A DNA stretch of 64,000 bases, taken from positions 6,169 through 70,168 of the forward strand of contig MFGA01000006.1 in the NCBI GenBank assembly GCA_001778095.1. Direction: 5' to 3'. The position numbers were made by a program, and so were the translations under genes. How positions within the stretch are numbered: position 1 is the stretch's first letter; every line of letters starts with the position of its first letter. This DNA comes from Candidatus Falkowbacteria bacterium RIFOXYA2_FULL_38_12 (GTDB taxonomy: Bacteria > Patescibacteriota > Patescibacteriia > XYB2-FULL-38-15). This document shows, in pieces, positions 1 through 64,000 of the stretch. Below the pieces are notes generated by a model. The model was given only the letters and a program-made list of their open reading frames with translations. It made no database searches and was not told the DNA's origin.

Positions 1-95
1 ATATCGCACCAAATGGGGAATTACTTTTTTTTATTCCTTTTTCAGCTTCATCCATGGCGCGCCGGATTAAATTTTCCTTAGTTTGTTTATTCATA
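1..95 (-). CDS. Partial CDS (N-terminus only, continues off window start): CMP/dCMP-type deaminase, TadA-like
   Basis: Minus-strand ATG at 95..93. Translation MNKQTKENLIRRAMDEAEKGIKKSNSPFGAI resembles the N-terminus of tRNA adenosine / cytidine deaminases. Under 60 aa in the window, so absent from the ORF track. Confidence 0.4.
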
Positions 96-154
96 TGCGA
101 AAGAGGAAGAAATAAATTGTATTTTAATCAAGGAGATTTTTAAATTATTTCGCC

Positions 155-350
155 CAACGGCTTCGGAATAAACGAAGTGGCCGAAGGGATTTCGTAGCGA
201 AGCGGAGAAATGCCGAGAGGCCATTTCGTGTATTCCGTGTTATGCGATGTCGCGACCGAAGGGAGCGACGAGCATAACCGGAATTATTTCCGAAGCCGTT
301 ATGGCGAAAAAGGAGCGACCGAAGGGAGCGATTTCGCCATAACTAGTTAA
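155..350. repeat. Array of three hairpins sharing a CCGAAGGGA loop, nested in a 20-bp long-range inverted repeat
   Basis: Inverted repeat cgcccaacggcttcggaataaa (155-177) pairs with ttatttccgaagccgttatggcg (282-304). Hairpin stems acgaa/ttcgt, gtcgc/gcgac and ggcgaaa/tttcgcc each enclose CCGAAGGGA. Confidence 0.4.
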
Positions 351-409
351 TATGCGAAGTGTTTGCGTATAATATACACAATATTGTATATTATACGAAC
401 TTTCTATTT

Positions 410-1504
410 TCAAACCTGAAACCTAATCTCCACTATATCACCATCCCTCACAACATATTCTTTCCCCTCAATCCTTATCAACCCTTTTTCTTTGGCGCCC
501 GCGTCTCCGCCGGCATCAATCAGGTCTTTCCAGTTGATGACTTCGGCGCGGATAAATCCTTTCTCAAAATCGGTGTGGATCTTGCCGGCAGCCTGTGGCG
601 CGAGTAATCCCTTTTCTAGCGTCCAGGCGTGCGCTTCTTTTGGTCCGGCGGTGAAAAAAGTTATCAAATTAAGCTCGGCGTAGCTTGCTTTAATCAATTG
701 ATCCAAGCCGGATTCTTCCACTCCCAGCTCTTTAAGATAATTTGTCGCCTCGTCTTTTCCCAGTTCGGCAAGTTCGGACTCAATTTTCGCTGAAATTAAA
801 ACAACTTTCTCCGGATTTAGTTTTAAACTAAATTTTTCCAATATTTTTTCTTTTTTCTCGGCAATATCACCTTCCAAAACATTTAAAATATACAAAATCG
901 GTTTTATGGTTAAAAAATTACAATCTTGAATTAATTTTTTTTCATCAATATCCAAATTCAAATCTCTAATAGCCGTCCCCTTTTCCAAATTTTCTTTAAT
1001 TTTTAAAAGCAGCTCATTGGTTTTTACAATATTTTTATCTTTGGAACTTTTTAATTGCCGAGAGAGGCTTTCAATTCTTTTTTGCACGGTTTCAAGATCG
1101 GCAAAAATCAACTCCAAATTAATTGTTTCCAGATCCGAAGCCGGATTTATTTTTCCGTCAACGTGAATTATATTTTCGTCCTCAAAAGCTCTTAATACTT
1201 GGCAGATGGCGTCAGTTTCCCGAATATGGGACAAAAATTTATTGCCCAAACCCTGCCCCTCATGCGCGCCCTTTACCAAGCCGGCAATATCAAAAAATTC
1301 TATAATCGTCGGGACGATTTTCGGGGAATTATAGAATTCAGTTAATTTTTCCAATCTAAAATCGGGCACAGCGACCGTGCCGACATTGGGCTCAATGGTA
1401 CAAAACGGATAATTGGCAATATCCACTTGTTTTTTGGTGAGAGCCTTGAAAATGGTTGATTTGCCAACATTAGGAAGACCGACGATAGCGACTTTGAAGG
1501 ACAT
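410..1504 (-). CDS. ychF: Ribosome-binding ATPase YchF (Obg-family GTPase)
   Basis: 364 aa. G1 motif GLPNVGKST, TGS-like C-terminal domain, typical YchF length. Confidence 0.9.
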   Translation of the reverse strand: MSFKVAIVGLPNVGKSTIFKALTKKQVDIANYPFCTIEPNVGTVAVPDFRLEKLTEFYNSPKIVPTIIEFFDIAGLVKGAHEGQGLGNKFLSHIRETDAICQVLRAFEDENIIHVDGKINPASDLETINLELIFADLETVQKRIESLSRQLKSSKDKNIVKTNELLLKIKENLEKGTAIRDLNLDIDEKKLIQDCNFLTIKPILYILNVLEGDIAEKKEKILEKFSLKLNPEKVVLISAKIESELAELGKDEATNYLKELGVEESGLDQLIKASYAELNLITFFTAGPKEAHAWTLEKGLLAPQAAGKIHTDFEKGFIRAEVINWKDLIDAGGDAGAKEKGLIRIEGKEYVVRDGDIVEIRFQV

Positions 1505-1597
1505 AGGTTGTAAAACGTCTCAACGAGAGGCGTCTTTTAAGATTATTTTTTTACTAAATAATTCGTTTGTTTCGAAAAGCTATTCCGGATGCTGTTT

Positions 1598-1813
1598 TTA
1601 AATACTTTTCAAAATCCAAAGCCTTTTTCTTTTCATAAAATGCGCAATAAAAAAGTATTTTCCATGGTTTGAATTTTTTGTATAAAAGGAGTCTCCTTTA
1701 TTATGCTCAGCTAATCTATTTTTAAGATTTTCAGAAAAATCCACGTAAATTTTACTCGGGAAATTTAAGCTCTGAATTATGTAAACGTAATACATTTGTG
1801 GTGGCCGTGCCAT
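1598..1813 (-). CDS. Small GIY-YIG nuclease-domain protein
   Basis: 71 aa. YYVYIIQS...YVDFSENLKNRLAEHN matches the GIY-YIG core (URI domain). Confidence 0.6.
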   Translation of the reverse strand: MARPPQMYYVYIIQSLNFPSKIYVDFSENLKNRLAEHNKGDSFYTKNSNHGKYFFIAHFMKRKRLWILKSI

Positions 1814-1911
1814 TTGAAGCTCGCGTTATCAAAAAACAGAGAAGAGAAAATTTACTTTGTCCTCCTTCGCTAAGGCTACGGAGGACATTTTTCACTCTAG
1901 CGAGCGAAAAA

Positions 1912-1982
1912 TGGACCCACGGGGAATCGAACCCCGAACTAATCCATGCCATGGATTCGTAATGCCACTTTACTATGGGCCC
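1912..1982 (-). tRNA. tRNA-Ala(GGC)
   Basis: Manual cloverleaf: acceptor GGGCCCA/TGGGTCC with G3:U70, anticodon loop ATGGCAT, T-arm CGGGG-TTCGATT-CCCCG, discriminator A, no encoded CCA. 71 nt. Confidence 0.8.
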
Positions 1983-2072
1983 AAGCGACCGAGTTTAGCT
2001 CGGTAAACTTATCTTATATTAAGAATATTTTGCTAAATAGTCAAATATCAGTTATAAAAAAGATCTTAATGA

Positions 2073-2930
2073 CTATTTTTTATTTTTTCCTTTTATTCTT
2101 TTTACGTTTTCGGGTGTTGTTAAGTAATTTTCTTTTGAAATAACTTTTCCACCTGATTCGAGTTCAAGTTTTTGTCTGGCGTCGCCAGCGATTTTCCCGC
2201 CTTTTTGGGCGGCTATCTTATTTTCAATAAAACCATTAGCGTTTCTGTCTCGGGTTATTTTAGTAGTTGACGCTTCGCCAAGCATTGAAAAAATCAACTC
2301 AAGGTCATTCATGTGATCGCGCAAATTTTCTCTCTTCAGATTTTTGTGTTTCTTGTATTGACTTGGCATCATTCCGAAAGTAGCTTTGGAAATTTCAGCG
2401 GTTAATATTTCAAATTCTTTTTGCTCCTTAATTTCACGTTTTTTCCACTCGTCGGTTAACTCTTCTCGAATAGCAATTCCTCGCATCCTTTTCTCTATCC
2501 AATCGTCGGAATACCCCTTCAGCTTATAAAGCATTCTTGTTCTTTTCGTCGCCAATTCAGGATTTTCTATTTCTTGCACCCGTTCATATCCGATTTTAGC
2601 CAGCCAACGTTTAAATGGTTCGGCGTTTGGTGATGGAATGGATTGGATAATGCGAAACATAGTTTCCGTGTCTGCGCAGTCGGTTTTATAATATTTTCCA
2701 TCATTAGCCATTAATTTCAGTTGTCCGATTTTTTCGGACACCTCAGCGTAGCCTTCAGTAGTCAGTTTTTTCTTTAAATCCCCCCAGTATTTTCTCGGCC
2801 TGTCTGTGCCAGTCAAAGCCTCAATTACATCAATAATCGAAAACCACCATTCTTTTTGAAAAATAGTTTTTCTGATAGATTTGCCCTTGAAAATAGCAAT
2901 GTGATTTGTAGGATTTGGATTTTTTTTCAT
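2073..2930 (-). CDS. Bro-N domain protein / DNA-damage-inducible protein D-like (phage antirepressor family)
   Basis: 285 aa. N-terminal WWFSIIDVIEALTG region matches the Bro-N fold. Overall resembles DinD. Confidence 0.55.
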   Translation of the reverse strand: MKKNPNPTNHIAIFKGKSIRKTIFQKEWWFSIIDVIEALTGTDRPRKYWGDLKKKLTTEGYAEVSEKIGQLKLMANDGKYYKTDCADTETMFRIIQSIPSPNAEPFKRWLAKIGYERVQEIENPELATKRTRMLYKLKGYSDDWIEKRMRGIAIREELTDEWKKREIKEQKEFEILTAEISKATFGMMPSQYKKHKNLKRENLRDHMNDLELIFSMLGEASTTKITRDRNANGFIENKIAAQKGGKIAGDARQKLELESGGKVISKENYLTTPENVKRIKGKNKK

Positions 2931-2933
2931 AAT

Positions 2934-5255
2934 CTACGGCAACGGTGTCGGAATTGGCGCCGGGTTTTCAACAATCTTGTTTTCCAGCATTTCCAGCTTA
3001 TCGTTTACTGTTTTGTTTTCAGGATCTTCTCTTAATATCTTTCTTAATTCTTTAATCGCCAGACTTTTTTCTCCTTGCTCTTCATAAATCGCCGCTAAAT
3101 ACCAATGAGCATTGGCAAATTTAGGTTCAAGTTCCAATGTTCTTTTTAGTTCAGCGATAGCTTTGTCTGTTTCTTTGTTTTGATGATAGAGCAATCCAAG
3201 CTGGAAGGAAATTCCCAAATCGCTTGGTAAGCTATAACGCATGGCTTCAAGTTTTGCGATGGCTTCTTTTGTTTTTCCTTGGCGACTAAAAACTAAAGAT
3301 AATTGAAAATGGGCCGGGACATAGTCGCTTTTTAGTTCAATGGCTTTATTGAATTGCTCTTCGGCTTTTGTCAGATTTTCTCTTACTTCTGATTGAACTT
3401 CATTTTTTGGTCTTTCTCCACTATTCCCTAAAATTAAATCAGCAATGGTAATATAGGTTTTGCCCAGCTCGTTATAAAAAACAGGATTATTCGGTTCCAG
3501 TTCTATCGCTTTTTTCCAGGAATCAATGGCCCAACCACCGGCTCCGTCAATAAAAGGCATTACGGTTTGATAGACAGAAGCGAGAACACTCCAGTTAGTT
3601 GAACTTTGCGGGCTAAGAGCTATCGCTTTTTTTGCCGAATTTAAACTTAGGGCTGTTAGATTCTCCACCTTTTTCGCTCTTTCTTCTGTTGCCTCAAGGC
3701 TTATCTCATTGCCAATTGAAAGAAGAAGACTCTGGGCAAAGTTTTTAAAGTAAATATCATTCCAGCGATTTTTGGCGACAGCAATATTAAAGTATTTGCT
3801 CACTTCTTCAACGGCGCCTCCATCATTACTGATTGCTAAAGCTTTTTTTGAAGCAAGGTCTGCCATGTAGCGTTGACCGACAAGATAAAAAACGGAGATG
3901 GAGAGAATAATGCTTAGTGACAAGAGAAAGGATAAAACCAAAGAGGTGCGAGGGTCTTGCCTTAATGATGTTTCCCAAAATTTATGAGAAATGGAAACAA
4001 CTATCAAGGCGGAGAGAAGCCAAAAAGAAAATTCCAGAGTTAGATTTGATGAATAGAGAAATTTAGCCACCAAAAGCAGGAACCATGACGAAGCGACAGC
4101 TAATTCCATTGGCCAAAAATCACCCTTTTCTTTGATTAAATCCGTTAATGATTTTCCTCCCAAAAAGAGAATCATAAATATCCACGATAAAAATCCGATA
4201 AGTCCGATAGTGGCCAGGGTAGTGATTACTTTTGAAGAAGACTGGTCAAATTTTATATTCCAAAGAGGTGTTTTATTGATATCCGCCGGTTTAAATTCAT
4301 TATAGTCAAAAACAAAAGTGCCGGGCCCGGAACCAAAGAAAGGGTTTTTTTCCAAAGTTTTTTGCGCTACTTGGGCGCTCAAGGAAAAAGACGGGGTGAT
4401 TTCCGCCGGTAAATTTAAATTAAGAGGCGTTCGAATGAAAAAGAAAATAACCCCGATTAAAAGGGCGATCGCCGGTAAAATTGACCAAGATAAATTTTTT
4501 ATTTCCGGGGCTTTTATGACTATAAAAGCAAGGGTGAAAGCTGTGCCGATAACAAGGCTCGCCCAAGCCATTCGCGAGTCAATGGCTAGCAGTAAAAAGA
4601 TATTCAAGAGAGATAATATTGTGAGAAAAATATTTTGTAATATTGTGGAAGGTTCTTTTAGTTGAAGGGTGGCGTGCGTTTTGAAAAGCATAGCGGAAGC
4701 CAAGACAAAACCCAAGGCTGAAAAAATTCCCAAAGCGGTTAAACTGCCAATAGTGTTTCCCGTCCAGTTTGGCGCGAGGCTCGCCGGCAGTAATCCCAAG
4801 ATTCCGAATAAAGAAAAGATGGAAGTTAAAAAAGAGCCGACAAGGAAAGCGTAGATTATTTTTTTTATTTCTTTCAATTCATCAATATTGTTGATGATAA
4901 TAAAATAAAAAATAATAAAGCAAAATAGAGTCAGAAAAGAATCTTTTTCTACTCCGGAGGAGCCGACAAAACCTCTGAATCTATCGCTTCCCAAGAGCGT
5001 CGAGAGAAAATAAACTCCCAAATAGATAATCGCCAATAAATTAAAAAAACTTTTTCGCCAAATAACTTTTTTGGAAGCGATCATTTTCCCCAGCCAAGCC
5101 AATCCGGCAATAAGGGTGAGAATGACTAAAAGATTTTGCTTATTAAACTCAAGCATTTCCAGAGTGAAGGGAAGAAAAAAGATCGGGAGAAAAATTAAGA
5201 GAGCATAAAGACAAGTTTTAATAATTTTTCCGCACACGTTGGCGAGAGTAGGCAT
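2934..5255 (-). CDS. Polytopic membrane protein with O-antigen-ligase-like (Wzy_C-type) core and C-terminal TPR repeats
   Basis: 773 aa. About 10 predicted TM helices in the N-terminal 450 aa. C-terminal ~300 aa has TPR-like repeats (ELEPNNPVFYNELGKTY..., AIELKSDYVPAHFQLSLVF...). Confidence 0.55.
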   Translation of the reverse strand: MPTLANVCGKIIKTCLYALLIFLPIFFLPFTLEMLEFNKQNLLVILTLIAGLAWLGKMIASKKVIWRKSFFNLLAIIYLGVYFLSTLLGSDRFRGFVGSSGVEKDSFLTLFCFIIFYFIIINNIDELKEIKKIIYAFLVGSFLTSIFSLFGILGLLPASLAPNWTGNTIGSLTALGIFSALGFVLASAMLFKTHATLQLKEPSTILQNIFLTILSLLNIFLLLAIDSRMAWASLVIGTAFTLAFIVIKAPEIKNLSWSILPAIALLIGVIFFFIRTPLNLNLPAEITPSFSLSAQVAQKTLEKNPFFGSGPGTFVFDYNEFKPADINKTPLWNIKFDQSSSKVITTLATIGLIGFLSWIFMILFLGGKSLTDLIKEKGDFWPMELAVASSWFLLLVAKFLYSSNLTLEFSFWLLSALIVVSISHKFWETSLRQDPRTSLVLSFLLSLSIILSISVFYLVGQRYMADLASKKALAISNDGGAVEEVSKYFNIAVAKNRWNDIYFKNFAQSLLLSIGNEISLEATEERAKKVENLTALSLNSAKKAIALSPQSSTNWSVLASVYQTVMPFIDGAGGWAIDSWKKAIELEPNNPVFYNELGKTYITIADLILGNSGERPKNEVQSEVRENLTKAEEQFNKAIELKSDYVPAHFQLSLVFSRQGKTKEAIAKLEAMRYSLPSDLGISFQLGLLYHQNKETDKAIAELKRTLELEPKFANAHWYLAAIYEEQGEKSLAIKELRKILREDPENKTVNDKLEMLENKIVENPAPIPTPLP

Positions 5256-5294
5256 AAAAATAAAATTATTTTAGATTTAGGGAGTATTTTACGA

Positions 5295-5398
5295 GTCATT
5301 CTGAGCGGAGCGACCCCGCAAAAGGCGGGGCGCGTATGCGGGCTAGAAAAGAATATCGCTCGCATTCGCGAGAGATCCTTCACTGCGTTCAGGATGAC
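5295..5398. repeat. Hairpin repeat family A copy 1 (GTCATTCTGAGCGGAGCGA...TCAGGATGAC)
   Basis: Imperfect terminal inverted repeats, about 104 nt. Five near-identical copies elsewhere in the window. ORF-track ORF 5195..5383 is repeat-derived. Confidence 0.8.
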
Positions 5399-5568
5399 GA
5401 CTCATGTGGCAAGTTTTGAGAAGAGACTATTACTTTTTATTTTATTATACCATAATTATAAAAAAATATTTTTCATATACAACAATCCCTCGCTGGTTGC
5501 GAGGGATTGTACTTATCACAGTTGTGTCCCGTACCCAGAGATACAACTGATCTGATAATGCGAATTAA

Positions 5569-8500
5569 TTATTCCGCTGCGGGAGCTGATTCTGCCGGTG
5601 CTTCCGGGGCTGGGGCCGGCGCCTCTACTACTGGCGAAGGAGCTACTTCTTCCGACGCTTCTACCGCGGGTGCCTCTGGAGCTACGGGAGGAGCTTCTGC
5701 CGGAGGTTCGTCGCCATCGGTAGGAGCAGGCTCGACTGCCGGCGCTTCCGGTTCCGATTCAGCCGGGGCGGGAGATTCTGCTGGCGAGGCTTCGGCTGGA
5801 GGCGATTCAACACTTGGCGCCGGAGCCGGTTCTGCCTGAGGAGTAACGGGATCATCATAGCCACTGCGTCTGGCAATTACCAACCAATCAAAAGATGAAT
5901 TGGACATGCCGCCATTTAATTCTTTTATCTTAAAACTGGTTTGAGTTTTTTCCGCGATATAAATTCCGTTTCCTGCTTCCGTTAAAGTTATCATCACCTT
6001 AAGAGGTGTTTTGTCGGAAATATTTTTTACAAAATTTTCATCAACCTCACTTAAGTCAATTATCTTTTCTCCATTTTGCAGTTTTCCCGAACCGGAAAGA
6101 GTCAGCTCAACATCAGTAGAGGTAAGACCAAACATTTCTTTATCAAAACCGTTGTTAGTTAAATTAATTTTCAAAACTCCATTCTCGTCTATACTCCATC
6201 TATTATTAATGCCGGCAATTTTTTTGATATTTAAAATTGAAAAATTATTAGCATCCAAATCGCCGGTTAGTTTTTCCAAGGTGAGGACTTCGCCACTTCC
6301 CGGGTCGGTTTCACTGGACCAATCAATACTCACAAAAGCGATAATTGTTCCGGAAGGTTCATTGAAAGGTTCAAGGGCTAAACCAATATATGGAGCATGG
6401 TCTGCTTTCATAGCAACCCCGGGAGTGCTTGAGCTTGTTAATTTGTCTCCGCGAATAATTGGGCCGTTTTCATTGGAAATTTTAACGGGAACACGACCAG
6501 CAAGAGCGACGGGGTAAAGGTCGGGGAGACTTGATCTTCCAAGAGTCATACCAGGTTTTGTGGAAACTATTCCCATAACCGTATTATCGTTAGCTATTTT
6601 GGATTTTATTACTTTTTCATTATTATTTGGATCAATACTAACAACATCGCCCGGTTCTAAATTTTCAGAAGAAGAATAATTTTCGGCTAAGTCGATTTCG
6701 GTGATAGCTAGAGCTTCGGCATAGATAGTTCCAGCTGATGCGGCAGTAAGGCAGGTCGGTGTACCATCATCAACGCACAGTGATCCCTCTATAACAAGTT
6801 CATTCGGTGAATCGTCATTAACATCACCAGGATCATTGTAAGGAGTTCGGCCAATATTTGCGCGATTAGCATAAAGACCAAGTCCGCCGGTGAAATATCC
6901 GGCGTAGCCATTGCTAGAAGCGGTAGTAGAATATATACCATAATTAAGTTGATCGTTGTTTCCTGCATCAGTTGCCGTAAAATATCCCGCTGTTGCAGTT
7001 GCTCCTGGAGCGATAAAGTAGCCAGCCGTACCAGTACCAGAGGTAACCGAAGAGTAAATACCGTAATTAGTTCCAGCAGCTCCAGTAGCTTCCGTATAGA
7101 TGCCATAAGCAACTCCTGCACTTCCAGTTGCGGAAAATTTTGCTCCATAACCTGTATCAGAAGCCGAAGTTCCATATATGGCGTAATTGGTTCCAGTTGC
7201 TCCGGTTGCAACAGCATGAAGAGCATAAGTAGTCCCCCCAGATCCAGATGCAACAAAATATCCAGCTTTACCGTTGTCAGAATATGATCGAGCGGAAATA
7301 GCCAAAGAAATAGAATCAATATTGTCCGTATCTGTCGCTTCAAAAAATCCTGCAGTAGCATTACTACCACTGGCAACAAAATGCCCACCAACGCCGACGT
7401 GAGAAGCGTTAGAAACATTTATTCCGTAGTTAGTTCCTTCGTTAGCCGTGCTAGCAGCCTCAAAGCGTCCAGCAGTTCCGTTAAAAGAAGAAGTTTTTGC
7501 ATAAATACCGTAGTTTACTCCGTTTGTTGCATCTGTTTCTTCAAAATAACCTGCGTACCCGGTTGCTCCCGACGCAACAAAATATCCTCCGTAGCCAGAA
7601 GCATTTGAATTAACCGCATTTATTGTTCTTGTATCAGTTCCGGCGCCAAGAATATCAAGAGTATAATTATCTGTTGGAGATCTTCCTATTCCGATATGGT
7701 TTCCTGTCACTCCGTCAACATAGAGGGTTGTTCCGTCAACGATAAAATCGTCATCAACCGTGAGATTGTGCCCATCATGGATAGTTACGTTTCCTGCTGG
7801 ATGTAAATCAAGATCCCCCCCGCTTGTGGTGATGGAGTTTGTTCCGTAATTTGTTGTGGCTCCAGCCAAAAAGGCAGTGTCCGTGTAGACACCAAGGCCT
7901 CCCGTAAAATATCCGGAATAACCAGAGGCAGATGAAGTTAAGCCGTACACTCCGAAATTAGCTCCGTTTCCTGTTGCAGAGCCATATATTCCATAGTTTG
8001 CTCCTGTCCCCGAAGAAACACTGTAAATTCCGTAAGTCACTCCAGTTCCCGAAGCAGTAAAATATCCGGCAGTACCGGCCGCTGTTGTGTTCAAAGCATT
8101 AATCGTTCTTGTGTCCGCTGATGCTCCAGAAGTAACGTCAAGGGAATAGGTATTAGTTGGGTCGGTGTTTATTCCGATTCTTTCCGTAGTAGTATTAACA
8201 TAAAGAGTATTTCCATCTATAAGAAGATTATGAGCATTAGGAATAGTTACATCAGCAAAAGGGTGTAAATCAAGATTTGCCGCGCTTGTGGTGATGGAGT
8301 TTGCTCCGTAAGTCGTGGCATTCCCAGCAATAAAAGAAGTCTCGGCATAGACACTTCCGCCAACGCCAAGAAGGTCGGCGACGTAAGCATCGTTGCCGGA
8401 AAGAGTGAACCCGGCATTGGTTATACTTTCAGAACTTGCGCCAATCCAAAGATCATCATTGACATATAACCCTTTTCCTCCAGAAAAATATCCGGCGTAA

Positions 8501-9774
8501 CCGGCCGCAGAAGCTGTAATGCTATAAATACCATAATTAATACCAACGGCATCTGTTGCCGTAAAATACCCCGCATACCCAGTCGCCGAAGTATTAGATC
8601 CATACACACCATAAGTTGCTCCGGTAGCGCCAGTCTTTTCAAAATATCCTGCTGCCGCGCCGGCGGTGGTAGAAGCCGCAGTTCCGTAAACACCATAATT
8701 AGTCCCTGTCGCTCCGCTCGCATTAGCATAAATTCCATACGCCGCCGTAGTTCCCGAAGAAGCAAAGTATCCGGCATAACCCGAGGCTTGAGCATTTTCA
8801 GAATTGATTGTTCGGGAATCAGTTGAAACAACATCTAACCCATAAGACGGGGTGTCATTATTAATACCGACTCTATTATCTCCGGCGCTAACATAGAGAA
8901 CACTGGTATCTACAATAAAGTTATCGTCAGTAATAAAGACATCACCTCCGGCAGGGTTTAAAGTAAAATCAACCGCTCCGGTTGTTGTGATTGAACTTGT
9001 TCCATAAGTTGTGGCGTTGCCAGCAATAAAAGAGGTGTCGGTGTAAATAGTTCCTTCAACGCCAAGAGTGCCCGCGATAAAAGCGTCATCTCCATCCAAA
9101 GAAAATGCATTGCTAAGAGTCTCGGCATTGGCGCCTAAATATAGATTGCTATTAATATAAGCTGTTAAAGTTAAAGTATCCGTGTTAGCGTCGCCCAAAG
9201 ACCATGATCCGGCAACTGTTTCGTCTTGTGCTAGTCGGCCAAAGGCGGATTCATCCAAATCGTCAAGCATATCCGCGTTAAAAGAATATAAAGACGCGCC
9301 AATCCTTTTTCTTGGTGTCATTTCGGCGTCAGCTCCTACCGTAACTCCCAAAAAGTAAGCAGAAGCGGAAAAATTAATACTAATCGCGCAATCGCCAGAT
9401 TCCCCCAGAAGAGTGGAAAAAACTCCGTTGGAAATAGTAACGGATTTTGCGGATGGATTAAATGCCGCGCCACAAGCGTCACTTTCTCTCGCGCTCCAAA
9501 CAACATTTCCTCCGGCGGCGGCATCATAAATGGTGAAAATAATATTGTATGCTCCATCGGCAACCGGAACGCCGGAAGAATCTTGTAGTTTTCCTTGATA
9601 ATTTAATTCTTTATTAACCGCGGCCTTGGCCCATTGAGGCGACCATTGTTTTATCGCCGAAAGAGCAATTATTCCCGCGCTTATTAAAGACAAAACGCCC
9701 AAAATCAAAACCAAGAGAGTGAGGCTCCCCTTATCGCGATTGGTGTATTTGGTTTTTCTGTTTGGCAAGGTCAT
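5569..9774 (-). CDS. Giant secreted/surface repeat protein with Gly/Tyr-rich tandem repeats and Pro/Ala/Glu-rich C-terminal tail
   Basis: Probable start at the second Met (MTLPNRK, 9774), followed by a signal-anchor helix. About 40 degenerate repeats of the YG(I/V)Y...AGYF type. C-terminal about 90 aa are PAPEAPA-like. The first 21 codons of the track ORF (5569..9837) come from repeat family G. Confidence 0.7.
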   Translation of the reverse strand: MTLPNRKTKYTNRDKGSLTLLVLILGVLSLISAGIIALSAIKQWSPQWAKAAVNKELNYQGKLQDSSGVPVADGAYNIIFTIYDAAAGGNVVWSARESDACGAAFNPSAKSVTISNGVFSTLLGESGDCAISINFSASAYFLGVTVGADAEMTPRKRIGASLYSFNADMLDDLDESAFGRLAQDETVAGSWSLGDANTDTLTLTAYINSNLYLGANAETLSNAFSLDGDDAFIAGTLGVEGTIYTDTSFIAGNATTYGTSSITTTGAVDFTLNPAGGDVFITDDNFIVDTSVLYVSAGDNRVGINNDTPSYGLDVVSTDSRTINSENAQASGYAGYFASSGTTAAYGIYANASGATGTNYGVYGTAASTTAGAAAGYFEKTGATGATYGVYGSNTSATGYAGYFTATDAVGINYGIYSITASAAGYAGYFSGGKGLYVNDDLWIGASSESITNAGFTLSGNDAYVADLLGVGGSVYAETSFIAGNATTYGANSITTSAANLDLHPFADVTIPNAHNLLIDGNTLYVNTTTERIGINTDPTNTYSLDVTSGASADTRTINALNTTAAGTAGYFTASGTGVTYGIYSVSSGTGANYGIYGSATGNGANFGVYGLTSSASGYSGYFTGGLGVYTDTAFLAGATTNYGTNSITTSGGDLDLHPAGNVTIHDGHNLTVDDDFIVDGTTLYVDGVTGNHIGIGRSPTDNYTLDILGAGTDTRTINAVNSNASGYGGYFVASGATGYAGYFEETDATNGVNYGIYAKTSSFNGTAGRFEAASTANEGTNYGINVSNASHVGVGGHFVASGSNATAGFFEATDTDNIDSISLAISARSYSDNGKAGYFVASGSGGTTYALHAVATGATGTNYAIYGTSASDTGYGAKFSATGSAGVAYGIYTEATGAAGTNYGIYSSVTSGTGTAGYFIAPGATATAGYFTATDAGNNDQLNYGIYSTTASSNGYAGYFTGGLGLYANRANIGRTPYNDPGDVNDDSPNELVIEGSLCVDDGTPTCLTAASAGTIYAEALAITEIDLAENYSSSENLEPGDVVSIDPNNNEKVIKSKIANDNTVMGIVSTKPGMTLGRSSLPDLYPVALAGRVPVKISNENGPIIRGDKLTSSSTPGVAMKADHAPYIGLALEPFNEPSGTIIAFVSIDWSSETDPGSGEVLTLEKLTGDLDANNFSILNIKKIAGINNRWSIDENGVLKINLTNNGFDKEMFGLTSTDVELTLSGSGKLQNGEKIIDLSEVDENFVKNISDKTPLKVMITLTEAGNGIYIAEKTQTSFKIKELNGGMSNSSFDWLVIARRSGYDDPVTPQAEPAPAPSVESPPAEASPAESPAPAESEPEAPAVEPAPTDGDEPPAEAPPVAPEAPAVEASEEVAPSPVVEAPAPAPEAPAESAPAAE

Positions 9775-9782
9775 AAAAAAGG

Positions 9783-9880
9783 ATTTTCCCCTCCCTTGAG
9801 GGGAGGGGTTAGGGGAGGGTGATATTTGTAGAAACATTTCACCCCCACCTAGCCTCCCCCATCAAGGGGGAGGAATGATA
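9783..9880. repeat. Repeat family G copy 1 (palindromic G/C-rich element, arms CACCCTCCCCTAACCCCTCCCATCAAGGGAGGGG)
   Basis: Two about-35-bp inverted arms separated by about 14 nt. A full copy lies at 32050-32140 and a single arm inside uvrB. Confidence 0.7.
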
Positions 9881-9881
9881 T

Positions 9882-12800
9882 TTATTGTCTTTCCAGCGCT
9901 ACATTAAATCTCACCGCTGCTCCTTTTTCTTTAGCGGTTAAATCTATATCATCGGTTTTTCGCGGTTTGAACTCCGGTTTACTGAAAGTCGCGTAATAAA
10001 CATTATTTCCAACCAAGAACGAATATCTTCCATTGGCATCGGTGACCTGTGTTTCCAATAATTTGTTATATTCTTTTTCAAAAATTCTGGCGACAGTTAA
10101 TCCAACAGGTTTTTTGGTATTTTTATCATAAACAACACCCCAGTTTTTCGGTTTTTTGGCTCGCGCAACTCTTTTCATGACAAAAAACAAGACAAAGTGT
10201 CCGGCCAAAAGTCCGAACATCCACGGCTTTGGCGAAATCATTACCGAAGCCATGGTAACGAGAAGTCCGGTCAAGGCGACAAGATCCTGCGCTCTTTTGC
10301 CAAAATATCCCAAAATAATCTTTTTATCAGTTACGGTTTTTTTACTTTCAATCGGATCAATGGGAATGTTTGGTGTGATGGTGGTATCTTTTTCGTTAAC
10401 AGTTAATTCTTCGCCATGATAAATATCTAAAAATTGGATATCTTCTTTTTTATCTTTCATGTAAACGGACGGAAAAGTGAAATTCGGTTTTGAAACTGCG
10501 ATATTGTATTTTCCCGGATTAACAAAAAAGGCAAATCTTCCTTCTCGGTCAGTCACTCTTGTTTGGACAAGTTTATTTGTTTCTTTGTTATAAAGACGAA
10601 CGATCGCCAGATCAACCGGCATTTTTGATAAAGAATTGTAGACAACGCCCCAACCTTTTCTTTTTTTAGGAAACAAGAGCAAAAGAGGTTGAGTAAAAAG
10701 GAATTGCAGAAAAGGAAGCAGGCTGGAAAAAGAAATAGCGGTTCCGTAGCTGATTATGGCAACGGCGGCAACGGTCGGCGCGGCGATATTTTCATTTGCT
10801 TTTTCAACTTCGGGATTATCTAAAACTTTTTCAGTGATTATTTCACCACCTTCACTTATTTTCTCGGCAATATTTTTGCTGACATTGGCAATATTCTCCG
10901 CAACGGGGGCTTCTTCGTTCCAGATAGGCTTTTCTTCGACAACAATAACCTCTTTTTTTAATTCAACAGTTTGGTTTATGTTATTTGTTGTTATCTCAAA
11001 TATTTCAGTTTGTTTTTTTTGATATCCGCTTTTTTCAACCACCAAGTAATATTTTCCTTTTGGTGTAATAAAACTATATTCGCCGTATTTGTTAGTATAT
11101 TGTGGATTCTCTTGGTTGAATTTTGCTCCGCTCCAGATAGTCTTGGGATTTTCCGTAAAAAGAGTGACTTTTGCTCCCTCTATTTTATTATCCCCTCTTC
11201 CTTCCCAGACAAAACCCGAATTGAGAAGAGAAAAACTTCCATCAATTTTGTCAAAAGTTCCATCTTCGTAGCTTACATATAAAGAAAACAATAGATTGGC
11301 CGGCTCATCAGGTATTTCAAAAGAAGTTTCATAAAAATTTTTACTATTCAGAGAAAGAAGATATGAAGAATTTTTAAAAATAATAGCAAGTTTTTCGGAA
11401 TTCTTGGTAAGTTTTTCTTTTTCTATTTTTAAGAGAACGGTTTTGTTGGTTAAGATTGATATTTGATTGTCTTGATTCGGTGAAAGTTGGATAGCGCCGT
11501 TGGCGGCAAGGAAACTAAAATCATTGATAGTCAGTTTTTCTTCTCCAAGAATAATTTTTTCTTCATCTATTTTTCCAAATATTTCTCCGGCTATTTCTTC
11601 AATTTCACCTTCTATGGCCGGTGGCAATTCCGGTTCTCCCGGACAACCGTCCCCCACGCAGGGCGGTTCTTCTGGAGGTTCTTCGGGTTCTTCTTCAGGC
11701 TCTTCATCGCACTCATCGCCAACGCACGGCGGTTCGACCACTACAACGATCGTCGCTTGAGTGAGCGCGCCGGCAGAATGATTTAGTGAAGCGTCATATG
11801 CGAAAGCGGTGTAATAAACCGGTCTGTTATAATCAGCTGCTGCAAATCTTATATCTGAAAAGTTTTCGGCTCTTCCGTCAAAAACCAAATCTCCTTCTTC
11901 CGGATTCGCCGGATGACTACCAAAGCTTCTTTTTATTAAGACTCTTGTAAAATCAGGATCAGCGGGGTTTGTCCAAGAAAGGTTGATTGTTCTTGCCGGA
12001 GTGGCGGTTGCGTTAAAATTACTGACATTGGCTGGCGGAATGAGGTCGTTTGTAGTAGTAAAAGTTTGATCTCCGGAAATAGCTGTATTTCCCCAAGCGT
12101 CAGTGGAAGTAATAATAAAATGGTAAGCTGTAGCAGTTTCCAGTCCTCCTAAAACAACAGTGTGGTTTAAAACAAAAGCGACTCCGGTGGCCATGCTTCC
12201 ATAAAGAATATTTTTTCCGTAATTTACAACACTGGTTGCCCCTTCATTAGTTTCCCAAGTTATTTCAGCCGAACTGTTTGTTATATTTATTGTTTGAATA
12301 TTGGAAATTACCGGCGGAATAATATCTTCTTCTGGTTCCGGTTCTTCTTCCGGCGGAATCACTGGAGGTGGTACAACCGGTCCCGGGGGAACTCCGCCTT
12401 CTTCAACTTCAGCGCTAACTGTCACCTGCTCATTGCTTACTATGTATATTGTTATTGTTTTTGAATCTCCAAAATTTCCGCCAATTTGGATAAAGTATGA
12501 ACCGGTCACGGCCGGATTTGTGATTCGTTCATTTCCGATCCCCTCTTCTGTCGTGTTTAGTCCTATTCTTATAATCACTGCGGAACTTCCGGCAATATAT
12601 GTTCCCGCATTGCTTGGCGCGGTCAGGGTAAAAACTCTGGCGGCAACCGATACTCCCCATTCTGTAGCCGTTGCTCCGCATCCGCCGGCTTCATTGTTAA
12701 TATCTTCTTGCGCTCCGTCATCAAGTAGATCAACGTCTCCACAATCAATGCCACCTAGATCGGCCGCAAAGGCACTGGGAAAAGTAATGGCAATGGTTTT

Positions 12801-12998
12801 ATTTTCTATGATTGCGGTTGAAAGAGTGGTAGTAAAAGAAAATTCATGATTAGCCGCGGCGCTGGTGGCAGTTCTTGATAAAGTGTCTTTTGCTTCAAAT
12901 AAAAGCCCGGCATTGGTTGGTTTTAAGAAGATAAGAGAGCCCAGTGTTACAACAGAGAATATTATCAGGTAAATCAACTTTTTGGTTAAGGAAAACAT
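9882..12998 (-). CDS. Large cell-surface protein with FN3-like and carboxypeptidase-regulatory-like beta-sandwich domains and internal TM segments
   Basis: 1038 aa. Signal peptide. Cys-Pro-Glu-rich linkers (PPCVGDECDEEPEEEPEE). Three CarboxypepD_reg-like modules (e.g. GVVYDKNTKKPVGLTVARIFEKEYNKLLETQVTDANGRYSF). Hydrophobic segments between modules. Confidence 0.65.
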   Translation of the reverse strand: MFSLTKKLIYLIIFSVVTLGSLIFLKPTNAGLLFEAKDTLSRTATSAAANHEFSFTTTLSTAIIENKTIAITFPSAFAADLGGIDCGDVDLLDDGAQEDINNEAGGCGATATEWGVSVAARVFTLTAPSNAGTYIAGSSAVIIRIGLNTTEEGIGNERITNPAVTGSYFIQIGGNFGDSKTITIYIVSNEQVTVSAEVEEGGVPPGPVVPPPVIPPEEEPEPEEDIIPPVISNIQTINITNSSAEITWETNEGATSVVNYGKNILYGSMATGVAFVLNHTVVLGGLETATAYHFIITSTDAWGNTAISGDQTFTTTNDLIPPANVSNFNATATPARTINLSWTNPADPDFTRVLIKRSFGSHPANPEEGDLVFDGRAENFSDIRFAAADYNRPVYYTAFAYDASLNHSAGALTQATIVVVVEPPCVGDECDEEPEEEPEEPPEEPPCVGDGCPGEPELPPAIEGEIEEIAGEIFGKIDEEKIILGEEKLTINDFSFLAANGAIQLSPNQDNQISILTNKTVLLKIEKEKLTKNSEKLAIIFKNSSYLLSLNSKNFYETSFEIPDEPANLLFSLYVSYEDGTFDKIDGSFSLLNSGFVWEGRGDNKIEGAKVTLFTENPKTIWSGAKFNQENPQYTNKYGEYSFITPKGKYYLVVEKSGYQKKQTEIFEITTNNINQTVELKKEVIVVEEKPIWNEEAPVAENIANVSKNIAEKISEGGEIITEKVLDNPEVEKANENIAAPTVAAVAIISYGTAISFSSLLPFLQFLFTQPLLLLFPKKRKGWGVVYNSLSKMPVDLAIVRLYNKETNKLVQTRVTDREGRFAFFVNPGKYNIAVSKPNFTFPSVYMKDKKEDIQFLDIYHGEELTVNEKDTTITPNIPIDPIESKKTVTDKKIILGYFGKRAQDLVALTGLLVTMASVMISPKPWMFGLLAGHFVLFFVMKRVARAKKPKNWGVVYDKNTKKPVGLTVARIFEKEYNKLLETQVTDANGRYSFLVGNNVYYATFSKPEFKPRKTDDIDLTAKEKGAAVRFNVALERQ

Positions 12999-13010
12999 CG
13001 CTTTACTTTT

Positions 13011-13249
13011 AAAACTCTAAATCCGAAATCCTAAACTCTAAACAAATACTAATATCAAAAGCCCCCTCAATTTATCATCCCGAGCTTGTCGACCGCGTGT
13101 CGCTAAAGCTTCAGCGAGTGGCGCAGGGATCTCACGCCGTGGTTAAAGAAGTATTATGGGATTTCTCGACAAGCTCGAAATGACAGAAATAGTTTTTGAT
13201 TTTGTATTTTGGATTTGTTTAGGATTTGGTGCTTAGGATTTAGGATTTC
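13011..13249. repeat. Repeat family E copy 1 (arms AAATCCTAAACTCTAAACAAA / TTTGTTTAGGATTTGGTGCTTAGGATTTAGGATTT) with a family-C element nested inside
   Basis: Left arm 13011-13046, right arm 13201-13249. The interior carries family-C copy 13073-13195. Same arms at 20621-20759 and inside the 16S gene. Confidence 0.7.
13073..13195. repeat. Repeat family C copy 1 (TGTCATCCCGAGCTTGTCGA...TCGACAAGCTCGAAATGACA) carrying an inserted CGCTAAAGCT mini-hairpin module
   Basis: About-20-bp TIRs. Relative to copy 2 (48102-48180) it has a 33-nt insertion ccgcgtgtcgctaaagcttcagcgagtggcgca. Confidence 0.75.
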
Positions 13250-14199
13250 TTTCCATACTTCTCTAAAATCCACCTATTATATCTTTTTATTCCCAAAACA
13301 AAGATTAAAAAGACAACTAAAATAGTTATTAAAGATATTCCGATAACGCGCCAAGGAAACACCCAAAAAGATTTTTCAGCAATAAGTGTTTGATCGGCGG
13401 ATCCGTAGCCTAGCGTAGCAACTGCTGAATATCGGCCAAAAGCAAAATTATCTTTTTCTTTTATTATTTCAGATAAATTTTCCGCGACATCTTTATTTTT
13501 CCAGGAAACATTATATTGTCGCACTGATCCGGGCAAGGCATTATTAAGCCCCGGGTTTACATCCAACGAAGCGACTTCTTTTCCCCAAATATTTTTTATT
13601 TTTATCTCGCCAATGGGTTTCAAATAAACATTGCCCATATTTTCAAAGCGCAAGGAAAGATTTACCGGCAGATGATTATACATTTTCTTGTCAGCGGAAA
13701 ATTCTATTATTCTAGCCTTCTCTTCGGCCATGCCGGCGATATTTACTAAAATCAAAGTGCCGGTTTTGGAAGTAATGCCAACGGAGTCTTTATTTGCTGA
13801 CGGCATTGCCCAAAGAATTCCGGCGAAATGTCCACCCGGAAAGGCTCCATCGGGAATGTTTATTGTAAAAAGTATATTTTTTCTTTCGTTCGATTTTAAA
13901 GTGACAGTTTTTTCTTTAACGTCAATCCAGTTGGAAAGTTTAGAAGGATCATTTTTATCAGCTATTGGCAAGAAGTTTGGCGTCCCTTTTTCATTTAACG
14001 GTTTAAAATCTCTAACTTCAGCTACAAGAGTTATCGGAGCGGAAGTTTCATTGAAAAGTTTAACAACATCAGTAATCGTCTCCCCTCTTTTGGCTATAAA
14101 TTCCATTGTTGGCGGAGAAATAGTCAGGGCAAAAGAAGAGATAGGAAAAAAACCAGCTAGCGCAATCAGAAGTAGAATTTTTATTATAGTTTTTTTCAT
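13240..14199 (-). CDS. Secreted protein with C-terminal membrane anchor (DUF916/DUF3324-like cell-surface architecture)
   Basis: 319 aa. Signal peptide. Beta-rich ectodomain. C-terminal TM helix followed by a basic tail (KRYNRWILEKYGKKS). Confidence 0.4.
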   Translation of the reverse strand: MKKTIIKILLLIALAGFFPISSFALTISPPTMEFIAKRGETITDVVKLFNETSAPITLVAEVRDFKPLNEKGTPNFLPIADKNDPSKLSNWIDVKEKTVTLKSNERKNILFTINIPDGAFPGGHFAGILWAMPSANKDSVGITSKTGTLILVNIAGMAEEKARIIEFSADKKMYNHLPVNLSLRFENMGNVYLKPIGEIKIKNIWGKEVASLDVNPGLNNALPGSVRQYNVSWKNKDVAENLSEIIKEKDNFAFGRYSAVATLGYGSADQTLIAEKSFWVFPWRVIGISLITILVVFLIFVLGIKRYNRWILEKYGKKS

Positions 14200-14210
14200 A
14201 CAATTTATTC

Positions 14211-14352
14211 TGTCATTGCGAGCCCAGACTTTTTAGTCGGGGCGTGGCAATCCCCTTCTTTTTCTTGTATTGCAGGGGATTGCTTGCACCGTCGCTAAGG
14301 CTATGGTGGCACACAGTCGTCCCCCGCAAAAGGCGGGGTTCTCGCAATGACA
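14211..14352. repeat. Repeat family B copy 1 with perfect 12-bp TIRs TGTCATTGCGAG / CTCGCAATGACA
   Basis: Perfect terminal inverted repeat read directly. The interior contains a CGCTAAGGCTAT mini-hairpin and a ccccgcaaaaggcgggg hairpin. Confidence 0.8.
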
Positions 14353-14357
14353 AACTC

Positions 14358-15050
14358 TTAAAAGTTTCCCGTAGAAATATAAGTAACCGTATGCGAATAG
14401 TTCCCAGTAACTGAACTTGTGGAAATTGTCGCTCTGTAGGTAATTGTAGTTGTACTTGCGTTTATATAACTTGAATAAGAGGCAACGGTTTGAGCAGTAC
14501 TGGTAATCGCCGTATCGGTCGCATTCATTTGTCCTTGGTCTCCCGAAGTTCTAATTCCATATTCTTCACTTCCGGCGCTCACAGATCCATCGGCGACATC
14601 GTTAATATCGTTTGCCCCACTTCTTAAGTTCCCATCTTCAATAACGGTTGTCGTATATCCTTTTTCTGAATTCGTTGTAGTGATAATCGTGTGGCTCCTC
14701 GTAGTAACAGCGTTTCGATCCAAAAGACCAAAATCAATTGAGTTGCTTGATATTGAAAAAGTTAAAGTTGGATTTGCCTCAACTTGTCTAAATCCCCCCT
14801 GATTTCCATAACTTGCGCTTGAAATTGGACCAGTTCCTAATTCTCCCAGAGTGTCCTGTAGTTGGTAGCTGGCAGAGCTTGAAGTTTCCTCCCCGCCGAC
14901 ATTAAAAGAATCCATCCAATTAATATAATTAGCTGAACTCATGGAAGCCAAGGACGTTTTTGGCTCTATGGTAAAAGGAAAAAAAAGACAAAAACAAACC
15001 AAAGCGATTTTTATTAATTTTATGAACAAAACCATCATAAAATAAATCAC
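14358..15050 (-). CDS. Secreted Ser/Thr-rich protein of unknown function
   Basis: 230 aa. N-terminal hydrophobic signal. Rich in S/T/N. Follows the surface-protein genes on the same strand. Confidence 0.45.
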   Translation of the reverse strand: MIYFMMVLFIKLIKIALVCFCLFFPFTIEPKTSLASMSSANYINWMDSFNVGGEETSSSASYQLQDTLGELGTGPISSASYGNQGGFRQVEANPTLTFSISSNSIDFGLLDRNAVTTRSHTIITTTNSEKGYTTTVIEDGNLRSGANDINDVADGSVSAGSEEYGIRTSGDQGQMNATDTAITSTAQTVASYSSYINASTTTITYRATISTSSVTGNYSHTVTYISTGNF

Positions 15051-15089
15051 TTTTATGCAATTAAAGGTACATGGAGACTTGTTCTTTGA

Positions 15090-15218
15090 TAATCCTTTCT
15101 ACTGCAACTGGTAATTTTGGCTCCAAATTGTTCAAAGCTCGTTGAGGTATTACCAATATCTCTCCTCGCTTTTCACAATTTTCGCTCAAAATTACTGCGT
15201 TTCGTAACGAAAGATTAC
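15090..15218. repeat. Repeat family F copy 1 (about 150-bp TIR element AATCCTTTCTACTGCAAC...GAAAGATTA)
   Basis: Near-identical to 52951-53084. Related copies at 58763-58925, 61182-61218 (partial) and 62046-62196 (inverted). Confidence 0.7.
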
Positions 15219-15584
15219 CAAAAAACAAGTCTTAAAAGAATAAAGCTTCTATTCCAAGGGTACGCAAACATTTACAGTCTTGATTCTTGCCTCAATTTTG
15301 GGTACAATTACATTAAGGCAGACTTGTTGCGGTTTGGGAAAGGAACTTTAATCTTTTTAACAAAGCCTCCCCTCTTTCTTTAAATGTTAACAATCAAAAT
15401 AAAGAGCAAAAGTGGATCAGATTGTTAATATTATTGTATACATTATATATATTATAGCATAAAAAAGGCAAAAAGTCAAAGATAGGAGCTTATATTATAC
15501 AATATTGTAAACATAGTGTATAGAGTACTGTAAACATTGAAAAAGAGGCTTTTGGCTATTTTGGTTTCCCCTGCCGTTTCCTGC

Positions 15585-15698
15585 GTCGTTCTGAGGGGAG
15601 CGATCCCACAAAAGGCGGGACACGTATGCGGTCTAGAAAAGAATGTTGCTCGCATCCGTGAGAGATTCTCCATCCACAAAAGGCGGGGTCAGGATGAC
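15585..15698. repeat. Hairpin repeat family A copy 2 (variant ending CCACAAAAGGCGGGGTCAGGATGAC)
   Basis: Aligned by eye to copy 1 and to copy 5 (26325-26442), which shares the same 3' variant. Confidence 0.75.
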
Positions 15699-15866
15699 TT
15701 TTCTGCTAGGACGGTGAAAATCAATAATATTAGTTCTGTATAGATAGTTTCACGCTAAACATTAGATAAATAGGATTTGTTTGGCGTGGAACAGTAGATT
15801 CCCCCTCTTGTCTATGCAGAATAGCAATTCGGAGGGTTCATTGGTACTAAAAATAATATAAAATTT

Positions 15867-16853
15867 ATGAATCCTTATCGTGAACCTAGCGAATTTACAG
15901 AGGCTAATCCGGCAATTGAAGAAATGTTAAAAAGGGAGAGGGCAAAAGAAATAATGAAAGATGATTATTTTGGTCCGGAAGCAGTTAAGACTGTCTTTGG
16001 TATTGAAGTTCTTGATTCGGAAATTCCGTCGCTTCCATATACATTAGAGCAATTAGAACAAGCTAAAGAGCTAGGCGAAATACTTATTTTACGCGTTTCG
16101 CATGATAATAGTGGTAGGCCGATGACTATGGAGCAGATCAATGAAATAATGCAACCCAGAATGAAAAGTAAAATTTTTTGTGATTATCGTCCAGGGGAAG
16201 GAGATTGGTTTAAAAGCGAAGATTTCTATAAAAAAGATTTTATTAAAACGGAATGGAAGCTAGTAAGCAGATCATTTCTTCCAGATGTAACTTCTAAAAA
16301 AAATAAAGAAGGAAAATATGTTAATGGTTCAAGGGGCTGTGGCTACGCATATCAAACTAAAATATTGCGAGAATGGCTTAAATCTATAGATTTCCTAGAA
16401 AAAGATGAAGAGTCAGAGTGTTCCGATAAAATACTTTTAGAATTGTCGGAAGAAGTAGGTCTTAAATTCGGGTCAAGCGCAATTAAGGACTATTCTAAGC
16501 GTTGGCCTGCGAAAAAAGAAAAAAAATTTTGCCGTAAAATAGTCAATTTAAAAATTAATGTAAGGCATAGACAATCCCCAACAGAAATACTCTATGATTG
16601 GATGTTGGGATTTTCCACTAGGGGAGGATTGTCTGTTTCTGATGCAGAGATAGCAGGTTCTATAGAAAGCAGGTTAAAATATTATGGCCTCTTCGGAGAC
16701 GAGAGGTCAAGGGTCTTGTCTCGTAGTTTGTCATCCAGGGGTCGTGTTGTGGGGGTTCATTTTTGCTTTTCATATTTAGGCGGGAGAATGTATATTTTTG
16801 ATAGTTATGCGAGTATAGGTGAATGGGAAGAAGGGTTAATTTCACAGCGCTAA
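15867..16853 (+). CDS. Hypothetical protein, no recognizable domain
   Basis: 328-aa ORF with ordinary codon composition. No motif I can assign. Lies between two family-A repeat copies with a small HTH gene downstream. Confidence 0.55.
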   Translation: MNPYREPSEFTEANPAIEEMLKRERAKEIMKDDYFGPEAVKTVFGIEVLDSEIPSLPYTLEQLEQAKELGEILILRVSHDNSGRPMTMEQINEIMQPRMKSKIFCDYRPGEGDWFKSEDFYKKDFIKTEWKLVSRSFLPDVTSKKNKEGKYVNGSRGCGYAYQTKILREWLKSIDFLEKDEESECSDKILLELSEEVGLKFGSSAIKDYSKRWPAKKEKKFCRKIVNLKINVRHRQSPTEILYDWMLGFSTRGGLSVSDAEIAGSIESRLKYYGLFGDERSRVLSRSLSSRGRVVGVHFCFSYLGGRMYIFDSYASIGEWEEGLISQR

Positions 16854-16946
16854 TTCTGGATCTTATCTTTTCGGTTTGACAAAAAAGAATTTACAGTGTA
16901 GCATTATAGTAAGATGGTATAAATACTAGTATTAAAATACTATAAT

Positions 16947-17159
16947 ATGAAAGAAATTTCCAAGCTGGCTAAGGCGATCAAAGCTCTAAGGAAAAAGAAA
17001 AAAATGTCCCAAGACAAGCTTTCCAAAACAGCTGATATCGCTTATAATACTTTAATAAAGATAGAATCCGGAGTGATAAAAAATCCGACAATAAAAACGA
17101 TGAAAAGTTTAGCGAAAGCGTTTGAGGTTACGATTGATGAATTGGCGAAGAGTATATAA
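16947..17159 (+). CDS. XRE-family (Cro/C1-type) helix-turn-helix transcriptional regulator
   Basis: 70 aa. MSQDKLSKTADIAYNTLIKIESGVIKNPTIKTMKSLAKAF is a canonical HTH_3 pattern. Confidence 0.75.
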   Translation: MKEISKLAKAIKALRKKKKMSQDKLSKTADIAYNTLIKIESGVIKNPTIKTMKSLAKAFEVTIDELAKSI

Positions 17160-17166
17160 TTTTTTC

Positions 17167-17270
17167 GTCATTCTGAGCGGAGCGACCCCGCAAAAGGCGG
17201 AGCGCGTATGCGGGCTAGAAAAGAATATCGCTCGCATTCGCGAGAGATCCTTCACTGCGTTCAGGATGAC
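17167..17270. repeat. Hairpin repeat family A copy 3
   Basis: Near-identical to copy 1. Sits between the HTH gene stop and the proS start. Confidence 0.8.
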
Positions 17271-17315
17271 AGTTGCTATTTTTTGTAAATCTCAAAAAGG
17301 TAATTAAACAAAAAT

Positions 17316-18779
17316 ATGAAAACTAAGACAGAAGAAACAACAGAAAAAGGAGCCAAAATAAAAATAACCAAGCGGGGAGAGGATTTTTCCCGCTGGTATA
17401 CTGACGTAATCGCGGCCGCCGAGATGGCCGATTACGCGCCGGTAAAAGGCTGTATGGTTATTCGGCCGTATGGTTATGCTATTTGGGAAAATTTTCAAAA
17501 AGTTTTAGATAAAATGTTCAAGGAGACCGGACACGAGAACGCTTATTTCCCATTATTTATTCCGGAAAGTTTTTTAAAGCGCGAAGAAAATCATATTGAA
17601 GGATTTTCTCCGGAGCTCGCGGTCGTCACTCATGCCGGAGGAAAAAAATTAGAGGAAAATTTAGTGGTGCGGCCAACTTCGGAGACGATTATTTATGACA
17701 GTTTTTCCAAATGGATTGAATCGTGGCGCGATTTGCCACTGCTATTAAATCAATGGGCCAATGTCGTCCGTTGGGAAATGCGAACTAGATTATTTTTGAG
17801 AACAACAGAATTTCTTTGGCAAGAGGGGCACACGGCGCATGCGACCGAAAATGAGGCTGAAGAAGAAGTATTAAAAATGCTTGAGGTTTATCGGAAATTT
17901 TCCGAAGAATATTTAGCTTTGCCGGTAATCCCCGGAAGAAAAAGCGAGAATGAAAAATTTGCCGGAGCTCTTCGGACATATTGTATTGAAGGAATGATGC
18001 AAGATAAAAAAGCGCTCCAATGTGGAACATCGCATAACCTTGGACAGAATTTTGCCAAAGTTTTTGATGTTAAATTTTTAGATCAAGAGGGGACGAAGCA
18101 ATATGTTTGGCAGACAAGCTGGGGCGTCTCTACGCGGCTTATCGGCGCTTTAATCATGGCGCATGGGGACGATAACGGAATAATTGTTCCTCCAAAAATA
18201 GCCGCAGTGCAAGCGGTCATTATTCCTATTTGGAAAAGCGAAGAAGAAAGAGAAAAGGTTTTGGAAGCTGCCAAAAAATTATATGAGGAATTAAAAGACG
18301 GTGGCATTGGTGTTCGCCTTGACGAAAGAGATTTGCGTCCGGCTTGGAAATATTTTGAATGGGAAAGAAAAGGCGTGCCGGTAAGAATTGAACTGGGTCC
18401 GCGCGATATAGAAAAAAGCGAAGCGGTTATGGTTCGCCGAGATACGGGAGAAAAGAGAAATGTTTTACAAAAACAACTGGCGGACGAAGTTAAAAAAGAG
18501 CTTGAGGCTATCCAAAAAAATCTTTTTGATCGCGCTTTAAAATTTCAAAAAGAAAATACTTTTGAAACGGAAGATTGGGAAGAATTTAAAAAGATTATGG
18601 CAGGGGACGGGGGATTTGTAAAAGCGAATTGGTGTGGAGAGACAAAATGCGAGCTAGAAATTAAAGAAGAGACAAAAGCGACAGTTAGATGTATTCCTTT
18701 TAATGAAAAAGCATCTGGCAAATGTATCCATTGTGATAAAAAAGCAAAAGAAAAAGTAATTTTCGCGCAAGCGTATTGA
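17316..18779 (+). CDS. proS: Prolyl-tRNA synthetase, archaeal/eukaryotic type
   Basis: 487 aa. Class II core. C-terminal zinc-binding motif (CGETKCE...CIHCDKKA) typical of archaeal-type ProRS. Confidence 0.9.
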
Positions 18780-18791
18780 TTTATTATTTTT

Positions 18792-19154
18792 ATGAAGACA
18801 GAGAAATTGATAGGTGGCGTAAGGGAGAAGGAAGATGCAAAAAAGATAATAGATGATTTTTTGGGAGAAGGTCATGTTCCGTATGAAGATCAAGAGAATA
18901 GGAAGAAAGATCTAATGGATGCTTTTTTAAGAAGAGATCTGACTCAGAGGGAGGAAGAGGAATTTTTAAGATTTATGTTGCCAGACAAACGACAGGGGAA
19001 ACCATTTAAGACAATAGAAGATCTTAGAAAGTTTATAAAAGATTGTGAAGAAAAAGGTGTTTTTGAGGGAATTAAGAGAGAGGAGCCACCGACAAAAGAG
19101 CAAATGCAAGCACTCGTGGAAAGTTTTTTTACAGAAAGAGAAAGTAATGAATAG
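18792..19154 (+). CDS. Hypothetical acidic protein
   Basis: 120-aa ORF followed by a bidirectional terminator. Confidence 0.45.
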   Translation: MKTEKLIGGVREKEDAKKIIDDFLGEGHVPYEDQENRKKDLMDAFLRRDLTQREEEEFLRFMLPDKRQGKPFKTIEDLRKFIKDCEEKGVFEGIKREEPPTKEQMQALVESFFTERESNE

Positions 19155-19175
19155 AATGGGAATAGAAAATAAATG

Positions 19176-19212
19176 ATAAAAAAAGACTGCCGTTTATGGG
19201 CAGTCTTTTTTA
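19176..19212. terminator. Bidirectional intrinsic terminator
   Basis: aaaaagactgcc-gtttat-gggcagtctttttt: GC stem flanked by an A-run and a T-run, between convergent genes. Confidence 0.6.
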
Positions 19213-19222
19213 TATCGTTAAA

Positions 19223-19492
19223 TTATTTTTTACCTTTGGTGAATTTTAGTTTCATGGCGGCAAATGTCCCGACGGCAATGCCTAGAGAATAAACAAGGAT
19301 GGCGAGCCAGCTTCTTTCCGAGTCCAGCCTAGTTAAAATGTCATAGAAGACGCCCATGCTGACAACGGAAGTGAAAAAAGAAAAGGTGGAGGCTAAAACC
19401 GGTTTTTCATTGGCGACATATTTGACATTGTAAGTCCAAAATAAATCTTGCAGAACACCGACAAAGAAATAGAGAAGAAGATAGGCGCTCAT
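19223..19492 (-). CDS. Small integral membrane protein (3 TM)
   Basis: 89 aa, three hydrophobic helices. Confidence 0.45.
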   Translation of the reverse strand: MSAYLLLYFFVGVLQDLFWTYNVKYVANEKPVLASTFSFFTSVVSMGVFYDILTRLDSERSWLAILVYSLGIAVGTFAAMKLKFTKGKK

Positions 19493-19507
19493 AATTTTTC
19501 GCTTAAA

Positions 19508-19741
19508 TTATTTTTTATTATTTTTCCACTTTATTTGAAATTCTATTTCTTCCGCGTCTTTTTCCCTTTCATGTTCAATATTTATAATTGCATCTTTGGG
19601 AACAAATATCCTTTCCCCGGCGATTTGAATGGAAAAGCTTTTATCTTTTTCCAATGCATCGGCCAAACGACGAAGTTTTTCTATAAATTGTTTTTTGGGA
19701 TAGATTTTTTCGAGGTCTCGAGAGGATTTGTTTTTGGGCAT
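19508..19741 (-). CDS. Small hypothetical protein (possibly amphi-Trp-type domain)
   Basis: 77 aa. The ERIFVPKDAIINIEHEREKDAEEIEFQIKW pattern is reminiscent of amphi-Trp domains. Weak. Confidence 0.35.
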   Translation of the reverse strand: MPKNKSSRDLEKIYPKKQFIEKLRRLADALEKDKSFSIQIAGERIFVPKDAIINIEHEREKDAEEIEFQIKWKNNKK

Positions 19742-19746
19742 AAGTT

Positions 19747-20265
19747 TTATTTCAAAACCTTAAAGCTTTGTACAATCTTTTCGAAAATATCTGATTCTAA
19801 ACATTCGTAAAGACTAAACTCGTAAACGGTGCCGTTATTTTGCATGCGATAAACTGGACATTGTCCGCCGTTAGCGAGAGTAGGATTGTTTGGATAGGAA
19901 ACAATTAATTTTACGCCACTGATCCCGTTGATTGTCACGTTTTCTTTGCTTATAATTTTTTCTGACTTAGTATCCGTTACTTCAAGTGAATTACTTTTTT
20001 TAAGTCGAATATCCATTTCCGGGAGTGACTCATTGCCCGGAGCAGATTGTTTTATTACGGATAAAAGATCGTCGTTACCACTTACAAAATATCCATCAGG
20101 AAGTTTTAATGAAAAATTCCAATCCCCGTTAACATAAGTTTCCTGTATGGAATTTAGCTCTGATTCAATGGAGGCATTTCTTGCTTGCCAAAAATAAATG
20201 CCACTTCCTGCGACAATTAATATTACGACAACAGTAGCGATGTTTTTTGTTGTTTTTGATTGCAT
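19747..20265 (-). CDS. Membrane-anchored / secreted hypothetical protein
   Basis: 172 aa with an N-terminal TM helix. Confidence 0.5.
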   Translation of the reverse strand: MQSKTTKNIATVVVILIVAGSGIYFWQARNASIESELNSIQETYVNGDWNFSLKLPDGYFVSGNDDLLSVIKQSAPGNESLPEMDIRLKKSNSLEVTDTKSEKIISKENVTINGISGVKLIVSYPNNPTLANGGQCPVYRMQNNGTVYEFSLYECLESDIFEKIVQSFKVLK

Positions 20266-20301
20266 TTTTATTTAAATTAGTTATAAATAATGTCCTTGGT
20301 G

Positions 20302-20400
20302 CACCACGTACAAGGCTTAGGTTAATCGGCTTGCTCGGCGGAGCAATAATCTTTGAAGTTTATTGTTTACTGAGTCATGGATGAACCTACGCCTTGTCCG
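20302..20400. repeat. tRNA-3'-end-associated element, family D copy 1 (CACCACG(T/G)ACAAGGC TIRs), abutting tRNA-Ala CCA end
   Basis: Imperfect 15-bp TIRs. Internal conserved block cggcggagcaataat...ttgtttactgagt. The outer TIR overlaps the CCACCA of tRNA-Ala(CGC). Confidence 0.65.
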
Positions 20401-20474
20401 TGGTGGACCTGGGGGGAATCGAACCCCCGCCCCCGCAATGCGAATGCGATGTAATACCACTTTACTACAGGCCC
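20401..20474 (-). tRNA. tRNA-Ala(CGC)
   Basis: Acceptor GGGCCTG/CAGGTCC with G3:U70, anticodon loop TTCGCAT, T-arm GGGGG-TTCGATT-CCCCC, encoded CCA. Confidence 0.8.
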
Positions 20475-20534
20475 ATATTGCCCCTGGTCCTCCTTCGCCA
20501 AAGCTATGGAGGGACGGGCAGGATTTTTCTTATT

Positions 20535-20606
20535 TGCCCCTGGCAGGAATCGAACCCACATCTACCCCTTAGGACGGGGCTGTTCTATCCATTGAACTAC
20601 AAGGGC
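20535..20606 (-). tRNA. tRNA-Arg(CCT)
   Basis: Acceptor GCCCTTG/CAGGGGC, D-arm GTTC/GAAC, anticodon stem GCCCC/GGGGT with loop GTCCTAA. T-stem has two G-U pairs. Confidence 0.6.
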
Positions 20607-20620
20607 AGGGTTATAAATAA

Positions 20621-20759
20621 AAATCTAAATCCTAAATCTTAAACTCTAAACAAACTCTAATTTTCCAATATTCAAAATTTTAGACAATCGTATTGTTTTG
20701 GACATTTGGATTTTGAATTTTGGATTTGTTTAGGATTTGGTGCTTAGGATTTAGGATTT
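20621..20759. repeat. Repeat family E copy 2
   Basis: Same arms as 13011-13249 and the 16S insert. About 140 nt, forms a long hairpin. Confidence 0.75.
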
Positions 20760-20807
20760 ACAAAGTTTCTGCTATAATAGTAATAAATAATAACTAAAGC
20801 GTCAAAG

Positions 20808-21860
20808 ATGAATCTTTTTTTAGGTATAGCCTTTGTCTTAATTTTAGCCTGTCTCGGGGCGATTTTTTATTTGGTCAGCCAAAAGTTTAAGGAGTTTAAA
20901 GAAGAACAAAAAGATAATCAGGCTATGCTACTACTCCAAAACCAGATGAATGAACTGACGAAGAACATTGAAACAAGGCTTAATTCCACCCAACAAACTT
21001 TTTCCGAACAATTCGGGGCGCACAATAAGGTAATGCAGGGAGTGACGGAAAAATTGACCGAGGTCAGGGAAGCCAATAAACAAGTAATAAAGTTCGCCGA
21101 GCAATTACAGGATCTTGAGGATATTTTAAAGAACCCGAAACAACGGGGGATTTTGGGAGAGTATTATTTGGAAAATGTATTAAAAAATGTTTTACCGCCC
21201 GGATCGTACGAGATGCAATATAAATTTAATGATGGAACAATTGTGGACGCGGTGATTTTTGTTAAAGATAAGGTTATTCCTATTGATTCAAAATTTTCTT
21301 TGGAAAACTATAATAAAGTGGTTAATGAGCGCGACCTCTTGGAGCGAGAGCGGTTGGAGAAGTTATTTAAGCAAGATCTTAAAAATCGCATTGACGAAAC
21401 TTCAAAATATATTAAACCAACTGAAAGAACTATGGATTTTGCCTTGATGTTTATTCCGTCCGAGGGGATCTTTTACGATCTTTTAATAAATAAGGTTGGA
21501 GTGGCTAAAGTTAACGCGCGGGACTTGATAGAATACGCTTTTAATGATAAACATGTTATTATTACCTCGCCGACGTCGTTTTTGGCCTATTTGCAAACTA
21601 TTTTGCAAGGTCTGCGGGCGCTTCAAATAGAGGAAAAAGCTAAAGAAATAGGGGAAAAGATGATTGAATTGAATAAGCATTTATTGGCCTACGAGGGGTA
21701 CTTAAAAAAGTTGGGCGGGAGTATTGGAACAGTCGTTAATACCTACAATTTTGCCTATAAAGAATTTAAGAAAGTTGACAAGGATGTTATGAAGATTACG
21801 GGCGGAAAAAGCACGGTTGAACCCGAGGTACTTGAAAAACCTATGGACTTGGGTATATAA
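20808..21860 (+). CDS. rmuC: DNA recombination protein RmuC
   Basis: 350 aa. N-terminal TM and coiled coil. C-terminal RmuC nuclease-like domain (GILGEYYLENVL...MFIPSEGIFYDLL). Confidence 0.85.
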   Translation: MNLFLGIAFVLILACLGAIFYLVSQKFKEFKEEQKDNQAMLLLQNQMNELTKNIETRLNSTQQTFSEQFGAHNKVMQGVTEKLTEVREANKQVIKFAEQLQDLEDILKNPKQRGILGEYYLENVLKNVLPPGSYEMQYKFNDGTIVDAVIFVKDKVIPIDSKFSLENYNKVVNERDLLERERLEKLFKQDLKNRIDETSKYIKPTERTMDFALMFIPSEGIFYDLLINKVGVAKVNARDLIEYAFNDKHVIITSPTSFLAYLQTILQGLRALQIEEKAKEIGEKMIELNKHLLAYEGYLKKLGGSIGTVVNTYNFAYKEFKKVDKDVMKITGGKSTVEPEVLEKPMDLGI

Positions 21861-21876
21861 TGAGTTTATTGACGAT

Positions 21877-21974
21877 GTCATTCTGAGCGGAGCGAAGAAT
21901 CTCCCGCGCGTGCGGGCTAGAAAAGAATATATTGCGGGCATTCGCCCGAGATCCTTCACTGCGTTCAGGATGAC
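21877..21974. repeat. Hairpin repeat family A copy 4 (short variant GAGCGGAGCGAAGAATCTCCCGCG)
   Basis: Matches copy 6 (39410-39507) closely. Confidence 0.8.
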
Positions 21975-22039
21975 GTTTCTACTAGATTGAATCTAAGTTT
22001 AGTTATAAAATTATTTAAAATAAGGAAGGATAAATTTTT

Positions 22040-22306
22040 ATGCCAATCAAGAAAGCAGGTTTTAAGGCAGTAAGACAAAGCAAAAAAAGTACTGCCAGAA
22101 ACTCCCGCGTCAAAGAACAATTAAAGAAATCAATCAAAATTAGTCGGAGAATGGTTGATGACAAAAAGGCGGACGAAGCAAAAGCAGAGATTTTAAAAAC
22201 AGTCAGGATGATTGACAAGGCGTCCTCTAGGGGAATCTTAAAGAAAAATACCGCCGCCAGAAAGAAGTCTCGGTTGATGAAAAAGTTGAAGGGGTTGGAA
22301 AAATAA
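22040..22306 (+). CDS. rpsT: 30S ribosomal protein S20
   Basis: 88 aa, MPIKKAGFKAVRQSKKSTARNSRVKEQLK.... Confidence 0.9.
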   Translation: MPIKKAGFKAVRQSKKSTARNSRVKEQLKKSIKISRRMVDDKKADEAKAEILKTVRMIDKASSRGILKKNTAARKKSRLMKKLKGLEK

Positions 22307-22318
22307 AATTCAAACAAA

Positions 22319-22350
22319 AAATCGGGTTGATGCGTCAGCCCGATTTTTGT
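22319..22350 (+). terminator. Intrinsic terminator of rpsT
   Basis: aaatcgggttgatgcgtcagcccgatttttg. Confidence 0.6.
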
Positions 22351-22361
22351 ATTGACATTTT

Positions 22362-22395
22362 TTAGAAAAGTGGTATATTTTTATGTTCCGAAAGA
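22362..22395 (+). promoter_or_regulatory. Sigma70-like promoter (TTGACA-16-TGgTATATT)
   Basis: Perfect -35, extended -10. Drives a short plus-strand transcript that ends at a hairpin plus T-run near 22525. Confidence 0.5.
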
Positions 22396-22522
22396 TCGGC
22401 GGAACAAAGGAGAATACATGGAAGAGTATTTTTTTGACTGGACGCCGGAAAAGAAGTAGCGTTCAGCCGAGGTGAGGGGGGAGCTAGTCATCTTTTGCGG
22501 GGAGGCGTGAGAGGTGACTTTT

Positions 22523-22954
22523 TTATAAATTTTTTTTGATTAATTCGGTGATTTCAAGAAGTTCTTTTTCGGGTGATTCAGCGCGCGAACCCGGCCGGTA
22601 GAGAAATTGTCTTGGTTCGTAATCTATTATGCCGGCATCACCTTTTTTTCTAGGGAGTATGTGTAAGTGGAGATGCTTAATGTTTTGACCGGCAAGATCG
22701 CCTTCGTTCCAGGCGTAGTTGAACCCCTCAGCGTTAAAAGTTTTTATCAAAGATTTTTTTAGTATTCGTGTTAAATCAAACAACGCAAGCAATTCTGCCC
22801 CCGTTAATTCATCTATTGTCGCGACGCGTCTTTTTGGGCAGATAAGCAAATGGCCGGGAACGATTGGTATGTTTGTCGGAAAGGCAAATGCTAGTTTATT
22901 TGTTATAATAATTCTATTTTTAATTTCAGGATATTCAGTGTTAAAAAAATCCAT
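22523..22954 (-). CDS. HIT-family (histidine triad) nucleotide hydrolase
   Basis: 143 aa. HLHLHILPR histidine triad. Confidence 0.85.
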   Translation of the reverse strand: MDFFNTEYPEIKNRIIITNKLAFAFPTNIPIVPGHLLICPKRRVATIDELTGAELLALFDLTRILKKSLIKTFNAEGFNYAWNEGDLAGQNIKHLHLHILPRKKGDAGIIDYEPRQFLYRPGSRAESPEKELLEITELIKKNL

Positions 22955-22963
22955 AAAGTTTCG

Positions 22964-23305
22964 TTAAAACTTCTTTGTCAAAAAGAATATTCCCAAAAGA
23001 ATAAGGAAGACGCCCAATATTTTTAGTACAGTAATTTGTTCCTTGAAAAAATACCATGAGGCGACAAGAGTGAGGGCATACATTATTCCCGCCATTAGAG
23101 GAACGGCGGTACTCATTTCCATTTGATTGATTATTTTTACCCAGACCCAAAAGGCGCTGACATAAAGTAGGGCGCCGGCCCAGACAAATTTGTTGGTTAT
23201 CATTTCCCAGCCGAAAGTTTGTACATCAGCTTTTTTTAAAAAAACTTGAGCAGCCACGTTGGCTAGGGCGATGGCGAGGATTTCGAATAATTGGATGAGG
23301 GACAT
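22964..23305 (-). CDS. Small 4-TM transporter-like protein (EamA/SMR-like)
   Basis: 113 aa with four hydrophobic helices. Confidence 0.45.
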   Translation of the reverse strand: MSLIQLFEILAIALANVAAQVFLKKADVQTFGWEMITNKFVWAGALLYVSAFWVWVKIINQMEMSTAVPLMAGIMYALTLVASWYFFKEQITVLKILGVFLILLGIFFLTKKF

Positions 23306-23477
23306 AAAGGTGAAGTTTATAAGTTAGTAAGTTTATAAGCTGATAAATAAGTGGGAGTGACAGCCTTTAGGCTGTTATTATTCAAGAAATAGGGAGAAGC
23401 GGATTTTGCCAGCGGCCGTTACGTCAATTTTGCTAAGGCGCAGGCTAAAGCCTGCTACTCCGGAATTACGTAGAAAT

Positions 23478-24476
23478 TTATCCAACACAAATCTCGGCCA
23501 AAAAAAGATCCAAAAGCAATCTCGGCGAAAGACTTGTTCGTTTCATCTTCATATCAATAGACAGTAATTTTTTATAGATATTTTTTAATTCCTCAAGTTT
23601 GTAATTTTTTATTTGTGCCAGAGTTTTTTGAACAACAAATGGATGAAGCCCCAAGTCGCTCGCTAAATTTTGTTTCAAGGAATAATCGCCCGGAGAGACA
23701 AATGAATATTTTTTTTCAACGGTTTCTTTGATCTGAAAAAGAATTCTAAACTGGCGCGCGAGCATGGAAAAAATATAAGCCTCTTTTAGCCCCGCTGATA
23801 TCTGCTCATTTAGTAATTTAAAGATTTGTTTTTTATTTCTATTTCCAATAGCGTCGGTCAGGCTGAAAATATCCTCGTCAAATCTTCCTTTTACAAAAAT
23901 TTTAACATCTTCCGCGGTAATAATATTTTGCTTGCTTTCTCTTTTAACAGTGAAGGCGACAAGTTTATCCAGCTCACCGGCAATTTGCCAAAGATCCGGG
24001 CCGACCAAGGTAGCTAGAAGTTCTGTTGCCTGTTTTTCTATTTCGATTTTTCTTTCCGAGACTTCTTTTGAAATCCATTGGCACAATTTTGCTTCGGGGA
24101 GGGGCTCAAATTTCTCCGCTTGCTTTGGCTTATTTAATAATTTAAAAACAGCGGAGCGCATATCGGGTATTCCTTCTTCCCAAAAGATAATGACAGCGCT
24201 TTCCGGAACTTTATTTTTTTTCAAAAATATTATCAGGTCTTCTTGCGCTTTGGCCCCGCCTTTTTTCTTTAAAAAATTTTCAATAACAATTAATTTTTTA
24301 TCGTGCAAAAAAGGGGCGGAAACAATTTCTTTTTCAATATTTTTAAATGGAGTTTTTTCCCCGTCAAAGATAAACAAATTTATCCGGCTTTTGTCGGTTT
24401 GTTTGAATCTTTCTTCAATTTGTTTTAATTTTTGGCGAGAGCGATAAGTGTCTTCGCCGTAGAGGAAGAGAATCAT
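23478..24476 (-). CDS. holA: DNA polymerase III delta subunit
   Basis: 332 aa. HolA-like fold and length. Adjacent to polA. Confidence 0.75.
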   Translation of the reverse strand: MILFLYGEDTYRSRQKLKQIEERFKQTDKSRINLFIFDGEKTPFKNIEKEIVSAPFLHDKKLIVIENFLKKKGGAKAQEDLIIFLKKNKVPESAVIIFWEEGIPDMRSAVFKLLNKPKQAEKFEPLPEAKLCQWISKEVSERKIEIEKQATELLATLVGPDLWQIAGELDKLVAFTVKRESKQNIITAEDVKIFVKGRFDEDIFSLTDAIGNRNKKQIFKLLNEQISAGLKEAYIFSMLARQFRILFQIKETVEKKYSFVSPGDYSLKQNLASDLGLHPFVVQKTLAQIKNYKLEELKNIYKKLLSIDMKMKRTSLSPRLLLDLFLAEICVG

Positions 24477-24481
24477 AGAAA

Positions 24482-24580
24482 GTTAAAAGTGAAAAATGAA
24501 AAGTGCAAAGTTACGGTTAAAATTAAAATAATTTTTTACTTTAAATTTTAACTTTTCATTTTTCACCTTACACTTTTAAC
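24482..24580. repeat. Palindromic AAGTTAAAAGTGAAAAGT-type element (family H); right arm overlaps polA stop region
   Basis: Arms gttaaaagtgaaaaatgaaaagtgcaaagtta / taacttttcatttttcaccttacacttttaac. Same unit at 56621-56710 and inside uvrB, uvrC and trmD. Confidence 0.7.
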
Positions 24581-26301
24581 TGTTTTTTTAGTTCTCCCCA
24601 ACTATTTCCAACTTTGATCTCCGCGATAATCGGGACTTTTAGTTTTATAATTTTCTCCATAGTGTCTTTTACAAGCTTGGCGACTTTTTCCAAATCTTTT
24701 TCCGGCACTTCAAAAACCAATTCGTCGTGTACCTGTAGAATAATTTTAGAACGGGGGCTGACTTTGGGCAAATCTCGGTGAATTTTAATCATGGCCATTT
24801 TTATAATATCAGCCGCGGTTCCTTGGATGGGCATATTGATCGCCATTCTTTCCGCCTCGGCTTTGACCATCGGAATGGGTGAGAAAATTTCGGGCAAATA
24901 GCGTTTGCGACCGAAAATTGTTTCCACATATCCCAAATCGTAGGCCTTCTCTCTTGTTTCTCGCAAAAAATTGCTGACTCCTTCGTAAACTTCAAAATAT
25001 TTTTGGATAAATTCCCGAGCTTCGGTGATGGAAATTTCCGCGCTCTCGGCAAGGCCTTTGGCGCCCATGCCGTAAGTGACTCCGAAATTAATTGTTTTGG
25101 CCGCTCTCCTTATTTCCGGCGTAACATCTTTTAAATCAATTCCCCAAATTTTGGAAGCGGTTTGGCTGTGAATGTCTTCGCCATTTTTAAAAGCTCTGAT
25201 CATTTCCTCGTCATCAGCCAAAGAGGCGATAATTCTTAATTCAATATGAGCGTAATCGGCCGCGAGTATTTTTGTTCCCGCCGGCGCGATAAAAGCTTCC
25301 CGGATTACTTTTCCGAATTCTCCTTTGGTGGGAATATTTTGCAAGTTTGGATTAGAAGAAGAGAGGCGACCGGTAGAGGTTACTATTTGATTAAAGTCTG
25401 CATGGATTCGTCCGGTTTTTTTATCAATCAATTTTGGCAATGCTTCAAGATAAGTGGAGTTCAGTTTGGCAAGCTCGCGATATTGCAACATCTCTCCGGC
25501 AATCGGGTGAGCCTTTTTTAATTTTTGAAGGTCTCCGGCAGAAGTGGAGACGCCGGTTTTTCCCTTGCTTAATCCTTGAGTTTTTATTCCCAATTTTTCA
25601 AAAAGTATTTTTCTTAATTGAATAGGTGAATCAAGATTAAATTCCTCGCCGGCCATCTTATAAATTTTTTTGGCCAGTTCGTCTAAAATTATTGTTACTT
25701 TTTTTGACGCATTATTAAGAATAGCCGAGTTGATTTTTACTCCATTATTTTCAATCTCGGCCAAAACGGGTAAAAGGGGTAATTCAATTTCTTTAAAAAG
25801 TTTTAAGAGATTGACTTCTTCGAGTTCCGGCAAGAGCGCTTCTTTCAATTGCCAAATTATCATTGCGGACTGGCGCGAATACTCAAGAAGATCCTCCGAA
25901 GAGGCGTTTTTTTCGGGCAAAGGAAAATCTTTTTGCAGTTTTGTTGAGGCGAGTGTTTCTAAATTATAATTTCTAGCGCCGGGGTTTAAGAGATAAGAAG
26001 CGATAGCTGTATCAAAAGTGATTGACTGAACATTGATGCCATTTTGCGCAAGTAGTTTGATGCTTTGTTTCAAATCGTGTCCCCATTTTTCTATTTTCCT
26101 ATTTTCAAAAATAGGTTTTAGTTTGGCTAGGGATTTTTTATCAATCGGAAGATAAAAAGTTTCAGCGCCATTAAGGCAAAAGCTGATGCCAACGATTTTT
26201 TCGTCTGAAAAAGAAGAGTTAATATTAAAAACAAAAGCTCTTTCTTTGGCGAGCTTTTTTAAAAAATCGTTATATTCATTTTTGTCTTGGGTCGAAATCA
26301 T
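24568..26301 (-). CDS. polA: DNA polymerase I, polymerase (Klenow-like) portion lacking 5'-3' exonuclease domain
   Basis: 577 aa. Family A motifs RRAAKTINFGVTYGM and QVHDELVFE. Confidence 0.9.
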   Translation of the reverse strand: MISTQDKNEYNDFLKKLAKERAFVFNINSSFSDEKIVGISFCLNGAETFYLPIDKKSLAKLKPIFENRKIEKWGHDLKQSIKLLAQNGINVQSITFDTAIASYLLNPGARNYNLETLASTKLQKDFPLPEKNASSEDLLEYSRQSAMIIWQLKEALLPELEEVNLLKLFKEIELPLLPVLAEIENNGVKINSAILNNASKKVTIILDELAKKIYKMAGEEFNLDSPIQLRKILFEKLGIKTQGLSKGKTGVSTSAGDLQKLKKAHPIAGEMLQYRELAKLNSTYLEALPKLIDKKTGRIHADFNQIVTSTGRLSSSNPNLQNIPTKGEFGKVIREAFIAPAGTKILAADYAHIELRIIASLADDEEMIRAFKNGEDIHSQTASKIWGIDLKDVTPEIRRAAKTINFGVTYGMGAKGLAESAEISITEAREFIQKYFEVYEGVSNFLRETREKAYDLGYVETIFGRKRYLPEIFSPIPMVKAEAERMAINMPIQGTAADIIKMAMIKIHRDLPKVSPRSKIILQVHDELVFEVPEKDLEKVAKLVKDTMEKIIKLKVPIIAEIKVGNSWGELKKQLKV

Positions 26302-26324
26302 ACTAGATTTTCAAGTCATTCTGA

Positions 26325-26442
26325 GCGGAGCGACCGCGTGCCGCCTTAGCTTTAGCGGTGGCGCAAGAATCTCTGGGCTTGTCCCAGAATTGCTCGCATT
26401 CGCGAGAGATCCTTCCCCCGCAAAAGGCGGGGTCAGGATGAC
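26325..26442. repeat. Hairpin repeat family A copy 5 (with internal CCTTAGCTTTAGCGG mini-hairpin in inverse orientation)
   Basis: Same ends as family A. The interior is replaced by a segment with the CGCTAAAGCT module reverse-complemented. Confidence 0.7.
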
Positions 26443-26453
26443 GGCTTGGGTAG

Positions 26454-27368
26454 TTAAAACAAATTCCCCTGCGAGCCGGCCACCAAACTGTTTACTTTTG
26501 GAACAAGAGAATTAAATCCTAGCTCCTCAAAGATTTTAATAATGGGCGCAACGTCTATTTTTATTTTACAATCCTCTAAACTAAATTCAAAAGGCGCGTC
26601 CAAGACAAGAGTGACTAGTCTTTTTCCCAAGAGGACATTATCCTTTTCATTTTTTAAAATCTCCAAAGTCCGTTTTTTTATTTTTTCTATTTTTGGATCA
26701 TTTGACTCAATTGCCGAGTACAATTTTTCAATGGAATAAAATTCTTTGATAAGTTCAATTGCACCGACTTCACCAATGCCACGCGCGCCGGGAATATTGT
26801 CCGAAGGATCTCCCCGCAGTGCCTTGTAGTCAATTAATTGTTTTGGGGCAAAACCGTATCTTTCTTTTACTTTTTCTTCATCATAAAGAACAGTGTCGGT
26901 AATGCCTCTTTGTAAGGCGCAAACTTTTGTGTTGCCATCAACCAATTGCAGGACATCCATATCTCCGGTAATAACAACAGTTTCTATTTCCGGAATATTT
27001 ACTTTTTTATCAGCGCAAATTGTCGCGATTACGTCATCAGCCTCATATCGGCTTAATTCGTAGATGGGAATGTTAAATGATTTTACAATATCTTTGATGA
27101 TGGGTATTTGGGAGTAAAGTTCGTCCGGTTGTTTTGGCCTTTGAGCTTTATATTCTTTATATTCTTCGTGGCGAAAAGTTTTTTCTTTTCGGTCAAAAGT
27201 AACCGCGCCATAGACTGGCTTTAAATCTTTTATGGCTTTCATTAAAATCAGGGTAAAACCATACGCTGCGTTGACCGGCTGACCGTCTTTTTTGGAAGTA
27301 AGAGGGGGGAGGGCGTGCCAAGCGCGATGCAAAATAGCATTGCCATCAATGACGATGAATTTTTTCAT
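26454..27368 (-). CDS. 5'-3' exonuclease / flap endonuclease (Pol I N-terminal domain homolog, stand-alone)
   Basis: Start at MKKFIVIDGNAILHRAW (27368). The track ORF extends to 27440 into tRNA-Cys, which is spurious. PIN-like and H3TH 5'-nuclease motifs. Confidence 0.85.
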   Translation of the reverse strand: MKKFIVIDGNAILHRAWHALPPLTSKKDGQPVNAAYGFTLILMKAIKDLKPVYGAVTFDRKEKTFRHEEYKEYKAQRPKQPDELYSQIPIIKDIVKSFNIPIYELSRYEADDVIATICADKKVNIPEIETVVITGDMDVLQLVDGNTKVCALQRGITDTVLYDEEKVKERYGFAPKQLIDYKALRGDPSDNIPGARGIGEVGAIELIKEFYSIEKLYSAIESNDPKIEKIKKRTLEILKNEKDNVLLGKRLVTLVLDAPFEFSLEDCKIKIDVAPIIKIFEELGFNSLVPKVNSLVAGSQGNLF

Positions 27369-27373
27369 AAAAA

Positions 27374-27446
27374 AGGCCACGGCGGGAATTGCACCCGCGA
27401 ATAGCGGTTTTGCAGACCGCAGTGTTAGCTGCTTCACCACGTGGCC
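27374..27446 (-). tRNA. tRNA-Cys(GCA)
   Basis: Acceptor GGCCACG/CGTGGCC, anticodon stem GCGGT/ACCGC with loop CTGCAAA, T-arm GCGGG-TGCAATT-CCCGC, discriminator U73 (Cys identity), no CCA. Five to six nt from each neighbouring CDS. Confidence 0.85.
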
Positions 27447-27451
27447 ATTAA

Positions 27452-28249
27452 TTATTTTATAAAATTTTGGTAAATTCTATATTTCTTGATTAAATATAGC
27501 TTATTTTTTATATTCTTGTAAAGATAGCTTAGGATTTTTAATCCGTCTTGTTGAGAGTATCTCAGTTGATAACTTCTCCGACTGTTTAATGTCCTGTGTA
27601 AATTAATTTTGATGTTTTCGCTAATTAAGGCAGAAAGTTTGTCCAAAAAATTTTTGCATCCGGAAGTAAAAATAACTCTCAATGTTCCTCTGGATTTTTC
27701 GATGTGGACACATCCATCTCCGTCAAAGTATCCTCTCAAAAAACTTCCAAAATATTTTTTAGGAATAGCCGGCATTTCCAGATCAAGTGATTTGTTTGGA
27801 TGTAGCTTAAATTTACTTAAATCGTTAAAAATTTTATGGCTTCCAATTCTTAGTATAAAACGAGTCTTTCTATTATTGTTGAGGGCGGGGAGACGAACTA
27901 TTTTATGCTCTGAACCTAACGCGTTTTTAATTTTACTAATAATTTTATAATCGGTGTTATGAATTCTTAAATATAGACCTCGTAGGTAAGAAGCATCCTC
28001 TAGACTGCCATCAGCAAAAATAAATCCTAAAATATAAGCCATCTCGTACGACCATTTTTCAAAAAATTTTTCATTAACTTTGTATTTTACCCCCATATTT
28101 GCAGTATATATCCTTACGACTAGCTCGTCAAAACTATGTACCAAAAAAGGTTGCTTTTCGCAACCTTTTTTAAATCTCTTTTTTAGAATATTTCCATTTT
28201 TAGTGTTCTGACTCCAAATTGTTTGGCCTCGCCTCTTGTTTCCATCCAA
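27452..28249 (-). CDS. Free-standing double-motif LAGLIDADG homing endonuclease
   Basis: Motifs ILGFIFADGS and LRGYFDGDGCV about 100 aa apart. Alternative start at Met52 (28096) would remove the overlap with the upstream 3D-domain gene. Confidence 0.75.
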   Translation of the reverse strand: MDGNKRRGQTIWSQNTKNGNILKKRFKKGCEKQPFLVHSFDELVVRIYTANMGVKYKVNEKFFEKWSYEMAYILGFIFADGSLEDASYLRGLYLRIHNTDYKIISKIKNALGSEHKIVRLPALNNNRKTRFILRIGSHKIFNDLSKFKLHPNKSLDLEMPAIPKKYFGSFLRGYFDGDGCVHIEKSRGTLRVIFTSGCKNFLDKLSALISENIKINLHRTLNSRRSYQLRYSQQDGLKILSYLYKNIKNKLYLIKKYRIYQNFIK

Positions 28250-28668
28250 ATATCAGCCCTCTTCGTATATCTTTGGTTCATCCGGTCTTCCACGATATAG
28301 ATTTTATCTTTGTCGTAATCGGGAAAACGGACTTTTGTTCCAAAGCGGAGGAAGTTCGCGGCAAGAGTGCCGGGGTGCACCGTTGACCCGGAAGCGGTGA
28401 TAAAAGGAGTATCGTCAGTTTGGTCCGGTGTGCTGGAATAGGCTGTCACGACAACAGTAATTGTCCTTCGGCCGGTAATATTTTCAGCTTTGGGTAAAGT
28501 GCCGGCAACAAAGGGTTTTTCAATAGCTAAGGGATTAACTTGTAAAAGATCATTTGGCGGGATAAAAGAAGTCTCCGCGGAAGTTGTCTTGGGTAGAACT
28601 AGGTCAGCCATTATCGCGAAAATTACGGCAAAATGGGCTACCGAAGAAAGCTTGTTTTTAAAGTTCAT
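28183..28668 (-). CDS. Secreted 3D-domain protein (lytic transglycosylase-like / stationary-phase survival family)
   Basis: 161 aa. Signal peptide. TAY...TASG...VHPGTLAANFLRFGTKVRF...YIVEDRM...RADIW matches the 3D domain. Confidence 0.7.
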   Translation of the reverse strand: MNFKNKLSSVAHFAVIFAIMADLVLPKTTSAETSFIPPNDLLQVNPLAIEKPFVAGTLPKAENITGRRTITVVVTAYSSTPDQTDDTPFITASGSTVHPGTLAANFLRFGTKVRFPDYDKDKIYIVEDRMNQRYTKRADIWMETRGEAKQFGVRTLKMEIF

Positions 28669-28776
28669 ATTGTTTTTTCTTTGTTCTCCTCCTTTGTTTT
28701 TACTTTAATTTAAAACAAAATCCCTTATATTCGGGATTATTCAATATACCATATTTTGGGGTTTTTGTCAACCCTA

Positions 28777-28899
28777 CCCAAAGTTTAGGTTGATCAACTT
28801 TTTCGGCTCGCCTCGCTAAAGCTATGGCGAAGCGGGCGGAGCAATAACCTAAAAAGATGATTTGTTTACCGAGTAATTGACGAACCTGTACTTTGGGCG
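28777..28899. repeat. Family D copy 3, carrying an inserted CGCTAAAGCTAT mini-hairpin
   Basis: Same backbone as 20302-20400 and 56187-56290, with an extra tcgcctcgctaaagctatggcgaagcggg inserted. No tRNA adjacent. Confidence 0.65.
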
Positions 28900-29040
28900 G
28901 GGTCAATGGGCTGTATTTGGGGCGAGTGGTGCATACTTAACTTCAATCTTGCAAATGTCAAACTCCATTGACAAAGATATATATATGCCTTAATGGACTT
29001 ATCTCCGACTTTTGGATGTCGGAGGAAAGGAGGGCAGAAA

Positions 29041-29369
29041 TGCCCATTGTTGTTATATTACTAAAAGAAAGTAACGATGAAAGTAACGGGAGTGTCCGCG
29101 TAGTGAGAGACTTGGGGGAGGAAAAAGATGGGGAAATTGAGGTGTTCTATTCCAGCGCGGGGGATCTGGAAAGAATTGCGTTGGAGGCATTTTTTGCCGG
29201 GGTGAGATATGGGGAGGGGGAGGTACCTCCACCCATTATCCGCTCGAGGGGCACTCCTCGCCCCGACCCCGATATTGAGCTTGAAGAAGACGACAGATGT
29301 CTCATTCTCGAGGGGGCGGCGGCTGATCAATGGAGACTGAAACAGGCGGAGAGGGTGGAGAAGGAATAA
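29041..29369 (+). CDS. Small acidic hypothetical protein, GC-rich relative to the window
   Basis: Start at MPIVV, preceded by the SD-like motif AAAGGAGGG. Terminator at 29498-29528. GC content visibly higher than flanking genes. Confidence 0.4.
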
Positions 29370-29497
29370 CAACAAAAACCTTCCGTACAGGGAAGGTAAA
29401 ATATTCTGCCCCAAAAAGAGGGGGGCGGAGGAAGGTTTGGCTGTACACAAACCACCTTCTAATGTATATCAGTCTTGATTGGTGTTTATTAGAAGAG

Positions 29498-29528
29498 AAA
29501 TAACCCTTGCTAGGGTTATTTTTTGTTA
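29498..29528 (+). terminator. Intrinsic terminator
   Basis: aataacccttgctagggttatttttt. Confidence 0.6.
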
Positions 29529-29692
29529 GAGACGATTTAGTAGAGGCAAAACCTCTATCGCCATAGAGGTTTCGCCTCTATTGGTGCTCTACCCGCGCTC
29601 TTGCCATATTTTTCCCCTTATGTTAGAGTAAAAAAAGGTTCAAAGGGCAATTTTAACTTTTGAAATTTTAATTTTGTTGTAAAAATTTAATT

Positions 29693-30202
29693 ATGAAACA
29701 TTACGAGCTGTTATGTATTATTCCAGCGCGATATACTGAAGGGGAGCTCGCCGGAGTAGAGGGAAAAATAACCGACTTAGTCAAAAAATACGAAGGAGAA
29801 GTAACTTTAACTAAAAATTTAGGCAATATTAAATTGGCCTATCCTATAAAAGGCACCCAGAACGCCGTTAGTCTTGTTTTAGAATTTAATGCCGACCCGT
29901 TGAAAATAAAAGACTTGGATAGTATTTTAAAATTGACTCCGGAAGTATTGCGCCATCAATTGGCCAACAAAAAAGTAAAAACACAAGCGGAAATAGATAA
30001 AGAAAAATTACGTAAAGAAAAAATGGAACAAAGATTGATTGAAAAAGAGAAACAAGAAGCGGAAGCCTCTAGCACTCCTCTCGTTGAAGAGATAAGGGTT
30101 GAAGCGGAAGAAAAGAAGGAAGCTCCGACCAAACAGCCAAAAGTCAGCTTGGAAGAATTGGATAAAAAATTGGGAGAAATTTTATCAGGAGATATTATAT
30201 AA
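29693..30202 (+). CDS. rpsF: 30S ribosomal protein S6 with acidic/Lys-rich C-terminal extension
   Basis: MKHYELLCIIPARYTE... N-terminus. rpsF-ssb-rpsR order. Confidence 0.9.
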   Translation: MKHYELLCIIPARYTEGELAGVEGKITDLVKKYEGEVTLTKNLGNIKLAYPIKGTQNAVSLVLEFNADPLKIKDLDSILKLTPEVLRHQLANKKVKTQAEIDKEKLRKEKMEQRLIEKEKQEAEASSTPLVEEIRVEAEEKKEAPTKQPKVSLEELDKKLGEILSGDII

Positions 30203-30230
30203 AGACAGTTAACTTTTAACATTTGACTTT

Positions 30231-30695
30231 ATGAACTTAAATAAAGCAATGATTATTGGTAATTTGACTCGGGATCCGGAAGTGAGAACAACTCCTTCGG
30301 GGCAAAGCGTGGCATCTTTCAGTATCGCGACCAGCCGTGTTTGGAAAAACGCCGAGGGACAAAAACAAGAAGCGGTTGAATATCACAACATTGTCGCTTG
30401 GGGTAAATTGGCGGAAATTTGCGGGCAATATTTAAACAAAGGAAAGAAAGTTTATGTTGAAGGCAGGTTGCAAACAAGAGATTGGCAAGGGCAAGATGGA
30501 GTAAAAAAGTATAGAACGGAAATTATTACGGAAAATATGATTATGTTGGATAAGGCGGGAGGCGCGACGGGCAATGCTACCGGCGGAACTTCTTACAGCC
30601 AACCTTCACGTCAGAATTCGCCGTCTTCCCAGCCGGTTGAAGAATCATTGCCGGAGGAAGAGGAAGAAATCAAAGTTGAAAATATTCCATTTTAG
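30231..30695 (+). CDS. ssb: Single-stranded DNA-binding protein
   Basis: OB fold with LTRDPEVR...HNIVAWGKLAE. Acidic C-terminal tail ending IPF. Confidence 0.9.
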   Translation: MNLNKAMIIGNLTRDPEVRTTPSGQSVASFSIATSRVWKNAEGQKQEAVEYHNIVAWGKLAEICGQYLNKGKKVYVEGRLQTRDWQGQDGVKKYRTEIITENMIMLDKAGGATGNATGGTSYSQPSRQNSPSSQPVEESLPEEEEEIKVENIPF

Positions 30696-30729
30696 AAATA
30701 ATATCTAAAAACCAAAAGTTAATTTAATT

Positions 30730-30963
30730 ATGCAAAGAACTAACCGAGAAACGACCCAGCAAAAGAAAACATGTTTTTTTTGTTTGAATAATAACGTGGA
30801 GATTGATTATAAAGACGCGGCTCTTTTGGGTAAATTCATTTCTTCTTACGGAAAAATAATGCCGAGGAAAAGAAGTGGCTCTTGCACAAAACATCAAAGA
30901 AAGATGGCCAATGCCATAAAGAGAGCGCGAGCAATGGGGATCATGTCCTTTACTTCCAGATAA
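30730..30963 (+). CDS. rpsR: 30S ribosomal protein S18
   Basis: 77 aa, CFFC...IDYKD...KIMPRKRSG. Confidence 0.9.
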   Translation: MQRTNRETTQQKKTCFFCLNNNVEIDYKDAALLGKFISSYGKIMPRKRSGSCTKHQRKMANAIKRARAMGIMSFTSR

Positions 30964-30967
30964 ATCT

Positions 30968-30995
30968 TGTCATTCCTGCATAGGCGGGAATGACA
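30968..30995. repeat. Minimal hairpin TGTCATTCC-N10-GGAATGACA
   Basis: 9-bp stem. Same termini as the element nested at 33293-33360. Confidence 0.6.
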
Positions 30996-31006
30996 GTGAA
31001 AAAGAT

Positions 31007-32044
31007 ATGCTTGCCAACTGGAAGCGTTTAAAAGAGAACGACAGTTTTAAAAATAATTTTGTCTTGAGGGCAAAAATAATAGCGTTAATTCGCGATTTTT
31101 TTTATAAAGAGGGTTTTTTGGAAGTGGAAACTCCGAGCATGGTCGCTTTTCCCGGCATGGAGCCGTATCTTGACCCAATGAAAGTCAGTCTAAATTTATT
31201 GGAGGAAAAAAATATTCCGGCCAGCCTTATCACTTCGCCGGAATATGCGATGAAAAAAATTCTAGCCGGAGGTTTTTCAAAAATTTTTCAGATTTGTAAA
31301 AGTTTTCGAGCCGGAGAAGCGATTGATTCATTGCATAACCCGGAATTTACCATTTTAGAGTGGTATAGGACGCACGCAGACTACAAAGATATTATGAACG
31401 ATTTTGAGGGGCTTATGGCTCATGTCGCGCGGGGAGTAACAGACCTAAAAATCAAATATCAAGGAAGCGAAATTGATCTAGCTCCTCCGTGGGAAAGATT
31501 GACAATGAGGGAGGCCTTCCAAAAATATGCTAAAATGAATTTGGATGAAGTTCTGGATAGAGAAAGCATAGAGAGGGTTGTCAAAGAGAAAGGATACGAA
31601 GTCTATCCCAATGATAGTTTTGATGATATTTTCTTTAAAATATTTTTAAGCGAGATTGAACCGCATTTGGGAAAAAATAAGCCAACAATTTTAATGGATT
31701 GGCCTCGCCAGATGGCCGCGCTTTCCAAGGTGAAGGCAGACGATCCGCGTTACGCCGAAAGATTTGAAGTTTACGCCGGCGGGATGGAATTAGGAAACGC
31801 TTTTACCGAATTGATTGATCCGGATGAGCAAAGAGAGAGACTTCAAAAAGACAAAGAATCAAGAAAAAAAATGGGCAAAGATATTTATGAGATTGATGAA
31901 GATTTTATTGATGCCCTAAGAAGCGGATTTCCTCCGGCCGGGGGAATCGCGGTTGGAGTGGATCGGATTGTAATGCTTTTTCTGGATACAAAAAATATAG
32001 AAGATGTTTTGTTTTTTCCGGCGAGACAGATATTCAATCTATAA
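31007..32044 (+). CDS. epmA: Elongation factor P lysyl ligase (EpmA/GenX-like class II aaRS paralog)
   Basis: 345 aa. LysRS-like catalytic core without anticodon-binding domain (FTILEWY, GGMELGNAF, GVDRIVML). Immediately upstream of efp. Confidence 0.75.
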   Translation: MLANWKRLKENDSFKNNFVLRAKIIALIRDFFYKEGFLEVETPSMVAFPGMEPYLDPMKVSLNLLEEKNIPASLITSPEYAMKKILAGGFSKIFQICKSFRAGEAIDSLHNPEFTILEWYRTHADYKDIMNDFEGLMAHVARGVTDLKIKYQGSEIDLAPPWERLTMREAFQKYAKMNLDEVLDRESIERVVKEKGYEVYPNDSFDDIFFKIFLSEIEPHLGKNKPTILMDWPRQMAALSKVKADDPRYAERFEVYAGGMELGNAFTELIDPDEQRERLQKDKESRKKMGKDIYEIDEDFIDALRSGFPPAGGIAVGVDRIVMLFLDTKNIEDVLFFPARQIFNL

Positions 32045-32049
32045 AAATA

Positions 32050-32140
32050 TTATTCCTCCCCCTTGATGGGGGAGGCTAGGAGGGGGTGGTAAATAAAATC
32101 ACCCTCCCCTAACCCCTCCCATCAAGGGAGGGGAAAAACT
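32050..32140. repeat. Repeat family G copy 2 (full palindromic element)
   Basis: Inverted arms cctcccccttgatgggggaggctaggagggggtg / caccctcccctaacccctcccatcaagggagggg. Confidence 0.75.
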
Positions 32141-32164
32141 TAAATCTTTAATCTAAAATCTACT

Positions 32165-32731
32165 ATGTCATCAACACAAGACATAAAAAGAGGAGTGGTT
32201 ATTCTTTATAAGAATGATCCTCACATTGTCACGGAATTTGAGCACATTATGCCCGGAAAGGGATCGGCTTTTGTCCGCACGAAATTGAAAAATATCAAAA
32301 GCGGAAAAGTTTTGGAAAATACTTTCAAAGTCGGAGAAAAAATAGATGTGGTTGACCTTGAAAAAAGAAGAGTGCAATTTTTATATTCAGCAGGAGATGT
32401 TTATTCTTTTATGGACAACGGGACATACGAGCAATTTGAGGTAGGGAAAGAGATTCTCTCCGGGTTTGAAAGATTTTTGAAAGAAGGCTCCGACATAATT
32501 TTATTATTTTCTGACGGAGTGCCGATTAACAGCGAATTTCCCAAAAAAGTTACTTTCAAGGTTGTTGAAGCGGACCCGGGCGTCCGTGGAGATACTGCCT
32601 CGGGTAGAGTGACCAAAGAAGTAACCTTGGAGGGCGGATTAAAAATTCGCGCGCCACTTTTTATTAAAGAAGGGGAATCAATTGTGATAAATACCGAAAC
32701 GGGCGAGTACGTGGAGAGATCGACGGAGTAA
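32165..32731 (+). CDS. efp: Elongation factor P
   Basis: 188 aa. KPGKGSAFVRTKLKN with the conserved Lys region. Confidence 0.9.
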   Translation: MSSTQDIKRGVVILYKNDPHIVTEFEHIMPGKGSAFVRTKLKNIKSGKVLENTFKVGEKIDVVDLEKRRVQFLYSAGDVYSFMDNGTYEQFEVGKEILSGFERFLKEGSDIILLFSDGVPINSEFPKKVTFKVVEADPGVRGDTASGRVTKEVTLEGGLKIRAPLFIKEGESIVINTETGEYVERSTE

Positions 32732-32751
32732 AGAAATATTAAAAATAAAAA

Positions 32752-32792
32752 ATTGACCCGCCCAGTACGTTTGCTGGGCGGGGTTTGTTTTG
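32752..32792 (+). terminator. Intrinsic terminator of efp
   Basis: cccgcccagtacgtttgctgggcggggtttgtttt. Confidence 0.6.
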
Positions 32793-33240
32793 AGGAGGTT
32801 CTTTAGGAGGGTTTTTTTGCTCCCCAATAGCCCTCCTTCATCTCTCCTTTTTGCAGGGCACAGTCGAAGTGCCCGTGGACATATTCCCCTCCAGGCATTT
32901 TCCCCCTAAAAAATACAGTGTTCTCATTTTTTAGTCGAGAAATATTAAGGAGGACAAAAGTGCATTGCCCCCCTTCGAGCATTAAAAAAATCAGTCCCCC
33001 GTTACGGGGGATAAAGAACCGATAAATATTTTTCGGCCCCCCAATAATTTTCCTCATCGCGTATCGCCTCCTTTGAGATGAGTGTTTTATTTATACACTA
33101 AATTATGCCATCTAGTCAACGGAATATATTTGACCAACTGTTTAATTTTAGATAATATTGGATTATAAAACTGAATAAGAATATTTTTACTTTACCCCTA
33201 GAAGGATCATCTTTTGGGGATTTTTGGCATTTTTTTTGTT

Positions 33241-33425
33241 TGTCATTGCGAGCCCCGACTTTTTAGTCGGGGCGTGGCAATTCTCCCCCAGCTGTCATCC
33301 CCGCGCAGGCGGGGATCCACTCTTTGTAAAAAGTAGATTCCCGCCTGCGCGGGAATGACAATAAAGATAAGGGTAACGAAAAGCAGGGGATTGCTTCGCT
33401 ACACTTCGTTTCGCTCGCAATGACA
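33241..33425. repeat. Repeat family B copy 2 with a nested hairpin element (33293-33360)
   Basis: Same perfect 12-bp TIRs as 14211-14352. Interior carries TGTCATCCCCGCGCAGGCGGGGA...TCCCGCCTGCGCGGGAATGACA. The right TIR overlaps the first ATG of the uvrB ORF. Confidence 0.8.
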
Positions 33426-35527
33426 TGTTATTATATATGAAAAATAAATTCAAAATAAAATCAAAATTTAAACCCGCCGGAGACCAACCAAAGGCAATTG
33501 AGCAATTATTGGATGGTCTTAATAAAGGATATGATCATCAAACTCTTTTGGGCGTGACCGGGTCTGGTAAAACTTTTACCATGGCTAATGTTATTGCCAA
33601 ATACGCAAAGCCGGCTTTGGTTATTGCTCACAATAAAACCTTGGCGGCCCAACTTTGTAACGAGTTTCGCGAATTTTTTCCCGAGAACGCGGTTCATTAT
33701 TTTGTTTCTTATTACGATTATTATCAACCGGAAGCGTATTTGCCGAGGACGGATACTTATATTGAAAAAGAGGCGATGATAAATGATGAGATTGATCGTT
33801 TGCGCCACGCGGCAACGCAGTCGCTCCTTACTCGGCGCGATGTGATTATTGTCGCGTCGGTTTCTTGCATCTATGGTTTGGGCGCGCCGGAAACTTATGA
33901 AAAAATAGTTTTGCATCTTAAAGAAGGGGAGGCGATTAGGAGAGATATTTTTTTGAATCAACTGATAACAATGCAATTTAATCGGACGAATGTTAATCCC
34001 AAACGTGGGGAATTTCGTTTGCGGGGAGAGATTTTGGAAATAATGCCGGTTAACGAAGAAACTATTTACAGAATAGTTTTTGATAACGAAAAAATTAAAA
34101 ATATTATAGAGCTTGATCCGGTGACGAGAAAAATAAAAAAGGAAGAAAGAGAAATTTGGATTTATCCGGCAAAACATTTTGTTATTTTGGGACCGGATAG
34201 AATCAGGGCATTTCAAAATATAGAAAAAGAATTAAAAGAGAGGTTGGAATATTTTAATAAAACGGGAAAGTTGCTTGAGGCGGAAAGGTTGGAGCGTCGG
34301 ACAAACTATGATTTGGAAATGATGCGCGAGGTTGGGTATTGCCACAGCATTGAAAATTATTCCAGGCATTTGTCGGGGCGCCAGGCAGGAGATCCGCCGG
34401 ATACATTGTTGGATTATTTTTCACCCTCCCCTAACTCCTCCCGTCAAGGGAGGGGAAATAACAAAAAGGATTGGTTGATGTTTATAGATGAATCGCACGT
34501 TACTGTCCCGCAGATTTCCGGAATGTACGGAGGAGACGCTTCCCGAAAAAAATCTTTGATTGATTTTGGATTTCGTTTGCCCTCGGCGGCTGATAATCGC
34601 CCGTTGAAATTCAATGAATTTGAAGCGCGGACGCCCCAGACAATTTACACTTCGGCGACTCCCAGCGAGTATGAATTGGGGAAGAGTAAACAAGTTGTTG
34701 AGCAAATAATCAGGCCGACAGGACTGCTTGATCCGGAAATTATCGTTAGACCGATCACAGAGAAGTTAAAAATGAAAAATGAAAAGTTAAAAGTTGGCGG
34801 TGATATGGGGAATAAATCCCAAGTGGAAGATTTGATGGAAAGAATTATTGAGAGAGTAAAAAAGAAAGAAAGAATTTTAGTGACAACTCTTACAAAAAAA
34901 ATGGCCGAGGATTTATCGGATTATTTGGAAGAGAAAAAGTTTAAAGTCCGTTATATTCACAGCGAGGTAAAGACTTTGGACAGAATAAAAATTTTAACAG
35001 AATTCAGGCGGGGAGTTTTTGATATTTTGATTGGGGTTAATTTGCTCCGCGAAGGTTTGGATTTGCCGGAAGTGACGCTCGTTGCGATTTTGGATGCCGA
35101 CAAGGAAGGATTTTTACGCAGTGAGACATCTTTGATTCAGACAATCGGTCGCGCGGCGAGAAATGTTTTGGGGCAAGTCGTTCTCTATGCCGACAATATG
35201 ACCGGATCAATGGAGCGAGCAATAAAAGAAACAGAGCGAAGAAGAAAAATACAAGCGGAATATAATAAAAAGCACAATATTACGCCGAAGACAATCAAAA
35301 AAGCGATTAAAGATATTATGAAAGTGAAAAGTGTAGAGTTAAAAGTGAAAAGTTTGTTGGAGCTAGACATAGCGGGGGAGAAAGGTAAAAATATTGAGGA
35401 GATTATTAAAGAAAAAGAAAAGGAAATGAAGGAAGCGGCACAAAATTTGCAGTTTGAGTTGGCGGCGTTGTTGAGGGATGAGATTAGGGAGTTGAGACAT
35501 TCTACGAAAGTACAAAAGATCAGATAA
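33425..35527 (+). CDS. uvrB: Excinuclease ABC subunit B
   Basis: 700 aa. Helicase motifs [14 protein letters not shown], beta-hairpin, C-terminal UVR domain. True start may be Met5 (33437). Contains in-frame repeat-derived insertions (see findings). Confidence 0.9.
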
Positions 35528-35699
35528 GCCTATTAGCAAGCCCCTCCCCTTAAGATAAGGGGCCGCGTGTCGCTAAAGCTATAGCGGCGGTGCAAGGATA
35601 GGAGGGGTTATGAGCGTTGGTTCATTACTCATAACTCCCCTTAATCCCCTCTTACCTTAAGAGGGGAGAACTCCCGGCAAGTTCTTTAAAATAAAAAAA

Positions 35700-35982
35700 T
35701 CCCACCGAGTATAAGTGTTCGATGCCGGTTTTGCGGACCGTTTTGCGCTGCATCGAGTTATACTCAGTGGGATATCGTGTAGTCACCATTTTGGAGGCAT
35801 TGCCCCGCTGGCCCCTGTGGGTCAGCTTAGTGTGGGGATGCCTTTCCTCCTTTCTTTTCCCGTTAGGGGGTTCGGTTTGCCGTGGTGGGGACGGACCCCT
35901 CTGAACCTAGAGGTTCCCCCTTTCATACCTTTCCGGGTAGACCCCACGGCAGTTTTTTGCCCTTTTTTTAAATAAGGGGGGC
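35700..35982. ncRNA. Candidate structured RNA (GC-rich block 1), identity and strand unresolved
   Basis: About 280 nt, GC-rich. Long-range complementary segments cccaccgagtataa/ttatactcagtggg, ccgtggtgggg/accccacgg and ggaggcattgcccc/ggggatgcc. Plus-strand hairpin plus T-run at 35955-35980. Minus-strand hairpin plus U-run at 35690-35700. Confidence 0.3.
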
Positions 35983-36157
35983 CAGTTCCGGCGTTCCCTC
36001 ATCGGGCGCCTCCATTCCTTTTCCCTCCCGGAGGGAGGGGGTTGATCAGGCGTCAGCCAGCTTGCACCACGTGACCGGGGCGATCTGCTTGGTCATTCGT
36101 GGCCTTCTTCTGATTCAGCCTACCGTTGGGGGTGGCTGAGTACCCCCTTTTCCTACG

Positions 36158-36512
36158 CATATTTTCAGGATATATATATATTAAAAAGTTGTCAAGCTAA
36201 AAAACAAAAAAACGCCTTGTGGCGTTAAAAAGAATAGTTGATGATAAAAATTGCCTCACCGGATACAAGCTGATCGTTTTTTGATGATCTTTCGACGCAA
36301 GCGTGCGTCAGGCTTGTGCCCGGTGAGGCTTCCGTACCCCGAAGGGTGTCTCGCAGAGGTCAGCTTGACCTCTTTCGGTGGGCACGAACGCCCTTCTTTT
36401 CCTGAACCATCATGTCACCTTTTTTCTGCCCGCCGGGGTTTCTACCGCGGTCGGGCTGGTTGAGAGTACAATTTCAGGATATATATATATATTAAAAAGC
36501 TGTCAAGAATTT
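36158..36512. repeat. Two 34-bp direct repeats (TTCAGGATATATATATATTAAAAAGYTGTCAAG) bracketing block 3
   Basis: Copies at about 36163-36196 and 36475-36508. Each carries a perfect TTGACA on the minus strand. Confidence 0.7.
36200..36470 (-). ncRNA. Candidate structured RNA (GC-rich block 3) with sigma70-like promoter and intrinsic terminator on minus strand
   Basis: Minus-strand TTGACA (plus 36501-36506) upstream of an AT-repeat -10. Minus-strand terminator: plus aacgccttgtggcgtt 36211-36226 preceded by A-run 36196-36210. Internal 10-bp long-range pair gcctcaccgg/ccggtgaggc and several GC hairpins including a UUCG loop. Confidence 0.35.
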
Positions 36513-36708
36513 GTATTTGTGGAAAAGGTGGGGATAAGTTCAATTTTTGAATTTTTAAACTTGAATTATCCGGAGTGATAGCCTTTAGGCTGTTATGTTA
36601 TGGGTAATAAGTTTGATAACACACTAAAGCGTGTCAGTCCGTTCAAGTTTAAGACATTAAAACATTAGAAAATTATTTATAAAATTAAAAATTAAAAATT
36701 TCAAAAAT

Positions 36709-39372
36709 ATGCAAGACAAAATAATCATCCACGGAGCGCGGGAACACAATTTGAAAAATATCAATCTTGAAATACCGAGAAACAAGATGACGGTTTTTAC
36801 GGGATTATCCGGTTCGGGAAAATCAAGCTTGGCTTTTGATACTATTTTTGCCGAAGGGCAGAGAAGATATGTTGAATCTTTGTCTGCCTACGCTCGGCAA
36901 TTTTTAGGGCAGATGAATAAACCAGATGTTGATGAAATTGAAGGGCTTTCTCCGGCGATTTCTATTGACCAAAAAGCACATAGCGCGAATCCTCGGTCAA
37001 CTGTGGCTACGATTACCGAAATTTATGATTATCTTAGAGTTTTGTTTGCGAGGATCGGCAAGCCTCATTGTCCGGTTTGCGGAAAAGAGATAAGAAAAAT
37101 GACGGTGGAGGAAATGGTGGATAGGGTATTGAAGAAAGTTGCCGAAAATCATCAGGCAAAAAATAATAAATTAAAGCCCGCATTCGCGGGAGATTCTTCG
37201 CTCGCTCAGAATGACATTGTTTTGGTTATGGCACCGGTGGTGAAGGGACGAAAAGGGGAATATTACCAATTGCTTTATGATTTATATAATGATGGATTTG
37301 CCGAAGTTCGGGTTAATGGAAAATTCAAAGAATTGAGAAATAAAATAATTTTGCCGAGATACAAGCAACACAATATTGATCTGGTGGTTGATAAAGTGAC
37401 TTTGGGTTGGCCAATAGAAAATAATAAAGGCTTAAGAGCGAGATTGGCCGAGGCGATTGAAACGGCTTTGAAATATGGCGGGGATATTGTTTCTATGATT
37501 TTGGATAATGGCGAAGAAATAGTGATGTCTTCAAAATTTTCCTGTCCGGAAGACAATTTTTCTTTTCCGGAAATTGAGCCACGTCTGTTTTCTTTTAATA
37601 GTCCTTATGGCGCTTGCGAAGCTTGTCATGGTCTTGGCACAAAATTTTTATTTTCTGAAGAAGTTTGTCCGGATTGCGAGGGGAATAGATTAAGGAAAGA
37701 AAGTTTGCACGTTTTGGTGGCCGGGAAAAATATTGTGGAAGTGACGGGAATGTCGATTGAAAATGCGCATAATTTTTTTTCAGAGCTGATGGGCAAAGAT
37801 CTTAAAACGTCTGCCCCTATTAAAGTTTCGGCGGACAAGGAAAAATTAAAACCAAGAATTATCCTAAGCGAGAATGATTTAGAGATCGGAAAAGCAATTT
37901 TCGCAGAAATACTGAACCGTCTGGGGTTTATGTTGGACGTCGGTTTGGGCTATTTAACTTTAAATAGAACCGCCGGGACTCTCTCGGGTGGGGAAGCGCA
38001 AAGGATTCGTCTCGCCTCGCAGGTTGGCTCAAAACTGGTCGGAGCTCTTTATATTTTGGATGAGCCGACAATCGGACTTCATCCCAAAGACAATGAAAAA
38101 TTATTAGCGACCTTGAGAAATATCAGGGACATTGGGAACACGGTCATTGTCGTGGAGCATGATCCGGAAACGATTTGGACGTCAGACTATCTGGTTGATA
38201 TTGGCCCGGGCGCGGGAAAGCACGGCGGGGAGATTGTGGCTGCCGGGCCAATGCCGGATGTCTTGGAAGATAAAAAATCTTTAACCGCGGCCTATCTTCG
38301 GGGAGATAAATTTATTAAAATTCCGGAGAAAAGAAGAAAAGTAGACGGAGAAAGCAAATATTTTTCTTCGGGACAATTAAAAATAGTCGGCGCGAACGAA
38401 AATAATTTAAAAAATATTGATGTTAGGATTCCCTTGAAGAGATTTGTCTGCGTGACCGGGGTTTCGGGATCGGGAAAAAGTACTTTGGTAAATGATATTT
38501 TATTGAAAGGTTTATCCAATAAGTTGAATCACACAAGCTATCAGGTAGGTAAGCATTCAAGAATTGAGGGGATGGAATATTTGGATAAAATTATTGAGAT
38601 TGATCAGTCGCCGATTGGAAGAACACCACGATCTAACCCGGCAACTTATACCGGATCATGGACAATGATTCGTGAGCTCTTTGCCTCTACTCCGGAAGCG
38701 CGAACTCGCGGTTATAAAGTGGGCAGATTTAGTTTTAATGTTCCTGGTGGCAGGTGTGAAAATTGCGAAGGAGCGGGATTAATAAAAGTGGAAATGCATT
38801 TTTTGCCGGCGGTTTATGTGCCCTGTGATGTTTGCAAGGGGACAAGATTTGATCGCGAAACTTTAGCGATTACCTATAAAGAAAAAAATATCCATGATAT
38901 TCTAAAAATGACGATTGAGGACGCCGAGGAATTTTTTAAGAATATTCCTTTGATAAAAGACAGAATGAAAATATTGCGCGAAGTTGGTTTGCAATATCTG
39001 ACTTTAGGACAAGCGGCGACAACTCTTTCCGGTGGGGAAGCGCAGAGAATAAAACTGGGTGCGGAGCTCGCTAAAAGATCAACCGGCCGGACGATTTATA
39101 TTTTGGATGAACCCACGGTCGGGCTTCATTATGCCGATGTGGAAAAACTTTTGGAAGTTTTGCATCGCCTTGTTAATTTAGGAAACACGGTGATTGTAAT
39201 TGAACATAATTTGGATTTTATTAAAACTGCCGATTGGATTATTGATTTGGGGCCCGACGGAGGCAATGCCGGAGGCGAGCTGATTACCGCCGGCACGCCG
39301 GAAGAAGTGGCAAGGATTGGGAAGTCATATACGGGGCAGTATTTGAAGAAAACTCTAAATTCGAAATCCTAG
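36709..39372 (+). CDS. uvrA: Excinuclease ABC subunit A
   Basis: 887 aa. Two ABC modules (GLSGSGKSSLAF, GVSGSGKSTLVN), zinc-finger Cys clusters, LSGGE signatures. Confidence 0.9.
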   Translation: MQDKIIIHGAREHNLKNINLEIPRNKMTVFTGLSGSGKSSLAFDTIFAEGQRRYVESLSAYARQFLGQMNKPDVDEIEGLSPAISIDQKAHSANPRSTVATITEIYDYLRVLFARIGKPHCPVCGKEIRKMTVEEMVDRVLKKVAENHQAKNNKLKPAFAGDSSLAQNDIVLVMAPVVKGRKGEYYQLLYDLYNDGFAEVRVNGKFKELRNKIILPRYKQHNIDLVVDKVTLGWPIENNKGLRARLAEAIETALKYGGDIVSMILDNGEEIVMSSKFSCPEDNFSFPEIEPRLFSFNSPYGACEACHGLGTKFLFSEEVCPDCEGNRLRKESLHVLVAGKNIVEVTGMSIENAHNFFSELMGKDLKTSAPIKVSADKEKLKPRIILSENDLEIGKAIFAEILNRLGFMLDVGLGYLTLNRTAGTLSGGEAQRIRLASQVGSKLVGALYILDEPTIGLHPKDNEKLLATLRNIRDIGNTVIVVEHDPETIWTSDYLVDIGPGAGKHGGEIVAAGPMPDVLEDKKSLTAAYLRGDKFIKIPEKRRKVDGESKYFSSGQLKIVGANENNLKNIDVRIPLKRFVCVTGVSGSGKSTLVNDILLKGLSNKLNHTSYQVGKHSRIEGMEYLDKIIEIDQSPIGRTPRSNPATYTGSWTMIRELFASTPEARTRGYKVGRFSFNVPGGRCENCEGAGLIKVEMHFLPAVYVPCDVCKGTRFDRETLAITYKEKNIHDILKMTIEDAEEFFKNIPLIKDRMKILREVGLQYLTLGQAATTLSGGEAQRIKLGAELAKRSTGRTIYILDEPTVGLHYADVEKLLEVLHRLVNLGNTVIVIEHNLDFIKTADWIIDLGPDGGNAGGELITAGTPEEVARIGKSYTGQYLKKTLNSKS

Positions 39373-39409
39373 CCCAAATAAAAATTAATGATTAATCTGC
39401 CCTAAGCTG

Positions 39410-39507
39410 GTCATTATGAGCGGAGCGAAGAATCTCCCGCGCATGCGGGCTAGAAAAGAATATATTGCGGGCATTCGCCCGAGATCCTTCACTTCGCTCA
39501 GGATGAC
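39410..39507. repeat. Hairpin repeat family A copy 6
   Basis: Short variant like copy 4. Confidence 0.8.
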
Positions 39508-39538
39508 GGCTTAGGAGGGTTCTTCAATATTTTAAATC

Positions 39539-40834
39539 ATGTCATTAAATATCAAAAACAAAATTAAATCTTTCCCTAAAACCCCCGGCGTTTATTTAAT
39601 GAAAAATAAAAATGGGGAGATTATTTATGTTGGAAAAGCCGGTTCGCTCAAAAATCGCGTGGCCAGTTATTTTAATCGTCCGCATGATATTAGAATAGAA
39701 AAAATGGTCAGCGAGATTAGTGACATTGATTACCAAATGACTCCGACAGTGATTGAAGCTTTGGTTTTGGAGGCGAACTTAATTAAAAAATATCTGCCGA
39801 AATATAATATCCGGGAAAAGGACGATAAGTCATTTCTTTACCTTGGTTTTTCTAAAGAAGTTTTTTCTCGCGTAATAATGTTACGCGGTCACGAGGTAGA
39901 GGAAGTGAAAAATGAGAAGTTAAAAGTGAAAAGTGATAATCAAAAATATAAAATCGGAAAGTTATTTGGTCCATATACGAGCGCCGGAGCGCTTAGAACC
40001 GCGCTTGATATTTTAAGGAAAATTTTTCCTTTCCGCGATTGTTTGGTTTTTCCCAAAAGACCGTGCTTGCAATATCAACTCGGCCATTGTGGAGCCCCTT
40101 GCGCCAATTTAATCAGCCAAAAAGAGTACACAAAAAATATTAATAACTTAAAATTATTTTTTGCAGGGAAAAAGGAAAAAATTATTAAAAAATTGAGTAA
40201 AGAAATGACCATAGCCAGCAAGAAGCAAGATTTTGAAACAGCGGGAAAAATAAGAAACCAAATTTTTGCTCTAAACCATATTCGCGATGTCGCTATGCTT
40301 AGAAAAGAAGAAGAAAAAAATATTGATTACGGGCGAGCCGGTGCAAAAAATATTTTTTATCGCATTGAGGGGTATGATATTTCAAATATCAGCGGAACCT
40401 CGGCGACGGGGAGTATGGTTGTTTTTCTAAACGGAGAGCCGGATAAAAATGAATATAGAAAATTTAGAATAAAGACAGTCGTCGGACCAAACGATACGGC
40501 AATGCTTAGGGAAGTTTTGTCGCGAAGACTCGAAAGAGCCGTTCGCGATTCTTACAATTGGCCGGCGCCGGATTTGATCCTGATTGATGGTGGCAAGGGG
40601 CAAGTGAATGTGGCAGAAGAAATTTTAAAGCAATATAAATTGAACATCCCGCTTGTTGGAGTGGCAAAGGGATATGATCGCAAGCAGGATCGCTTTGTCT
40701 ATGATGAAAAAAACATCAAGTTGGCTGATTTTATTGCGAATAATAAAAATTTATTGCTAAAAGTCCGCGATGAGGCACACAGATTTGCGGTCGGGTATCA
40801 TAAGTTTTTGAGAAAAAAGAGCTTGTTAAAATAG
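39539..40834 (+). CDS. uvrC: Excinuclease ABC subunit C (short form)
   Basis: 431 aa. N-terminal GIY-YIG (GVYLMKNKNGEIIYVGKAGSLKNRV), UVR domain, RNase H-like endonuclease domain. Lacks the C-terminal HhH pair. Confidence 0.85.
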   Translation: MSLNIKNKIKSFPKTPGVYLMKNKNGEIIYVGKAGSLKNRVASYFNRPHDIRIEKMVSEISDIDYQMTPTVIEALVLEANLIKKYLPKYNIREKDDKSFLYLGFSKEVFSRVIMLRGHEVEEVKNEKLKVKSDNQKYKIGKLFGPYTSAGALRTALDILRKIFPFRDCLVFPKRPCLQYQLGHCGAPCANLISQKEYTKNINNLKLFFAGKKEKIIKKLSKEMTIASKKQDFETAGKIRNQIFALNHIRDVAMLRKEEEKNIDYGRAGAKNIFYRIEGYDISNISGTSATGSMVVFLNGEPDKNEYRKFRIKTVVGPNDTAMLREVLSRRLERAVRDSYNWPAPDLILIDGGKGQVNVAEEILKQYKLNIPLVGVAKGYDRKQDRFVYDEKNIKLADFIANNKNLLLKVRDEAHRFAVGYHKFLRKKSLLK

Positions 40835-40910
40835 GGGAAGGTGGTATCATAAAACCAATAAGCGCAGTATCAAATTACCTATTTTCACTTATAATCTTAA
40901 TAACTAAATT

Positions 40911-41972
40911 ATGAAAAACCTAAACAACAAAGAGCAAATCAAAAGATTAGACAAAAATAACGTCCTGGGGTCCATTGAATTCCTGGGAAAACAATGCGAC
41001 CAGGCTTGGGGGGAAGTAAAAAAGATTAAAATTCCGGCAAGCTACAAACAAGTCCAAAATATTATTGTCGCGGGAATGGGTGGATCCGCTCTCGGCGCCG
41101 ACATAATCAACGCGGTTTTTGCCGATCGTCTCAAATTTCCCATCCATGTAGTCAGAGACTATTCCTTGCCTCGCTACGTCGGACCAAAAACACTACTCAT
41201 TTTGTCCAGTTATTCCGGCAGTACGGAAGAAACTTTGACGGTGGGGATTGAGGGAGCAAAAAGAAAGGCGAAAATTATCGGCATTGCTACCGGAGGAAAA
41301 TTGGGAGTATTTTTGAAAGAAAAAAAATATCCGGCTTATGTTTTTGAACCAAAAAATAATCCTTCAAATGAACCGAGAATGGGTTTGGGATATTCAATCG
41401 TTGGTCAAATGGGGTTGCTGCAAGGTTGCGGCCTTCTCAAAATATCCGATTCGGAGGTAAAAGAAGTTGTTGAAGTAATAAGGGCTTTTAGTGAAGAATT
41501 TGGAGTTGAGTCTAGCACTAATCTTGCCAAAGATTTTGCCGAAAAACTAAAAAAGAGATTACCTATCTTGGTAGGATCGGAATTTTTAGCCGGAAATGCG
41601 CATGCCATTGCTAATCAAATCAACGAAAACGCAAAATGCTTTGCCAATTATTTTATTTCTCCGGAGCTGAATCATCACTTGATGGAAGGATTAAAAAATC
41701 CCATGACAAATCGTAAGAATCTAAAGTTTGTTTTAATTAATTCAAAATTGTATCATCCGCGGAATCAAAAAAGATACGAAGTGCTAAAAGAAGTATTAAG
41801 AGGAAATAGAATAGATTTTATTGAATATTTACCTAAATCGGAAACGAAGCTCGCTCAGTCTTTTGAAATTTTGGTTTTTGGAAGCTATTTGAGTTTTTAT
41901 TTGGCGATGCTTTACGACGTTGATCCATCTTTGATACCTTGGGTAAAATTGTTTAAGGAGAGGTTGAAATAA
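40911..41972 (+). CDS. Bifunctional phosphoglucose/phosphomannose isomerase (SIS-domain PGI/PMI family)
   Basis: 353 aa. Two SIS-like halves. Typical N-terminus. Confidence 0.75.
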   Translation: MKNLNNKEQIKRLDKNNVLGSIEFLGKQCDQAWGEVKKIKIPASYKQVQNIIVAGMGGSALGADIINAVFADRLKFPIHVVRDYSLPRYVGPKTLLILSSYSGSTEETLTVGIEGAKRKAKIIGIATGGKLGVFLKEKKYPAYVFEPKNNPSNEPRMGLGYSIVGQMGLLQGCGLLKISDSEVKEVVEVIRAFSEEFGVESSTNLAKDFAEKLKKRLPILVGSEFLAGNAHAIANQINENAKCFANYFISPELNHHLMEGLKNPMTNRKNLKFVLINSKLYHPRNQKRYEVLKEVLRGNRIDFIEYLPKSETKLAQSFEILVFGSYLSFYLAMLYDVDPSLIPWVKLFKERLK

Positions 41973-42074
41973 AATAAATTTTATTAAGAGTATAGAAAAT
42001 TTTGCATATCACCCCAATTTTAGTATACAGATTCCGTATAATAACGAGTTATCGGAAATAATGAAAAATTTATT

Positions 42075-42698
42075 ATGATTACTGAAAGCTCCATAAAATT
42101 TAATCGCGAAAAATTAGGCAAAACTATTGAAGTAGGAAATGCCTCGCCACATATCGAGCGAGTTTTAGCAATAGCCCAAGAAGCGTGCATTGACCCAAGG
42201 ACTGCAGATCAAAAAACTACAAAAAAAGGATTTCTTGTATATCCGCTGGATAAAAAACGGTATGAGCAAAGGGCAAATGGAAATGATTTTTTCATTACTT
42301 TTTCAGAAGAAGGCAGAGTAAAAGGTTTTTTGATGTGTTATGATCGTTCATTTTTGCAAAATCTGATTAGTGAAGGTGAAATAGGTCACGAAGATGGCAT
42401 TATCAGCTATTTAACAAAAAATACAGAACCTGAAGATAATTTTTTATACGGAGACCAGATTGGTATTTCCGCGGAAAATCGTACTAGAGAAGCAGGAACA
42501 ATACTAATGGAAAAGGTTTTTGCAAAAATGAAGGATAGAAGTATGCGCAATATGTATGTAGCTATTCTACATGGCCCGATTCGCAATGAAGCAAGTATAA
42601 ATTTTGTGGGGCGTTTAGGATTTGAAAATATCACCGAAGTTACTAATTCTGATGGACTTGTGTGGGGCATTTATCACGCCGACATTTCAAAAGAATAA
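42075..42698 (+). CDS. Putative GNAT-family N-acetyltransferase
   Basis: 207 aa. Weak acetyl-CoA-binding pattern (QIGISAENRTREAGTILMEKVF). Confidence 0.35.
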   Translation: MITESSIKFNREKLGKTIEVGNASPHIERVLAIAQEACIDPRTADQKTTKKGFLVYPLDKKRYEQRANGNDFFITFSEEGRVKGFLMCYDRSFLQNLISEGEIGHEDGIISYLTKNTEPEDNFLYGDQIGISAENRTREAGTILMEKVFAKMKDRSMRNMYVAILHGPIRNEASINFVGRLGFENITEVTNSDGLVWGIYHADISKE

Positions 42699-42888
42699 TA
42701 AATTTTTCATTATTTCCGATAACGCGGTTACGCTCCACCCATATTGCTAATACAACATTGCATACACGCGAACGGTAGGCGCAATAATTTTGTGTTTTTT
42801 TCTTTTTTTAATTTGCTTTTAGGATAATAAGGTGTTTTTTCTGCCTACGAAGAGGCAGTAAAAAACGATTTATTAGTAATTTCATTTT

Positions 42889-43239
42889 ATGTATATTCTA
42901 AAATTAAAAACAGGCTTCAGCGCTGCCCACCAACTAACTAATGCCTATGATGAAAAGTGTAACGCCTCTATTCATGGACATAATTGGAAGGTTTTGGTTG
43001 AAATAAAGACGGAAAAATTAATCAATAACATGGTTATTGATTTTAAAAAAATTAAAGAAATAATAGATGAACTGGATCATAAAAATTTGAATGAAGTTTT
43101 AGATTTTGAACCAACGGCTGAATTGATTGCAAAATATATTTACGATAAGCTGGTCGATTTTTTGCTAAAAAATAAAAAAATAGAAATTATCGTCACTGTC
43201 TGGGAGGCAGACAACGCCTCAATCACTTATTTTGAATAA
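42889..43239 (+). CDS. queD: 6-carboxytetrahydropterin / 6-pyruvoyl-tetrahydropterin synthase family protein
   Basis: 116 aa. CNASIHGH zinc-binding motif and the conserved ELDHKNLNE. Confidence 0.8.
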   Translation: MYILKLKTGFSAAHQLTNAYDEKCNASIHGHNWKVLVEIKTEKLINNMVIDFKKIKEIIDELDHKNLNEVLDFEPTAELIAKYIYDKLVDFLLKNKKIEIIVTVWEADNASITYFE

Positions 43240-43251
43240 CAACACGCTGAT

Positions 43252-43803
43252 ATGCAAAAAATAATTAAATCCCTACTCGTCAAAATTGGTGAAAATCCAA
43301 ATCGAGATGGACTAAAAGAAACTCCCGATAGAGTATCGCAAATGTATACAGAATTTTTTTATGGATACGATAAGGGTAAAAAGCCAAAAATTACAGTTTT
43401 TGATAACGAACAATCAAGCAATGACCAGATAATTATTGATAAGGGGTATTTCTATAGTTTTTGCGAGCATCATATGATGCCTTTTTTTGGTGAATACTAT
43501 TTTGCATACGTCCCTGACAAAAAAATTATCGGATTGAGTAAAATATCTAGAATAGTTGATTATTATGCCTCAAAGCTACAAGTACAAGAAAGACTGACGA
43601 TGGAAATTTTAGATGAATTAGAAAATAAGTTAAAGCCTAAGGGGCTGGCCATTATTATGTCTGCGAGACATTTGTGTAAAGAAATGAGAGGGGTTAAAAA
43701 AAATAAAGTTGAAATGACGACACATGATTTTAGGGGTATTTTTGCAGATAACAGCAAAAAGAAAAAAGAGCTTTTGGATGTAATTTCTCTGACAATAAAA
43801 TAA
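43252..43803 (+). CDS. folE: GTP cyclohydrolase I
   Basis: 183 aa. FCEHHMMPFFG active-site motif. Confidence 0.9.
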   Translation: MQKIIKSLLVKIGENPNRDGLKETPDRVSQMYTEFFYGYDKGKKPKITVFDNEQSSNDQIIIDKGYFYSFCEHHMMPFFGEYYFAYVPDKKIIGLSKISRIVDYYASKLQVQERLTMEILDELENKLKPKGLAIIMSARHLCKEMRGVKKNKVEMTTHDFRGIFADNSKKKKELLDVISLTIK

Positions 43804-43990
43804 TACGGAAAAATTGAAGAGCATGGCGCCGAAATTGTTTCTGATTTTCTAAAATATCAGAACGTGGATGACGGTTTTATTGAAAGAGTTAAACTTTTGG
43901 TCAGATGAGGATTCGGGCGGGGTTAAAAATACCAAGCTATTAAAAAATACGGCATTTCTTGCCGTATTTTTAATTATGTCAGATAAAAAG

Positions 43991-45961
43991 TTATTCCGTC
44001 GCAGTTTTTTCTTCGCAAATAGTGTCAGTATAAATTATTTCATCGCTTACTTTCACCAAACTTTTTAAGTCATCAATATATTTTTCCACTGCGCTCTGGG
44101 GCAGTCTTTCTTTGGAATAGAATTTATTATAAAGCCCGGTTCGGGCATTTCCCAGCAGAACAATTTTGCTGTCAATGTAGGTGATATCCCCAAGGCATTT
44201 TGATAAGGCGCTATCGGGGTGGTTGTCGGAAAAAATACTGTTGCCCATGAAGGAGGGCATTTTTTTATAGTCCCCTTTGTCTAGTAGATTTAGTATGGTG
44301 GGAGCTATATCAATTTGGCTGGCGAAATTTTGCGCGATTGTTGGCTTATCCTCAAAGGGGGTAGTGATGACAAAAGGAATTTCATTGTAATTGTATAAAT
44401 TTTCTAAAGAATTAACAGGGAAATCGTAATATCTATGGTCGCCGAAGATTACAACTATTGTTTTATCCGACAAGTCGTTTTTTTCCAGCTCAAAATACAT
44501 GTTTTTTATACTATTGTCTATTTCGGCGAGGAAGCCAAAATAGTTTCGGATAGTTTCCTCTTTGGCGGTTACCGCAAGCGAGCTGTTATTCAATGTTTCG
44601 GTGTATGGTTTTATGACGACATTATTTTTTTTCGCCTGATAATCAATCAATTCTTGATTGTGCGGGTCATGGGAAGTAAAGCCAATAACATAATTAAATG
44701 TTGGTTGGTTGGATTCTTTCATTTTTTCGATCATTGCGCTCAAAACTTCTCTGTCGCTGGTTTTTTGGCGAAAAAAGGGAGTGAAGTATGATTCATTAAA
44801 CCCCCACTTTCCCACTAATTTATCTCTCTCCCAAAAACTGGCGAGATTAGCATGGAAGATTTTAGTTTGGTAATTGTACTTATCTCTTAAAATTGAAGGA
44901 AGGCAATTTAGATTATTATTTTCTTCATGAAAACTTATCGGGTCAAACGAGTCGGGGATAAAACTGCAGAGAGAGGGAAATTCCGCGTTAACTGTTTGGC
45001 AACTATTGGCAAAAAAGTGGTCGACGCTAATATTTTTTTCTATCAATTTTTTTAAATATGGCATTGGGGTGGGATCTTGTTTGAATACCCAAGAGCCGAC
45101 AGACTCCAATTGATAAAAAATAATATGAGGGGCTTCAGGGATTACCGGAAGAATATTTTTTTTGTCGTTTTTTTCTTCTATTCCCGAGAGTTGACTTAGA
45201 TAATATCTTGCCAAGTCTTTTTTATCGGTTGCTTCCGGGAGCGAGGCTATTTTTATTGCTTGATTGATGATTTCTTTGTCTTCTTCTTTGGCAAAAATTG
45301 TTTTTATTTCGCCATCGATAAATTCGTAAAATTCTCCGTAGAGATGTCCGGCGAATCCGTAGTCCAACGAATATTCTCGCGAGTCCCACCAGCTTTCCCG
45401 CGGATTTTTTTCATAGTAAGCGGCGACGGAAACGGCCGCGACATTCGCAAAAAGTATAATGGCAAAGAGTCCCGAGCGAGCAAAGATACTTCTTTTTTGA
45501 GCGGTTTTGAAATTATGAAGGAGTAAAAAAGGATTCTGATTAGCCTCTCTTTTTGAAAGAGTTGAAGAAAAAATAAAAACAGAAAGGAGTAAAAAACCAA
45601 GTAAAAAGATGCTTTTGGGGATTAAAAAAGAAAAGTCAGCGATAAAATTAACAAAAGAAAAATTTATTTGCGTTAGTTGGTTTAGGCTAAAGTTGATGAA
45701 GGTGTTAAAGACTCTGAAATAGGCTAAGTTAATAACAGAGTAGAGAAGAAAGGCGAAAAAAATAGTTGAGGAAATAATAATTCCGCGAACGGTTTTTTGC
45801 AGATTGGCGAGAGTGATAAAACTTATGGAAAGAAGCAGAAAAAACAAAAAAGAGACGAAAGAAAATTTCGCCTCTAGGGAACTGCTATATAGAAAAAAAT
45901 AAGCAACAGAAACAGCGATAAAAAAAAGACCGGAAAATATTTTTATATTTCTTTTAAACAT
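43991..45961 (-). CDS. Membrane-anchored sulfatase / LtaS-like phosphoglycerol transferase (alkaline-phosphatase superfamily)
   Basis: 656 aa. Five N-terminal TM helices followed by an extracytoplasmic sulfatase-like domain. Confidence 0.7.
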   Translation of the reverse strand: MFKRNIKIFSGLFFIAVSVAYFFLYSSSLEAKFSFVSFLFFLLLSISFITLANLQKTVRGIIISSTIFFAFLLYSVINLAYFRVFNTFINFSLNQLTQINFSFVNFIADFSFLIPKSIFLLGFLLLSVFIFSSTLSKREANQNPFLLLHNFKTAQKRSIFARSGLFAIILFANVAAVSVAAYYEKNPRESWWDSREYSLDYGFAGHLYGEFYEFIDGEIKTIFAKEEDKEIINQAIKIASLPEATDKKDLARYYLSQLSGIEEKNDKKNILPVIPEAPHIIFYQLESVGSWVFKQDPTPMPYLKKLIEKNISVDHFFANSCQTVNAEFPSLCSFIPDSFDPISFHEENNNLNCLPSILRDKYNYQTKIFHANLASFWERDKLVGKWGFNESYFTPFFRQKTSDREVLSAMIEKMKESNQPTFNYVIGFTSHDPHNQELIDYQAKKNNVVIKPYTETLNNSSLAVTAKEETIRNYFGFLAEIDNSIKNMYFELEKNDLSDKTIVVIFGDHRYYDFPVNSLENLYNYNEIPFVITTPFEDKPTIAQNFASQIDIAPTILNLLDKGDYKKMPSFMGNSIFSDNHPDSALSKCLGDITYIDSKIVLLGNARTGLYNKFYSKERLPQSAVEKYIDDLKSLVKVSDEIIYTDTICEEKTATE

Positions 45962-46023
45962 TTTTTCTGCTTGTTATATCTTCATTAACTATACTATTGC
46001 GGGGGAGGGAAGACAAGAAAAAC

Positions 46024-46623
46024 TTACTTCTTGATTATCTTATCAATAATCCCGTATTTCAAGGCCTCTTCGGCGGACATGAAATAATCGCGATCGGTAT
46101 CTTTTTCAATTTTTTCCAAAGACGATCCGGTATGGGTAGAAAGAATTTTATTCAGCCTGTCTTTCATTTTTAAAATTCTTTCAGCTCTGATTTTTATATC
46201 AGTTGCTTGTCCTTCCGCTCCGCCCATAACTTGATGAATCAAAATTTCCGCGTTGGGCAGGGCAAACCTTTTTCCTTTTGTGCCGGAGGCGAGAAGAACG
46301 GCAGACATACTCGCAGCGAGACCTACGCAGATCGTGGAAACGTCTGGTTTTATATATTGAATGGTGTCGTAAATGGCCAAACCGGCTGTTACCGATCCAC
46401 CGGGACTGTTTATGTAAATTTTAATATCTTTTTCTTTGTCTTGGCTTTCCAAAAAAAGAAGTTGGGCGATAATAGAATTGGCTATTCCGTCGTCAACCGT
46501 ATCGCCGAGGAAAATAATGCGATCTTTTAAAAGGCGAGAGTAGATGTCATAAGCCCTTTCGCCATGGGTTGTTTTTTCAATGACAGTCGGGATAAGATAG
46601 TTCGATTTTATGCTGTTGCTCAT
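46024..46623 (-). CDS. clpP: ATP-dependent Clp protease proteolytic subunit
   Basis: 199 aa. Catalytic Ser in GLAASMSA and His in the IHQV region. Confidence 0.9.
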
Positions 46624-46747
46624 ATTTTAAGCTTAATTCAAATCTACGAATGAAATCCAATGTACAAATTTTGTCTAGCTTAAATTTATTTGTATATTTG
46701 GATAAAATTTGTAGATTAGGATTCAGATAATATTTATAATGCTAATT

Positions 46748-47713
46748 TTATTCCACTCTCCAACTATTCCCCATTTTAATCAAATTCCCCTCTATTGTAA
46801 AACCGGCGGCTTTTTGGTGTCCGCCTCCGCCGAAGATTTTGGCTAGGCGGGAAACATCTATTTCTTTGGTTGTTGTCCGAAAACTTCCTTTTATTTTTCC
46901 GGGCTCAAGGGCTTTTAAAACCAAGACAACTTTTGCTCCTTTCAGATTATTTAAAAAATTGGTCACTCCTTCAAGAGCTTCTTCGTCCAGGTTGGTCGAG
47001 CGCAAATCATCAGCCGTAATAATCGTCGTGACCATATTCAATTTTTTATTTTCAGTCAGTCTGGACAATACTTCCCCCCAAAATTTAAGAGTGGGTAATG
47101 ATTTATTTTTCAAAACATTTACGGATATTTCATTCATCTTCGCGCCGAGATTTAAAAGGTGGCTCGCAATCTCAAGCGAGGAAAAAGTTGTAGCCGGATT
47201 GGAAAAATTGGAAGTATCGGTTACGAGACCGGTTAAAAGAAAAGTCGCCGTTTTTTTATTGATTGCAAAATTAAATATTTTGAAGAGATTAAAAATAATT
47301 TCGGACGTGGAGGAAGATTCGGGAAAAACAAAATTCAAAGTTCCAAAATTTTCGTTTGTTTGATGGTGGTCGATATTGACCACCGGAATGGCCGAAGAGA
47401 GATTTTTTAGTTGTTTCTCTATGCCGGTTTGTTTCAGGTCTCCTGAGTCCAAAATAAAAATAAGATCATAATTTTCCAGCGCGAGATTCAAAGGGTCTGT
47501 GTAAATCTTTTCTTCTTTTAATAAAAAATTAAAGGAAGAGGAGGTTGGACCAACGGCAAAAAGATCATGTTCTTTTTTTATGGTCTTAAAAAATTGAGAC
47601 AAGGCCAAAATAGAACCAAGAGCGTCGCCGTCAGGTTTTTGATGAGATAAAATTAGGGTTCTCTTAGACCCTGAAATCAATTGCTGGAGTTTATTTAATG
47701 CTATTTGATTCAT
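46748..47713 (-). CDS. DHH-family phosphoesterase (NrnA-like oligoribonuclease / pAp phosphatase)
   Basis: 321 aa. DHH motif (IDHHQ) and DHHA1 GGGH. Confidence 0.8.
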   Translation of the reverse strand: MNQIALNKLQQLISGSKRTLILSHQKPDGDALGSILALSQFFKTIKKEHDLFAVGPTSSSFNFLLKEEKIYTDPLNLALENYDLIFILDSGDLKQTGIEKQLKNLSSAIPVVNIDHHQTNENFGTLNFVFPESSSTSEIIFNLFKIFNFAINKKTATFLLTGLVTDTSNFSNPATTFSSLEIASHLLNLGAKMNEISVNVLKNKSLPTLKFWGEVLSRLTENKKLNMVTTIITADDLRSTNLDEEALEGVTNFLNNLKGAKVVLVLKALEPGKIKGSFRTTTKEIDVSRLAKIFGGGGHQKAAGFTIEGNLIKMGNSWRVE

Positions 47714-48044
47714 CTTGAATTTGCGCGATTAATCTTTCCACCTCCTCGGCTTCGGATTCTCCGGTATCAAGCTTGAAAATCAGTTTGGGAATAAATTTGG
47801 AAGAAGATTTTTTAAAGAATTTTTTTTCAAAACCATGGATTCTTTTGGAGATAGTTTTTAAGGCGACGGGGACAAATTTTTCCGGCAAAATACTAAGCCA
47901 GACTTCTCCATATTTAAGATCCGGAGCAACATTTATCCGGGTTATTGTCGCAAAGCATCCGTTGGGGAATTCAATTTCTTTCAAAAAATATTCACCCAGT
48001 TCTCGCTTTAATAGTTTACTAAATTGTTCAGTGCGTAGGGACAT
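47691..48044 (-). CDS. rbfA: Ribosome-binding factor A
   Basis: 117 aa. KH-like fold. Confidence 0.8.
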   Translation of the reverse strand: MSLRTEQFSKLLKRELGEYFLKEIEFPNGCFATITRINVAPDLKYGEVWLSILPEKFVPVALKTISKRIHGFEKKFFKKSSSKFIPKLIFKLDTGESEAEEVERLIAQIQDESNSIK

Positions 48045-48101
48045 AATGTTAATAGGTTTTTAAGTTAATAATTCGTTTTCCTTCTTTATCTACCCCAATT
48101 C

Positions 48102-48180
48102 GTCATCCCGAGCTTGTCGAGGGATCTCTCGCCGTGGTTAAAGAATTACAATGGGATTTCTCGACAAGCTCGAAATGACA
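48102..48180. repeat. Repeat family C copy 2 (without the 33-nt mini-hairpin insertion)
   Basis: gtcatcccgagcttgtcga...tcgacaagctcgaaatgaca. Confidence 0.8.
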
Positions 48181-48273
48181 GTATGGGCGTCCGATTCCAG
48201 ATTTTTAATTTCCCAGCATACCATTCTCTATCATACTTGTAAAGCCTCTTTATAGATAGTATTATAAATAAAT

Positions 48274-50520
48274 ATGTATTTGCAAAAACTTGAAATACAA
48301 GGTTTTAAATCGTTCGCGACCAAGACGGTTTTGGAATTTCCGCCCAGAAAAAAAGGCGGGAGGAGTATTACCGCCATTGTCGGTCCGAATGGCAGTGGCA
48401 AGAGCAATGTCTCGGACGCAATGAGATGGGTTTTGGGCGAGCAAAGCCTGAAACTTCTTCGTGGCAAGAAATCCGAAGATGTTATTTTTTCCGGATCCCA
48501 GAAAAGGGCTCGTTTGGGTTTTGCCGAAGTTTCGCTCTACCTAAATAATGAAGATAAAACCGCGCCGATTGATTATGAGGAAGTAGTCTTAACTCGTCGG
48601 CTGTATCGGAGCGGGGAAGGGGAATATCTTATCAATAGAAATAAGGTTCGTTTATCGGACGTTGTTTTGCTTTTGGCGCAAGCTAATTTCGGGCAAAAAA
48701 ATTATAGCATTATCGGGCAAGGCATGGTTGACGCTATGCTTTTGGCTAGCCCGACGGAGCGAAAAGAATTTTTTGATGAGGCGACCGGAGTGGAGCAATA
48801 TCAAATAAAAAGAGATCAGGCCATTTCAAAATTAAAGGCTAGTCAAGAGAATTTAAAGCAAGCGACACTGCTTTTGGAAGAAATTGAGCCGCGCGTAAAA
48901 TCTTTGGCAAGGCAAATGAAGAAGCTGGAAGAAAGAAGTAACCGAGAACAAGAATTAAAAGAGATACAAAAAAAATATTACAGCTATCAATGGAAAAATT
49001 TGACCGGAAAATTGGGAGAAAGAGACGAAAAAGCCGGTCCATTTTTGATTCAGAAAAAAGAATTGGAGGAATCAGTAAAAGTAATTGAGGAGAAGTTAAA
49101 AAAGTTGGAAAAGGAACAACCGCAAGTTGATTCTTTCAGGTCTTTTCAGGGAGAATACGAGAAATTGTTTGAAGAAAAAAATCATCTTCGAGAAAAAGCG
49201 ATGATGATAAAAAATAAAATTGAATTTAGTAAACAAATTATAATCAGTCGTCCGGCGGCGTTATCAATCGCGGAGATTGAGACAAAGCTTCAGGATTTTT
49301 TTCGTAAATACGAATCTTTTGTGGAAAAATTATTTTCCGCCAAAGAAAAAAATAATATTGGAGAGATCGAGGATGAGGCAAAAGCGATGAAGGAAGATTT
49401 GAAGATGTTTATTGATAAATTTAAAGCTCCGGAAAAGAAAGAAATCGTCCCAAAAACCGATCCGGCTTTGGAGCAAGAGCTTCTTAAAATTTCGGGAGAG
49501 ATAGAGGCAATCAATCGGTCGCTTACCGACGTTCAAATCAAGATAGAAAATTTTAATAAGCAACAAGAAGTGGAAAGAAAAAGTTTTTTTGACTTGCAAA
49601 GGACTCTTCAGGAAAAACAACGCGAGCTTTATTCAATCTCTTCCAAGATAAACGAGATTCAAGTGGAAAACGCGGGATTGAAGGCCAGGAAAGAGGATTT
49701 GGAAAGAGAAATTGGACAAGAACTGAAAGATTTTTCTCTTCTAAATGTGGCCGGCGAAGCTACTTTTGATCCTAGCTGGCAAGAGCAGATTTTAAGACTA
49801 AAAAGACAGCTGGAACTGATAGGTGGAATAGATCCGGAAGTGGAAAAAGAATATGGCGAGGCCAGTGTCCGTTATGAATTTTTGAGAAATGAGATCAATG
49901 ACTTGAATCAGGCGGTCGTTTCTCTTTTAAAAATTATAAAAGAACTGGATGAAATTATTAAAAAGCAATTTGACTCGGCATTTCATAAAATAAACGATGA
50001 ATTTGGCAAATATTTTAAAATACTTTTTGGCGGGGGAAAAGCCCAATTAAATATAAGAAGAGAGGTTCTCGTTCCTAAGGAAGAAGCCGTCTCCGCCGAA
50101 GGCTACGGCGAGCCGAGGGCCGCCTCCGTTAATGGTTTTGGTGAATCGAAGAATGAAGAAATTGTTGGAGTTGAGATTGAAGCGACTCCTCCGGGAAAGA
50201 AACTTAAAAATATCAATATGCTCTCGGGCGGAGAACGGGCGCTTACATCAATCGCGCTTCTTTCGGCGATTATTTCCAACAATCCGGCGCCGTTTATAGT
50301 CTTGGATGAAGTTGACGCCGCGCTTGATGAATCAAATTCTTTGAGGTTTGCCAATATCTTTGACGAACTAATTGAAAAAACCCAATTTATTTTAATCACC
50401 CACAATCGGGCGACGATGCAAAAAGCGAACACTCTTTACGGTGTTACCATGGAAGCCGACGGCGTTTCTCGACTCTTGAGTTTGAAGTTGGAGGAGGCGG
50501 AAAAAGTGGTGAAGAGCTAG
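48274..50520 (+). CDS. smc: SMC-family chromosome segregation ATPase (short form)
   Basis: 748 aa. N-terminal Walker A GPNGSGKSN. Long coiled coils. C-terminal LSGGERALTSIALL and Walker B VLDEVDAALD. Confidence 0.8.
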   Translation: MYLQKLEIQGFKSFATKTVLEFPPRKKGGRSITAIVGPNGSGKSNVSDAMRWVLGEQSLKLLRGKKSEDVIFSGSQKRARLGFAEVSLYLNNEDKTAPIDYEEVVLTRRLYRSGEGEYLINRNKVRLSDVVLLLAQANFGQKNYSIIGQGMVDAMLLASPTERKEFFDEATGVEQYQIKRDQAISKLKASQENLKQATLLLEEIEPRVKSLARQMKKLEERSNREQELKEIQKKYYSYQWKNLTGKLGERDEKAGPFLIQKKELEESVKVIEEKLKKLEKEQPQVDSFRSFQGEYEKLFEEKNHLREKAMMIKNKIEFSKQIIISRPAALSIAEIETKLQDFFRKYESFVEKLFSAKEKNNIGEIEDEAKAMKEDLKMFIDKFKAPEKKEIVPKTDPALEQELLKISGEIEAINRSLTDVQIKIENFNKQQEVERKSFFDLQRTLQEKQRELYSISSKINEIQVENAGLKARKEDLEREIGQELKDFSLLNVAGEATFDPSWQEQILRLKRQLELIGGIDPEVEKEYGEASVRYEFLRNEINDLNQAVVSLLKIIKELDEIIKKQFDSAFHKINDEFGKYFKILFGGGKAQLNIRREVLVPKEEAVSAEGYGEPRAASVNGFGESKNEEIVGVEIEATPPGKKLKNINMLSGGERALTSIALLSAIISNNPAPFIVLDEVDAALDESNSLRFANIFDELIEKTQFILITHNRATMQKANTLYGVTMEADGVSRLLSLKLEEAEKVVKS

Positions 50521-50648
50521 TTAGAGTTACTATTTCTGCATTTGGTCATTTAAGAATGTTACTTCGACCTAGGACATATAATGAAATAATTTCTTGTAGC
50601 TTTGCTTTATACTTAATATAAAGATAAATAATAAATAAACTTAAAAAT

Positions 50649-51956
50649 ATGCCAAACAGACCAGATCAAGAAGGAGTTTTAATAAGAAAAATTTATACTG
50701 TAGGGGGGGGAACACCCGATAGAGAAATAACGGAATTAGAAGAACGAAGAGATACGGATATAACTACATTGCAAAAAGGGGGAGAAAAACCAAAAAAAGA
50801 CAATGAAGGAATTGTAGTAAGATCTATGGGTGATGTTAAGAAGGAGGAGGAAAAAAATGAAGATAACAATGAACTTGGAAAATTATTTGAGAGTTGTGTA
50901 GATAATATCATTACTAGAGAAAAGTTTTTAAGAGAAAAATATAAGTTACTTGAGCAGGAAGCGAAAAGAGCTAAAATTGCGATAGCAAAAATGGAAGATG
51001 ATGTGAAAGTAACGGGAGAATTTGATTACTACGGTAAGCTGAAGAATAAATATCAAAAGCTCGTGCTCGAGGTTGATGACCTAAATGAAAAAATAAATGA
51101 TTATATAGAAAAGTCAAGGAAAAACTTAGAATTTATAATTAGTGAATATTCTGAAAAATACTCGAAATTAACTAATGATGAAGAAAAACAGGCTTTAGTA
51201 GAAGAAATAAAAAAAGGCAGAACAAAATTTAATAATCAAATATTTGAATATTCTGAGGAAAAAAATAACTTGATATCTCGTTTGGGAGATGAACTTGATT
51301 CTATAACGGGAGTCGTGCAAGAAATAAATGACTGGGTAATAGAAACAAGAAGTCAAAATGAAGCAGAAAGTAAACGATTGGAGAGAAAAGAAAATTTTAA
51401 AAAATATTCTATACCAGACGTAGATAAAAAAGTAAATGAGATGATTGATTTTGGTATAAATTTTGAAAAAAGACTTTCTAGGTTAGAAAAATTATTTGAT
51501 TTGATTCAAAGTAGGCTTGAGAAAATAGATCCATCAGACTTTTTAAAACTTGCTTGGGGCAAGGCAAGTAGAAAATATCAAATAGAGAAAGAAGTTAGCA
51601 GAGCAGAAAAAGAGAAAATCATTGAAGAATTTAGGCAAGGCGAAATAGACACAGTTAAGAAAAATAAAGAAGTACTTATAGAACATGGCAATCATTTTTT
51701 AGAATTTTTAAAGTCTAGTTTATTAAATATGCAAAGATCGCCAATAGATTATTTTTATGAAATATTAGAACAAGCACAAGCACAAGTAATAGTAGATGGA
51801 GTGGGCGATAATAACGAAAATACTATAAAAGAAAATTTTCAAATAAAAATAGATGAAGTTTATGATCAGTTTATGAAAAACAAGAAAGGGATAGAAGAGT
51901 TTGAAAAATTTTCAAAAAAACTTTTAAGAGTTGATTATTTTAAGCTAGAATCATAA
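50649..51956 (+). CDS. Hypothetical coiled-coil protein, AT-rich composition
   Basis: 435 aa. K/E-rich with extensive heptad character. Gene and flanks are markedly more AT-rich than neighbours. Confidence 0.5.
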   Translation: MPNRPDQEGVLIRKIYTVGGGTPDREITELEERRDTDITTLQKGGEKPKKDNEGIVVRSMGDVKKEEEKNEDNNELGKLFESCVDNIITREKFLREKYKLLEQEAKRAKIAIAKMEDDVKVTGEFDYYGKLKNKYQKLVLEVDDLNEKINDYIEKSRKNLEFIISEYSEKYSKLTNDEEKQALVEEIKKGRTKFNNQIFEYSEEKNNLISRLGDELDSITGVVQEINDWVIETRSQNEAESKRLERKENFKKYSIPDVDKKVNEMIDFGINFEKRLSRLEKLFDLIQSRLEKIDPSDFLKLAWGKASRKYQIEKEVSRAEKEKIIEEFRQGEIDTVKKNKEVLIEHGNHFLEFLKSSLLNMQRSPIDYFYEILEQAQAQVIVDGVGDNNENTIKENFQIKIDEVYDQFMKNKKGIEEFEKFSKKLLRVDYFKLES

Positions 51957-52104
51957 CAACCAAATAATCTAAAATAATTTACAAATTAAACCACAAAGAA
52001 CAGGGTAAGACAGACAGTTTTGTTTTTTTCTTGACAATTAAAGCCAAATATAGCAATATAAATTAGTAGATTGTTAAATAATAAATTAAGATTTTCAACA
52101 AAAT

Positions 52105-52446
52105 ATGTTAGCGATTCGTTTATCTCGTTTTGGAAAAAAGAATAGGCCGGTTTATCGTTTGATTGTCTCCGATAAAACCAAAGATCCTAAAGCAACTTAT
52201 ATTGAATCCTTGGGGCTTTATGACCCTAGAGAAGGGGCAAAAGTCACCAATCTCAAAGAAGAGAGATTGAAATATTGGATAGAAAAAGGGGCGCAACTTT
52301 CGGCCACAGTCAATAATTTGCTCGTAGGGCAAGGAGCCTTGCAAGGGGAAAAAGTGAAAAAAGTAAAAGTTAAAAAATCAGAAGAAAAGAAGGAAGAACC
52401 TAAACCCAAAGAAGAAAAAAAACCAGAACCGGAAAAGGCCTCATAA
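52105..52446 (+). CDS. rpsP: 30S ribosomal protein S16 with Lys/Glu-rich C-terminal extension
   Basis: MLAIRLSRFGKKNRPVYRLIV.... Confidence 0.9.
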   Translation: MLAIRLSRFGKKNRPVYRLIVSDKTKDPKATYIESLGLYDPREGAKVTNLKEERLKYWIEKGAQLSATVNNLLVGQGALQGEKVKKVKVKKSEEKKEEPKPKEEKKPEPEKAS

Positions 52447-52605
52447 AGAGGTCTTTTTTAGTAGCATTAGTTGAAATCGGGAGTTTTAATCTATTTGACT
52501 TTTTTTATCTGGAATGGTAATTTTAAATTAGTGAATAGCTGTACTGTAAAAAGGTCGAACAGTAATGAAGCTATTTCTGAAATTTTACATTAACAGTAAA
52601 GAAAT

Positions 52606-52929
52606 ATGGCTGCATATAAAGATCAAGAATTCGTTGAGTTAATTGTGAGAGCTATTGTCAATCACCCGGAAGATGTTTCAACCGAAAGAACGGTTGATGA
52701 AATGGGTGTTTTAATCACCCTCAAAGTCAATCAAGAGGATATGGGTTATGTGATTGGCAAACAAGGTCAAACAGCTCGCGCGATTAGAACTCTTTTGAAG
52801 ATCGTTGGAGCAAAAGAAAAAGCCAGAGTCAACCTAAAAATCTATGAACCAGAGGGTTCAAGAATGAATAGAGGAAACTCTGCTCCAGCCGATATGGACG
52901 CAAGAGACGTAGAAGAGTTAACTATCTAA
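52606..52929 (+). CDS. KH-domain RNA-binding protein (YlqC/UPF0109-like)
   Basis: 107 aa. VIGKQGQTARAIRTLLKIVG GXXG-type KH core. Sits between rpsP and trmD. Confidence 0.75.
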   Translation: MAAYKDQEFVELIVRAIVNHPEDVSTERTVDEMGVLITLKVNQEDMGYVIGKQGQTARAIRTLLKIVGAKEKARVNLKIYEPEGSRMNRGNSAPADMDARDVEELTI

Positions 52930-52936
52930 GTCTATA

Positions 52937-53095
52937 GACCTGTCACACAATAATCCTTTCTACTGCAACTTGTAATTTTGGCTCCAAATTGTTCAAAGCT
53001 CGTCGAGGTATTACCAATATCTCTCCTCGCTTTTCACAATTTTCGCCTAAAATTACTGCGTTTCGCTACGAAAGATTATTATGTGACAGGTCTAA
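52937..53095. repeat. Repeat family F copy 2 with extended about-25-bp TIRs (TAGACCTGTCACACAATAATCCTTTC)
   Basis: Outer TIR halves tagacctgtcacacaataatcctttc / gaaagattattatgtgacaggtcta. Confidence 0.8.
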
Positions 53096-53157
53096 AATAA
53101 AACAAGAGCCGCGCCACAAGTGCGGTTTTTGTTACTATAAATCCACAAATTTATATT

Positions 53158-53832
53158 ATGCTACAATTTGATATCATTACAATTTTTCCTGAAGTTTTCT
53201 CCGGTTATTTTAACGAGAGTATTATTGGTCGCGCGCAAAAAAATAATTTGATTAAAATAAATATTCATAATTTACGCGACTGGGCCGAGGATAAACATCA
53301 AAAAGTTGATGATAGCCCGTATGGCGGGGGACCGGGAATGGTCATAAAGATTGAACCAATCGCTAAGGCGATTAGTTCAATCTTTAAGTTAAAAATGAGA
53401 AATGAAAAGTTGAAAGTTATACTTTTTTCTGCCGGCGGAAAACAATTTGACAATACTGTCGCGTCGCGATTAGCGAAAAAATATGACCGTCTGATTTTGA
53501 TTTGCGGACATTATGAGGGCGTGGACGCGCGAATAAAAAAAGTTGTTAAAGATATGGGAATTGAATATTCCGAAATATCCATTGGCCAGTATGTTTTAAC
53601 CGGCGGTGAACTGCCGGCTATGGTTTTAGTGGATGCAGTGGCGCGCCAGGTGCAAGGTGTTTTGGGTAAAGAAGAATCTTTAGAAGAAAAACGGTTGGGG
53701 ATTGGAGTGCCGACTTATACTCGACCGGATATTTTCCATTTCAAGGATAAAAAATATGGGGTGCCTAAAGTTTTATTGTCAGGAAACCATAGAAAAATTG
53801 AGGAATGGAGAAAGCAAAAAAAAGAGGGTTAA
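53158..53832 (+). CDS. trmD: tRNA (guanine37-N1)-methyltransferase
   Basis: 224 aa. SPOUT knot motifs (GGGPGMV, CGHYEGVD). Contains an in-frame family-H repeat segment. Confidence 0.9.
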   Translation: MLQFDIITIFPEVFSGYFNESIIGRAQKNNLIKINIHNLRDWAEDKHQKVDDSPYGGGPGMVIKIEPIAKAISSIFKLKMRNEKLKVILFSAGGKQFDNTVASRLAKKYDRLILICGHYEGVDARIKKVVKDMGIEYSEISIGQYVLTGGELPAMVLVDAVARQVQGVLGKEESLEEKRLGIGVPTYTRPDIFHFKDKKYGVPKVLLSGNHRKIEEWRKQKKEG

Positions 53833-53896
53833 AAGCCTTATTTTTGCTCTTTAATCAGTGTGGAAAGACTGTGGAAAATAACAAAGGATAGAATAC

Positions 53897-53924
53897 TTGA
53901 CAGCTTTTTAATGGGCGGGTAATA
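53897..53924 (+). promoter_or_regulatory. Candidate rRNA promoter (TTGACA-16-TAATAT)
   Basis: Perfect -35 and a near-consensus -10, about 180 nt upstream of the 16S 5' end. Confidence 0.45.
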
Positions 53925-54099
53925 TAGAGCATATCCCCCAGAATGGGGAATTTTCTTTGACAACTTAAAGTGATAGAAATACCTCAATTCTTTAAATAAG
54001 AATAAATATAGTTATATATTGAGAGCTTGAACTCCGGTCTTCGGACCGGGTTGATTTTGTTCTTCTGAACAAAATTTAAGAGATTCAACACTTTCATTT

Positions 54100-55875
<1,776 letters not shown>

Positions 55876-56109
55876 TAGGGAGAAAAATACTTCCTCTCTC
55901 ACGAGGAAGTACAGTCGCGAAGCTTCTTTTTGAAGCTTTGAAAGGATTGAAAAGTATTTCTATTACTTTAAGTTGCCGAAGATAAAAAACCGGCAAAAAG
56001 GACAGTTCTTTAATAAAGAGGATTGTCTTTTTTGTTTCCCTTGAATAAAATAGACAGGGGCTTGCAATAGCCGGTTTTTTTTGTTAAGATTTTTTATATC
56101 AGAGTGTGG

Positions 56110-56186
56110 GGGCGCGTAGCTCAGTCGGTTAGAGCGCGTCACTGATAATGACGAGGTCGGAGGTTCGATTCCTCCCGCGCCCACCA
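56110..56186 (+). tRNA. tRNA-Ile(GAT)
   Basis: GGGCGCG acceptor, anticodon loop CTGATAA, T-arm GGAGG-TTCGATT-CCTCC, encoded CCA. Confidence 0.9.
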
Positions 56187-56290
56187 GTACAAGGCTTAGG
56201 TTAATTCCATAACTCGGCGGAGCAATAATCACTAAAGATAATTGTTTACTGAGTGCTTTAATGAACCTATGCCTCGTGCGTGGCCCACCA
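56187..56290. repeat. Family D copy 2 immediately after tRNA-Ile CCA, ending in a duplicated GCCCACCA
   Basis: gtacaaggcttaggttaat...cggcggagcaataatc...ttgtttactgagt...cgtggcccacca. GCCCACCA is present at both ends. Confidence 0.7.
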
Positions 56291-56537
56291 AAGGAAAAAT
56301 ATGGTCAAGAATTTTTTAAAGTTAATTTTAAGCGGACTTGTTGGCGGGATCTCTGGGGCTATTGCCGGATTTTTGTTGTTATTTTTAGTAAAGGCGTTGA
56401 TTTTTTTGCTTTGTTTTATTTTTCAAAATTCATGTCATAACGAAGCGCCGATTGAAGTACTTGCTATGTTGAGTATTGGTTCGGGAACAATTTTGGGCGG
56501 AATATTTGGAATAATACTTTTTTTGAAAAAAATATAA
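56280..56537 (+). CDS. Possible small hydrophobic protein (start uncertain; 5' part overlaps repeat)
   Basis: 85-aa ORF starting at GTG. Internal Met at MVKNF. Two predicted TM helices. Could be spurious. Confidence 0.3.
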   Translation: MAHQRKNMVKNFLKLILSGLVGGISGAIAGFLLLFLVKALIFLLCFIFQNSCHNEAPIEVLAMLSIGSGTILGGIFGIILFLKKI

Positions 56538-56542
56538 ATTTT

Positions 56543-56614
56543 GCCGGGGTAGCTCAGTGGTAGAGCAGAGGACTGAAAATCCTCGTGTCGAGAGTCCGAT
56601 TCTCTCCCCCGGCA
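56543..56614 (+). tRNA. tRNA-Phe(GAA)
   Basis: GCCGGGG acceptor, anticodon loop CTGAAAA, T-arm GAGAG-TCCGATT-CTCTC, no CCA. Confidence 0.9.
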
Positions 56615-56620
56615 TTTGAG

Positions 56621-56710
56621 AAGTTAAAAATGAAAAATGCAAAGTTAAAAGTTAATGAGTGAAAATTTTCACAATTCAAAAACTTTTAACTTTTAACTTT
56701 AGACTTTTAA
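56621..56710. repeat. Palindromic family-H element (AAGTTAAAAATGAAAAATGCAAAGTTAAAAGTTAA ... AACTTTTAACTTTTAACTTT)
   Basis: Inverted arms between tRNA-Phe and tRNA-Pro. Confidence 0.7.
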
Positions 56711-56715
56711 CTTTT

Positions 56716-56789
56716 TCGGGGTGTAGCCCAGTAGTCTAAGGCGCATGCTTTGGGAGCATGAGATCGAGGGTGCGAATCCCTCCACCCCG
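56716..56789 (+). tRNA. tRNA-Pro(TGG)
   Basis: Acceptor CGGGGTG/CACCCCG, anticodon stem CATGC/GCATG with loop TTTGGGA, T-arm GAGGG-TGCGAAT-CCCTC. D-stem has only 3 clean pairs. Confidence 0.75.
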
Positions 56790-56806
56790 ATTGAAAATAA
56801 AATAAT

Positions 56807-57124
56807 ATGGAAGAGGAAAAAGACCTTAATATTCTAAGTGAAAAGGAAATAAGAGAAAGACTGAATAGTTTTTCCGGTTGGATTTTTATTGATAATAAAA
56901 TAACAAAAACTTTTTTATTTTCCAGTTTTAATGACGCTTTGGCGATAATTAATGAATTGGCGCCATTTTGTAATAATATTGATCATCATCCGGATATACA
57001 TATTTATTACAAAAAAGTTGTTTTTGATTTACGGCGTTTTAGTGTTGGTGGCAAAGTAACGGAACGGGATTTTACTGTGGCAAAAAAGATAGATGATTTA
57101 TATTTTTCGAGAGACATTAAGTAA
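56807..57124 (+). CDS. Putative pterin-4a-carbinolamine dehydratase (PCD/DCoH family)
   Basis: 105 aa. The DHHPDIHIYYKKVVF...GGKVT pattern resembles the PCD signature. My 1-based counting of the displayed sequence is off by one from the ORF track here. Confidence 0.55.
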   Translation: MEEEKDLNILSEKEIRERLNSFSGWIFIDNKITKTFLFSSFNDALAIINELAPFCNNIDHHPDIHIYYKKVVFDLRRFSVGGKVTERDFTVAKKIDDLYFSRDIK

Positions 57125-57139
57125 AATAAAAATACTCGC

Positions 57140-57214
57140 GCAGGTGTCGTATAATGGCTATTATGTCACCCTTCCAAGGTGAAGACGCCGGTTCGATTCC
57201 GGTCACCTGCTCCA
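57140..57214 (+). tRNA. tRNA-Gly(TCC)
   Basis: Acceptor GCAGGTG/CACCTGC, anticodon loop CTTCCAA, T-arm GCCGG-TTCGATT-CCGGT, U73, encoded CCA. Confidence 0.75.
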
Positions 57215-57230
57215 GAATAAAAATAAAAAC

Positions 57231-57968
57231 ATGGCCTCATTTTTTTGGATAATCGGTAGCACAATTGTGATCAGCGCAATTTCCTTAGTCGGGATATTTT
57301 TTTTGTCTTTAAATGCTAAGCATTTGGAAAAATACCTTTTGTCTTTTGTCGCCTTGGCCTCCGGCGCTCTTTTGGGGGGAGCTTTTTTACATCTCCTGCC
57401 CGAGGCGGTGGAAAAACTGAACGCCGATTCGGTTTTTTTGTGGACATTGATTTCTCTTTTAGCTTTTTTTGTGATAGAAAAAATATTTCAATGGAGGCAT
57501 TGCCATAAAGAACATTGCGAGATACACACTTTTGGCTATATGACTCTTTTTGGCGATGGCGTTCATAATTTTATAGATGGCCTGATTATTGCTGCGGCTT
57601 TTGTTGAAAGCACAAGCTTGGGGTTGGTTGTTAGTCTTGGTGTTATTCTCCACGAGATTCCTCAAGAGATTGGTGATTTTTCCACCTTACTTTTGGCGGG
57701 GTTTAATAAGAAGAAAGCTCTCTTGATGAATTTTTTGGTCGCGCTTACCGCTGTTGGCGGAGGCATCGTGGGTTTTTTTCTAGCCTCATATTCCGATCAA
57801 TTCATAAATATTTTAATCCCGTTCGCGGCGGGAGGATTTATCTATATTGCCGCTTCCGACTTGATTCCCGAGATAAGGAAAGAAACAAAAACCAAAGAAT
57901 CAATAAGAACCTTAGCCTTTTTTTTATTGGGGATTGTTCTCATGTATTTAATGAAATTTGTAGAATAA
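57231..57968 (+). CDS. zupT: ZIP-family divalent metal transporter
   Basis: 245 aa. HEIPQEIGDF signature. About 8 TM helices. Confidence 0.85.
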   Translation: MASFFWIIGSTIVISAISLVGIFFLSLNAKHLEKYLLSFVALASGALLGGAFLHLLPEAVEKLNADSVFLWTLISLLAFFVIEKIFQWRHCHKEHCEIHTFGYMTLFGDGVHNFIDGLIIAAAFVESTSLGLVVSLGVILHEIPQEIGDFSTLLLAGFNKKKALLMNFLVALTAVGGGIVGFFLASYSDQFINILIPFAAGGFIYIAASDLIPEIRKETKTKESIRTLAFFLLGIVLMYLMKFVE

Positions 57969-57982
57969 TTTGAGTTTTTAGT

Positions 57983-58432
57983 ATGTTAGTTAAAGAGGTG
58001 ATGATAAAAAATGTAATTACCTTAAGAGCCGAGCAAACTTTAGCCGAAGCGGCAGAGGTTTTGGTTGGAAAAAATATCAGTGGCGCGCCGGTTGTTGGCA
58101 GGGGGAACAAATTAGTTGGAATGATTTCGGAAAAAGATTTGTTTAAAGCACTTTATCCCGATTCAAAAGATATACTTCTACACATTAAGTCCTGGTTTGA
58201 AAAAGAAAAAATAAAATATAAAGTAGAAAAGAAGAAAAAAACGATAATTAAAGATTTAATGACAAAAACAGTTGTTTCCGTCGGAGAAGAGGACGCTATT
58301 TTAAAGGCAGGCGCTTTAATGCTTTCAACGAATATTCACAGACTGCCCGTGCTACGCGATGGAAAACTTGTCGGTATCGTTAGTCGCCGAGATATTTTTA
58401 GAAAATTATTAAAAGAGAAATTTGATTTATAA
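57983..58432 (+). CDS. CBS-domain pair protein
   Basis: 149 aa. Two CBS repeats. Confidence 0.8.
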   Translation: MLVKEVMIKNVITLRAEQTLAEAAEVLVGKNISGAPVVGRGNKLVGMISEKDLFKALYPDSKDILLHIKSWFEKEKIKYKVEKKKKTIIKDLMTKTVVSVGEEDAILKAGALMLSTNIHRLPVLRDGKLVGIVSRRDIFRKLLKEKFDL

Positions 58433-58475
58433 AAAATAAACTCAACCCCCGTTTTGATGCTCATATTGACAAAAC

Positions 58476-58504
58476 GGAAAATTTATGCTATGATGCTTGG
58501 TTAA
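58476..58504 (+). promoter_or_regulatory. Sigma70-like promoter (TTGACA-17-TATGAT)
   Basis: cTTGACAaaacggaaaatttatgcTATGATg. Downstream is an about-240-nt non-coding stretch ending at the hairpin aaacccccaaaaggggttt (58731-58755). Confidence 0.5.
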
Positions 58505-58762
58505 CGTAACCTATAAAAACGTTAACAAAACAAAAATAGTAAAAAAGGAAATGGGGGTTGGAGTGAGCGGAGGAAGTAAAAATCGGGTTTTTTACTCAAT
58601 TTTTCACTTCACAAAGCTTTTAAATTTAGTGTTCTTTCGGGAACTAAGCTAAATTTTCTGCTCCCAGTTCTTTCTTTACTATTTTTTTAGTATATTAAGA
58701 GGCGAGATAAAGGTCAAATTAATAAGATACGCAAACCCCCAAAAGGGGTTTATTGTATTATT

Positions 58763-58925
58763 AGACCCACCAAACAAGAATCCTTTCTACTGCAACTAGT
58801 AATTTTGGCTACAAATTTATAAAAGCTCCTCTGCTTATACTAATGTATAAACATCGTCGTTTTTCTAAATTTTTATCTCAAAATTACTGCGTTTCGTAAC
58901 GAAAGATTATTGTTTGATGGGTCTA
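58763..58925. repeat. Repeat family F copy 3 (TIRs TAGACCCACCAAACAAGAATCCTTTC / GAAAGATTATTGTTTGATGGGTCTA)
   Basis: Directly upstream of ftsK. Confidence 0.75.
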
Positions 58926-59000
58926 TACTTTTCCTAAAAAATATAGTATAATATCTAAATAATAAATAGACTTATCTAACAATAAGTCTTGTCTGTATTC

Positions 59001-61184
59001 ATGCCTAGAGTTCAATCGCAAAAAGGAGAAAGAGAGGAAAGAAATAGAGGAAGAAGGGAAGGGGTTAGTTCGGAAACAGTAATGGGGATATTTGTTATTT
59101 TTTTATTTGCCTTGGCTGCATTATGCATTCTAAGTCTTTTTGGCTTGGCCGGTCCTGCCGGGGAGTTCTTTTTGAGTTTCTTGGTCTCCGGTTTTGGTCT
59201 TGGTCGGTATTTGATCCCCGTGATTTTAATCAGCCTTGGTTATATTTTTTTAAACGAGGAAAAATATCAACCGAATGTCTCTAACTATTTAGGGCTTTTT
59301 TTATTTGTTTTAAGTCTTTCGGCTCTCTTACAATGGAATTTCATAAATAATAATCCTTTTTCTCTTGATGATTTGGCCAGGGGAGGCGGATATGCCGGTT
59401 TAATCTTGGCTTATCCATTGCTAAAAGTTATGGGGAGGGCAGCGAGCTTTATTGTTTTAGCCGCTTTTTTTGTTTCTTCCTTGCTTTTGACTTTTAACAC
59501 TTCTTTGAGACAAATTGCCAAGAAAGGAAATTTTTGGAAAGGAATTTACAGAAGCCTCAAGCTTCTTATCTTAAATTTTAAGTTTAGGGGGAATAAAAAA
59601 GAAGAAGATGAGTATGCTGAAGAGGCGACGGAGGGCGAGCGAGAAGAAAAAATGGGGGAGCAAGATTCTCCGACTCCCGTTTTTGAAGCCAAAGAAATAG
59701 AGGAAGGTCAAGCTCGAGAAATCGAGTTGCCATCGACTCTCGTCAGGACAGAAAGAAGAAAGATTGATTTACCTCTTGATCTTTTGCAAGACCAATCGGA
59801 AAAACCAACCAGTGGAGACATCAAGGAGCAAATGACGGTTATTCAAAAAACATTAGACAATTTTGGAATTAGTGTTGAAATGGGGGATATTTCTGTCGGG
59901 CCGACGGTTACTCAATATACTTTAAAGCCAGCCGAAGGAGTAAAGCTTGCCCAAATAACAACTTTACATAATGATCTCGCCCTGGCTTTGGCCGCTCATC
60001 CGATTAGGATTGAAGCGCCGATTCCGGGAAAATCTTTGGTTGGCATAGAGGTTCCCAATCAAAAAGTGGCGACAGTCGGCTTAAAAGAAGTTTTACGCTC
60101 GCCGGATTTTAAGCAGAGAAAAAATAATTTATCCATTGCTCTCGGCAAAGATGTTTCGGGTAAAGTCTGGGCAGCAGATTTGGGAAAAATGCCCCACCTG
60201 CTTGTTGCCGGTTCAACCGGTTCGGGAAAAAGTGTTTGCTTAAATACGCTTATTGTAAGTTTGCTTTACCAAAACAGTCCCGATGATTTAAAATTTATTA
60301 TGGTGGATCCAAAGAGGGTGGAATTTACTATGTATAACGGTATTCCTCATCTATTAGCACCTGTAATTACAGATGTTCCAAAAACGGTTAATGCTTTAAA
60401 ATGGACTATTGGAGAAATGGATAGAAGGTTTGAACTACTTTCTAAAAAAGGGAAAAGAGATATTGTTTCTTACAACAGTGACATGGAAGATAAGATGCCA
60501 TACATAGTTTTGATTATTGATGAGTTGGCGGATCTTATGGCCGTAGCCGCGGCTGAAGTTGAAGGGGCAATTATCAGGTTGGCCCAAATGGCGCGCGCTG
60601 TGGGTATTCATTTGGTTTTGGCTACTCAAAGGCCGTCAGTGAATATTATTACAGGGTTGATAAAGGCAAATATTACAACAAGGATCGCTTTTTCGGTCGC
60701 TTCCAACGCTGATTCTCGAACTATTTTGGATACTTCGGGAGCGGAAAAACTTTTAGGCCGTGGAGATATGCTTTACACTTGTCCGGATTTGGGAAAACCG
60801 AAAAGATTACAGGGTGTTTTTATTCGCGATAACGAAATAAGAGCAGTTATAGATTATCTAAAATCAAAAGCGGAGCCATGCTATATTGAAGAAATAACCC
60901 AACGGCCGGCTTTTGGCACCTCTCCGGTTCCGGGATTTGATTTTGGCGGAGGATCGGACGAGGAATTGTTTAATGAAGCCAAGGAAGTTATTTTAAGAGC
61001 CGGCAAAGCGTCAGCGTCTCTTCTACAACGCCGATTAAAAATCGGTTATGCTCGAGCGGCAAGGCTTTTGGATTTGCTTGAAGAACAGGGTGTTATTGGA
61101 CCATCGGACGGAGCGAAACCAAGGGATATTTTAATTGGGGATTTGGGAAATAATACGGAGGATGGAAATCGCGATGAATCATAG
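59001..61184 (+). CDS. ftsK: DNA translocase FtsK/SpoIIIE
   Basis: N-terminal TM helices, acidic linker, motor domain (GSTGSGKS Walker A, DELADL Walker B), C-terminal gamma domain. ATG start at 59001. The track ORF starts at a TTG four codons earlier. Confidence 0.9.
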   Translation: MPRVQSQKGEREERNRGRREGVSSETVMGIFVIFLFALAALCILSLFGLAGPAGEFFLSFLVSGFGLGRYLIPVILISLGYIFLNEEKYQPNVSNYLGLFLFVLSLSALLQWNFINNNPFSLDDLARGGGYAGLILAYPLLKVMGRAASFIVLAAFFVSSLLLTFNTSLRQIAKKGNFWKGIYRSLKLLILNFKFRGNKKEEDEYAEEATEGEREEKMGEQDSPTPVFEAKEIEEGQAREIELPSTLVRTERRKIDLPLDLLQDQSEKPTSGDIKEQMTVIQKTLDNFGISVEMGDISVGPTVTQYTLKPAEGVKLAQITTLHNDLALALAAHPIRIEAPIPGKSLVGIEVPNQKVATVGLKEVLRSPDFKQRKNNLSIALGKDVSGKVWAADLGKMPHLLVAGSTGSGKSVCLNTLIVSLLYQNSPDDLKFIMVDPKRVEFTMYNGIPHLLAPVITDVPKTVNALKWTIGEMDRRFELLSKKGKRDIVSYNSDMEDKMPYIVLIIDELADLMAVAAAEVEGAIIRLAQMARAVGIHLVLATQRPSVNIITGLIKANITTRIAFSVASNADSRTILDTSGAEKLLGRGDMLYTCPDLGKPKRLQGVFIRDNEIRAVIDYLKSKAEPCYIEEITQRPAFGTSPVPGFDFGGGSDEELFNEAKEVILRAGKASASLLQRRLKIGYARAARLLDLLEEQGVIGPSDGAKPRDILIGDLGNNTEDGNRDES

Positions 61185-61218
61185 ACCCACCGCATAATAA
61201 TCTTTCTGCTGTAATTTT
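61182..61218. repeat. Family F solo TIR (partial copy) overlapping the ftsK stop codon
   Basis: atagacccaccgcataataatctttctgctgtaatttt. Confidence 0.6.
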
Positions 61219-61288
61219 CATCTTTTGGTAAATTTTGTCCTCCCCGCAATTGCGGGGTTGCCGATATACCATATTGCCTCAAAAATTT

Positions 61289-62011
61289 ATGCCAAAATTT
61301 CCTCACCCCGCAATCTGCGGGGCGCAACGAAAGTTATTACGTGGTGAGTCTACCTTTACGACAATTGAAATAAAAAATAAAACAGTCGGGCAGGTTTTGA
61401 AAGAAACACGCGAAGAGCTTAAACTGTCTGTTGAAGAAGCGGTTTTGGCAACAAAAATAAATAAAAATTATCTGGTTGCCCTTGAAAATGGCGAATACAA
61501 AAAATTACCCGGAGGAGTCTATTCAGAAAAAATTTTAGAAGTATACGCAAATTTCCTGAATATAGATTTTTTTTGTTTGGAGAAAGCTTTCCAGAGAGAA
61601 ATGAAAGCGACGAGAGGTAAAGAGGTCAAAACTTTTGTTCCTAAAATTTCGCGAGGGAGCCTTATCGTCACTCCGCGGCTAGTTAGTATTATTTTGACAT
61701 CAACAGTGGTAATCGGGTTTTTAGTCTATTTGGGATTTGAAGTTAATAATATCTTTTCTCCGCCGGAACTTGAAGTTTTTAGCCCGGCTGATAATTTTGT
61801 CACAGGAAAACCCACGATAGAAATTTCCGGAAAAACAGAAAGCGAGGTGACAATAAAAATTAATGACCAAGAAATAGAAAGAAAACAAGACGGAGTTTTT
61901 AGCGAGATAATCAGCTTGAGTCCCGGGAGTAATATTATTAAAGTTTCGGCTTCGAAAAAGAGAAGCAAGGAAAACGTAATATACAGAAGAGTCATTTTAA
62001 ACAATTTTTAA
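61289..62011 (+). CDS. RodZ-like membrane protein (N-terminal HTH, TM helix, C-terminal beta domain)
   Basis: HTH TVGQVLKETREELKLSVEEAVLATKINKNYLVALENGEY, then a TM segment. Start set to the first in-frame ATG. The track ORF begins at a TTG at 61235 inside palindromic repeats. Confidence 0.5.
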   Translation: MPKFPHPAICGAQRKLLRGESTFTTIEIKNKTVGQVLKETREELKLSVEEAVLATKINKNYLVALENGEYKKLPGGVYSEKILEVYANFLNIDFFCLEKAFQREMKATRGKEVKTFVPKISRGSLIVTPRLVSIILTSTVVIGFLVYLGFEVNNIFSPPELEVFSPADNFVTGKPTIEISGKTESEVTIKINDQEIERKQDGVFSEIISLSPGSNIIKVSASKKRSKENVIYRRVILNNF

Positions 62012-62045
62012 TTTTAAAATAAATAATTTGCGGAGGAGCAAGGTA

Positions 62046-62196
62046 GACTTGTACTCTAATAATCTTTCGTTACGAAACGCAGTAATTTTAGGGTAAAAAT
62101 TTAGAAAAGCGACGATGTTTATATGATTAAATATAAGCGGAGGAGCTTTTATTAATTTTTAGCCAAAATTACTAGTTGCAGTAGAAAGAATTGTTA
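62046..62196. repeat. Repeat family F copy 5 (inverted orientation), ending at the recA upstream region
   Basis: ctaataatctttcgttacgaaacgcagtaatttt ... ccaaaattactagttgcagtagaaagaatt. Confidence 0.75.
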
Positions 62197-62214
62197 GAGG
62201 ACAGTCTGGAATAT

Positions 62215-63279
62215 ATGAAAGAGAATAAAGAAAAAGTTTCAGGAAAATTTAAAGCGGCACAAGAAGCGATTGATCAAATCAAAGAAAGATTTGGCGATGG
62301 TTCAATAATGAAATTGGGTGAAGCAAAAAAGATGGAGGTAGACGCGATACCCACGGGTTGTCTCTCTTTGGATTTGGCTTTGGGGGTGGGAGGGATGCCC
62401 AGGGGTAGGATCATTGAAGTTTTCGGGCCGGAAGCGAGCGGAAAAACAACTTTGGCGCAACATGTAATTTCCGAAATACAAAAAGCCGGCGGTATTGCCG
62501 CTTTTGTTGATGCCGAGCACGCTCTTGATCCGGAATATGCGCAAAAAATCGGAGTGAATATTGACGAGTTATTGATTTCTCAGCCGGACACCGGCGAACA
62601 GGCTCTTGAAATTGTGGAAACCTTGGTTCGTTCCGGCGGAGTTGATGTAATTGTGGTTGATTCGGTCGCTGCGCTTGTTCCAAGAGCGGAGATTGAAGGC
62701 GAGATGGGGGATCAGCATATGGGCCTACAAGCGAGATTGATGTCGCAAGCCCTAAGAAAACTAACCGGCGTTATTTCCAAAACAAAAACAGTTTTAATTT
62801 TTATTAACCAGATCAGGCATAAAATCGGAGTGTTTTTTGGCAACCCGGAAACAACAACCGGCGGGAATGCCTTGAAATTTTATTGCTCGGTAAGAATTGA
62901 AGTCCGTCGCGCGGCACAGATAAAACAAGGAGATCAAATTATTGGAAATAGAGTAAAGGCGAAAATCGTAAAAAATAAAGTTGCTCCGCCATTTCGTTTT
63001 TGCGAGTTTGATATTATGTACAATGAGGGAATTTCTCTATCAGGAGATTTGCTTGATACAGCTGTGATTCATAAGGTAGTTTTAAAAAGCGGAAATTCTT
63101 ACAGCTTTGGAGAAATTAAACTTGGCGTTGGCCGAGAAACGGTAAAAAGATATTTAAAAGAAAATCCAAAGTTAATGGCGGAGATAAAAGAAAAAGTTTT
63201 AGAGGGAGTGAAGGCGGAGGCGGAAAATACAACGCCAATGATAGAAAAGCCGGAGGCGGAGGCAACGGATACGGAGTAA
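62215..63279 (+). CDS. recA: Recombinase RecA
   Basis: Start at MKENKEK (ATG 62215). The track ORF starts at an upstream TTG inside the repeat. Walker [11 protein letters not shown]1/L2 loop regions, acidic C-terminal tail. Confidence 0.9.
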
Positions 63280-63299
63280 AAAAATAAAAAATAAAAAAA

Positions 63300-63337
63300 G
63301 TACCGTGAGTAATTATCACGGTACTTTTTTTATTTTC
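63300..63337. terminator. Bidirectional intrinsic terminator
   Basis: aaaaaagtaccgtgagtaattatcacggtactttttttatttt, between convergent recA and phosphoesterase genes. Confidence 0.6.
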
Positions 63338-64000
63338 TTTTCAAATTGATTATATTTACCTGCGGTCTGGCAAAAAATCTGATGGGTAGAATTGAGCCAA
63401 CGCCGTTGGTGACAAGGACCTTTGTGTTCGGGGCGTCAACAAGTCCTGTTCTATATTTTTGTCCGTAGCGAGAAGATGTTGCCGGCGCCCAAAGGCCAAA
63501 AAAAGTTATTTGCCCGCCGTGGGTATGACCGGCTAAAACTAAATCAATTTTATCATTATCAATTTTTTCAGCGTAGTCGGGGTTGTGTGAGAGTAATATG
63601 GAAAAATCATTTTGATCCACGTCGCTAAAAACTTCGCTTGTGTCTTGAACGCCCTCATAGAAATCTTTGACTCCGCCGATTTTTATTTTTTCTCCATTCA
63701 TCTCCAACCATTGTCCCTTATTTCCCAAATAAACAATTCCGGATTTTTCCAGTTCCTCCAATGATAAAATTTTATCCGTCCAAACATCATGGTTTCCCAA
63801 AACTCCAAAAACACCATATTTAGCTTTTAAATTTTTCAGTTCGGCAAAACACGGCTCAATATATTCTGGTTTTTCAAAAAGCCAATTTCCCACAAAATCT
63901 CCACCGACAAAAATTATATCAGGATTCATTTTATTAACTTTTTCTACCAATTTTTTGACCCTTGTCTTGGAAAAAAATAAACCATGATGAATATCGGCAA
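63330..64000 (-). CDS. Metallophosphoesterase (calcineurin-like), 5' end beyond window
   Basis: GNHD and GHTHGGQ motifs. Reading frame continues past 64000 (upstream IGDIHHG motif I). Confidence 0.8.
   Translation of the reverse strand, partial: ADIHHGLFFSKTRVKKLVEKVNKMNPDIIFVGGDFVGNWLFEKPEYIEPCFAELKNLKAKYGVFGVLGNHDVWTDKILSLEELEKSGIVYLGNKGQWLEMNGEKIKIGGVKDFYEGVQDTSEVFSDVDQNDFSILLSHNPDYAEKIDNDKIDLVLAGHTHGGQITFFGLWAPATSSRYGQKYRTGLVDAPNTKVLVTNGVGSILPIRFFARPQVNIINLKRK

Follow-up and report, generated by a model that had tools for sequence, protein, structure and literature searches.

Rickettsia is the textbook case of protein remodelling by selfish repeats. Its RPEs (Ogata et al., Science 2000) are palindromic elements found in frame in many unrelated housekeeping genes, which they do not inactivate; the presumption is that they land in surface loops or survive only there (PMC10969869). 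A second system is the subject of a study by Di Nocera, De Gregorio and Rocco (BMC Genomics 2013). The GTAG- and CGTC-tagged REPs are stem-loops of 20-40 nt, located largely outside genes, both as singles and in head-to-head or tail-to-tail dimers (PMC3733652). A minority is genic, lies in frame and encodes 7-30 aa. These intragenic REPs are strikingly frequent in uvrA, uvrB, uvrD, polA and recBCD, and the uvrB of R. conorii carries two single copies (PMC3733652).

Here, a repeat copy inside uvrB was analyzed in a 64 kb stretch of DNA (the whole stretch is referred to as the window) from a groundwater bacterium, Candidatus Falkowbacteria, which belongs to the CPR, a group outside the coverage of the REP study. 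In-frame repeat insertion has been documented before in Rickettsia and other bacteria, and the uvrB insertion belongs to this known kind because intragenic REPs in uvrA and uvrB as well as the Rickettsia RPEs were described earlier. The element, here referred to as family G, has itself no name. The insert and its host gene comprise the following features:

33425-35527, plus strand: host gene uvrB, an ORF of 700 aa that encodes excinuclease ABC subunit B
34421-34462, plus strand: codons 333-346 of uvrB, 14 residues between LLDYF and the downstream sequence
34421-34458, plus strand: family G unit, complete and REP-like (type-1 arm, TCACCCTCCCCTAACTCCTCCCGTCAAGGGAGGGGAAA), from the match to other arms and a position-weight analysis of 121 copies
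34435-34455, plus strand: stem-loop of this unit, from RNA folds

The host ORF is a bona fide uvrB. The 700-aa ORF (33425-35527) matched PDB 9gy7_E in phmmer with E=3e-246, and the protein scored 992 bits against the NCBIfam equivalog NF003673 (cut-off 743) and 978 bits against TIGR00631 (cut-off 750). It was 100% identical to OGF21419.1 of Candidatus Falkowbacteria RIFOXYB2_FULL_38_15; in the NCBI annotation the gene starts at 33437, resulting in 696 aa. The helicase motifs (GSGKT, DESH and others) were invariant across the CPR UvrB alignment. Purifying selection on uvrB continues, with a dN/dS of 0.06-0.15 against relatives and of 0.13 between lineages that carry the insert (filled) and are dS 0.35 apart. 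Given the equivalog score above the cut-off, the invariant motifs and the low dN/dS, a UvrB with the insert would stay functional.

The 34-nt core of the repeat copy was located exactly at 34422-34455 on the plus strand, as quoted in the first-pass annotation. With up to 3 mismatches allowed, this core matched only 9788-9821 (minus) and 32100-32133 (plus) within the 64 kb window, with 2 mismatches each (94%), and 100 dinucleotide-preserving shuffles yielded no match at all. The proposed kinship with the palindromic elements at 9783-9880 and 32050-32140 is therefore well founded, also in terms of the shuffling test that had been called for. The reading frame of uvrB is kept through the copy, as had likewise been stated; codons 333-346 are open between LLDYF and the downstream block.

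The copy in uvrB is a single arm without an inverted partner close by. The earlier designation as a single arm was right in terms of family membership, but the arm is itself a complete unit that occurs alone or in doublets, namely a REP-like stem-loop of 36-38 nt with the consensus TCACCCTCCCCTAACCCCTCCC-nnnnA-GGGAGGGGAAt. In the 121 copies from other genomes, conservation extended from 3 nt before CCCT to approximately 3-4 nt after GGGAGGG, and the flanks were random beyond the conserved unit. Since this unit is found singly as well as in doublets, the uvrB copy is not a broken half-element. The unit consists of an 8-bp G/C stem, a 5-nt loop and a 14-nt C-rich unpaired 5' head which partly duplicates the stem. 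In uvrB the 5' stem is CTCCTCCC (34435-34442; consensus CCCCTCCC), the loop GTCAA (34443-34447) and the 3' stem GGGAGGGG (34448-34455).

Family G and the intragenic REPs are alike in the size of the stem-loop, in the occurrence of singles and dimers and in the presence of in-frame copies in uvrB. The 36-38 nt unit with its 8-bp stem and 5-nt loop lies within the 20-40 nt expected of a REP with a G/C-rich stem-loop. Copies were dispersed, numerous and mostly extragenic with unrelated flanks, both in the window and in several other genomes. Singles were accompanied by head-to-head and tail-to-tail dimers: at up to 6 mismatches the counts were approximately 125 for singles and at least 21 for dimers, the latter in both polarities, and further dimers carried divergent partner arms. 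However, family G has neither of the two terminal tags, as its conserved ends are T-C-A (5') and G-R-A-t (3') instead of GTAG or CGTC, and the C-rich unpaired head sets it apart as well. The motif GGGAGG / CCTCCC is absent from the text of PMC3733652, where family G is not listed.

With the RPEs, family G shares its behaviour but not its membership: it is inserted in frame, and the conserved gene remains intact and under selection. The classic RPE-1 measures approximately 100-150 bp and codes for a conserved peptide of 30-50 aa, and the RPE families are confined to Rickettsia, whereas family G measures 36-38 nt, adds 12 aa and is found in at least 10 phyla. Similarity of sequence or peptide to the RPEs was lacking, with no NCBIfam match and a different size and host. 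At E up to 1, neither the UvrB insert region nor any of three insert peptides matched an NCBIfam family, and an RPE or another repeat-derived protein domain was rejected on this basis.

The 64 kb window contained five family G arms, of which four were outside genes or at gene edges. Two doublets were present:

32055-32133, both strands: intergenic doublet between an epmA-like gene and efp, from the arms and the fold
9788-9873, both strands: second doublet in the opposite orientation, with a type-1 arm at 9788-9821 (minus) and a type-2 arm at 9840-9873 (plus)

The intergenic doublet is composed of a type-2 arm (32055-32088, minus), an 11-nt spacer and a type-1 arm (32100-32133, plus) and folds into one long hairpin (-57.8 kcal/mol, z = -5.8). 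The sibling L001 lacks it, and the intergenic spacer there is just 27 nt. The second doublet overlaps the 5' end of a 1422-aa ORF (5569-9837, minus). From the first ATG of this giant ORF (9837), the reading frame runs across the arm as the SPSPNPSPQGRG frame that uvrB uses as well. An internal ATG is located at 9774, and each of the two ATGs (9837 and 9774) follows a G-rich Shine-Dalgarno-like run. The 21-codon N-terminal extension of this ORF, called spurious in the first-pass annotation, may be spurious or real. Both doublets share the architecture of REPINs, two non-identical inverted arms that fold into one long hairpin, whereas the uvrB copy is a singlet. REPINs and BIMEs, said to have been treated by Bertels and Rainey in 2011 and Nunvar in 2010, are reportedly REP doublets, with RAYT tyrosine transposases as their mobilising enzymes.

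Family G is not specific to the Falkowbacteria genome. Near-identical copies with unrelated flanks were present in at least 10 phyla (Planctomycetota, Thermodesulfobacteriota, Nitrospirota, Nitrospinota, Chloroflexota, Spirochaetota, Chlamydiota, Pseudomonadota, Bipolaricaulota and Patescibacteria), and several other genomes carried many copies. In Uhrbacteria, ORFs resembling SecA, RecG (two cases) and Der carried family G in frame, and a doublet occupied the same UvrB site as the insert of the window. REP/RAYT pairs are usually species- or genus-specific, and in contrast to their narrow host range the sequence of family G is nearly invariant across phyla. A 36-nt sequence that is near-unchanged over at least 10 phyla is unusual among REP-like repeats. 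The cyanobacterial small dispersed repeats (SDRs) of approximately 21-27 nt (reportedly from Elhai et al., Genome Research 2008) are said to be palindromic and mobile-looking and to insert into genes, RNA genes and each other (nesting). They would resemble family G in being very short and palindromic but differ in sequence and host range.

Other identities for the repeat were considered. At gathering threshold, Rfam returned only rRNA and tRNAs for the whole window, and with the limit relaxed to E 10 the doublet attracted nothing but generic miRNA-hairpin noise, well under the gathering scores; with no Rfam family at the repeat, a known RNA family was rejected. A Pfam scan of ten window ORFs revealed no transposase, and no RAYT gene was seen. 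Insertion-sequence ends were considered unlikely since the approximately 120 loci were without an evident inward-facing arm pair around a transposase-sized gap. At 58.8 and 62.1 kb, large inverted repeats flank ftsK and an HTH gene; these were rejected as an insertion sequence, being two copies of another repeat of approximately 170 nt. A MITE should have terminal inverted repeats and a target-site duplication, and the uvrB copy is a lone arm without duplication. A phage vehicle was rejected with one exact match in 2.9 million IMG/VR contigs. The repeat was not a mobile Shine-Dalgarno provider either (GGGAGGGG upstream of starts): there was no enrichment, since an ORF of at least 80 aa had its start codon no more than 40 nt downstream of 16 of 115 copies, vs. 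23 of 114 for the control strand. A full-text literature search found no paper with CCCTCCCCTAACCCCTCCC, its complement or PSPNPSP, and none of its top-ranked matches joined MITE terms with CPR terms.

The segment had been proposed as an insertion of about 12-14 aa relative to canonical UvrB. Two PDB alignments, with the solved UvrBs 9gy7_E and 3uwx_B, showed a clean 14-residue gap at the insert site, and the site was empty in 82 of the 111 parsed CPR UvrBs (YF-GK(N/D)K-DW or YF-PDDF). This agrees with an insertion and contradicts a similar-length unrelated segment in all UvrBs of the lineage. Sibling genomes contained both states, as the first-pass annotation had suggested checking. In the DNA alignment the window, L121, L001, L124 and L125 were filled while L123 and L002 were empty. 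The empty L123 allele (YF-GKNK-DW) shared 98.6% nucleotide identity in uvrB with the filled L001; the two alleles come from the metagenomes ERZ27293347 (L123) and SRR1534387 (L001). Because this allele exists, the net gain can be fixed at 36 nt or 12 codons, with 14 codons occupied; the proposed size range thus covers both values. The extra DNA comprised 34421-34452 (32 nt) and 34459-34462 (TAAC, 4 nt), and the 36-38 nt boundaries of the unit agree with the net gain.

At the junction, the best alignment of filled and empty alleles took these 32 and 4 nt gaps plus one substitution. Between the two uvrB alleles no target-site duplication was found, only a GGGAAA microhomology with the 32 + 4 nt indel. 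Neither a clean duplication nor exact boundaries of the insertion could be assigned; the junction shows no clean cut-and-paste.

In principle, a lineage-specific loop could resemble the repeat by chance, or an assembler could have made a chimeric join at the repeat. The only point in favour is the general caution that metagenome assemblers are confused by repeats. Both are practically refuted by the shuffles (0/100), the independent assemblies and the allele comparison. The identical insert and junction recurred in independent NCBI, ENA and JGI assemblies and samples, so the insert is no assembly artefact, and empty and filled alleles differed by the indel only, with near-identical flanks. A left-flank pattern search of JGI metagenomes retrieved only three further contigs, all of them filled.

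In every allele the insert length was an exact multiple of three and stop-free. Since the net gain is 36 nt and the unit is stop-free in the frame used, uvrB stays open. A GC-rich hairpin in an AT-rich coding sequence is superficially reminiscent of the 'byp' elements of yeast mitochondria, short GC-rich elements hopped by ribosomes, and the 36 nt might accordingly be bypassed or removed without translation, as in the 50-nt gap of T4 gene 60. We regard this as highly improbable, because in-frame, stop-free inserts are a signature of selection for translatability, which would be needless if the element were bypassed. Furthermore, the inserts found elsewhere were all in uninterrupted ORFs or full-length predicted proteins, in a survey blind to frame-breaking copies, and neither a take-off/landing codon pair nor other bypass signals were evident.

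On the uvrB tree the window, L124 and L001 were filled, yet the empty L123 was nested among them, and the empty allele carried the amino acids of the outgroup. The distribution is thus not a simple single gain; the pattern requires an old polymorphism with recombination, or recurrent events. The insert peptides (NSSRQ, NPSPQ, NPSRE) differed in 3 of the 12 inserted residues between near-identical strains. At the DNA level, loop positions 34443-34445 were variable among filled alleles (loops GTCAA, CTCAA and GAGAA), and the stem varied at 34436 alone (C/T, wobble-compatible), the rest of both stems being invariant. The peptide is unconstrained, as the alleles vary while the DNA stem is kept.

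In an AlphaFold2 model of UvrB, moderate overall with a mean pLDDT of 69, residues 334-346 were predicted as coil (pLDDT < 50) between a helix (328-331) and a strand (351-356). The insert is thereby placed in a coil before the DESH strand, in accordance with the reported position just upstream of the DESH motif, and where a surface loop had been expected the model predicts a disordered coil.

Unrelated inserts were present at the repeat site (site 1) in 29 of 111 CPR UvrBs, about one quarter, and at a second site (site 2) in 36 of 109. Relatives carried 8-48 aa at site 1, or none. Several inserts at the two sites were recognisable translations of other repeat families; other repeat families have occupied the insert-site loop repeatedly and independently. 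When the site-1 inserts of other lineages were compared with their own 11-22 kb loci, a second copy, a partial one, was found for L128 only. The L126 insert is called a repeat from its palindromic structure, since its locus contains no second copy. The UvrB of the window is occupied at site 2 as well:

34760-34795, plus strand: second in-frame repeat in uvrB (site 2), of an AT-rich family, 35 of 36 nt identical to 56618-56653

This repeat falls within a 19-aa gap relative to the solved UvrBs and within a coil predicted by AlphaFold2 (446-462, pLDDT < 50). The sibling L001 carried a different repeat-like insert at this site.

Very probably, the insert is a selfish element of REP-like type whose presence a permissive loop of UvrB tolerates. 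A family G unit would have entered uvrB in an ancestor of the Falkowbacteria lineage; the DNA may have arrived through transposition by some enzyme, or through template switching or recombination at GGGA/A-rich microhomology. It would be translated as a 12-residue Pro/Ser/Gly/Arg-rich stretch, joining the short helix 328-331 to the beta-strand of helicase motif II (DESH) as a disordered loop. Such a loop would be tolerated by the protein, and the insertion would therefore persist as a near-neutral passenger. We infer both the translation of the peptide and its functional neutrality.

The RNA fold of the unit had an energy of -16.6 kcal/mol on the plus strand and -25.2 kcal/mol on the minus strand (z = -4.0). 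This stable hairpin, above all that of the minus strand, together with an invariant stem and a variable loop among alleles, would fit a role of the nucleic acid itself, with the coding outcome being incidental. The mRNA hairpin might pause ribosomes or stabilise or attenuate the transcript; in the DNA, the minus strand GGGAGGGGTTAGGGGAGGG with its four G-tracts could form a G-quadruplex or an i-motif switch. The near-constant DNA sequence across at least 10 phyla also suggests that some factor recognises the nucleic acid. However, the 121-nt mRNA context around the insert folded no better than shuffles (z = -0.02), no terminator or promoter was found inside uvrB at the insert, and no Rfam family matched. 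The conservation of the stem was statistically non-significant owing to too few variable positions, and most copies were intergenic with random flanks, as a selfish repeat predicts. We consider such a role quite improbable.

Further repeats were found in other nucleotide excision repair genes, among them:

37160-37217, plus strand: arm of a CGTC-like family in uvrA, in frame within the insert ...NNKLKPAFAGDSSLAQNDIV... relative to PDB 2r6f

Six of the seven repeat copies inside protein genes of the window were located in uvrB (3), uvrA (2) and uvrC (1), which make up 12% of the coding DNA (binomial ~2e-5, post hoc). The window's trmD holds a copy of another repeat family. As a separate observation, the window's 16S rRNA gene contains at least one insertion that can be repeat-derived.

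Under pure neutrality, intragenic repeats would not be expected to be so concentrated in uvrABC. A similar repeat bias to UvrABC, UvrD, PolA and RecBCD has been reported for Rickettsia, Opitutus and Thioalkalivibrio (PMC3733652), and Di Nocera et al. (2013) speculated that REP-type insertions alter the repair proteins, as a weak mutator or in damage recognition, and are kept by selection. Besides the bias shared with these genera, the persistence of the filled allele over a dS of ~0.35 and its being the common allele in metagenomes speak for such an adaptive insertion. We nevertheless find it unlikely. The peptide sequence is not conserved even between near-identical strains, the loop of relatives holds unrelated inserts or none, and the empty allele coexists with the filled one. 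Genic repeats are also not specific to excision repair, because the SecA-, RecG- and Der-like ORFs and trmD hold copies, and insertions are expected to be tolerated by large, modular, weakly expressed proteins. There is likewise little probability that family G is an actively spreading element, either mobilised by a widely shared enzyme or maintained through recognition by a conserved cellular factor, in which case its repeated in-frame capture by uvrABC of CPR bacteria would be a targeted or selected change to excision repair instead of a tolerated one.

CPR genomes are very small and streamlined. The tolerated insertion of family G in uvrB indicates that tiny selfish repeats can remodel the proteins of these bacteria (Patescibacteria); the full-text literature search found no paper on repeat-remodelled CPR proteins. 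The concentration of genic copies in uvrABC echoes the pattern described in 2013 from Rickettsia, Opitutus and Thioalkalivibrio. Where CPR orthologues vary in length or have odd loops rich in Pro/Gly/Ser/Arg or in Lys, the origin can be a repeat, and repeat-derived segments should be masked when sequences are aligned, trees are built or structures are predicted.

The 34-nt core of family G was located as an exact string within a long ORF:

34422-34455, plus strand: caccctcccctaactcctcccgtcaagggagggg, 34-nt core of family G
33425-35527: ORF of 700 aa, assigned to uvrB, holding this repeat

The ORF matched UvrB structures in the PDB (9gy7_E, E=3e-246, phmmer; similar for 3uwx_B, 2fdc_A and 1d9z_A) and the NCBIfam equivalogs NF003673 (992 bits, cut-off 743) and TIGR00631 (978 bits, cut-off 750). 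Its product was 100% identical to excinuclease ABC subunit B of Candidatus Falkowbacteria bacterium RIFOXYB2_FULL_38_15 (CPR/Patescibacteria), and on these sequence matches it is identified as UvrB. With up to three mismatches allowed, caccctcccctaactcctcccgtcaagggagggg was found elsewhere in the window only at 9788-9821 (-) and 32100-32133 (+), with two mismatches each, which is the 94% similarity to the arms of the full elements claimed in the first-pass annotation. This similarity was significant, with no match in any of 100 dinucleotide-preserving shuffles. Two more divergent arms, 9840-9873 (+) and 32055-32088 (-), were grouped with these copies by the repeat search. The insert peptide comprises codons 333-346 (34421-34462), follows LLDYF and leaves the reading frame intact. 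Both the observation and the interpretation made in the first-pass annotation are correct.

Its description of the uvrB copy as a single arm of a palindromic element holds in so far as the two intergenic copies of the window are doublets. These consist of a type-2 arm (CACCCCCNCCTAGCCTCCCCCATCAAGGGGGAGG), a short spacer and an inverted type-1 arm, and fold as one long hairpin (-57.8 kcal/mol, z = -5.8). Each single arm also forms a hairpin, in which CCCCTCCC and GGGAGGGG enclose a 5-nt loop after the C-rich head TCACCCTCCCCTAA; the uvrB copy is a complete singlet and no truncated half. One genome per GTDB species (596 Gb) was scanned with the pattern CCCTCCCCTAACYCCTCCCNNNNAGGGAGGG of 27 specified bases, for which our own arithmetic gives a chance expectation of roughly 1e-4. 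It matched at least 118 stretches, with about 65 assemblies among the matches listed. The hosts among these listed matches belong to Planctomycetota (including anammox Brocadiales and Phycisphaerae), Thermodesulfobacteriota and other 'delta' lineages, Nitrospirota, Nitrospinota, Chloroflexota, Spirochaetota, Chlamydiota, Alpha- and Gammaproteobacteria, Bipolaricaulota and several CPR groups (Uhr-, Doudna- and Kuenenbacteria). The flanks of copies in different genomes were unrelated. Across 121 distinct copies, the only positions with information content were those between T-C-A, 3 nt ahead of the pattern, and G-R-A-t, 3-4 nt beyond it. This gives a unit length of 36-38 nt, the same as the net gain in uvrB. 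At a strict threshold the copies comprised about 125 singles and no fewer than 21 doublets, oriented head-to-head or tail-to-tail, and visual inspection revealed more doublets with divergent partner arms. This is the anatomy of a REP/BIME/REPIN-type repeat; we know of no RAYT for family G.

Some copies were nested within other, genome-specific repeats. In Nitrospirae MYbinv3 (loci L113, L114, L068), Phycisphaeraceae (L005/L011/L031/L044 and others) and Thermodesulfobacteriota (L028/L054/L072/L082/L103) the unit has a fixed position in a longer genome-specific repeat, in one case occupying the loop of a bigger palindrome, which indicates nesting or co-amplification. A second sub-family of the same architecture, CATAACTCCCCTTAATCCCCTCT-TACCTTA-AGAGGGGAGA, occurs at 35629-35666 of the window and in 89-92% copies in the Uhrbacteria locus L127 (12199-12234 and 14451-14487), one at the uvrB 3' end and one within uvrA.

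The segment had been proposed as an insertion of about 12-14 aa relative to canonical UvrB. Both printed alignments with the PDB UvrBs 9gy7_E and 3uwx_B have a clean 14-residue gap exactly at the insert. Of the 120 closest CPR homologues, 111 were parsed for the spacer between YF and xxxIDESH, here named site 1; 82 of these had the canonical 4-6 residues (PDDF, PKDF, GKNKDW), and a segment of the insert's length is not common to all of them. Within the 90%-identity cluster of the sibling protein P0003, P0131 (714 aa) has the empty site YF-GKNK-DW, and the other full-length members spanning site 1 read YF-SPSPNPS(R/P)(E/Q)GRGNNKK-DW. Sibling loci likewise comprise both states. The uvrB genes of the empty locus L123 and the filled locus L001 are 98.6% identical over their whole length; in about 500 nt on each side of site 1, the indel and two SNPs next to it are the sole differences. 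The indel amounts to a net 36 nt (12 codons), which MAFFT places as gaps of 32 nt (window 34421-34452) and 4 nt (TAAC, 34459-34462), with a GGGAAA common to both alleles between them. As the filled junction is the same in independent NCBI, ENA and JGI assemblies, an assembly artefact can be discounted. The insert is polymorphic among close strains.

By overall uvrB identity the loci group as (window, (L124, (L001, L123))), with L123 as the sole empty one. Its allele encodes GKNK, as in distant outgroups, and is not derivable from the filled allele by one deletion. From these sequences we infer that the empty allele is probably ancestral and that filled and empty alleles would have persisted side by side, with exchange through recombination; repeated gain at a favoured site in uvrB is a possible alternative. 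The window and L121 also share the intergenic doublet at 32055-32133, which L001, L123, L124 and L125 lack; their epmA-efp spacer measures 27 nt. No target-site duplication was visible at the uvrB insert when filled and empty alleles were compared. Speculatively, the 32 + 4 nt indel may have originated in a microhomology-mediated event at GGGAAA and a subsequent frame-restoring 4-nt change, which would be compatible with its pattern.

Among related UvrBs, site 1 holds 8-48 residues in place of 4-6 in 29/111, and site 2, which follows RPIT where the two RecA-like domains meet, has 14-55 residues rather than 9-11 in 36/109. These inserts vary by lineage, and several are translations of recognisable repeat types. 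HPERSEGSR...DSSPLAQN and VIAS...LLRRSSLAPRND resemble CGTC-type REP peptides of Rickettsia (PMC3733652); further inserts are of AT-rich KxKxK types. Exactly at site 1, the Uhrbacteria UvrB P0049 (65% identical) has a doublet of the family G superfamily. Its variant arm (CCCTCACCCCAACCCTCTCCC-ACAAG-GGGAGAGGG) is followed by a spacer and then by a type-1 arm in reverse orientation, and it encodes YPSPQPSPTRGEGGTTNPPPLVGGVRGGG. At site 2 the window has an AT-rich repeat (34760-34795, 35/36 identical to 56618-56653) encoding 12 residues. In the 91%-identical sibling this position is occupied by another insert, a CGTC-like one, so turnover is fast. Site 1 is a permissive hot spot.

In the AlphaFold2 model of the window UvrB (mean pLDDT 69, pTM 0.63), residues 334-346 and 446-462 form coils whose pLDDT stays below 50, amid well-predicted elements. 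The first coil is preceded by helix 328-331 and followed by strand 351-356, at the end of which DESH is found; a loop had been expected at the insert, just upstream of this motif. In RecA-like folds the Walker B residues are at the C-terminal end of that strand, and the insert loop preceding it would therefore face away from the ATP site.

All helicase motifs were invariant in the CPR homologue alignment. The dN/dS of uvrB was 0.13 for the window versus L001/L124 (dS about 0.35), 0.06 for L001 versus L123 and 0.06 to the outgroup; purifying selection on UvrB therefore lasted while the insert was carried. The insert peptide is unconserved, with NSSRQ in the window, NPSPQ in L121, L124 and L131 and NPSRE in L001, L129 and L130. 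Its DNA stem is the same in all alleles, variation being limited to three loop bases and one wobble-compatible C/T stem position. Most likely the insert is a tolerated selfish passenger. That it adaptively modifies nucleotide excision repair (NER) is unlikely, a role at the nucleic-acid level is rated slightly less likely still, and a translational bypass is highly improbable. The near-identical strain L121 differs from the window at 6 of 22,103 nt, two inside the 34-nt element (34436, 34443) and four in uvrA, the latter being transitions clustered within 43 nt (38745-38787). The two SNPs in the element suggest gene conversion from other copies or hairpin-associated mutation, and the clusters in the uvrB repeat and uvrA suggest short conversion or recombination tracts.

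By eye, three of the six reading frames of the family G unit are open and translate into strings rich in Pro, Ser, Gly and Arg: SPSPNPSPQGRG, HPPLTPPIKGGE and, from the reverse strand, PPPLVGGVRGGG. Uhrbacteria genomes had in-frame doublets in long ORFs whose conserved motifs were judged by eye to be SecA-like, RecG-like (two copies) and Der/EngA-like. Two MAGs, one of Thermodesulfovibrionales and one of Nitrospinae, had ORFs with singlets reading PSPNPS(P/H)QGRG. When five repeat families of the window were compared with the window by blastn, seven copies lay wholly inside protein-coding genes (uvrB three, uvrA two, uvrC one, trmD one) and two further copies within the 16S rRNA gene. Besides the family G copy the in-frame repeats, of AT-rich, CGTC-like or D9/13 families, were:

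34760-34795 and 35312-35355: uvrB
37160-37217 and 39349-39371: uvrA
39905-39925: uvrC
53386-53419: trmD

The uvrA insert was confirmed as a gap versus PDB 2r6f, and the uvrC segment lies in a region with other repeat-like inserts in Uhrbacteria relatives too. As uvrABC makes up 12% of the coding DNA in the window, the binomial probability for 6/7 is ~2e-5, a post hoc value that includes some weak matches (E up to 3e-4) and events that are not necessarily independent. This concentration echoes the 2013 report of Di Nocera et al. and is not explained by a simple tolerance model. Family G in the SecA-, RecG- and Der-like ORFs and trmD, which holds a copy of another repeat family, speak against strict NER specificity.

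Several other features of the window were observed. UvrA (36709-39372, 887 aa) has no counterpart for about 110 residues of PDB 2r6f (chain positions 306-419) and appears to lack one inserted domain of canonical UvrA. The uvrB-uvrA spacer (35528-36708) measures 1.18 kb versus 4 nt in the relative L002 and contains two GC-rich minus-strand units, each behind a near-identical TTGACA-17-TATATA/TATCCT promoter-like box:

36195-36167 and about 36507-36478, minus strand: promoter-like boxes
about 36160 to 35690, minus strand: unit 1, absent from siblings
about 36470 to 36205, minus strand: unit 2, ending at a terminator-like hairpin (36226-36211), ~80% conserved in siblings

Neither unit had an Rfam match at E<0.1; they are candidate unannotated non-coding RNAs. 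The 16S rRNA gene (54098-55874) has 1777 nt versus 1533 nt in the model. Its region 55341-55497 contains both arms of a palindromic repeat family with other copies at 13003-13248 and 20611-20766, and at least part of this insertion in a CPR 16S rRNA looks repeat-derived. DNA polymerase I (24568-27440, -) is split into a 5'-3' exonuclease ORF (26454-27440) and an exo/polymerase ORF (24568-26301), separated by 152 nt with CGTC-like repeat arms (26315-26333, 26381-26418) and adjoined by a LAGLIDADG endonuclease ORF (27452-28249). A ~170-nt repeat has four copies (15074-15245, 52935-53106, 58762-58925, 62044-62204). The last two are inverted and bracket ftsK and an HTH gene just upstream of recA; insertion-sequence ends were rejected, as no transposase lies between them.

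Palindromic elements of Rickettsia were reportedly found in frame in many genes by Ogata in 2000. Their in-frame insertion into many genes is also described in PMC10969869, and Di Nocera et al. listed intragenic REPs in R. conorii uvrB (two single REPs), Thioalkalivibrio uvrA and both uvrA genes of Opitutus terrae (PMC3733652). The REP families of Di Nocera carry a GTAG or CGTC tag, whereas family G has neither; REP families are usually lineage-specific, but the family G sequence is nearly invariant across phyla. Family G had no match in Rfam or among NCBIfam domains, and its sequence was not found in the papers searched. It behaves like an intragenic REP or RPE, yet stands outside the named families. 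The uvrB feature is a REP-like hairpin singlet inserted in frame in a permissive, disordered UvrB loop. In-frame palindromic repeats in genes are an established phenomenon; new here are the CPR setting and the recurrent colonisation of the same UvrB loops, as well as the bias towards uvrABC and the constancy, across phyla, of a 36-nt element.

Follow-up and report, generated by a model that had tools for sequence, protein, structure and literature searches.

To our knowledge, there is essentially one textbook case of “selfish” repeats lying in frame within essential genes: the RPEs of Rickettsia. RPEs (Ogata et al. 2000) are ~150 bp long and sit in frame in housekeeping genes with the whole palindrome translated, as summarised in PMC10969869. 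Heptameric repeats, i.e., tandem repeats of a 7-nt unit, are over-represented in bacteria, and polymerase slippage has been proposed as the cause; the cyanobacterial STRR and the GGGAATC heptamers of Xanthomonas are described as intergenic, with the Xanthomonas and Nostoc repeats being G-rich (PMC4692102). Heptamers can also be translated: neuO is translated at full length only when its heptanucleotide copy number is divisible by three (PMC13001214). REP/REPIN elements, which are mobilised by RAYT, and MITEs are short, non-coding hairpin repeats that lie between genes, often as inverted doublets. Lastly, insertions in the rRNA genes of CPR bacteria were reportedly described by Brown et al. in 2015.

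Here, we describe “family H”, a heptamer repeat of a Candidatus Falkowbacteria genome, one copy of which lies in frame in uvrB at a position we call site 1. Like RPEs, family H consists of dispersed short repeats, intergenic as well as in frame within unrelated housekeeping genes that are left intact, and adds a peptide at a position compatible with the protein fold. Unlike the ~150-bp RPEs, a genic copy of family H is a single 36-nt arm of 7-nt tandem units that forms no hairpin, and the insert at site 1 is not itself a palindrome of ~100–150 bp. The host, unlike that of RPEs, is a CPR bacterium. The resemblance to heptameric simple-sequence repeats (SSRs) lies in the head-to-tail 7-nt units, which are mostly intergenic, sometimes form convergent inverted pairs that give stem-loops, and vary between close relatives. 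Unlike those SSRs, family H is A-rich and imperfect, has near-identical dispersed copies, and occurs in frame in essential genes, and a related heptamer family lies inside the 16S rRNA gene. Nor do the copies look like unrelated products of local slippage, since their imperfections are common to different loci (97% and 94% identity).

With neuO, family H shares a translated 7-nt tandem repeat in a coding region, where only the right register gives a full-length protein. Whereas neuO is a long, perfect and hypervariable phase switch, the family-H arrays are short and imperfect, and the perfect, strain-variable repeats of a contingency locus were not seen in what is a small strain sample. The hairpins and inverted doublets recall REP/REPIN elements and MITEs, but the arms of family H consist of heptamers in tandem, not of a unique palindrome, and site 1 shows neither the terminal inverted repeats nor the target-site duplication of a MITE. 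As with the insertions in CPR rRNA genes and with rRNA intervening sequences, an essential molecule accommodates additional sequence in its variable loops; unlike those, at least one 16S insert here belongs to a dispersed heptamer-palindrome family and is not an intron or a homing-endonuclease carrier. Taken against these systems, family H is probably best read as an RPE-like outcome built from simple-sequence repeats.

A dispersed family of heptamer arrays

The window, i.e., the whole stretch of DNA that was analysed, is 64 kb long. Within it, TRF describes family H as an imperfect tandem array with a 7-nt unit, (AAAAGTK)n, present in 4.7–5.0 copies at four genic sites and at both palindromes; the arrays are short, with match levels of 76–85%. 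This period replaces the 18-mer that an initial annotation of the DNA had taken for the unit. Searched for with up to 3 mismatches, the 18-mer occurs 18 times, compared with 0.32 expected occurrences, which bears out the annotation's claim that the palindrome unit recurs in uvrB. In all, the window has four palindrome arms between genes and four arrays within genes, plus one copy that is short and degenerate (Table 1). Family H is a multi-copy family, dispersed both between genes and inside ORFs. All 14 of the period-7 rows with at least four copies that TRF gives for the window fall into two unit groups, AAAAGTK or AAATCCT-like.

Table 1. Family-H copies and associated features in the window
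Feature	Position	Strand	Basis
Family-H palindrome between polA and holA	24477..24584	.	Sequence; genes by Pfam
Short degenerate family-H copy between rpsF and ssb	30211..30231	-	Repeat search; flanking genes by Pfam
uvrB (700 aa), which contains sites 1 and 2 and an unrelated third repeat in frame	33425..35527	+	ORF, Pfam
Site 1, in-frame block of about five heptamers	34760..34795	+	36 nt, 12 codons
GGDMGN, six codons in place of the ancestral PKNSSE/PRNPGE linker	34796..34813	+	Alignment
Site 2, heptamer-like stretch of the UvrB–UVR interdomain linker	35321..35353	+	TRF period 7, 4.7 copies
Family-H array in frame in uvrC (EVKNEKLKVKS)	39903..39936	+	Repeat search, ORF
Family-H array in frame in trmD (KLKMRNEKLKV), site 1 sub-variant	53386..53418	+	Repeat search, ORF
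Family-H palindrome between tRNA-Phe and tRNA-Pro	56618..56715	.	Sequence and tRNA positions

Both intergenic palindromes, which had been placed at 24482–24580 and 56621–56710, exist, at 24479–24582 and 56618–56715, and as RNA they fold far better than shuffled sequences. The fold of the polA/holA palindrome has z = −6.8, and that of the palindrome in the tRNA-Phe/tRNA-Pro spacer has −23.8 kcal/mol and z = −4.4. polA takes its final codons and its stop codon from the right arm of the former, and PolA ends in KKQLKV*. Around the tRNA spacer palindrome, a scan for promoters and terminators gave nothing beyond shuffled expectation. The genic copies have fold z-scores of about 0 overall, and site 1, with z = 0.02, forms no hairpin.

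Only a single sense frame is open in each arm, and the genic copies are read in that frame, as expected from the suggestion of frame-selective survival made in the initial annotation. That all four genes use the same frame was considered as independent evidence and rejected, because, with the G/T pattern of the units, no other sense frame is open and the frame is forced. When the tRNA spacer palindrome is continued in the open frame, a TGA is reached in its loop.

The block in the UvrB hinge

Pfam recognises ResIII, UvrB_inter, Helicase_C, UvrB and UVR domains in the window UvrB, which is 100% identical to the UvrB of Ca. Falkowbacteria RIFOXYB2_FULL_38_15. The repeat sequences that had been reported at two positions in the gene were found at both: GAGAAGTTAAAAATGAAAAATGAAAAGTTAAAAGTT at site 1, encoding 12 residues within the ORF, and AAAGTGAAAAGTGTAGAGTTAAAAGTGAAAAGT at site 2, encoding 11. 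The closest relative of site 1 is the left arm of the tRNA spacer palindrome, at 56618–56653. The two 36-mers are identical at 35 of 36 positions, with one mismatch and 0.00 such matches expected by chance. The match takes in a GAG that is not part of the repeat, as well as the rare ATG-ATG variants of the unit, and the similarity ends abruptly at either edge. Site 1, the spacer arm and the trmD array make up one sub-variant in the 64-kb window, being identical at all ten variable positions.

Judging from the alignments, site 1 is a derived and recent in-frame gain. Orthologues with an empty site (L122 and L123) read T-PKNSSE-KSQ, whereas the window reads T-[36 nt]-GGDMGN-KSQ, a net gain of 12 codons. 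The block is missing from the nearest relative (L001; 88% nucleotide identity), whose uvrB instead carries a complete ~110-nt palindrome of another family, in frame and two codons from site 1. The linker is short in ~12 close orthologues (78–80% identity) and in solved UvrB structures. One of these, 9gy7_E, has a 19-residue gap opposite the site 1 region, in line with the earlier remark that characterised UvrB proteins have a much shorter linker. The block is absent from 69 of 105 parsable UvrB orthologues, and 36 of the 105 (34%) have many unrelated inserts of 14–55 aa at site 1. An assembly artefact at site 1 was considered and rejected: independent assemblies (P0001 and P0002) agree, and both flanks continue uvrB.

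Site 1 is a loop and an insertion hotspot. The insert occupies aa 446–463 and Helicase_C spans aa 470–580, so that the block precedes the second helicase domain and falls between the two RecA-like domains, in their hinge, rather than following that helicase domain as had been stated. In a UvrB model of moderate quality (mean pLDDT 71), pLDDT falls below 50 at aa 334–346, 446–462 and 628–653, stretches that take in both inserted segments and the site 2 linker region. The site 1 segment, whose peptide is hydrophilic, is therefore predicted to be disordered and loop-like. Together with the gap relative to solved UvrB, the low confidence suggests a position that suits the UvrB fold. The reading frame is kept across the 36-nt gain, and every UvrB domain is still present.

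Features immediately around the block count against copying. An alignment of the filled and empty sites (ACA|GAG...GTT|GGC) shows no target-site duplication or inverted flanks at site 1, and no terminal inverted repeat is found inside the genic copy. The six GGDMGN codons have the length of the ancestral linker and no sequence similarity to it, and the 18 nt after the block (GGCGGTGATATGGGGAAT) have no second copy elsewhere in the window.

Other genic copies and arrays in other genomes

Site 2 is, from its comparison with orthologues, an old part of the native C-terminal linker that resembles the array, partly ancestral, and not a demonstrable insertion. This follows from three observations: (i) the site has the same length as in orthologues; (ii) the sister lineage, L001, has the segment with one synonymous difference; and (iii) the 3′ KVKS half is native in relatives that are otherwise without the array (L122, L002 and L124), with KVKS[IL]L[DE]LD found in several orthologues. 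The claim of in-frame insertion into uvrB, for which the initial annotation had proposed an orthologue alignment as the check, thus stands for site 1, with its 12-codon gain over empty-site orthologues and a sister lineage that is without the block, and is not supported as worded for site 2. The codon choice at site 2 is strongly heptamer-like all the same (P of the codons given the peptide, ~1e-6).

The other two genic arrays also coincide with differences in length. UvrC, in which Pfam recognises GIY-YIG, UVR and UvrC_RNaseH domains, is 8 aa longer at the array than the UvrC orthologues of L122 and L123. (RecA is present among the Pfam-scanned ORFs of the window.) TrmD is 4 aa longer at its array than basal orthologues, which have KKNKKTK. 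The identity of the trmD array is 93.9% with site 1 and 91.2% with the spacer arm, and the array is also found in relatives at 88, 83 and 77% identity. The heptamer-type peptide of the TrmD loop differs between lineages, which counts against copying.

In-frame arrays of a similar kind occur in many housekeeping genes of CPR bacteria and other phyla. The AAAAGTK array itself was found in CPR, Bacteroidota, Acidobacteriota, Nitrospirota and Planctomycetota; the Acidobacteriota carrier is a MAG whose name indicates about 65% G+C. In a 596-Gb scan, arrays in long ORFs were sense in 54 cases and antisense in 17. In L002, uvrB and uvrA contain imperfect arrays of ~56 nt that have sharp edges and are ~96% identical to each other. 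At another locus (L101), in a gene that looks like lepA, a complete palindrome lies in frame, by reading of the sequence. Viral contigs gave only 5 array matches and no sign of a phage vector. A protein search with a synthetic (KLKVKSE)6 query returned 4434 word-sharing candidates, 2 of them weakly significant, which is no measure of prevalence. Within the collection of papers that was searched, no specific report of in-frame palindromic or heptanucleotide repeats in CPR/Patescibacteria was found.

Heptamer repeats are not confined to protein-coding genes. The 16S rRNA gene contains two palindromic inserts, of 90 and 189 nt, at least one of which belongs to a second heptamer-palindrome family that is dispersed and also intergenic.

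Origin of the block and its significance

We favour the reading, with a probability of roughly 0.6, that an arm of a heptamer array was copied between genomic sites into uvrB site 1 and survived there in a disordered loop. Between genes, family-H arrays lie as inverted pairs that fold into long hairpins, and site 1 would be a recent 36-nt copy of one arm, placed in the hinge loop of UvrB from another genomic copy. Three properties may have allowed it to persist: (i) the length of the copy is a multiple of three; (ii) uvrB reads the array in its sole stop-free sense frame; and (iii) the hydrophilic Lys/Leu/Val/Glu/Asn peptide would fall in a disordered loop that tolerates many inserts. A full palindrome, or an arm in another frame, would bring in stops or Phe/Leu-rich peptides and be lost, which would explain why genic copies are single arms, in the sense orientation and in one frame. 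The copying step is what we infer, and its route may have been the mobilisation of a hairpin element in trans, one arm being lost afterwards; ectopic recombination or template switching, with the A-rich Lys codons of the loop as the seed; or repair from a template. A Pfam scan of the window ORFs of at least 110 aa found no transposase and no RAYT; taken with the lack of a target-site duplication at site 1 and of a terminal inverted repeat in the genic copy, nothing points positively to one mechanism of mobility.

Alternatively, the arrays may have grown in place, by slippage on A-rich Lys, Asn and Glu codons in steps that keep the frame, with their similarity arising by convergence because the frame must stay open. 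We consider this unlikely for site 1, although it is a live alternative for some sites, given the bacterial excess of heptameric repeats and the slippage proposed for it (PMC4692102). Indeed, 857 kb of array-carrying loci contain 315 arrays of period 7, compared with 9, 23 and 17 of periods 6, 8 and 9. Lys is natively abundant in the TrmD loop and at UvrB site 2, and AAA GTN AAA AGT (KVKS) could serve as a seed even where there is no array; moreover, the same loops carry differing heptamer-type peptides across lineages. Array sequences can also converge, since the need for an open frame leaves few positions that can vary. An exact 31-mer of the site 1 sub-variant has only two matches in JGI metagenomes, both in frame, in pheT and in a family 2 glycosyltransferase. 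These are unrelated genes in unrelated genomes, none of the Falkowbacteria lineage, and identical 31-mers of this kind favour growth in place over copying. However, convergence fits poorly with the 35/36 identity of site 1 and the spacer arm, which extends over the non-repeat GAG and the rare variants and stops at sharp edges, and with a sister lineage that has no block. It also fits poorly with the agreement of three copies at all ten variable positions within 64 kb, and with the ~96% identity of the imperfect 56-nt arrays of uvrB and uvrA in L002. Furthermore, the empty site, CCA AAA AAT TCT AGT GAA, offers no array to expand, and the gain of 36 nt is not a multiple of 21.

A further explanation, named in the initial annotation as the one that would refute insertion, holds that the Lys/Leu-rich segments are ancestral and resemble the palindromes through Lys/Leu codon usage. 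It has merit for site 2 only, where the length is unchanged, L001 has the segment and several orthologues share the KVKS[IL]L[DE]LD motif. Even there, codon usage accounts poorly for the heptamer-like codons. At site 1, ancestry conflicts with the absence of the block from the nearest relative and from two-thirds of parsable orthologues (69/105), and a codon-usage simulation gave P = 1.35e-4 for at least 35 of 36 matches given the peptide. The minority codons AAG, TTA, GTG and AGT are placed exactly as the heptamer dictates. As a general account this explanation is improbable, and for site 1 it is refuted by these results.

Least probable is that the arrays are functional, either as neuO-like contingency loci that switch uvrA, uvrB and uvrC by gain and loss of units or as selected peptide or RNA modules: a coding heptanucleotide repeat does work as a phase switch in neuO, repeat-derived segments occur in all three nucleotide-excision-repair genes of the window, and the Ser codon AGT in KVKS is kept across four diverged lineages, but short, imperfect arrays (76–85% matches) suppress slippage, independent uvrB assemblies and 12 trmD contigs (a small strain sample) show no length polymorphism, many other, unrelated housekeeping genes carry such arrays too, and the segments are predicted to be disordered.

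Tentatively, and with more doubt than belief, we raise a broader idea: many bacterial phyla may share an unrecognised, heptamer-specific process that writes and disperses 7-nt arrays, which would show up between genes as hairpins and within loops of essential proteins and rRNAs as single arms. Such a process could be a major source of lineage-specific peptide and rRNA insertions in CPR bacteria, and the spread of AAAAGTK across phyla would then come from horizontal spread or a conserved enzymatic preference rather than from chance.

The RPE-like outcome is now seen in a CPR bacterium, from other raw material, namely heptanucleotide arrays, whose bacterial excess, on record since 2007, still lacks an explanation. 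The uvrB block provides a concrete event that can be dated, 36 nt that this genome has and a relative at 88% nucleotide identity lacks, and there are defined hotspots: the UvrB hinge, the UvrB DYF loop, the TrmD loop and the 16S loops. Together, these make it possible to test by which route arrays are copied, why the unit has seven bases, and what share of the unusual additional stretches of CPR proteins and rRNAs has this origin. Segments of this type inflate the apparent divergence of CPR proteins and can mislead both alignments and annotation.

The site 1 gain in uvrB and the other family-H copies

Family H was initially annotated as an 18-mer. Its unit is 7 nt, AAAAGTK (K = G or T), tandem and imperfect; by TRF, the four genic sites and both palindromes have a period of 7 and 4.7-5.0 copies. 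With up to 3 mismatches, the 18-mer itself occurs 18 times against 0.32 expected. The annotated recurrence of the family in uvrB is confirmed, as are both intergenic palindromes, and two further in-frame genic copies were found, in uvrC and trmD. The window UvrB is 100% identical to that of Candidatus Falkowbacteria bacterium RIFOXYB2_FULL_38_15, a match that places the window in a CPR/Patescibacteria genome. At the end of polA (24568-24585), the final codons and stop (KKQLKV and stop) come from the right arm of the family-H palindrome.

uvrB and the family-H copies of the window
Feature	Position	Strand	Description
uvrB	33425..35527	+	Complete; ResIII, UvrB_inter, Helicase_C, UvrB and UVR domains (Pfam)
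uvrB site 1	34760-34795		GAG AAG TTA AAA ATG AAA AAT GAA AAG TTA AAA GTT; 12 residues encoded
uvrB site 2	35321-35353		AAA GTG AAA AGT GTA GAG TTA AAA GTG AAA AGT; 11 residues encoded
Palindrome, polA/holA spacer	24479-24582		RNA fold z = -6.8 vs shuffles
Palindrome, tRNA-Phe/tRNA-Pro spacer	56618-56715		RNA fold z = -4.4 vs shuffles
Array in frame in uvrC	39903-39936		EVKNEKLKVKS
Array in frame in trmD	53386-53418		KLKMRNEKLKV
Short degenerate copy	between rpsF and ssb

Site 1 is a recent, derived, exact 36-nt gain. In a 27-orthologue alignment, the linker is short (IVRPITPKN--KNEKSQVDDL) in ~12 proteins of 78-80% identity; the window has 18 residues at this position. The empty site reads ACG CCA AAA AAT TCT AGT GAA AAA TCT (T-PKNSSE-KS) and the filled site ACA-[36 nt]-GGC GGT GAT ATG GGG AAT-AAA TCC; the filled site is thus longer by exactly 12 codons net, as long as the block with its match in the left arm of the tRNA spacer palindrome. 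The six codons 3' of the block (GGDMGN) replace the old linker position, bear no resemblance to the old linker and have no other copy within the window. L001, the closest relative available (88% nucleotide identity over epmA-efp-uvrB, 93% protein identity), does not have the block, in keeping with the in-frame insertion first annotated here. The L001 uvrB carries, two codons from site 1, a complete composite palindrome of ~110 nt (GTCATTGCGAG...CTCGCAATGAC) translated in frame, whose family is also intergenic in the window (33240-33290). Compared with solved UvrB structures, the window protein has 19 extra residues at site 1. The insert (aa 446-463) was first placed after the second helicase domain; it lies directly N-terminal to Helicase_C (470-580, Pfam), which puts it in the hinge that joins the two RecA-like domains.

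Site 2, also annotated as an insertion, is not demonstrably one: the region is equal in length to the orthologous IKDI-IGEETKTE-KVKS-ILDLD, L001 has it with one synonymous difference, and its 3' KVKS is found in relatives, coded AAA GTN AAA AGT. Its codon choice is very improbable under the genome's usage (about 1e-6), and in two relatives (L002 and L124) the site-2 linker bears each genome's own AAAAGTC variant. We read site 2 as a long-standing, array-like stretch of a linker that is natively rich in Lys.

Copying, growth in place or ancestry

Site 1 is 97.2% identical to the spacer arm, 93.9% to the trmD array and 90.9% to the polA/holA arm, and its 36-mer is found again, with one mismatch, at 56618-56653 (0.00 expected). 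The match to the spacer arm takes in a non-repeat GAG and an identical order of unit variants (GTT, ATG, ATG, GTT, GTT), and similarity ends abruptly at both edges; the block thus has imperfections in common with other copies of the same genome. When the site 1 peptide was back-translated with the window's own codon usage, at least 35 of 36 positions matched the spacer arm in a fraction of 1.35e-4 of trials. Minority codons (AAG 18%, TTA 26%, GTG 17%, AGT 16%) are placed in the genic copies exactly as the heptamer dictates. We favor, with a probability of about 0.6, the reading that site 1 was copied from another genomic copy and then filtered by frame and loop tolerance.

An independent example that supports copying between genes comes from L002, a Falkowbacteria-like contig, in which uvrB site 1 (1746-1797) and a uvrA loop (3733-3784) both carry imperfect AAAAGTC arrays. 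Both are read in frame as EKVKSQKSKVKI.SQNSKL, and they have ~56 nt in common at ~96% identity, beyond which similarity drops abruptly.

The foremost rival, which we consider unlikely, is that the arrays grew in place by slippage and converged. In unrelated genomes, pheT and a glycosyltransferase gene also hold, in frame, the exact 31-mer of the site 1 sub-variant; convergence is therefore possible, which tempers the argument for copying. Against growth in place, all 14 TRF period-7 rows with at least 4 copies in the window fall into two unit groups, AAAAGTK and AAATCCT-like, which is not expected had each array grown from a local seed. Little weight falls on ancestry: the scenario of ancestral Lys/Leu segments combined with codon bias, which the initial annotation named as its refutation, fails for site 1 and holds in part for site 2. 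Little falls, too, on a functional switch; the heptanucleotide repeat of neuO is translated, as in family H, but its phase switch has a perfect, hypervariable array, which family H lacks (PMC13001214).

Reading frame, tolerant loops and other repeat-bearing genes

The frame-selective survival that had been proposed for testing is borne out: each arm has a single open sense frame, the one that the genes use, and the other two hold two to four stops. In one phase the unit reads TGA or TAA, according to whether K = G or T, and therefore an array is open only with a three-periodic G, T, x unit pattern, encoding (KSEKLKV)n. The frame common to all four genes was considered as independent evidence and set aside, as it is forced by the unit pattern. 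Read onward in the open frame, the spacer palindrome has a TGA in its loop, and therefore the whole element would truncate UvrB. Antisense frames are open more often and give Phe/Leu/Thr-rich peptides. The genic copies form no hairpins (fold z ~0).

The loop that holds site 1 is predicted to be disordered and tolerates many inserts. An AlphaFold model of the window UvrB, of moderate quality (mean pLDDT 71), has longer internal low-confidence segments at 334-346, 446-462 and 628-653, which span both repeat-derived inserts and the site-2 linker region. Among 105 parsed orthologues, 69 have a basal linker of 9-11 residues at site 1 and 36 (34%) have inserts of 14-55 residues, many of unrelated sequence; one, in an orthologue at 63% identity, is another H-like array, EKCKMKNEKCKI. 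Since the window and L001 elements lie two codons apart, this hotspot is better explained by loop tolerance than by a DNA target sequence. The DYF...DESH loop of UvrB shows the same insert behavior. It holds a third in-frame repeat (34421-34458; codons ~333-345, 13 residues) of an unrelated G-rich family, 94.7% identical to the right arm of the intergenic palindrome 32050-32138; L001 has this repeat but no matching intergenic palindrome. This position is empty in about half of the orthologues, and others carry unrelated inserts there.

UvrC is 8 residues longer at its array than in two relatives' orthologues (L122 and L123). In TrmD, the basal loop of many relatives is KKNKKTK, to which the window adds 4 residues; the array is common to relatives of 88, 83 and 77% identity. 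The TrmD orthologue P0123 (83% identity) has, within the array, 10 residues more than the window, aligned as KLKVSSFTKATADKESEKLK; these may represent an insertion nested in the array. Heptamer-type peptides seen in this loop in other lineages include KVKSQKSKVKS, KIKNQKSKIKN and RIKNAELRIKK. By these comparisons the trmD copy is old and the site 1 copy young, in agreement with derivation of the young copy from one already present. Directly upstream of the trmD array, 53345-53386 forms an 18-bp stem with a 4-nt loop and one internal mismatch (z = -5.2); because its peptide, KIEPIAKAISSI, is conserved in orthologues, this palindrome may reflect codon choice rather than insertion. A relative's trmD neighborhood (L127 12382-13855) has a bAvd gene and a reverse-transcriptase gene, a pair that looks like a diversity-generating retroelement and has no counterpart in the window. 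In uvrA, 37175-37217 (...KPAFAGDSSLAQNDI...) is an in-frame copy, at ~93% identity, of an intergenic repeat (21875-21918 and 39410-39451), and therefore all three excision-repair genes in the window bear repeat-derived segments.

For a small genome, the window holds unusually many dispersed repeats. Several intergenic families of 100-135 nt, with no relation to family H, recur upstream of genes: 5295-5398 with 17167-17270 (99%), 15089-15217 with 52950-53078 (95%), and 58779-58911 with the reverse complement of 62058-62192 (91%). A copy of the 32045-32137 palindrome (9784-9883, 85% identity) extends across the annotated N-terminus of ORF 5569..9837 (minus strand; 1422 aa, no Pfam match); the repeat is translated unless the true start lies downstream. 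At 1777 nt, the 16S rRNA gene (54098-55874) exceeds the 1533 positions of the model. It holds a 90-nt palindromic insert in the helix-6 loop (~54178-54267) and a 189-nt AAATCCT-type heptamer-array palindrome (~55325-55514) of the same family as intergenic 13010-13248 and 20618-20760. In L001, the epmA/LysRS-like gene, which is class II tRNA-synthetase-like, has an extra in-frame 21 nt (499-519; ~ window 31435), ATTTCAGATGTCAGATTTCAG, three units of yet another heptamer.

Wider distribution, possible routes and significance

A 24-nt array pattern scanned against one genome per species (596 Gb) gave at least 119 loci. Among the matches listed are many CPR lineages, Bacteroidota (including isolates), Acidobacteriota (including a MAG whose name indicates ~65% G+C), Nitrospirota, Planctomycetota and others. 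Of 127 matches listed, 56 are outside long ORFs, several being hairpins with complementary arms, and 54 lie in sense orientation in long ORFs, giving ...KLKVKSEKLKV.... Judged by flanking peptides, sense hosts among these matches appear to include PheT, LeuRS, IleRS, TsaD, GuaA, LepA, PolA, PrmC and GrpE, and a Roizmanbacteria TrmD has its array in the same loop as the window TrmD. The other 17 are antisense, several probably in spurious ORFs of G+C-rich DNA; antisense arrays in some ORFs (e.g., L033) encode LLTFNFSLLTF-type segments resembling signal or membrane anchors. Around the listed matches (L003-L121, 857 kb), TRF finds 315 period-7 arrays, against 9, 23 and 17 for periods 6, 8 and 9, with many varied units beyond the AAAAGTK selected for. 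This agrees with the unexplained excess of heptameric repeats in bacteria (PMC4692102).

Beyond the derived gain, the common imperfections, the single open frame and the tolerant disordered loop, we infer a copying step, in which the young site 1 copy would have been made from a pre-existing family-H copy; copies would be retained where the frame is open and the loop tolerant. Alignment of filled and empty sites shows no target-site duplication at site 1, Pfam finds no transposase or RAYT among ORFs of at least 110 aa in the 64-kb window, and the array is not enriched in viral contigs. RecA is encoded in the window, and the array has microhomology with the A-rich Lys/Asn/Glu codons of the site 1 loop. 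Ectopic recombination or template switching is therefore as plausible a route as a hairpin element mobilized in trans that later lost its second arm.

Rickettsia palindromic elements, dispersed repeats found in frame in unrelated housekeeping genes (PMC10969869), are the closest functional analogue. They differ in size (~150 bp, vs 36 nt at site 1), and site 1 is a single non-palindromic arm of tandem heptamers. STRR and Xanthomonas-type heptameric repeats resemble family H in their 7-nt tandem units and occasional inverted pairing, but are described as intergenic, unlike the genic family-H copies (PMC4692102). The literature searched contained no description of such repeats from CPR bacteria. 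The finding amounts to Rickettsia-like colonization of essential genes by in-frame repeats in CPR bacteria, with the 16S rRNA gene likewise colonized by a sister family of heptamer palindromes, and it ties in-frame colonization to the long-standing puzzle of heptamer repeats.

Follow-up and report, generated by a model that had tools for sequence, protein, structure and literature searches.

The GC-rich uvrB-uvrA gap of a groundwater Patescibacteria genome: a candidate orphan small RNA family with a lineage-specific addition

The window analysed here is a 64-kb stretch of DNA (64,000 nt) from the genome of a groundwater member of the Patescibacteria (CPR), in which a GC-rich gap separates two DNA-repair genes. 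Both genes were recognised from their ORFs and Pfam domains: uvrB (33425..35527, plus strand) encodes 700 aa, and uvrA (36709..39372, plus strand) encodes 887 aa. The protein encoded by uvrB matches that of Candidatus Falkowbacteria bacterium RIFOXYB2_FULL_38_15 with 100% identity, and the final 34 nt of the uvrB gene belong to a 712-bp insertion. The gap itself (35528-36708, 1181 nt) is the longest and most GC-rich non-rRNA gap in the window. Its GC content reaches 0.53-0.58 in 200-nt windows against a window mean of 0.39, which confirms the conspicuous GC-richness pointed out in an earlier sequence-only reading of this DNA. That reading had also seen no credible ORF in the block, and indeed no supported protein gene was found. 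The longest ORFs of the gap, of 86 aa and 70 aa, are both on the plus strand. The 86-aa ORF, which overlies the transcript called RNA-A below, matched only itself among 5.8 billion proteins in a search meant to find homologous DNA; it was judged spurious. Fold energies of the gap beat those of shuffled sequences on either strand (z = -4.3 to -6.6), so the strand could not be decided from folding alone.

About 330 of the 1181 nt are repeats. Downstream of uvrB lies a region of GC-rich palindromic, REP-like repeats (35528..35690) with hairpins at 35599-35643 and 35645-35667, and its core (35563-35599) has two more copies in the window, at 13093-13130 and 26334-26370. Upstream of uvrA lies an AT-rich, MITE-like element of about 165 nt (36542..36708) with terminal inverted repeats of 20-24 nt. 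An 86% identical copy of this element was found downstream of uvrA in the sibling species (L268, 4847-5006), which carries a different REP at the element's own site, and a 25-nt stretch matches elsewhere in the window with 96% identity (23354-23378). Dispersed copies, and for the MITE-like element the terminal inverted repeats, were found for 35528-35690 and 36542-36708 and not for the bodies of the two RNAs described below. The gap therefore resembles REP/BIME and MITE repeats in having palindromic or inverted-repeat-bounded parts with copies in the window or the sibling, but differs from them in that only about 330 of 1181 nt are of this kind and that RNA-A (35700-36160) and the RNA-B body are single-copy within the window. 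The block had been taken for a stable-RNA architecture; RNA units do occur in it, but it is not one conserved unit, since 712 bp are an insertion and about 330 bp are repeats. We consider it probable that the gap is a composite of RNA-B, of RNA-A with its insertion, and of REP-like and MITE-like sequence, and that it represents a new orphan sRNA family of narrow distribution with a lineage-specific addition.

Two promoters and two terminators were recognised on the minus strand. The sequence-only reading had noted two 34-bp direct repeats, each with TTGACA on the minus strand, and both were recovered: the copies at 36163-36196 and 36472-36507 are 92% identical with a 2-nt AT indel, they share a 26-mer (TTGACARCTTTTTAATATATATATAT) that occurs exactly twice against 0 occurrences expected by chance, and in both TTGACA is followed by TATCCT or TATATC. 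The copy at 36476..36506 (-) is the predicted promoter of RNA-B, with TATATC after a 17-nt spacer or TATCCT after a 19-nt spacer, and its sequence cTTGACAgctttttaat is identical at 17/17 bases to the 16S rRNA promoter P1 (53896-53912). The other copy is the predicted promoter of RNA-A (36167..36195, minus strand; TTGACA, 17-nt spacer, TATCCT), which matches the consensus at 10/12 positions and is a direct repeat of the RNA-B promoter. By eye, the RNA-A promoter also resembles a second TTGACA site upstream of the 16S gene, TTGACAACTT....

The terminators that had been proposed for the minus strand were located as well. The one expected at 36196-36226 is the intrinsic terminator of RNA-B (36204..36226, minus strand), in which AACGCCACAAGGCGTT is followed by TTTTTTTGTTTT to give a hairpin (36226-36211) and a T-run; it is kept in the sibling species, with changes confined to the loop. 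The second one, placed at 35690-35700, turned out to be the U7 tail (35698-35692) of a 75-nt hairpin (35773-35699), and the two together form the putative intrinsic terminator of RNA-A (35692..35773, minus strand). The arms of this hairpin are 16 nt long and 94% complementary, and the T-run was read straight from the sequence; a simple terminator scanner missed the hairpin because the stem-loop is long. For the terminator suggested on the plus strand at 35955-35980, a site does exist (35948-35961 plus a T-run), but it is weak, with 5 pairs of which 3 are GC. Both RNA-A and RNA-B thus begin at a predicted sigma-70 promoter and end at a predicted intrinsic terminator, and the DNA in between holds no supported protein gene, as would be expected of independent sRNA genes. 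The proposal of structured RNAs with their own promoters and terminators is in this way upheld as far as the minus-strand units and selection on RNA-B are concerned, and less so for RNA-A, for which the searches gave no homologue.

RNA-B is an sRNA gene of about 270 nt (36203..36471, minus strand), delimited by its promoter and terminator and supported by an orthologue in the sibling species (loci L009 and L268-L270), by its fold (z = -6.6 against shuffles) and by the alignment of more distant relatives. The flanking uvrB and uvrA DNA is 92-94% identical between the window and the sibling, and divergence at 4-fold sites is 0.22-0.24, which sets a neutral expectation of about 23%. Against this, the 5' domain of RNA-B has only 11 substitutions in 145 aligned positions (0.076). 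Two segments have none at all: a 46-nt core (36329..36374, minus strand; AAGAGGUCAAGCUGACCUCUGCGAGACACCCUUCGGGGUACGGAAG; 0/46), of which UCUGCGAGA and ACGGA(A/G) are found again in the RNAs of the relatives, and a 31-nt 3' tail (36220..36250, minus strand; UUUUUAUCAUCAACUAUUCUUUUUAACGCCA; 0/31). Between them lies a variable, Y-shaped (three-way junction) domain (36254..36328, minus strand). It has 75 nt in the window and 84 nt in the sibling; 25% of the aligned bases differ, with 25 gap nt, and folds computed separately give an outer stem and two hairpins in both (-37.2 and -38.8 kcal/mol). Substitutions in the Y-domain run near the neutral rate and indels are numerous, yet both sequences keep the predicted three-way-junction shape. 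Furthermore, in the 5' hairpin a C->U change is matched by a G->A change at the paired base, which looks compensatory. Although the window's own form is known from two distinct sequences (n = 2), these comparisons mark RNA-B as a real, ancestral structured RNA gene under purifying and structure-preserving selection. The combination of purifying selection with compensatory changes, as expected of a structured functional RNA, was found for RNA-B; the searches gave no homologue of RNA-A for such a comparison.

Six more distant lineages carry an RNA of about 300 nt at the same site and in the same orientation between uvrB and uvrA. When metagenomes were scanned for a gapped pattern of 22 bases taken from the RNA of the relatives, 4 loci came up, 2 of them new (L261 and L263), and a UvrB-based scan of genome contigs gave, among the matches listed, distant taxa only (<=62% identity). 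In the consensus structure of the relatives' RNA 95% of the pair cells are canonical, and 14 pairs are changed on both sides against 6.0 in shuffles (0/500 shuffles as high), statistics that are inflated because one set of sequences served both to predict the structure and to count the pairs. Pairing falls to 42-50% when the helix partners are slid. The minus strand is favoured, with 95% paired against 80% for the plus strand, on which 72 G-U pairs would turn into C-A. MAFFT aligned the window's form with those of the relatives and gave the common blocks UUGUAC, AGGUG, GGGCGUUCG, UCUGCGAGA and ACGGA, while an nhmmer profile built from the relatives only did not match the window; synteny, architecture and these short blocks are what appears to connect the two forms. 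The uvrB-uvrA junction lacks the RNA in four related lineages (L011, L265, L266 and L271), where it is therefore dispensable or has moved. The family is known from about 8 lineages, which belong to one Falkowbacteria-related clade, and its syntenic site is fixed. The comparison with relatives that had been proposed as a check thus found the RNA in place in the sibling and six relatives, with covariation support, and of the identities offered for the block the fallback, a lineage-specific RNA, is the one that survives.

The position of the gene raises the question of a role in cis, in which strong transcription starting at the sRNA promoter, antisense or divergent, would keep both uvr genes insulated or repressed, by promoter occlusion at uvrA and by convergence into the 3' end of uvrB, the RNA product being secondary. 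In the relatives 6-8 nt separate the -35 box of the sRNA from the uvrA ATG, and at the other end the terminator of the sRNA reaches into the 3' end of uvrB; in the sibling the uvrB ORF extends into the antisense strand of the RNA-B terminator, and the position between the two genes is kept across lineages. However, pure transcriptional interference needs no selection on the body of the RNA, and both its sequence and its structure are selected well beyond promoter and terminator. In the window, moreover, the 165-nt MITE-like element lies between the promoter and uvrA, and four relatives have no such RNA at this site. A main role in cis is for us improbable.

A coding role was weighed as well. 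A Shine-Dalgarno-like tract followed by a short ORF occurs in every member of the family, and the purely non-coding reading is for that reason not secure. In RNA-B the putative ORF (36360..36413, minus strand) follows AAGGUGA and has 17 codons for a basic peptide (MMVQEKKGVRAHRKRSS); the sibling's version is MFQQEKGVRAHRKRKRSS, with a 6-nt in-frame indel. The relatives have ORFs of 16-24 codons at the aligned AUG, preceded by the purine-rich, Shine-Dalgarno-like AAGGAGGUGG. The transcripts might be mRNAs or dual-function RNAs for tiny basic peptides, of 34-41 aa in RNA-A, 17 aa in RNA-B and 16-24 aa in the relatives; the rest of the molecule, which is folded, would then be a 3' UTR that stabilises or regulates the message. 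Such a reading gains from every member's open frame being closed by a UGA whose position in the alignment hardly varies, from the indels between closest pairs being 6, 9 and 9 nt and all in frame, and from the use of a strong Shine-Dalgarno sequence by a subset of genes in these genomes. By eye, GVR(A/P)H is common to the RNA-A and RNA-B peptides, and SRF to RNA-A and L010/L094 with different codons. Yet the peptide sequence is not conserved: a hand count over four close pairs gave about 6 synonymous and about 21 non-synonymous changes, near the neutral expectation. Within the RNA-B 5' domain the ORF varies most, the invariant blocks fall outside it, the reading frame of the GGGCGUUCG block differs from member to member, and helices 4-6 of the relatives' RNA, which lie within the ORF region, change on both sides. 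An open frame of 20 codons is expected about half the time in GC-rich sequence, and neither the short ORFs of the RNA-B family nor that of RNA-A has a Pfam match. The peptide reading is on balance unlikely. UGA read-through into a longer protein, with 70 codons spanning RNA-B, was considered and rejected, since the relatives do not keep the extended frame open and the "protein" of the Y-domain is wholly different between the siblings. The 41-codon basic ORF of RNA-A (35822..35947, minus strand), taken from the ORF listing, is likewise not supported as a gene, its 4 matches among 1.84 billion proteins all being apparently spurious ORFs from tandem-repeat DNA.

The classical housekeeping RNAs were named as candidates by the sequence-only reading, and none of them was recovered. 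Rfam was searched at gathering scores with the whole window and the loci of four relatives, and at E<=10 with four sub-regions (290-1600 nt). Neither search gave a match to RNase P RNA, SRP RNA, tmRNA or 6S RNA in the gap or in the relatives' RNA; the matches at E<=10 were at chance level, such as the terminator-driven Ms_IGR-5 (E=0.1). ARAGORN found only tRNAs in the window. For RNase P RNA, P4 needs CR-I (GAGGAAAGUCC) near the 5' end and CR-V (ACAGAA.CCGGCUUA) near the 3' end, and by eye RNA-A lacks this pair and RNA-B has neither of its members. For tmRNA, a tRNA-like domain with acceptor stem and T-arm is missing and the short ORFs have no tag-like ending. For SRP RNA, no motif like GGUCAGGUCCGGAAGGAAGCAGCC of domain IV (helix 8) was seen by eye, and for 6S RNA the structure predicted as MFE and as centroid is multibranched and includes a three-way junction, unlike a rod with a central bubble, although a prediction by itself does not decide the matter.

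It has been reported that some CPR RNase P RNAs were found only below the noise cutoff bit score of the model and with manual refolding (PMC8172020), and a threshold of E<=10 would not pass few-bit matches of that kind. RNA-A or RNA-B could in principle be a highly diverged RNase P RNA, tmRNA, SRP RNA or 6S RNA that escapes the standard models in the same way. Their promoters are rRNA-like, and a string in RNA-A (GGAGGAAAGGC) resembles CR-I. This string, however, lies about 320 nt into RNA-A, has by eye no CR-V-like partner, and leaves only the terminator hairpin, too little RNA, downstream. The models did not match even on sub-regions of 290-490 nt or on the relatives' RNA. Besides the missing SRP domain IV motif, T-arm, acceptor end and 6S-like rod, RNA-A is absent from the sibling's site and RNA-B from that of four relatives; essential single-copy RNAs would not be expected to be missing in this way unless they had moved. 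A disguised housekeeping RNA is accordingly a very remote prospect.

The RNA-B family shares features with several known systems without belonging to any of them. Like 6S RNA and other abundant housekeeping sRNAs, RNA-B is predicted to stand alone as a gene between its own strong promoter and intrinsic terminator, and it is GC-rich and highly structured in an AT-rich genome, with part of the molecule conserved in shape over sequence. It differs from 6S RNA in lacking a covariance-model match, in its multibranched fold, in its greater length (270-300 nt) and in its patchy occurrence even among close relatives. tmRNA too is stable and structured and holds a short ORF whose stop codon lies in a hairpin, but the RNA-B family has no tRNA-like domain and no alanine-type tag ending, and its 5' and 3' ends form no acceptor stem. 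The dual-function systems SR1/SR1P of Bacillus, RNAIII/delta-haemolysin and SgrS/SgrT likewise combine a structured, regulatory-type RNA with a short ORF after a ribosome-binding-like tract; they show no sequence or model similarity to the RNA-B family, whose ORF is putative and whose peptide is not conserved. The orphan GC-rich structured RNAs raiA, OLE and ROOL came from screens of intergenic regions, and the RNA-B family resembles them as a GC-rich, ORF-free, well-folding and covariation-supported intergenic island in an AT-rich genome. It differs in that none of these Rfam families matches and that it occupies a fixed syntenic site in about 8 lineages of one clade.

The genomes of Patescibacteria are tiny, their ribosomes unusual and their regulation largely unknown. 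No lineage-specific structured RNA from this group was found described in Rfam or by full-text literature search. A selected RNA of about 270-300 nt with an rRNA-type promoter at one syntenic site would offer a handle on CPR-specific RNA biology, with translation or growth control as possible roles. The interest would be modest and for specialists if the family stays in a handful of genomes and RNA-A proves non-functional. The locus also illustrates that a "GC-rich non-coding block" can owe part of its size to REP and MITE repeats, and how comparison with a sibling genome separates the functional core from recent additions.

As a working model, transcription of RNA-B would start at a strong sigma-70 promoter whose -35 box and spacer copy those of the 16S rRNA promoter P1, and would end at the intrinsic terminator. 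RNA-B would then work as a folded RNA composed of a conserved 5' domain, an invariant junction (…UCUGCGAGA…ACGGAAG), the Y-domain and an invariant pyrimidine-rich 3' tail. Contacts may be made through the single-stranded junction and tail, with the Y-domain as a structural spacer. We infer an abundant, growth-coupled RNA that acts in trans via a bound partner, either a protein or the ribosome. Possible base-pairing targets were sought within the window by complementarity to the invariant tail and the 5' end, and no tail site was found at a gene start; for the tail, 5 non-self sites against 1.3 expected amount to a weak excess.

A more specific version would make the RNA-B family a CPR-lineage-specific RNA that is co-regulated with rRNA and engages the ribosome directly through a Shine-Dalgarno mimic. 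Most genes in these genomes have no Shine-Dalgarno sequence, and the 16S rRNA keeps its anti-Shine-Dalgarno tail. The candidate mimics are AAGGAGGUGG in the relatives, AGGUGA in RNA-B and AGAAAGGAGG in RNA-A, and in RNA-B and the relatives a short, sequence-unconstrained ORF follows, so that the RNA could be a decoy or sensor mRNA or a ribosome-bound regulator. Such an RNA would represent a new functional class and not a base-pairing sRNA, and it is a proposition to which we give little credence at present.

A further part of the gap is probably younger. In the sibling species window position 35493 is joined directly to 36206, with clean breakpoints, and in the distant relatives a single RNA abuts uvrB; an insertion of 712 bp (35494..36205) is therefore the parsimonious reading. 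It brought a new 3' end of uvrB, REP-like DNA, RNA-A and the promoter copy. RNA-A is a putative GC-rich transcript of about 470 nt (35692..36160, minus strand) that runs from the promoter at 36195..36167 to the terminal hairpin and U7. Its signals suggest that it is probably transcribed, as a second unit with a duplicated promoter, and it may be young or non-functional. If it is a unit of its own, the locus illustrates how intergenic RNA loci grow by promoter duplication and insertion.

It is possible, though we lean the other way, that RNA-A or even the whole insertion is non-functional, recent, repeat-rich DNA with a chance duplicated promoter and a hairpin with a T-run. RNA-A is absent at this site from the sibling and from all relatives, and no homologue was found with the RNA-B family profile, with Rfam or by blastn against plasmid and phage sequences; viral contigs scanned for 14-mers yielded chance matches, none of them real by nhmmer. 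Further copies of the REP-like repeat in the left part of the insertion occur in the window, small mobile repeats have a hot spot in this intergenic region, and the translated ORF of RNA-A resembles repeat-derived pseudo-ORFs only. On the other side stand the intact predicted promoter and the strong terminator hairpin, a GC content of 0.56-0.58 in a 0.39 genome, a fold energy that beats all shuffles (z = -4.3), the single-copy state of 35700-36160, and 100% identity across 7 same-species contigs from different samples. No support was obtained for paralogy of RNA-A with RNA-B, as their local alignment is no better than shuffles and the family profile does not match RNA-A; a 9-mer common to both (AAGCUGACC) has about 0.5 occurrences expected by chance. 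As a separate, post hoc observation, AGAAAGGAGG (35846..35855, minus strand), which has no start codon after it, is a perfect 10-nt complement of the 16S 3' tail CCUCCUUUCU (16S 3' end GGAUCACCUCCUUUCU).

The gap between uvrB (33425-35527, plus strand) and uvrA (36709-39372, plus strand, with uvrC next downstream), whose products were 100% matches to proteins named Candidatus Falkowbacteria bacterium RIFOXYB2_FULL_38_15, a groundwater member of the Patescibacteria (CPR), was 1181 nt long, more than any other non-rRNA gap in the window. As the sequence-only reading had stated, the gap was GC-rich (200-nt windows reached 0.53-0.58, whereas the whole window averages 0.39) and contained no credible ORF: all ORFs in it were unsupported, and the longest, an 86-aa plus-strand ORF, matched itself alone among 5.8 billion proteins. 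The two direct repeats, their TTGACA boxes and a minus-strand terminator described in that reading were also found. The RNAs it had proposed as candidates (RNase P RNA, SRP RNA, tmRNA and 6S RNA) were not recovered: Rfam at gathering scores returned only rRNA and tRNAs, small sub-regions searched at E<=10 gave only chance-level matches, and ARAGORN detected no tmRNA. Since RNase P RNAs of CPR bacteria are sometimes difficult to detect (PMC8172020), the sequence was additionally checked by eye. A CR-I-like GGAGGAAAGGC was seen ~320 nt into one putative transcript (RNA-A) without a CR-V partner, the domain IV motif of SRP RNA and both the T-arm and the acceptor end of tmRNA were not found, and the predicted folds appeared multibranched, not 6S-like rods. 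The gap is best explained, with good though not full confidence, by one or more independent structured sRNA genes, not by a classical housekeeping RNA.

Two minus-strand units were delimited. The RNA-B promoter combines TTGACA (36506-36501) with a downstream TATATC or TATCCT; the unit would start near 36471 and stop at a terminator at 36226-36204 (AACGCCACAAGGCGTT plus a U-run), for a length of ~270 nt. RNA-A has its promoter at 36195-36167 (TTGACA, 17 nt, TATCCT; consensus 10/12) and would start near 36160; a 75-nt hairpin (35773-35699) and a U7 run behind it mark its end, for a length of ~470 nt. A 26-mer over the -35 box and spacer was confined to these two promoter sites (chance expectation 0), and outside the promoter the two units had no significant similarity. 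The region upstream of the 16S rRNA gene (53896-53990) also contains two TTGACA promoter-like sites. The RNA-B promoter string cTTGACAgctttttaat is the same as the first of them (53896-53912; TTGACA, 17 nt, TAATAT) at 17/17 bases, while the second starts with TTGACAACTT and resembles the RNA-A promoter. The promoter and terminator signals of the two units are strong. A similar TTGACA-(AT)n promoter precedes a protein gene at 29041, so promoters of this type indicate strong expression and are not limited to stable RNAs. That gene (29041-29369, plus strand) encodes a hypothetical acidic protein of 109-117 aa without Pfam match; its promoter reads TTGACA-(AT)n-TAATGG, and it also has a hairpin at the 5' end and AAAGGAGGG as a strong Shine-Dalgarno sequence. 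The region around it (28968-29400; GC up to 0.61) is a second unusually GC-rich unit of the window and is apparently highly expressed.

RNA-B was present in a sister species (contigs L009 and L268-L270), whose uvrB and uvrA DNA was 92-94% identical to the window (protein identity 98.9% for UvrA and 92.6% for UvrB), with a divergence of 0.22-0.24 at 4-fold degenerate sites. In the 5' domain of RNA-B, 11 of the 145 aligned positions were substituted (0.076), roughly a third of what neutral sites show. Two blocks had no substitution, a 46-nt block at 36374-36329 (calculated chance ~6e-6 at a 23% neutral rate) and the 31-nt 3' tail at 36250-36220 (~3e-4). Between these blocks lies a 75-nt domain (36328-36254) in which 25% of the aligned bases differed and gaps took up 25 nt; folded separately, the window and sister sequences were predicted to form the same three-way junction of an outer stem and two hairpins (-37.2 and -38.8 kcal/mol). 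In the 5' hairpin, a C->U change on one arm was accompanied by G->A on the opposite arm. In the two distinct sequences that exist for this form, RNA-B has changed as a functional RNA does: its sequence is under purifying selection, and its shape is conserved despite sequence turnover.

A GC-rich RNA of ~300 nt was found on the same strand of the uvrB-uvrA junction in six more distant lineages (L010, L013, L094, L096, L261 and L263), in which UvrB was ~77-79% identical to that of the window. In all six, its terminator overlaps the 3' end of uvrB and its promoter (TTGACA-17-TAATAAT) lies 6-8 nt from the uvrA ATG. Since the -35 box on the other strand is this close to the ATG (L010 12330-12360, L013 12310-12340, L094 8320-8345), uvrA must have no leader or a very short one, unless its transcription starts within the sRNA gene, and promoter occlusion between the two genes is possible. 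In the six-member consensus structure, which was predicted on the minus strand from the same sequences used in the pair counts, 95% of pair cells were canonical versus 42-50% with partners slid, and 14 pairs had changes on both sides versus 6.0 ± 1.8 in shuffles (0 of 500 reached 14); 72 G-U pairs become C-A on the opposite strand, and the resulting pairing of 95% of cells on the minus versus 80% on the plus strand supports the minus strand.

A profile built in nhmmer from these relatives alone did not match the window; at the sequence level, homology of the two forms is therefore weak. They are nevertheless alike in position, orientation, size and element order: UUGUAC at the 5' end, then a hairpin, an AGGUG tract rich in purines, AUG and a variable region, followed by a small hairpin, ACGGA(A/G) and a long terminal hairpin domain, and lastly a tail rich in pyrimidines and the terminator. 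Two short blocks, GGGCGUUCG and UGA..UCUGCGAGA, were common to both and were aligned by MAFFT. The two forms are probably orthologues, and their syntenic position has persisted. The RNA was absent from the junction in L011, L265, L266 and L271, and L264 has protein genes there; the distribution known so far, to which a genome-wide scan added two loci, is ~8 lineages of one clade. Separately, relatives carry a conserved minus-strand ORF of 87-93 aa without Pfam match between uvrA and uvrC (L010 15005-15274, L013 15026-15289, L094 10958-11230, L096 11360-11641), preceded by a Shine-Dalgarno motif in the two checked, L010 and L013. It is missing from the window, where this gap is 166 nt.

In every member of the RNA-B family, taken as both forms, a Shine-Dalgarno-like tract is followed by an aligned AUG and an ORF of 16-24 codons for a basic peptide, which ends in UGA at a near-identical aligned position; indels in the ORF region of the closest pairs were 6, 9 and 9 nt. 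These features are suggestive of translation, and the main rival explanation, given a fairly low probability, is that the family is a dual-function RNA or a small-peptide mRNA. Several observations speak against a conserved protein: the peptides are not conserved (~6 synonymous versus ~21 non-synonymous changes in a hand count of four pairs, near neutral) and have no protein-family match, the ORF is the most variable stretch of the RNA-B 5' domain, the common GGGCGUUCG block is read in different frames between members, and helices of the ORF region carry compensatory changes. Most window genes have AT-rich leaders without a Shine-Dalgarno motif (for example, those starting at 36709, 40911, 48274 and 50649); a minority have a strong one, and in L010 and L013 these are GC-rich hypothetical genes. 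The 16S rRNA 3' end is GGAUCACCUCCUUUCU, with the anti-Shine-Dalgarno tail CACCUCCUUUCU kept. As post hoc observations, RNA-A contains AGAAAGGAGG, a perfect 10-nt complement of the 16S tail, and the relatives' RNAs contain AAGGAGGUGG.

As a structured sRNA, RNA-B would be abundant, growth-coupled and trans-acting; its invariant junction and tail may bind a partner, protein or ribosome, and the variable three-way-junction domain may serve as a spacer. This specific mode of partner binding is proposed tentatively, with low confidence. The RNA-B family represents a new, unclassified sRNA family of narrow known distribution, accompanied by a species-specific second unit, RNA-A.

In the sister species the uvrB-uvrA gap is 491 nt and joins window position 35493 directly to 36206; therefore, 712 bp (35494-36205) are missing there. 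This segment is made up of a new 3' end for uvrB, the region 35528-35690, and RNA-A together with its copy of the promoter. It is absent from the sister species, and in more distant relatives, too, only one RNA is present, directly next to the uvrB stop; an insertion in the lineage of the window, which brought in RNA-A, is the parsimonious interpretation. RNA-A had no homologues in phages, plasmids or the related loci compared, and its translated ORF had no match in a protein search. It is probably transcribed; that it is recent, non-functional DNA is the less likely reading. The UvrB of the sister species is 726 aa (L269 350-2530) versus 700 aa in the window, since its frame stays open into sequence antisense to the RNA-B terminator; in the window, the insertion supplies a new, shorter C-terminus.

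The 35528-35690 region contains GC-rich, REP-like palindromes with the core CCGCGTGTCGCTAAAGCT.TAGCGG.GG.GCAAGGAT at 35563-35599, found in at least three copies in intergenic DNA of the window (further copies at 13093-13130 and 26334-26370). Related 'CTCGCAATGAC / GGGAATGAC' motifs lie just 5' of several gene starts (for example, those of uvrB and of the genes at 13240, 24568 and 31007). Upstream of uvrA, a MITE-like AT-rich element of ~165 nt (36542-36708) has terminal inverted repeats of 20-24 nt and a 25-nt, 96% match at 23354-23378. The sister species has a copy with 86% identity downstream of uvrA (L268 4847-5006) and, at the corresponding spot upstream of uvrA, a different REP-type insert. 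The uvrB-uvrA junction is a hot spot of small mobile repeats. GC-rich repeat DNA also occurs in the 693-nt gap before uvrB (32732-33424), where pseudo-ORFs give '...WIPACAGMT...' and '...AGGDPLF...', as is typical when intergenic repeats are spuriously translated.

Elsewhere in the window, the 16S rRNA gene (54098-55874) matched over 1777 nt versus a 1533-nt model, so insertion(s) amounting to ~240 nt are present in it. Downstream come tRNA-Ile, Phe, Pro and Gly (56110-57214), and the 8 kb that remain contain no 23S rRNA; such insertions and an unlinked rRNA operon are both typical of CPR bacteria. On the minus strand, tRNA-Cys (27374-27446) adjoins a LAGLIDADG_3 homing-endonuclease-like ORF (~27452-28249). 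Beside that ORF, DNA polymerase I is split into a 5'-3' exonuclease gene (26454-27440) and a separate polymerase gene (24568-26301), both also on the minus strand.
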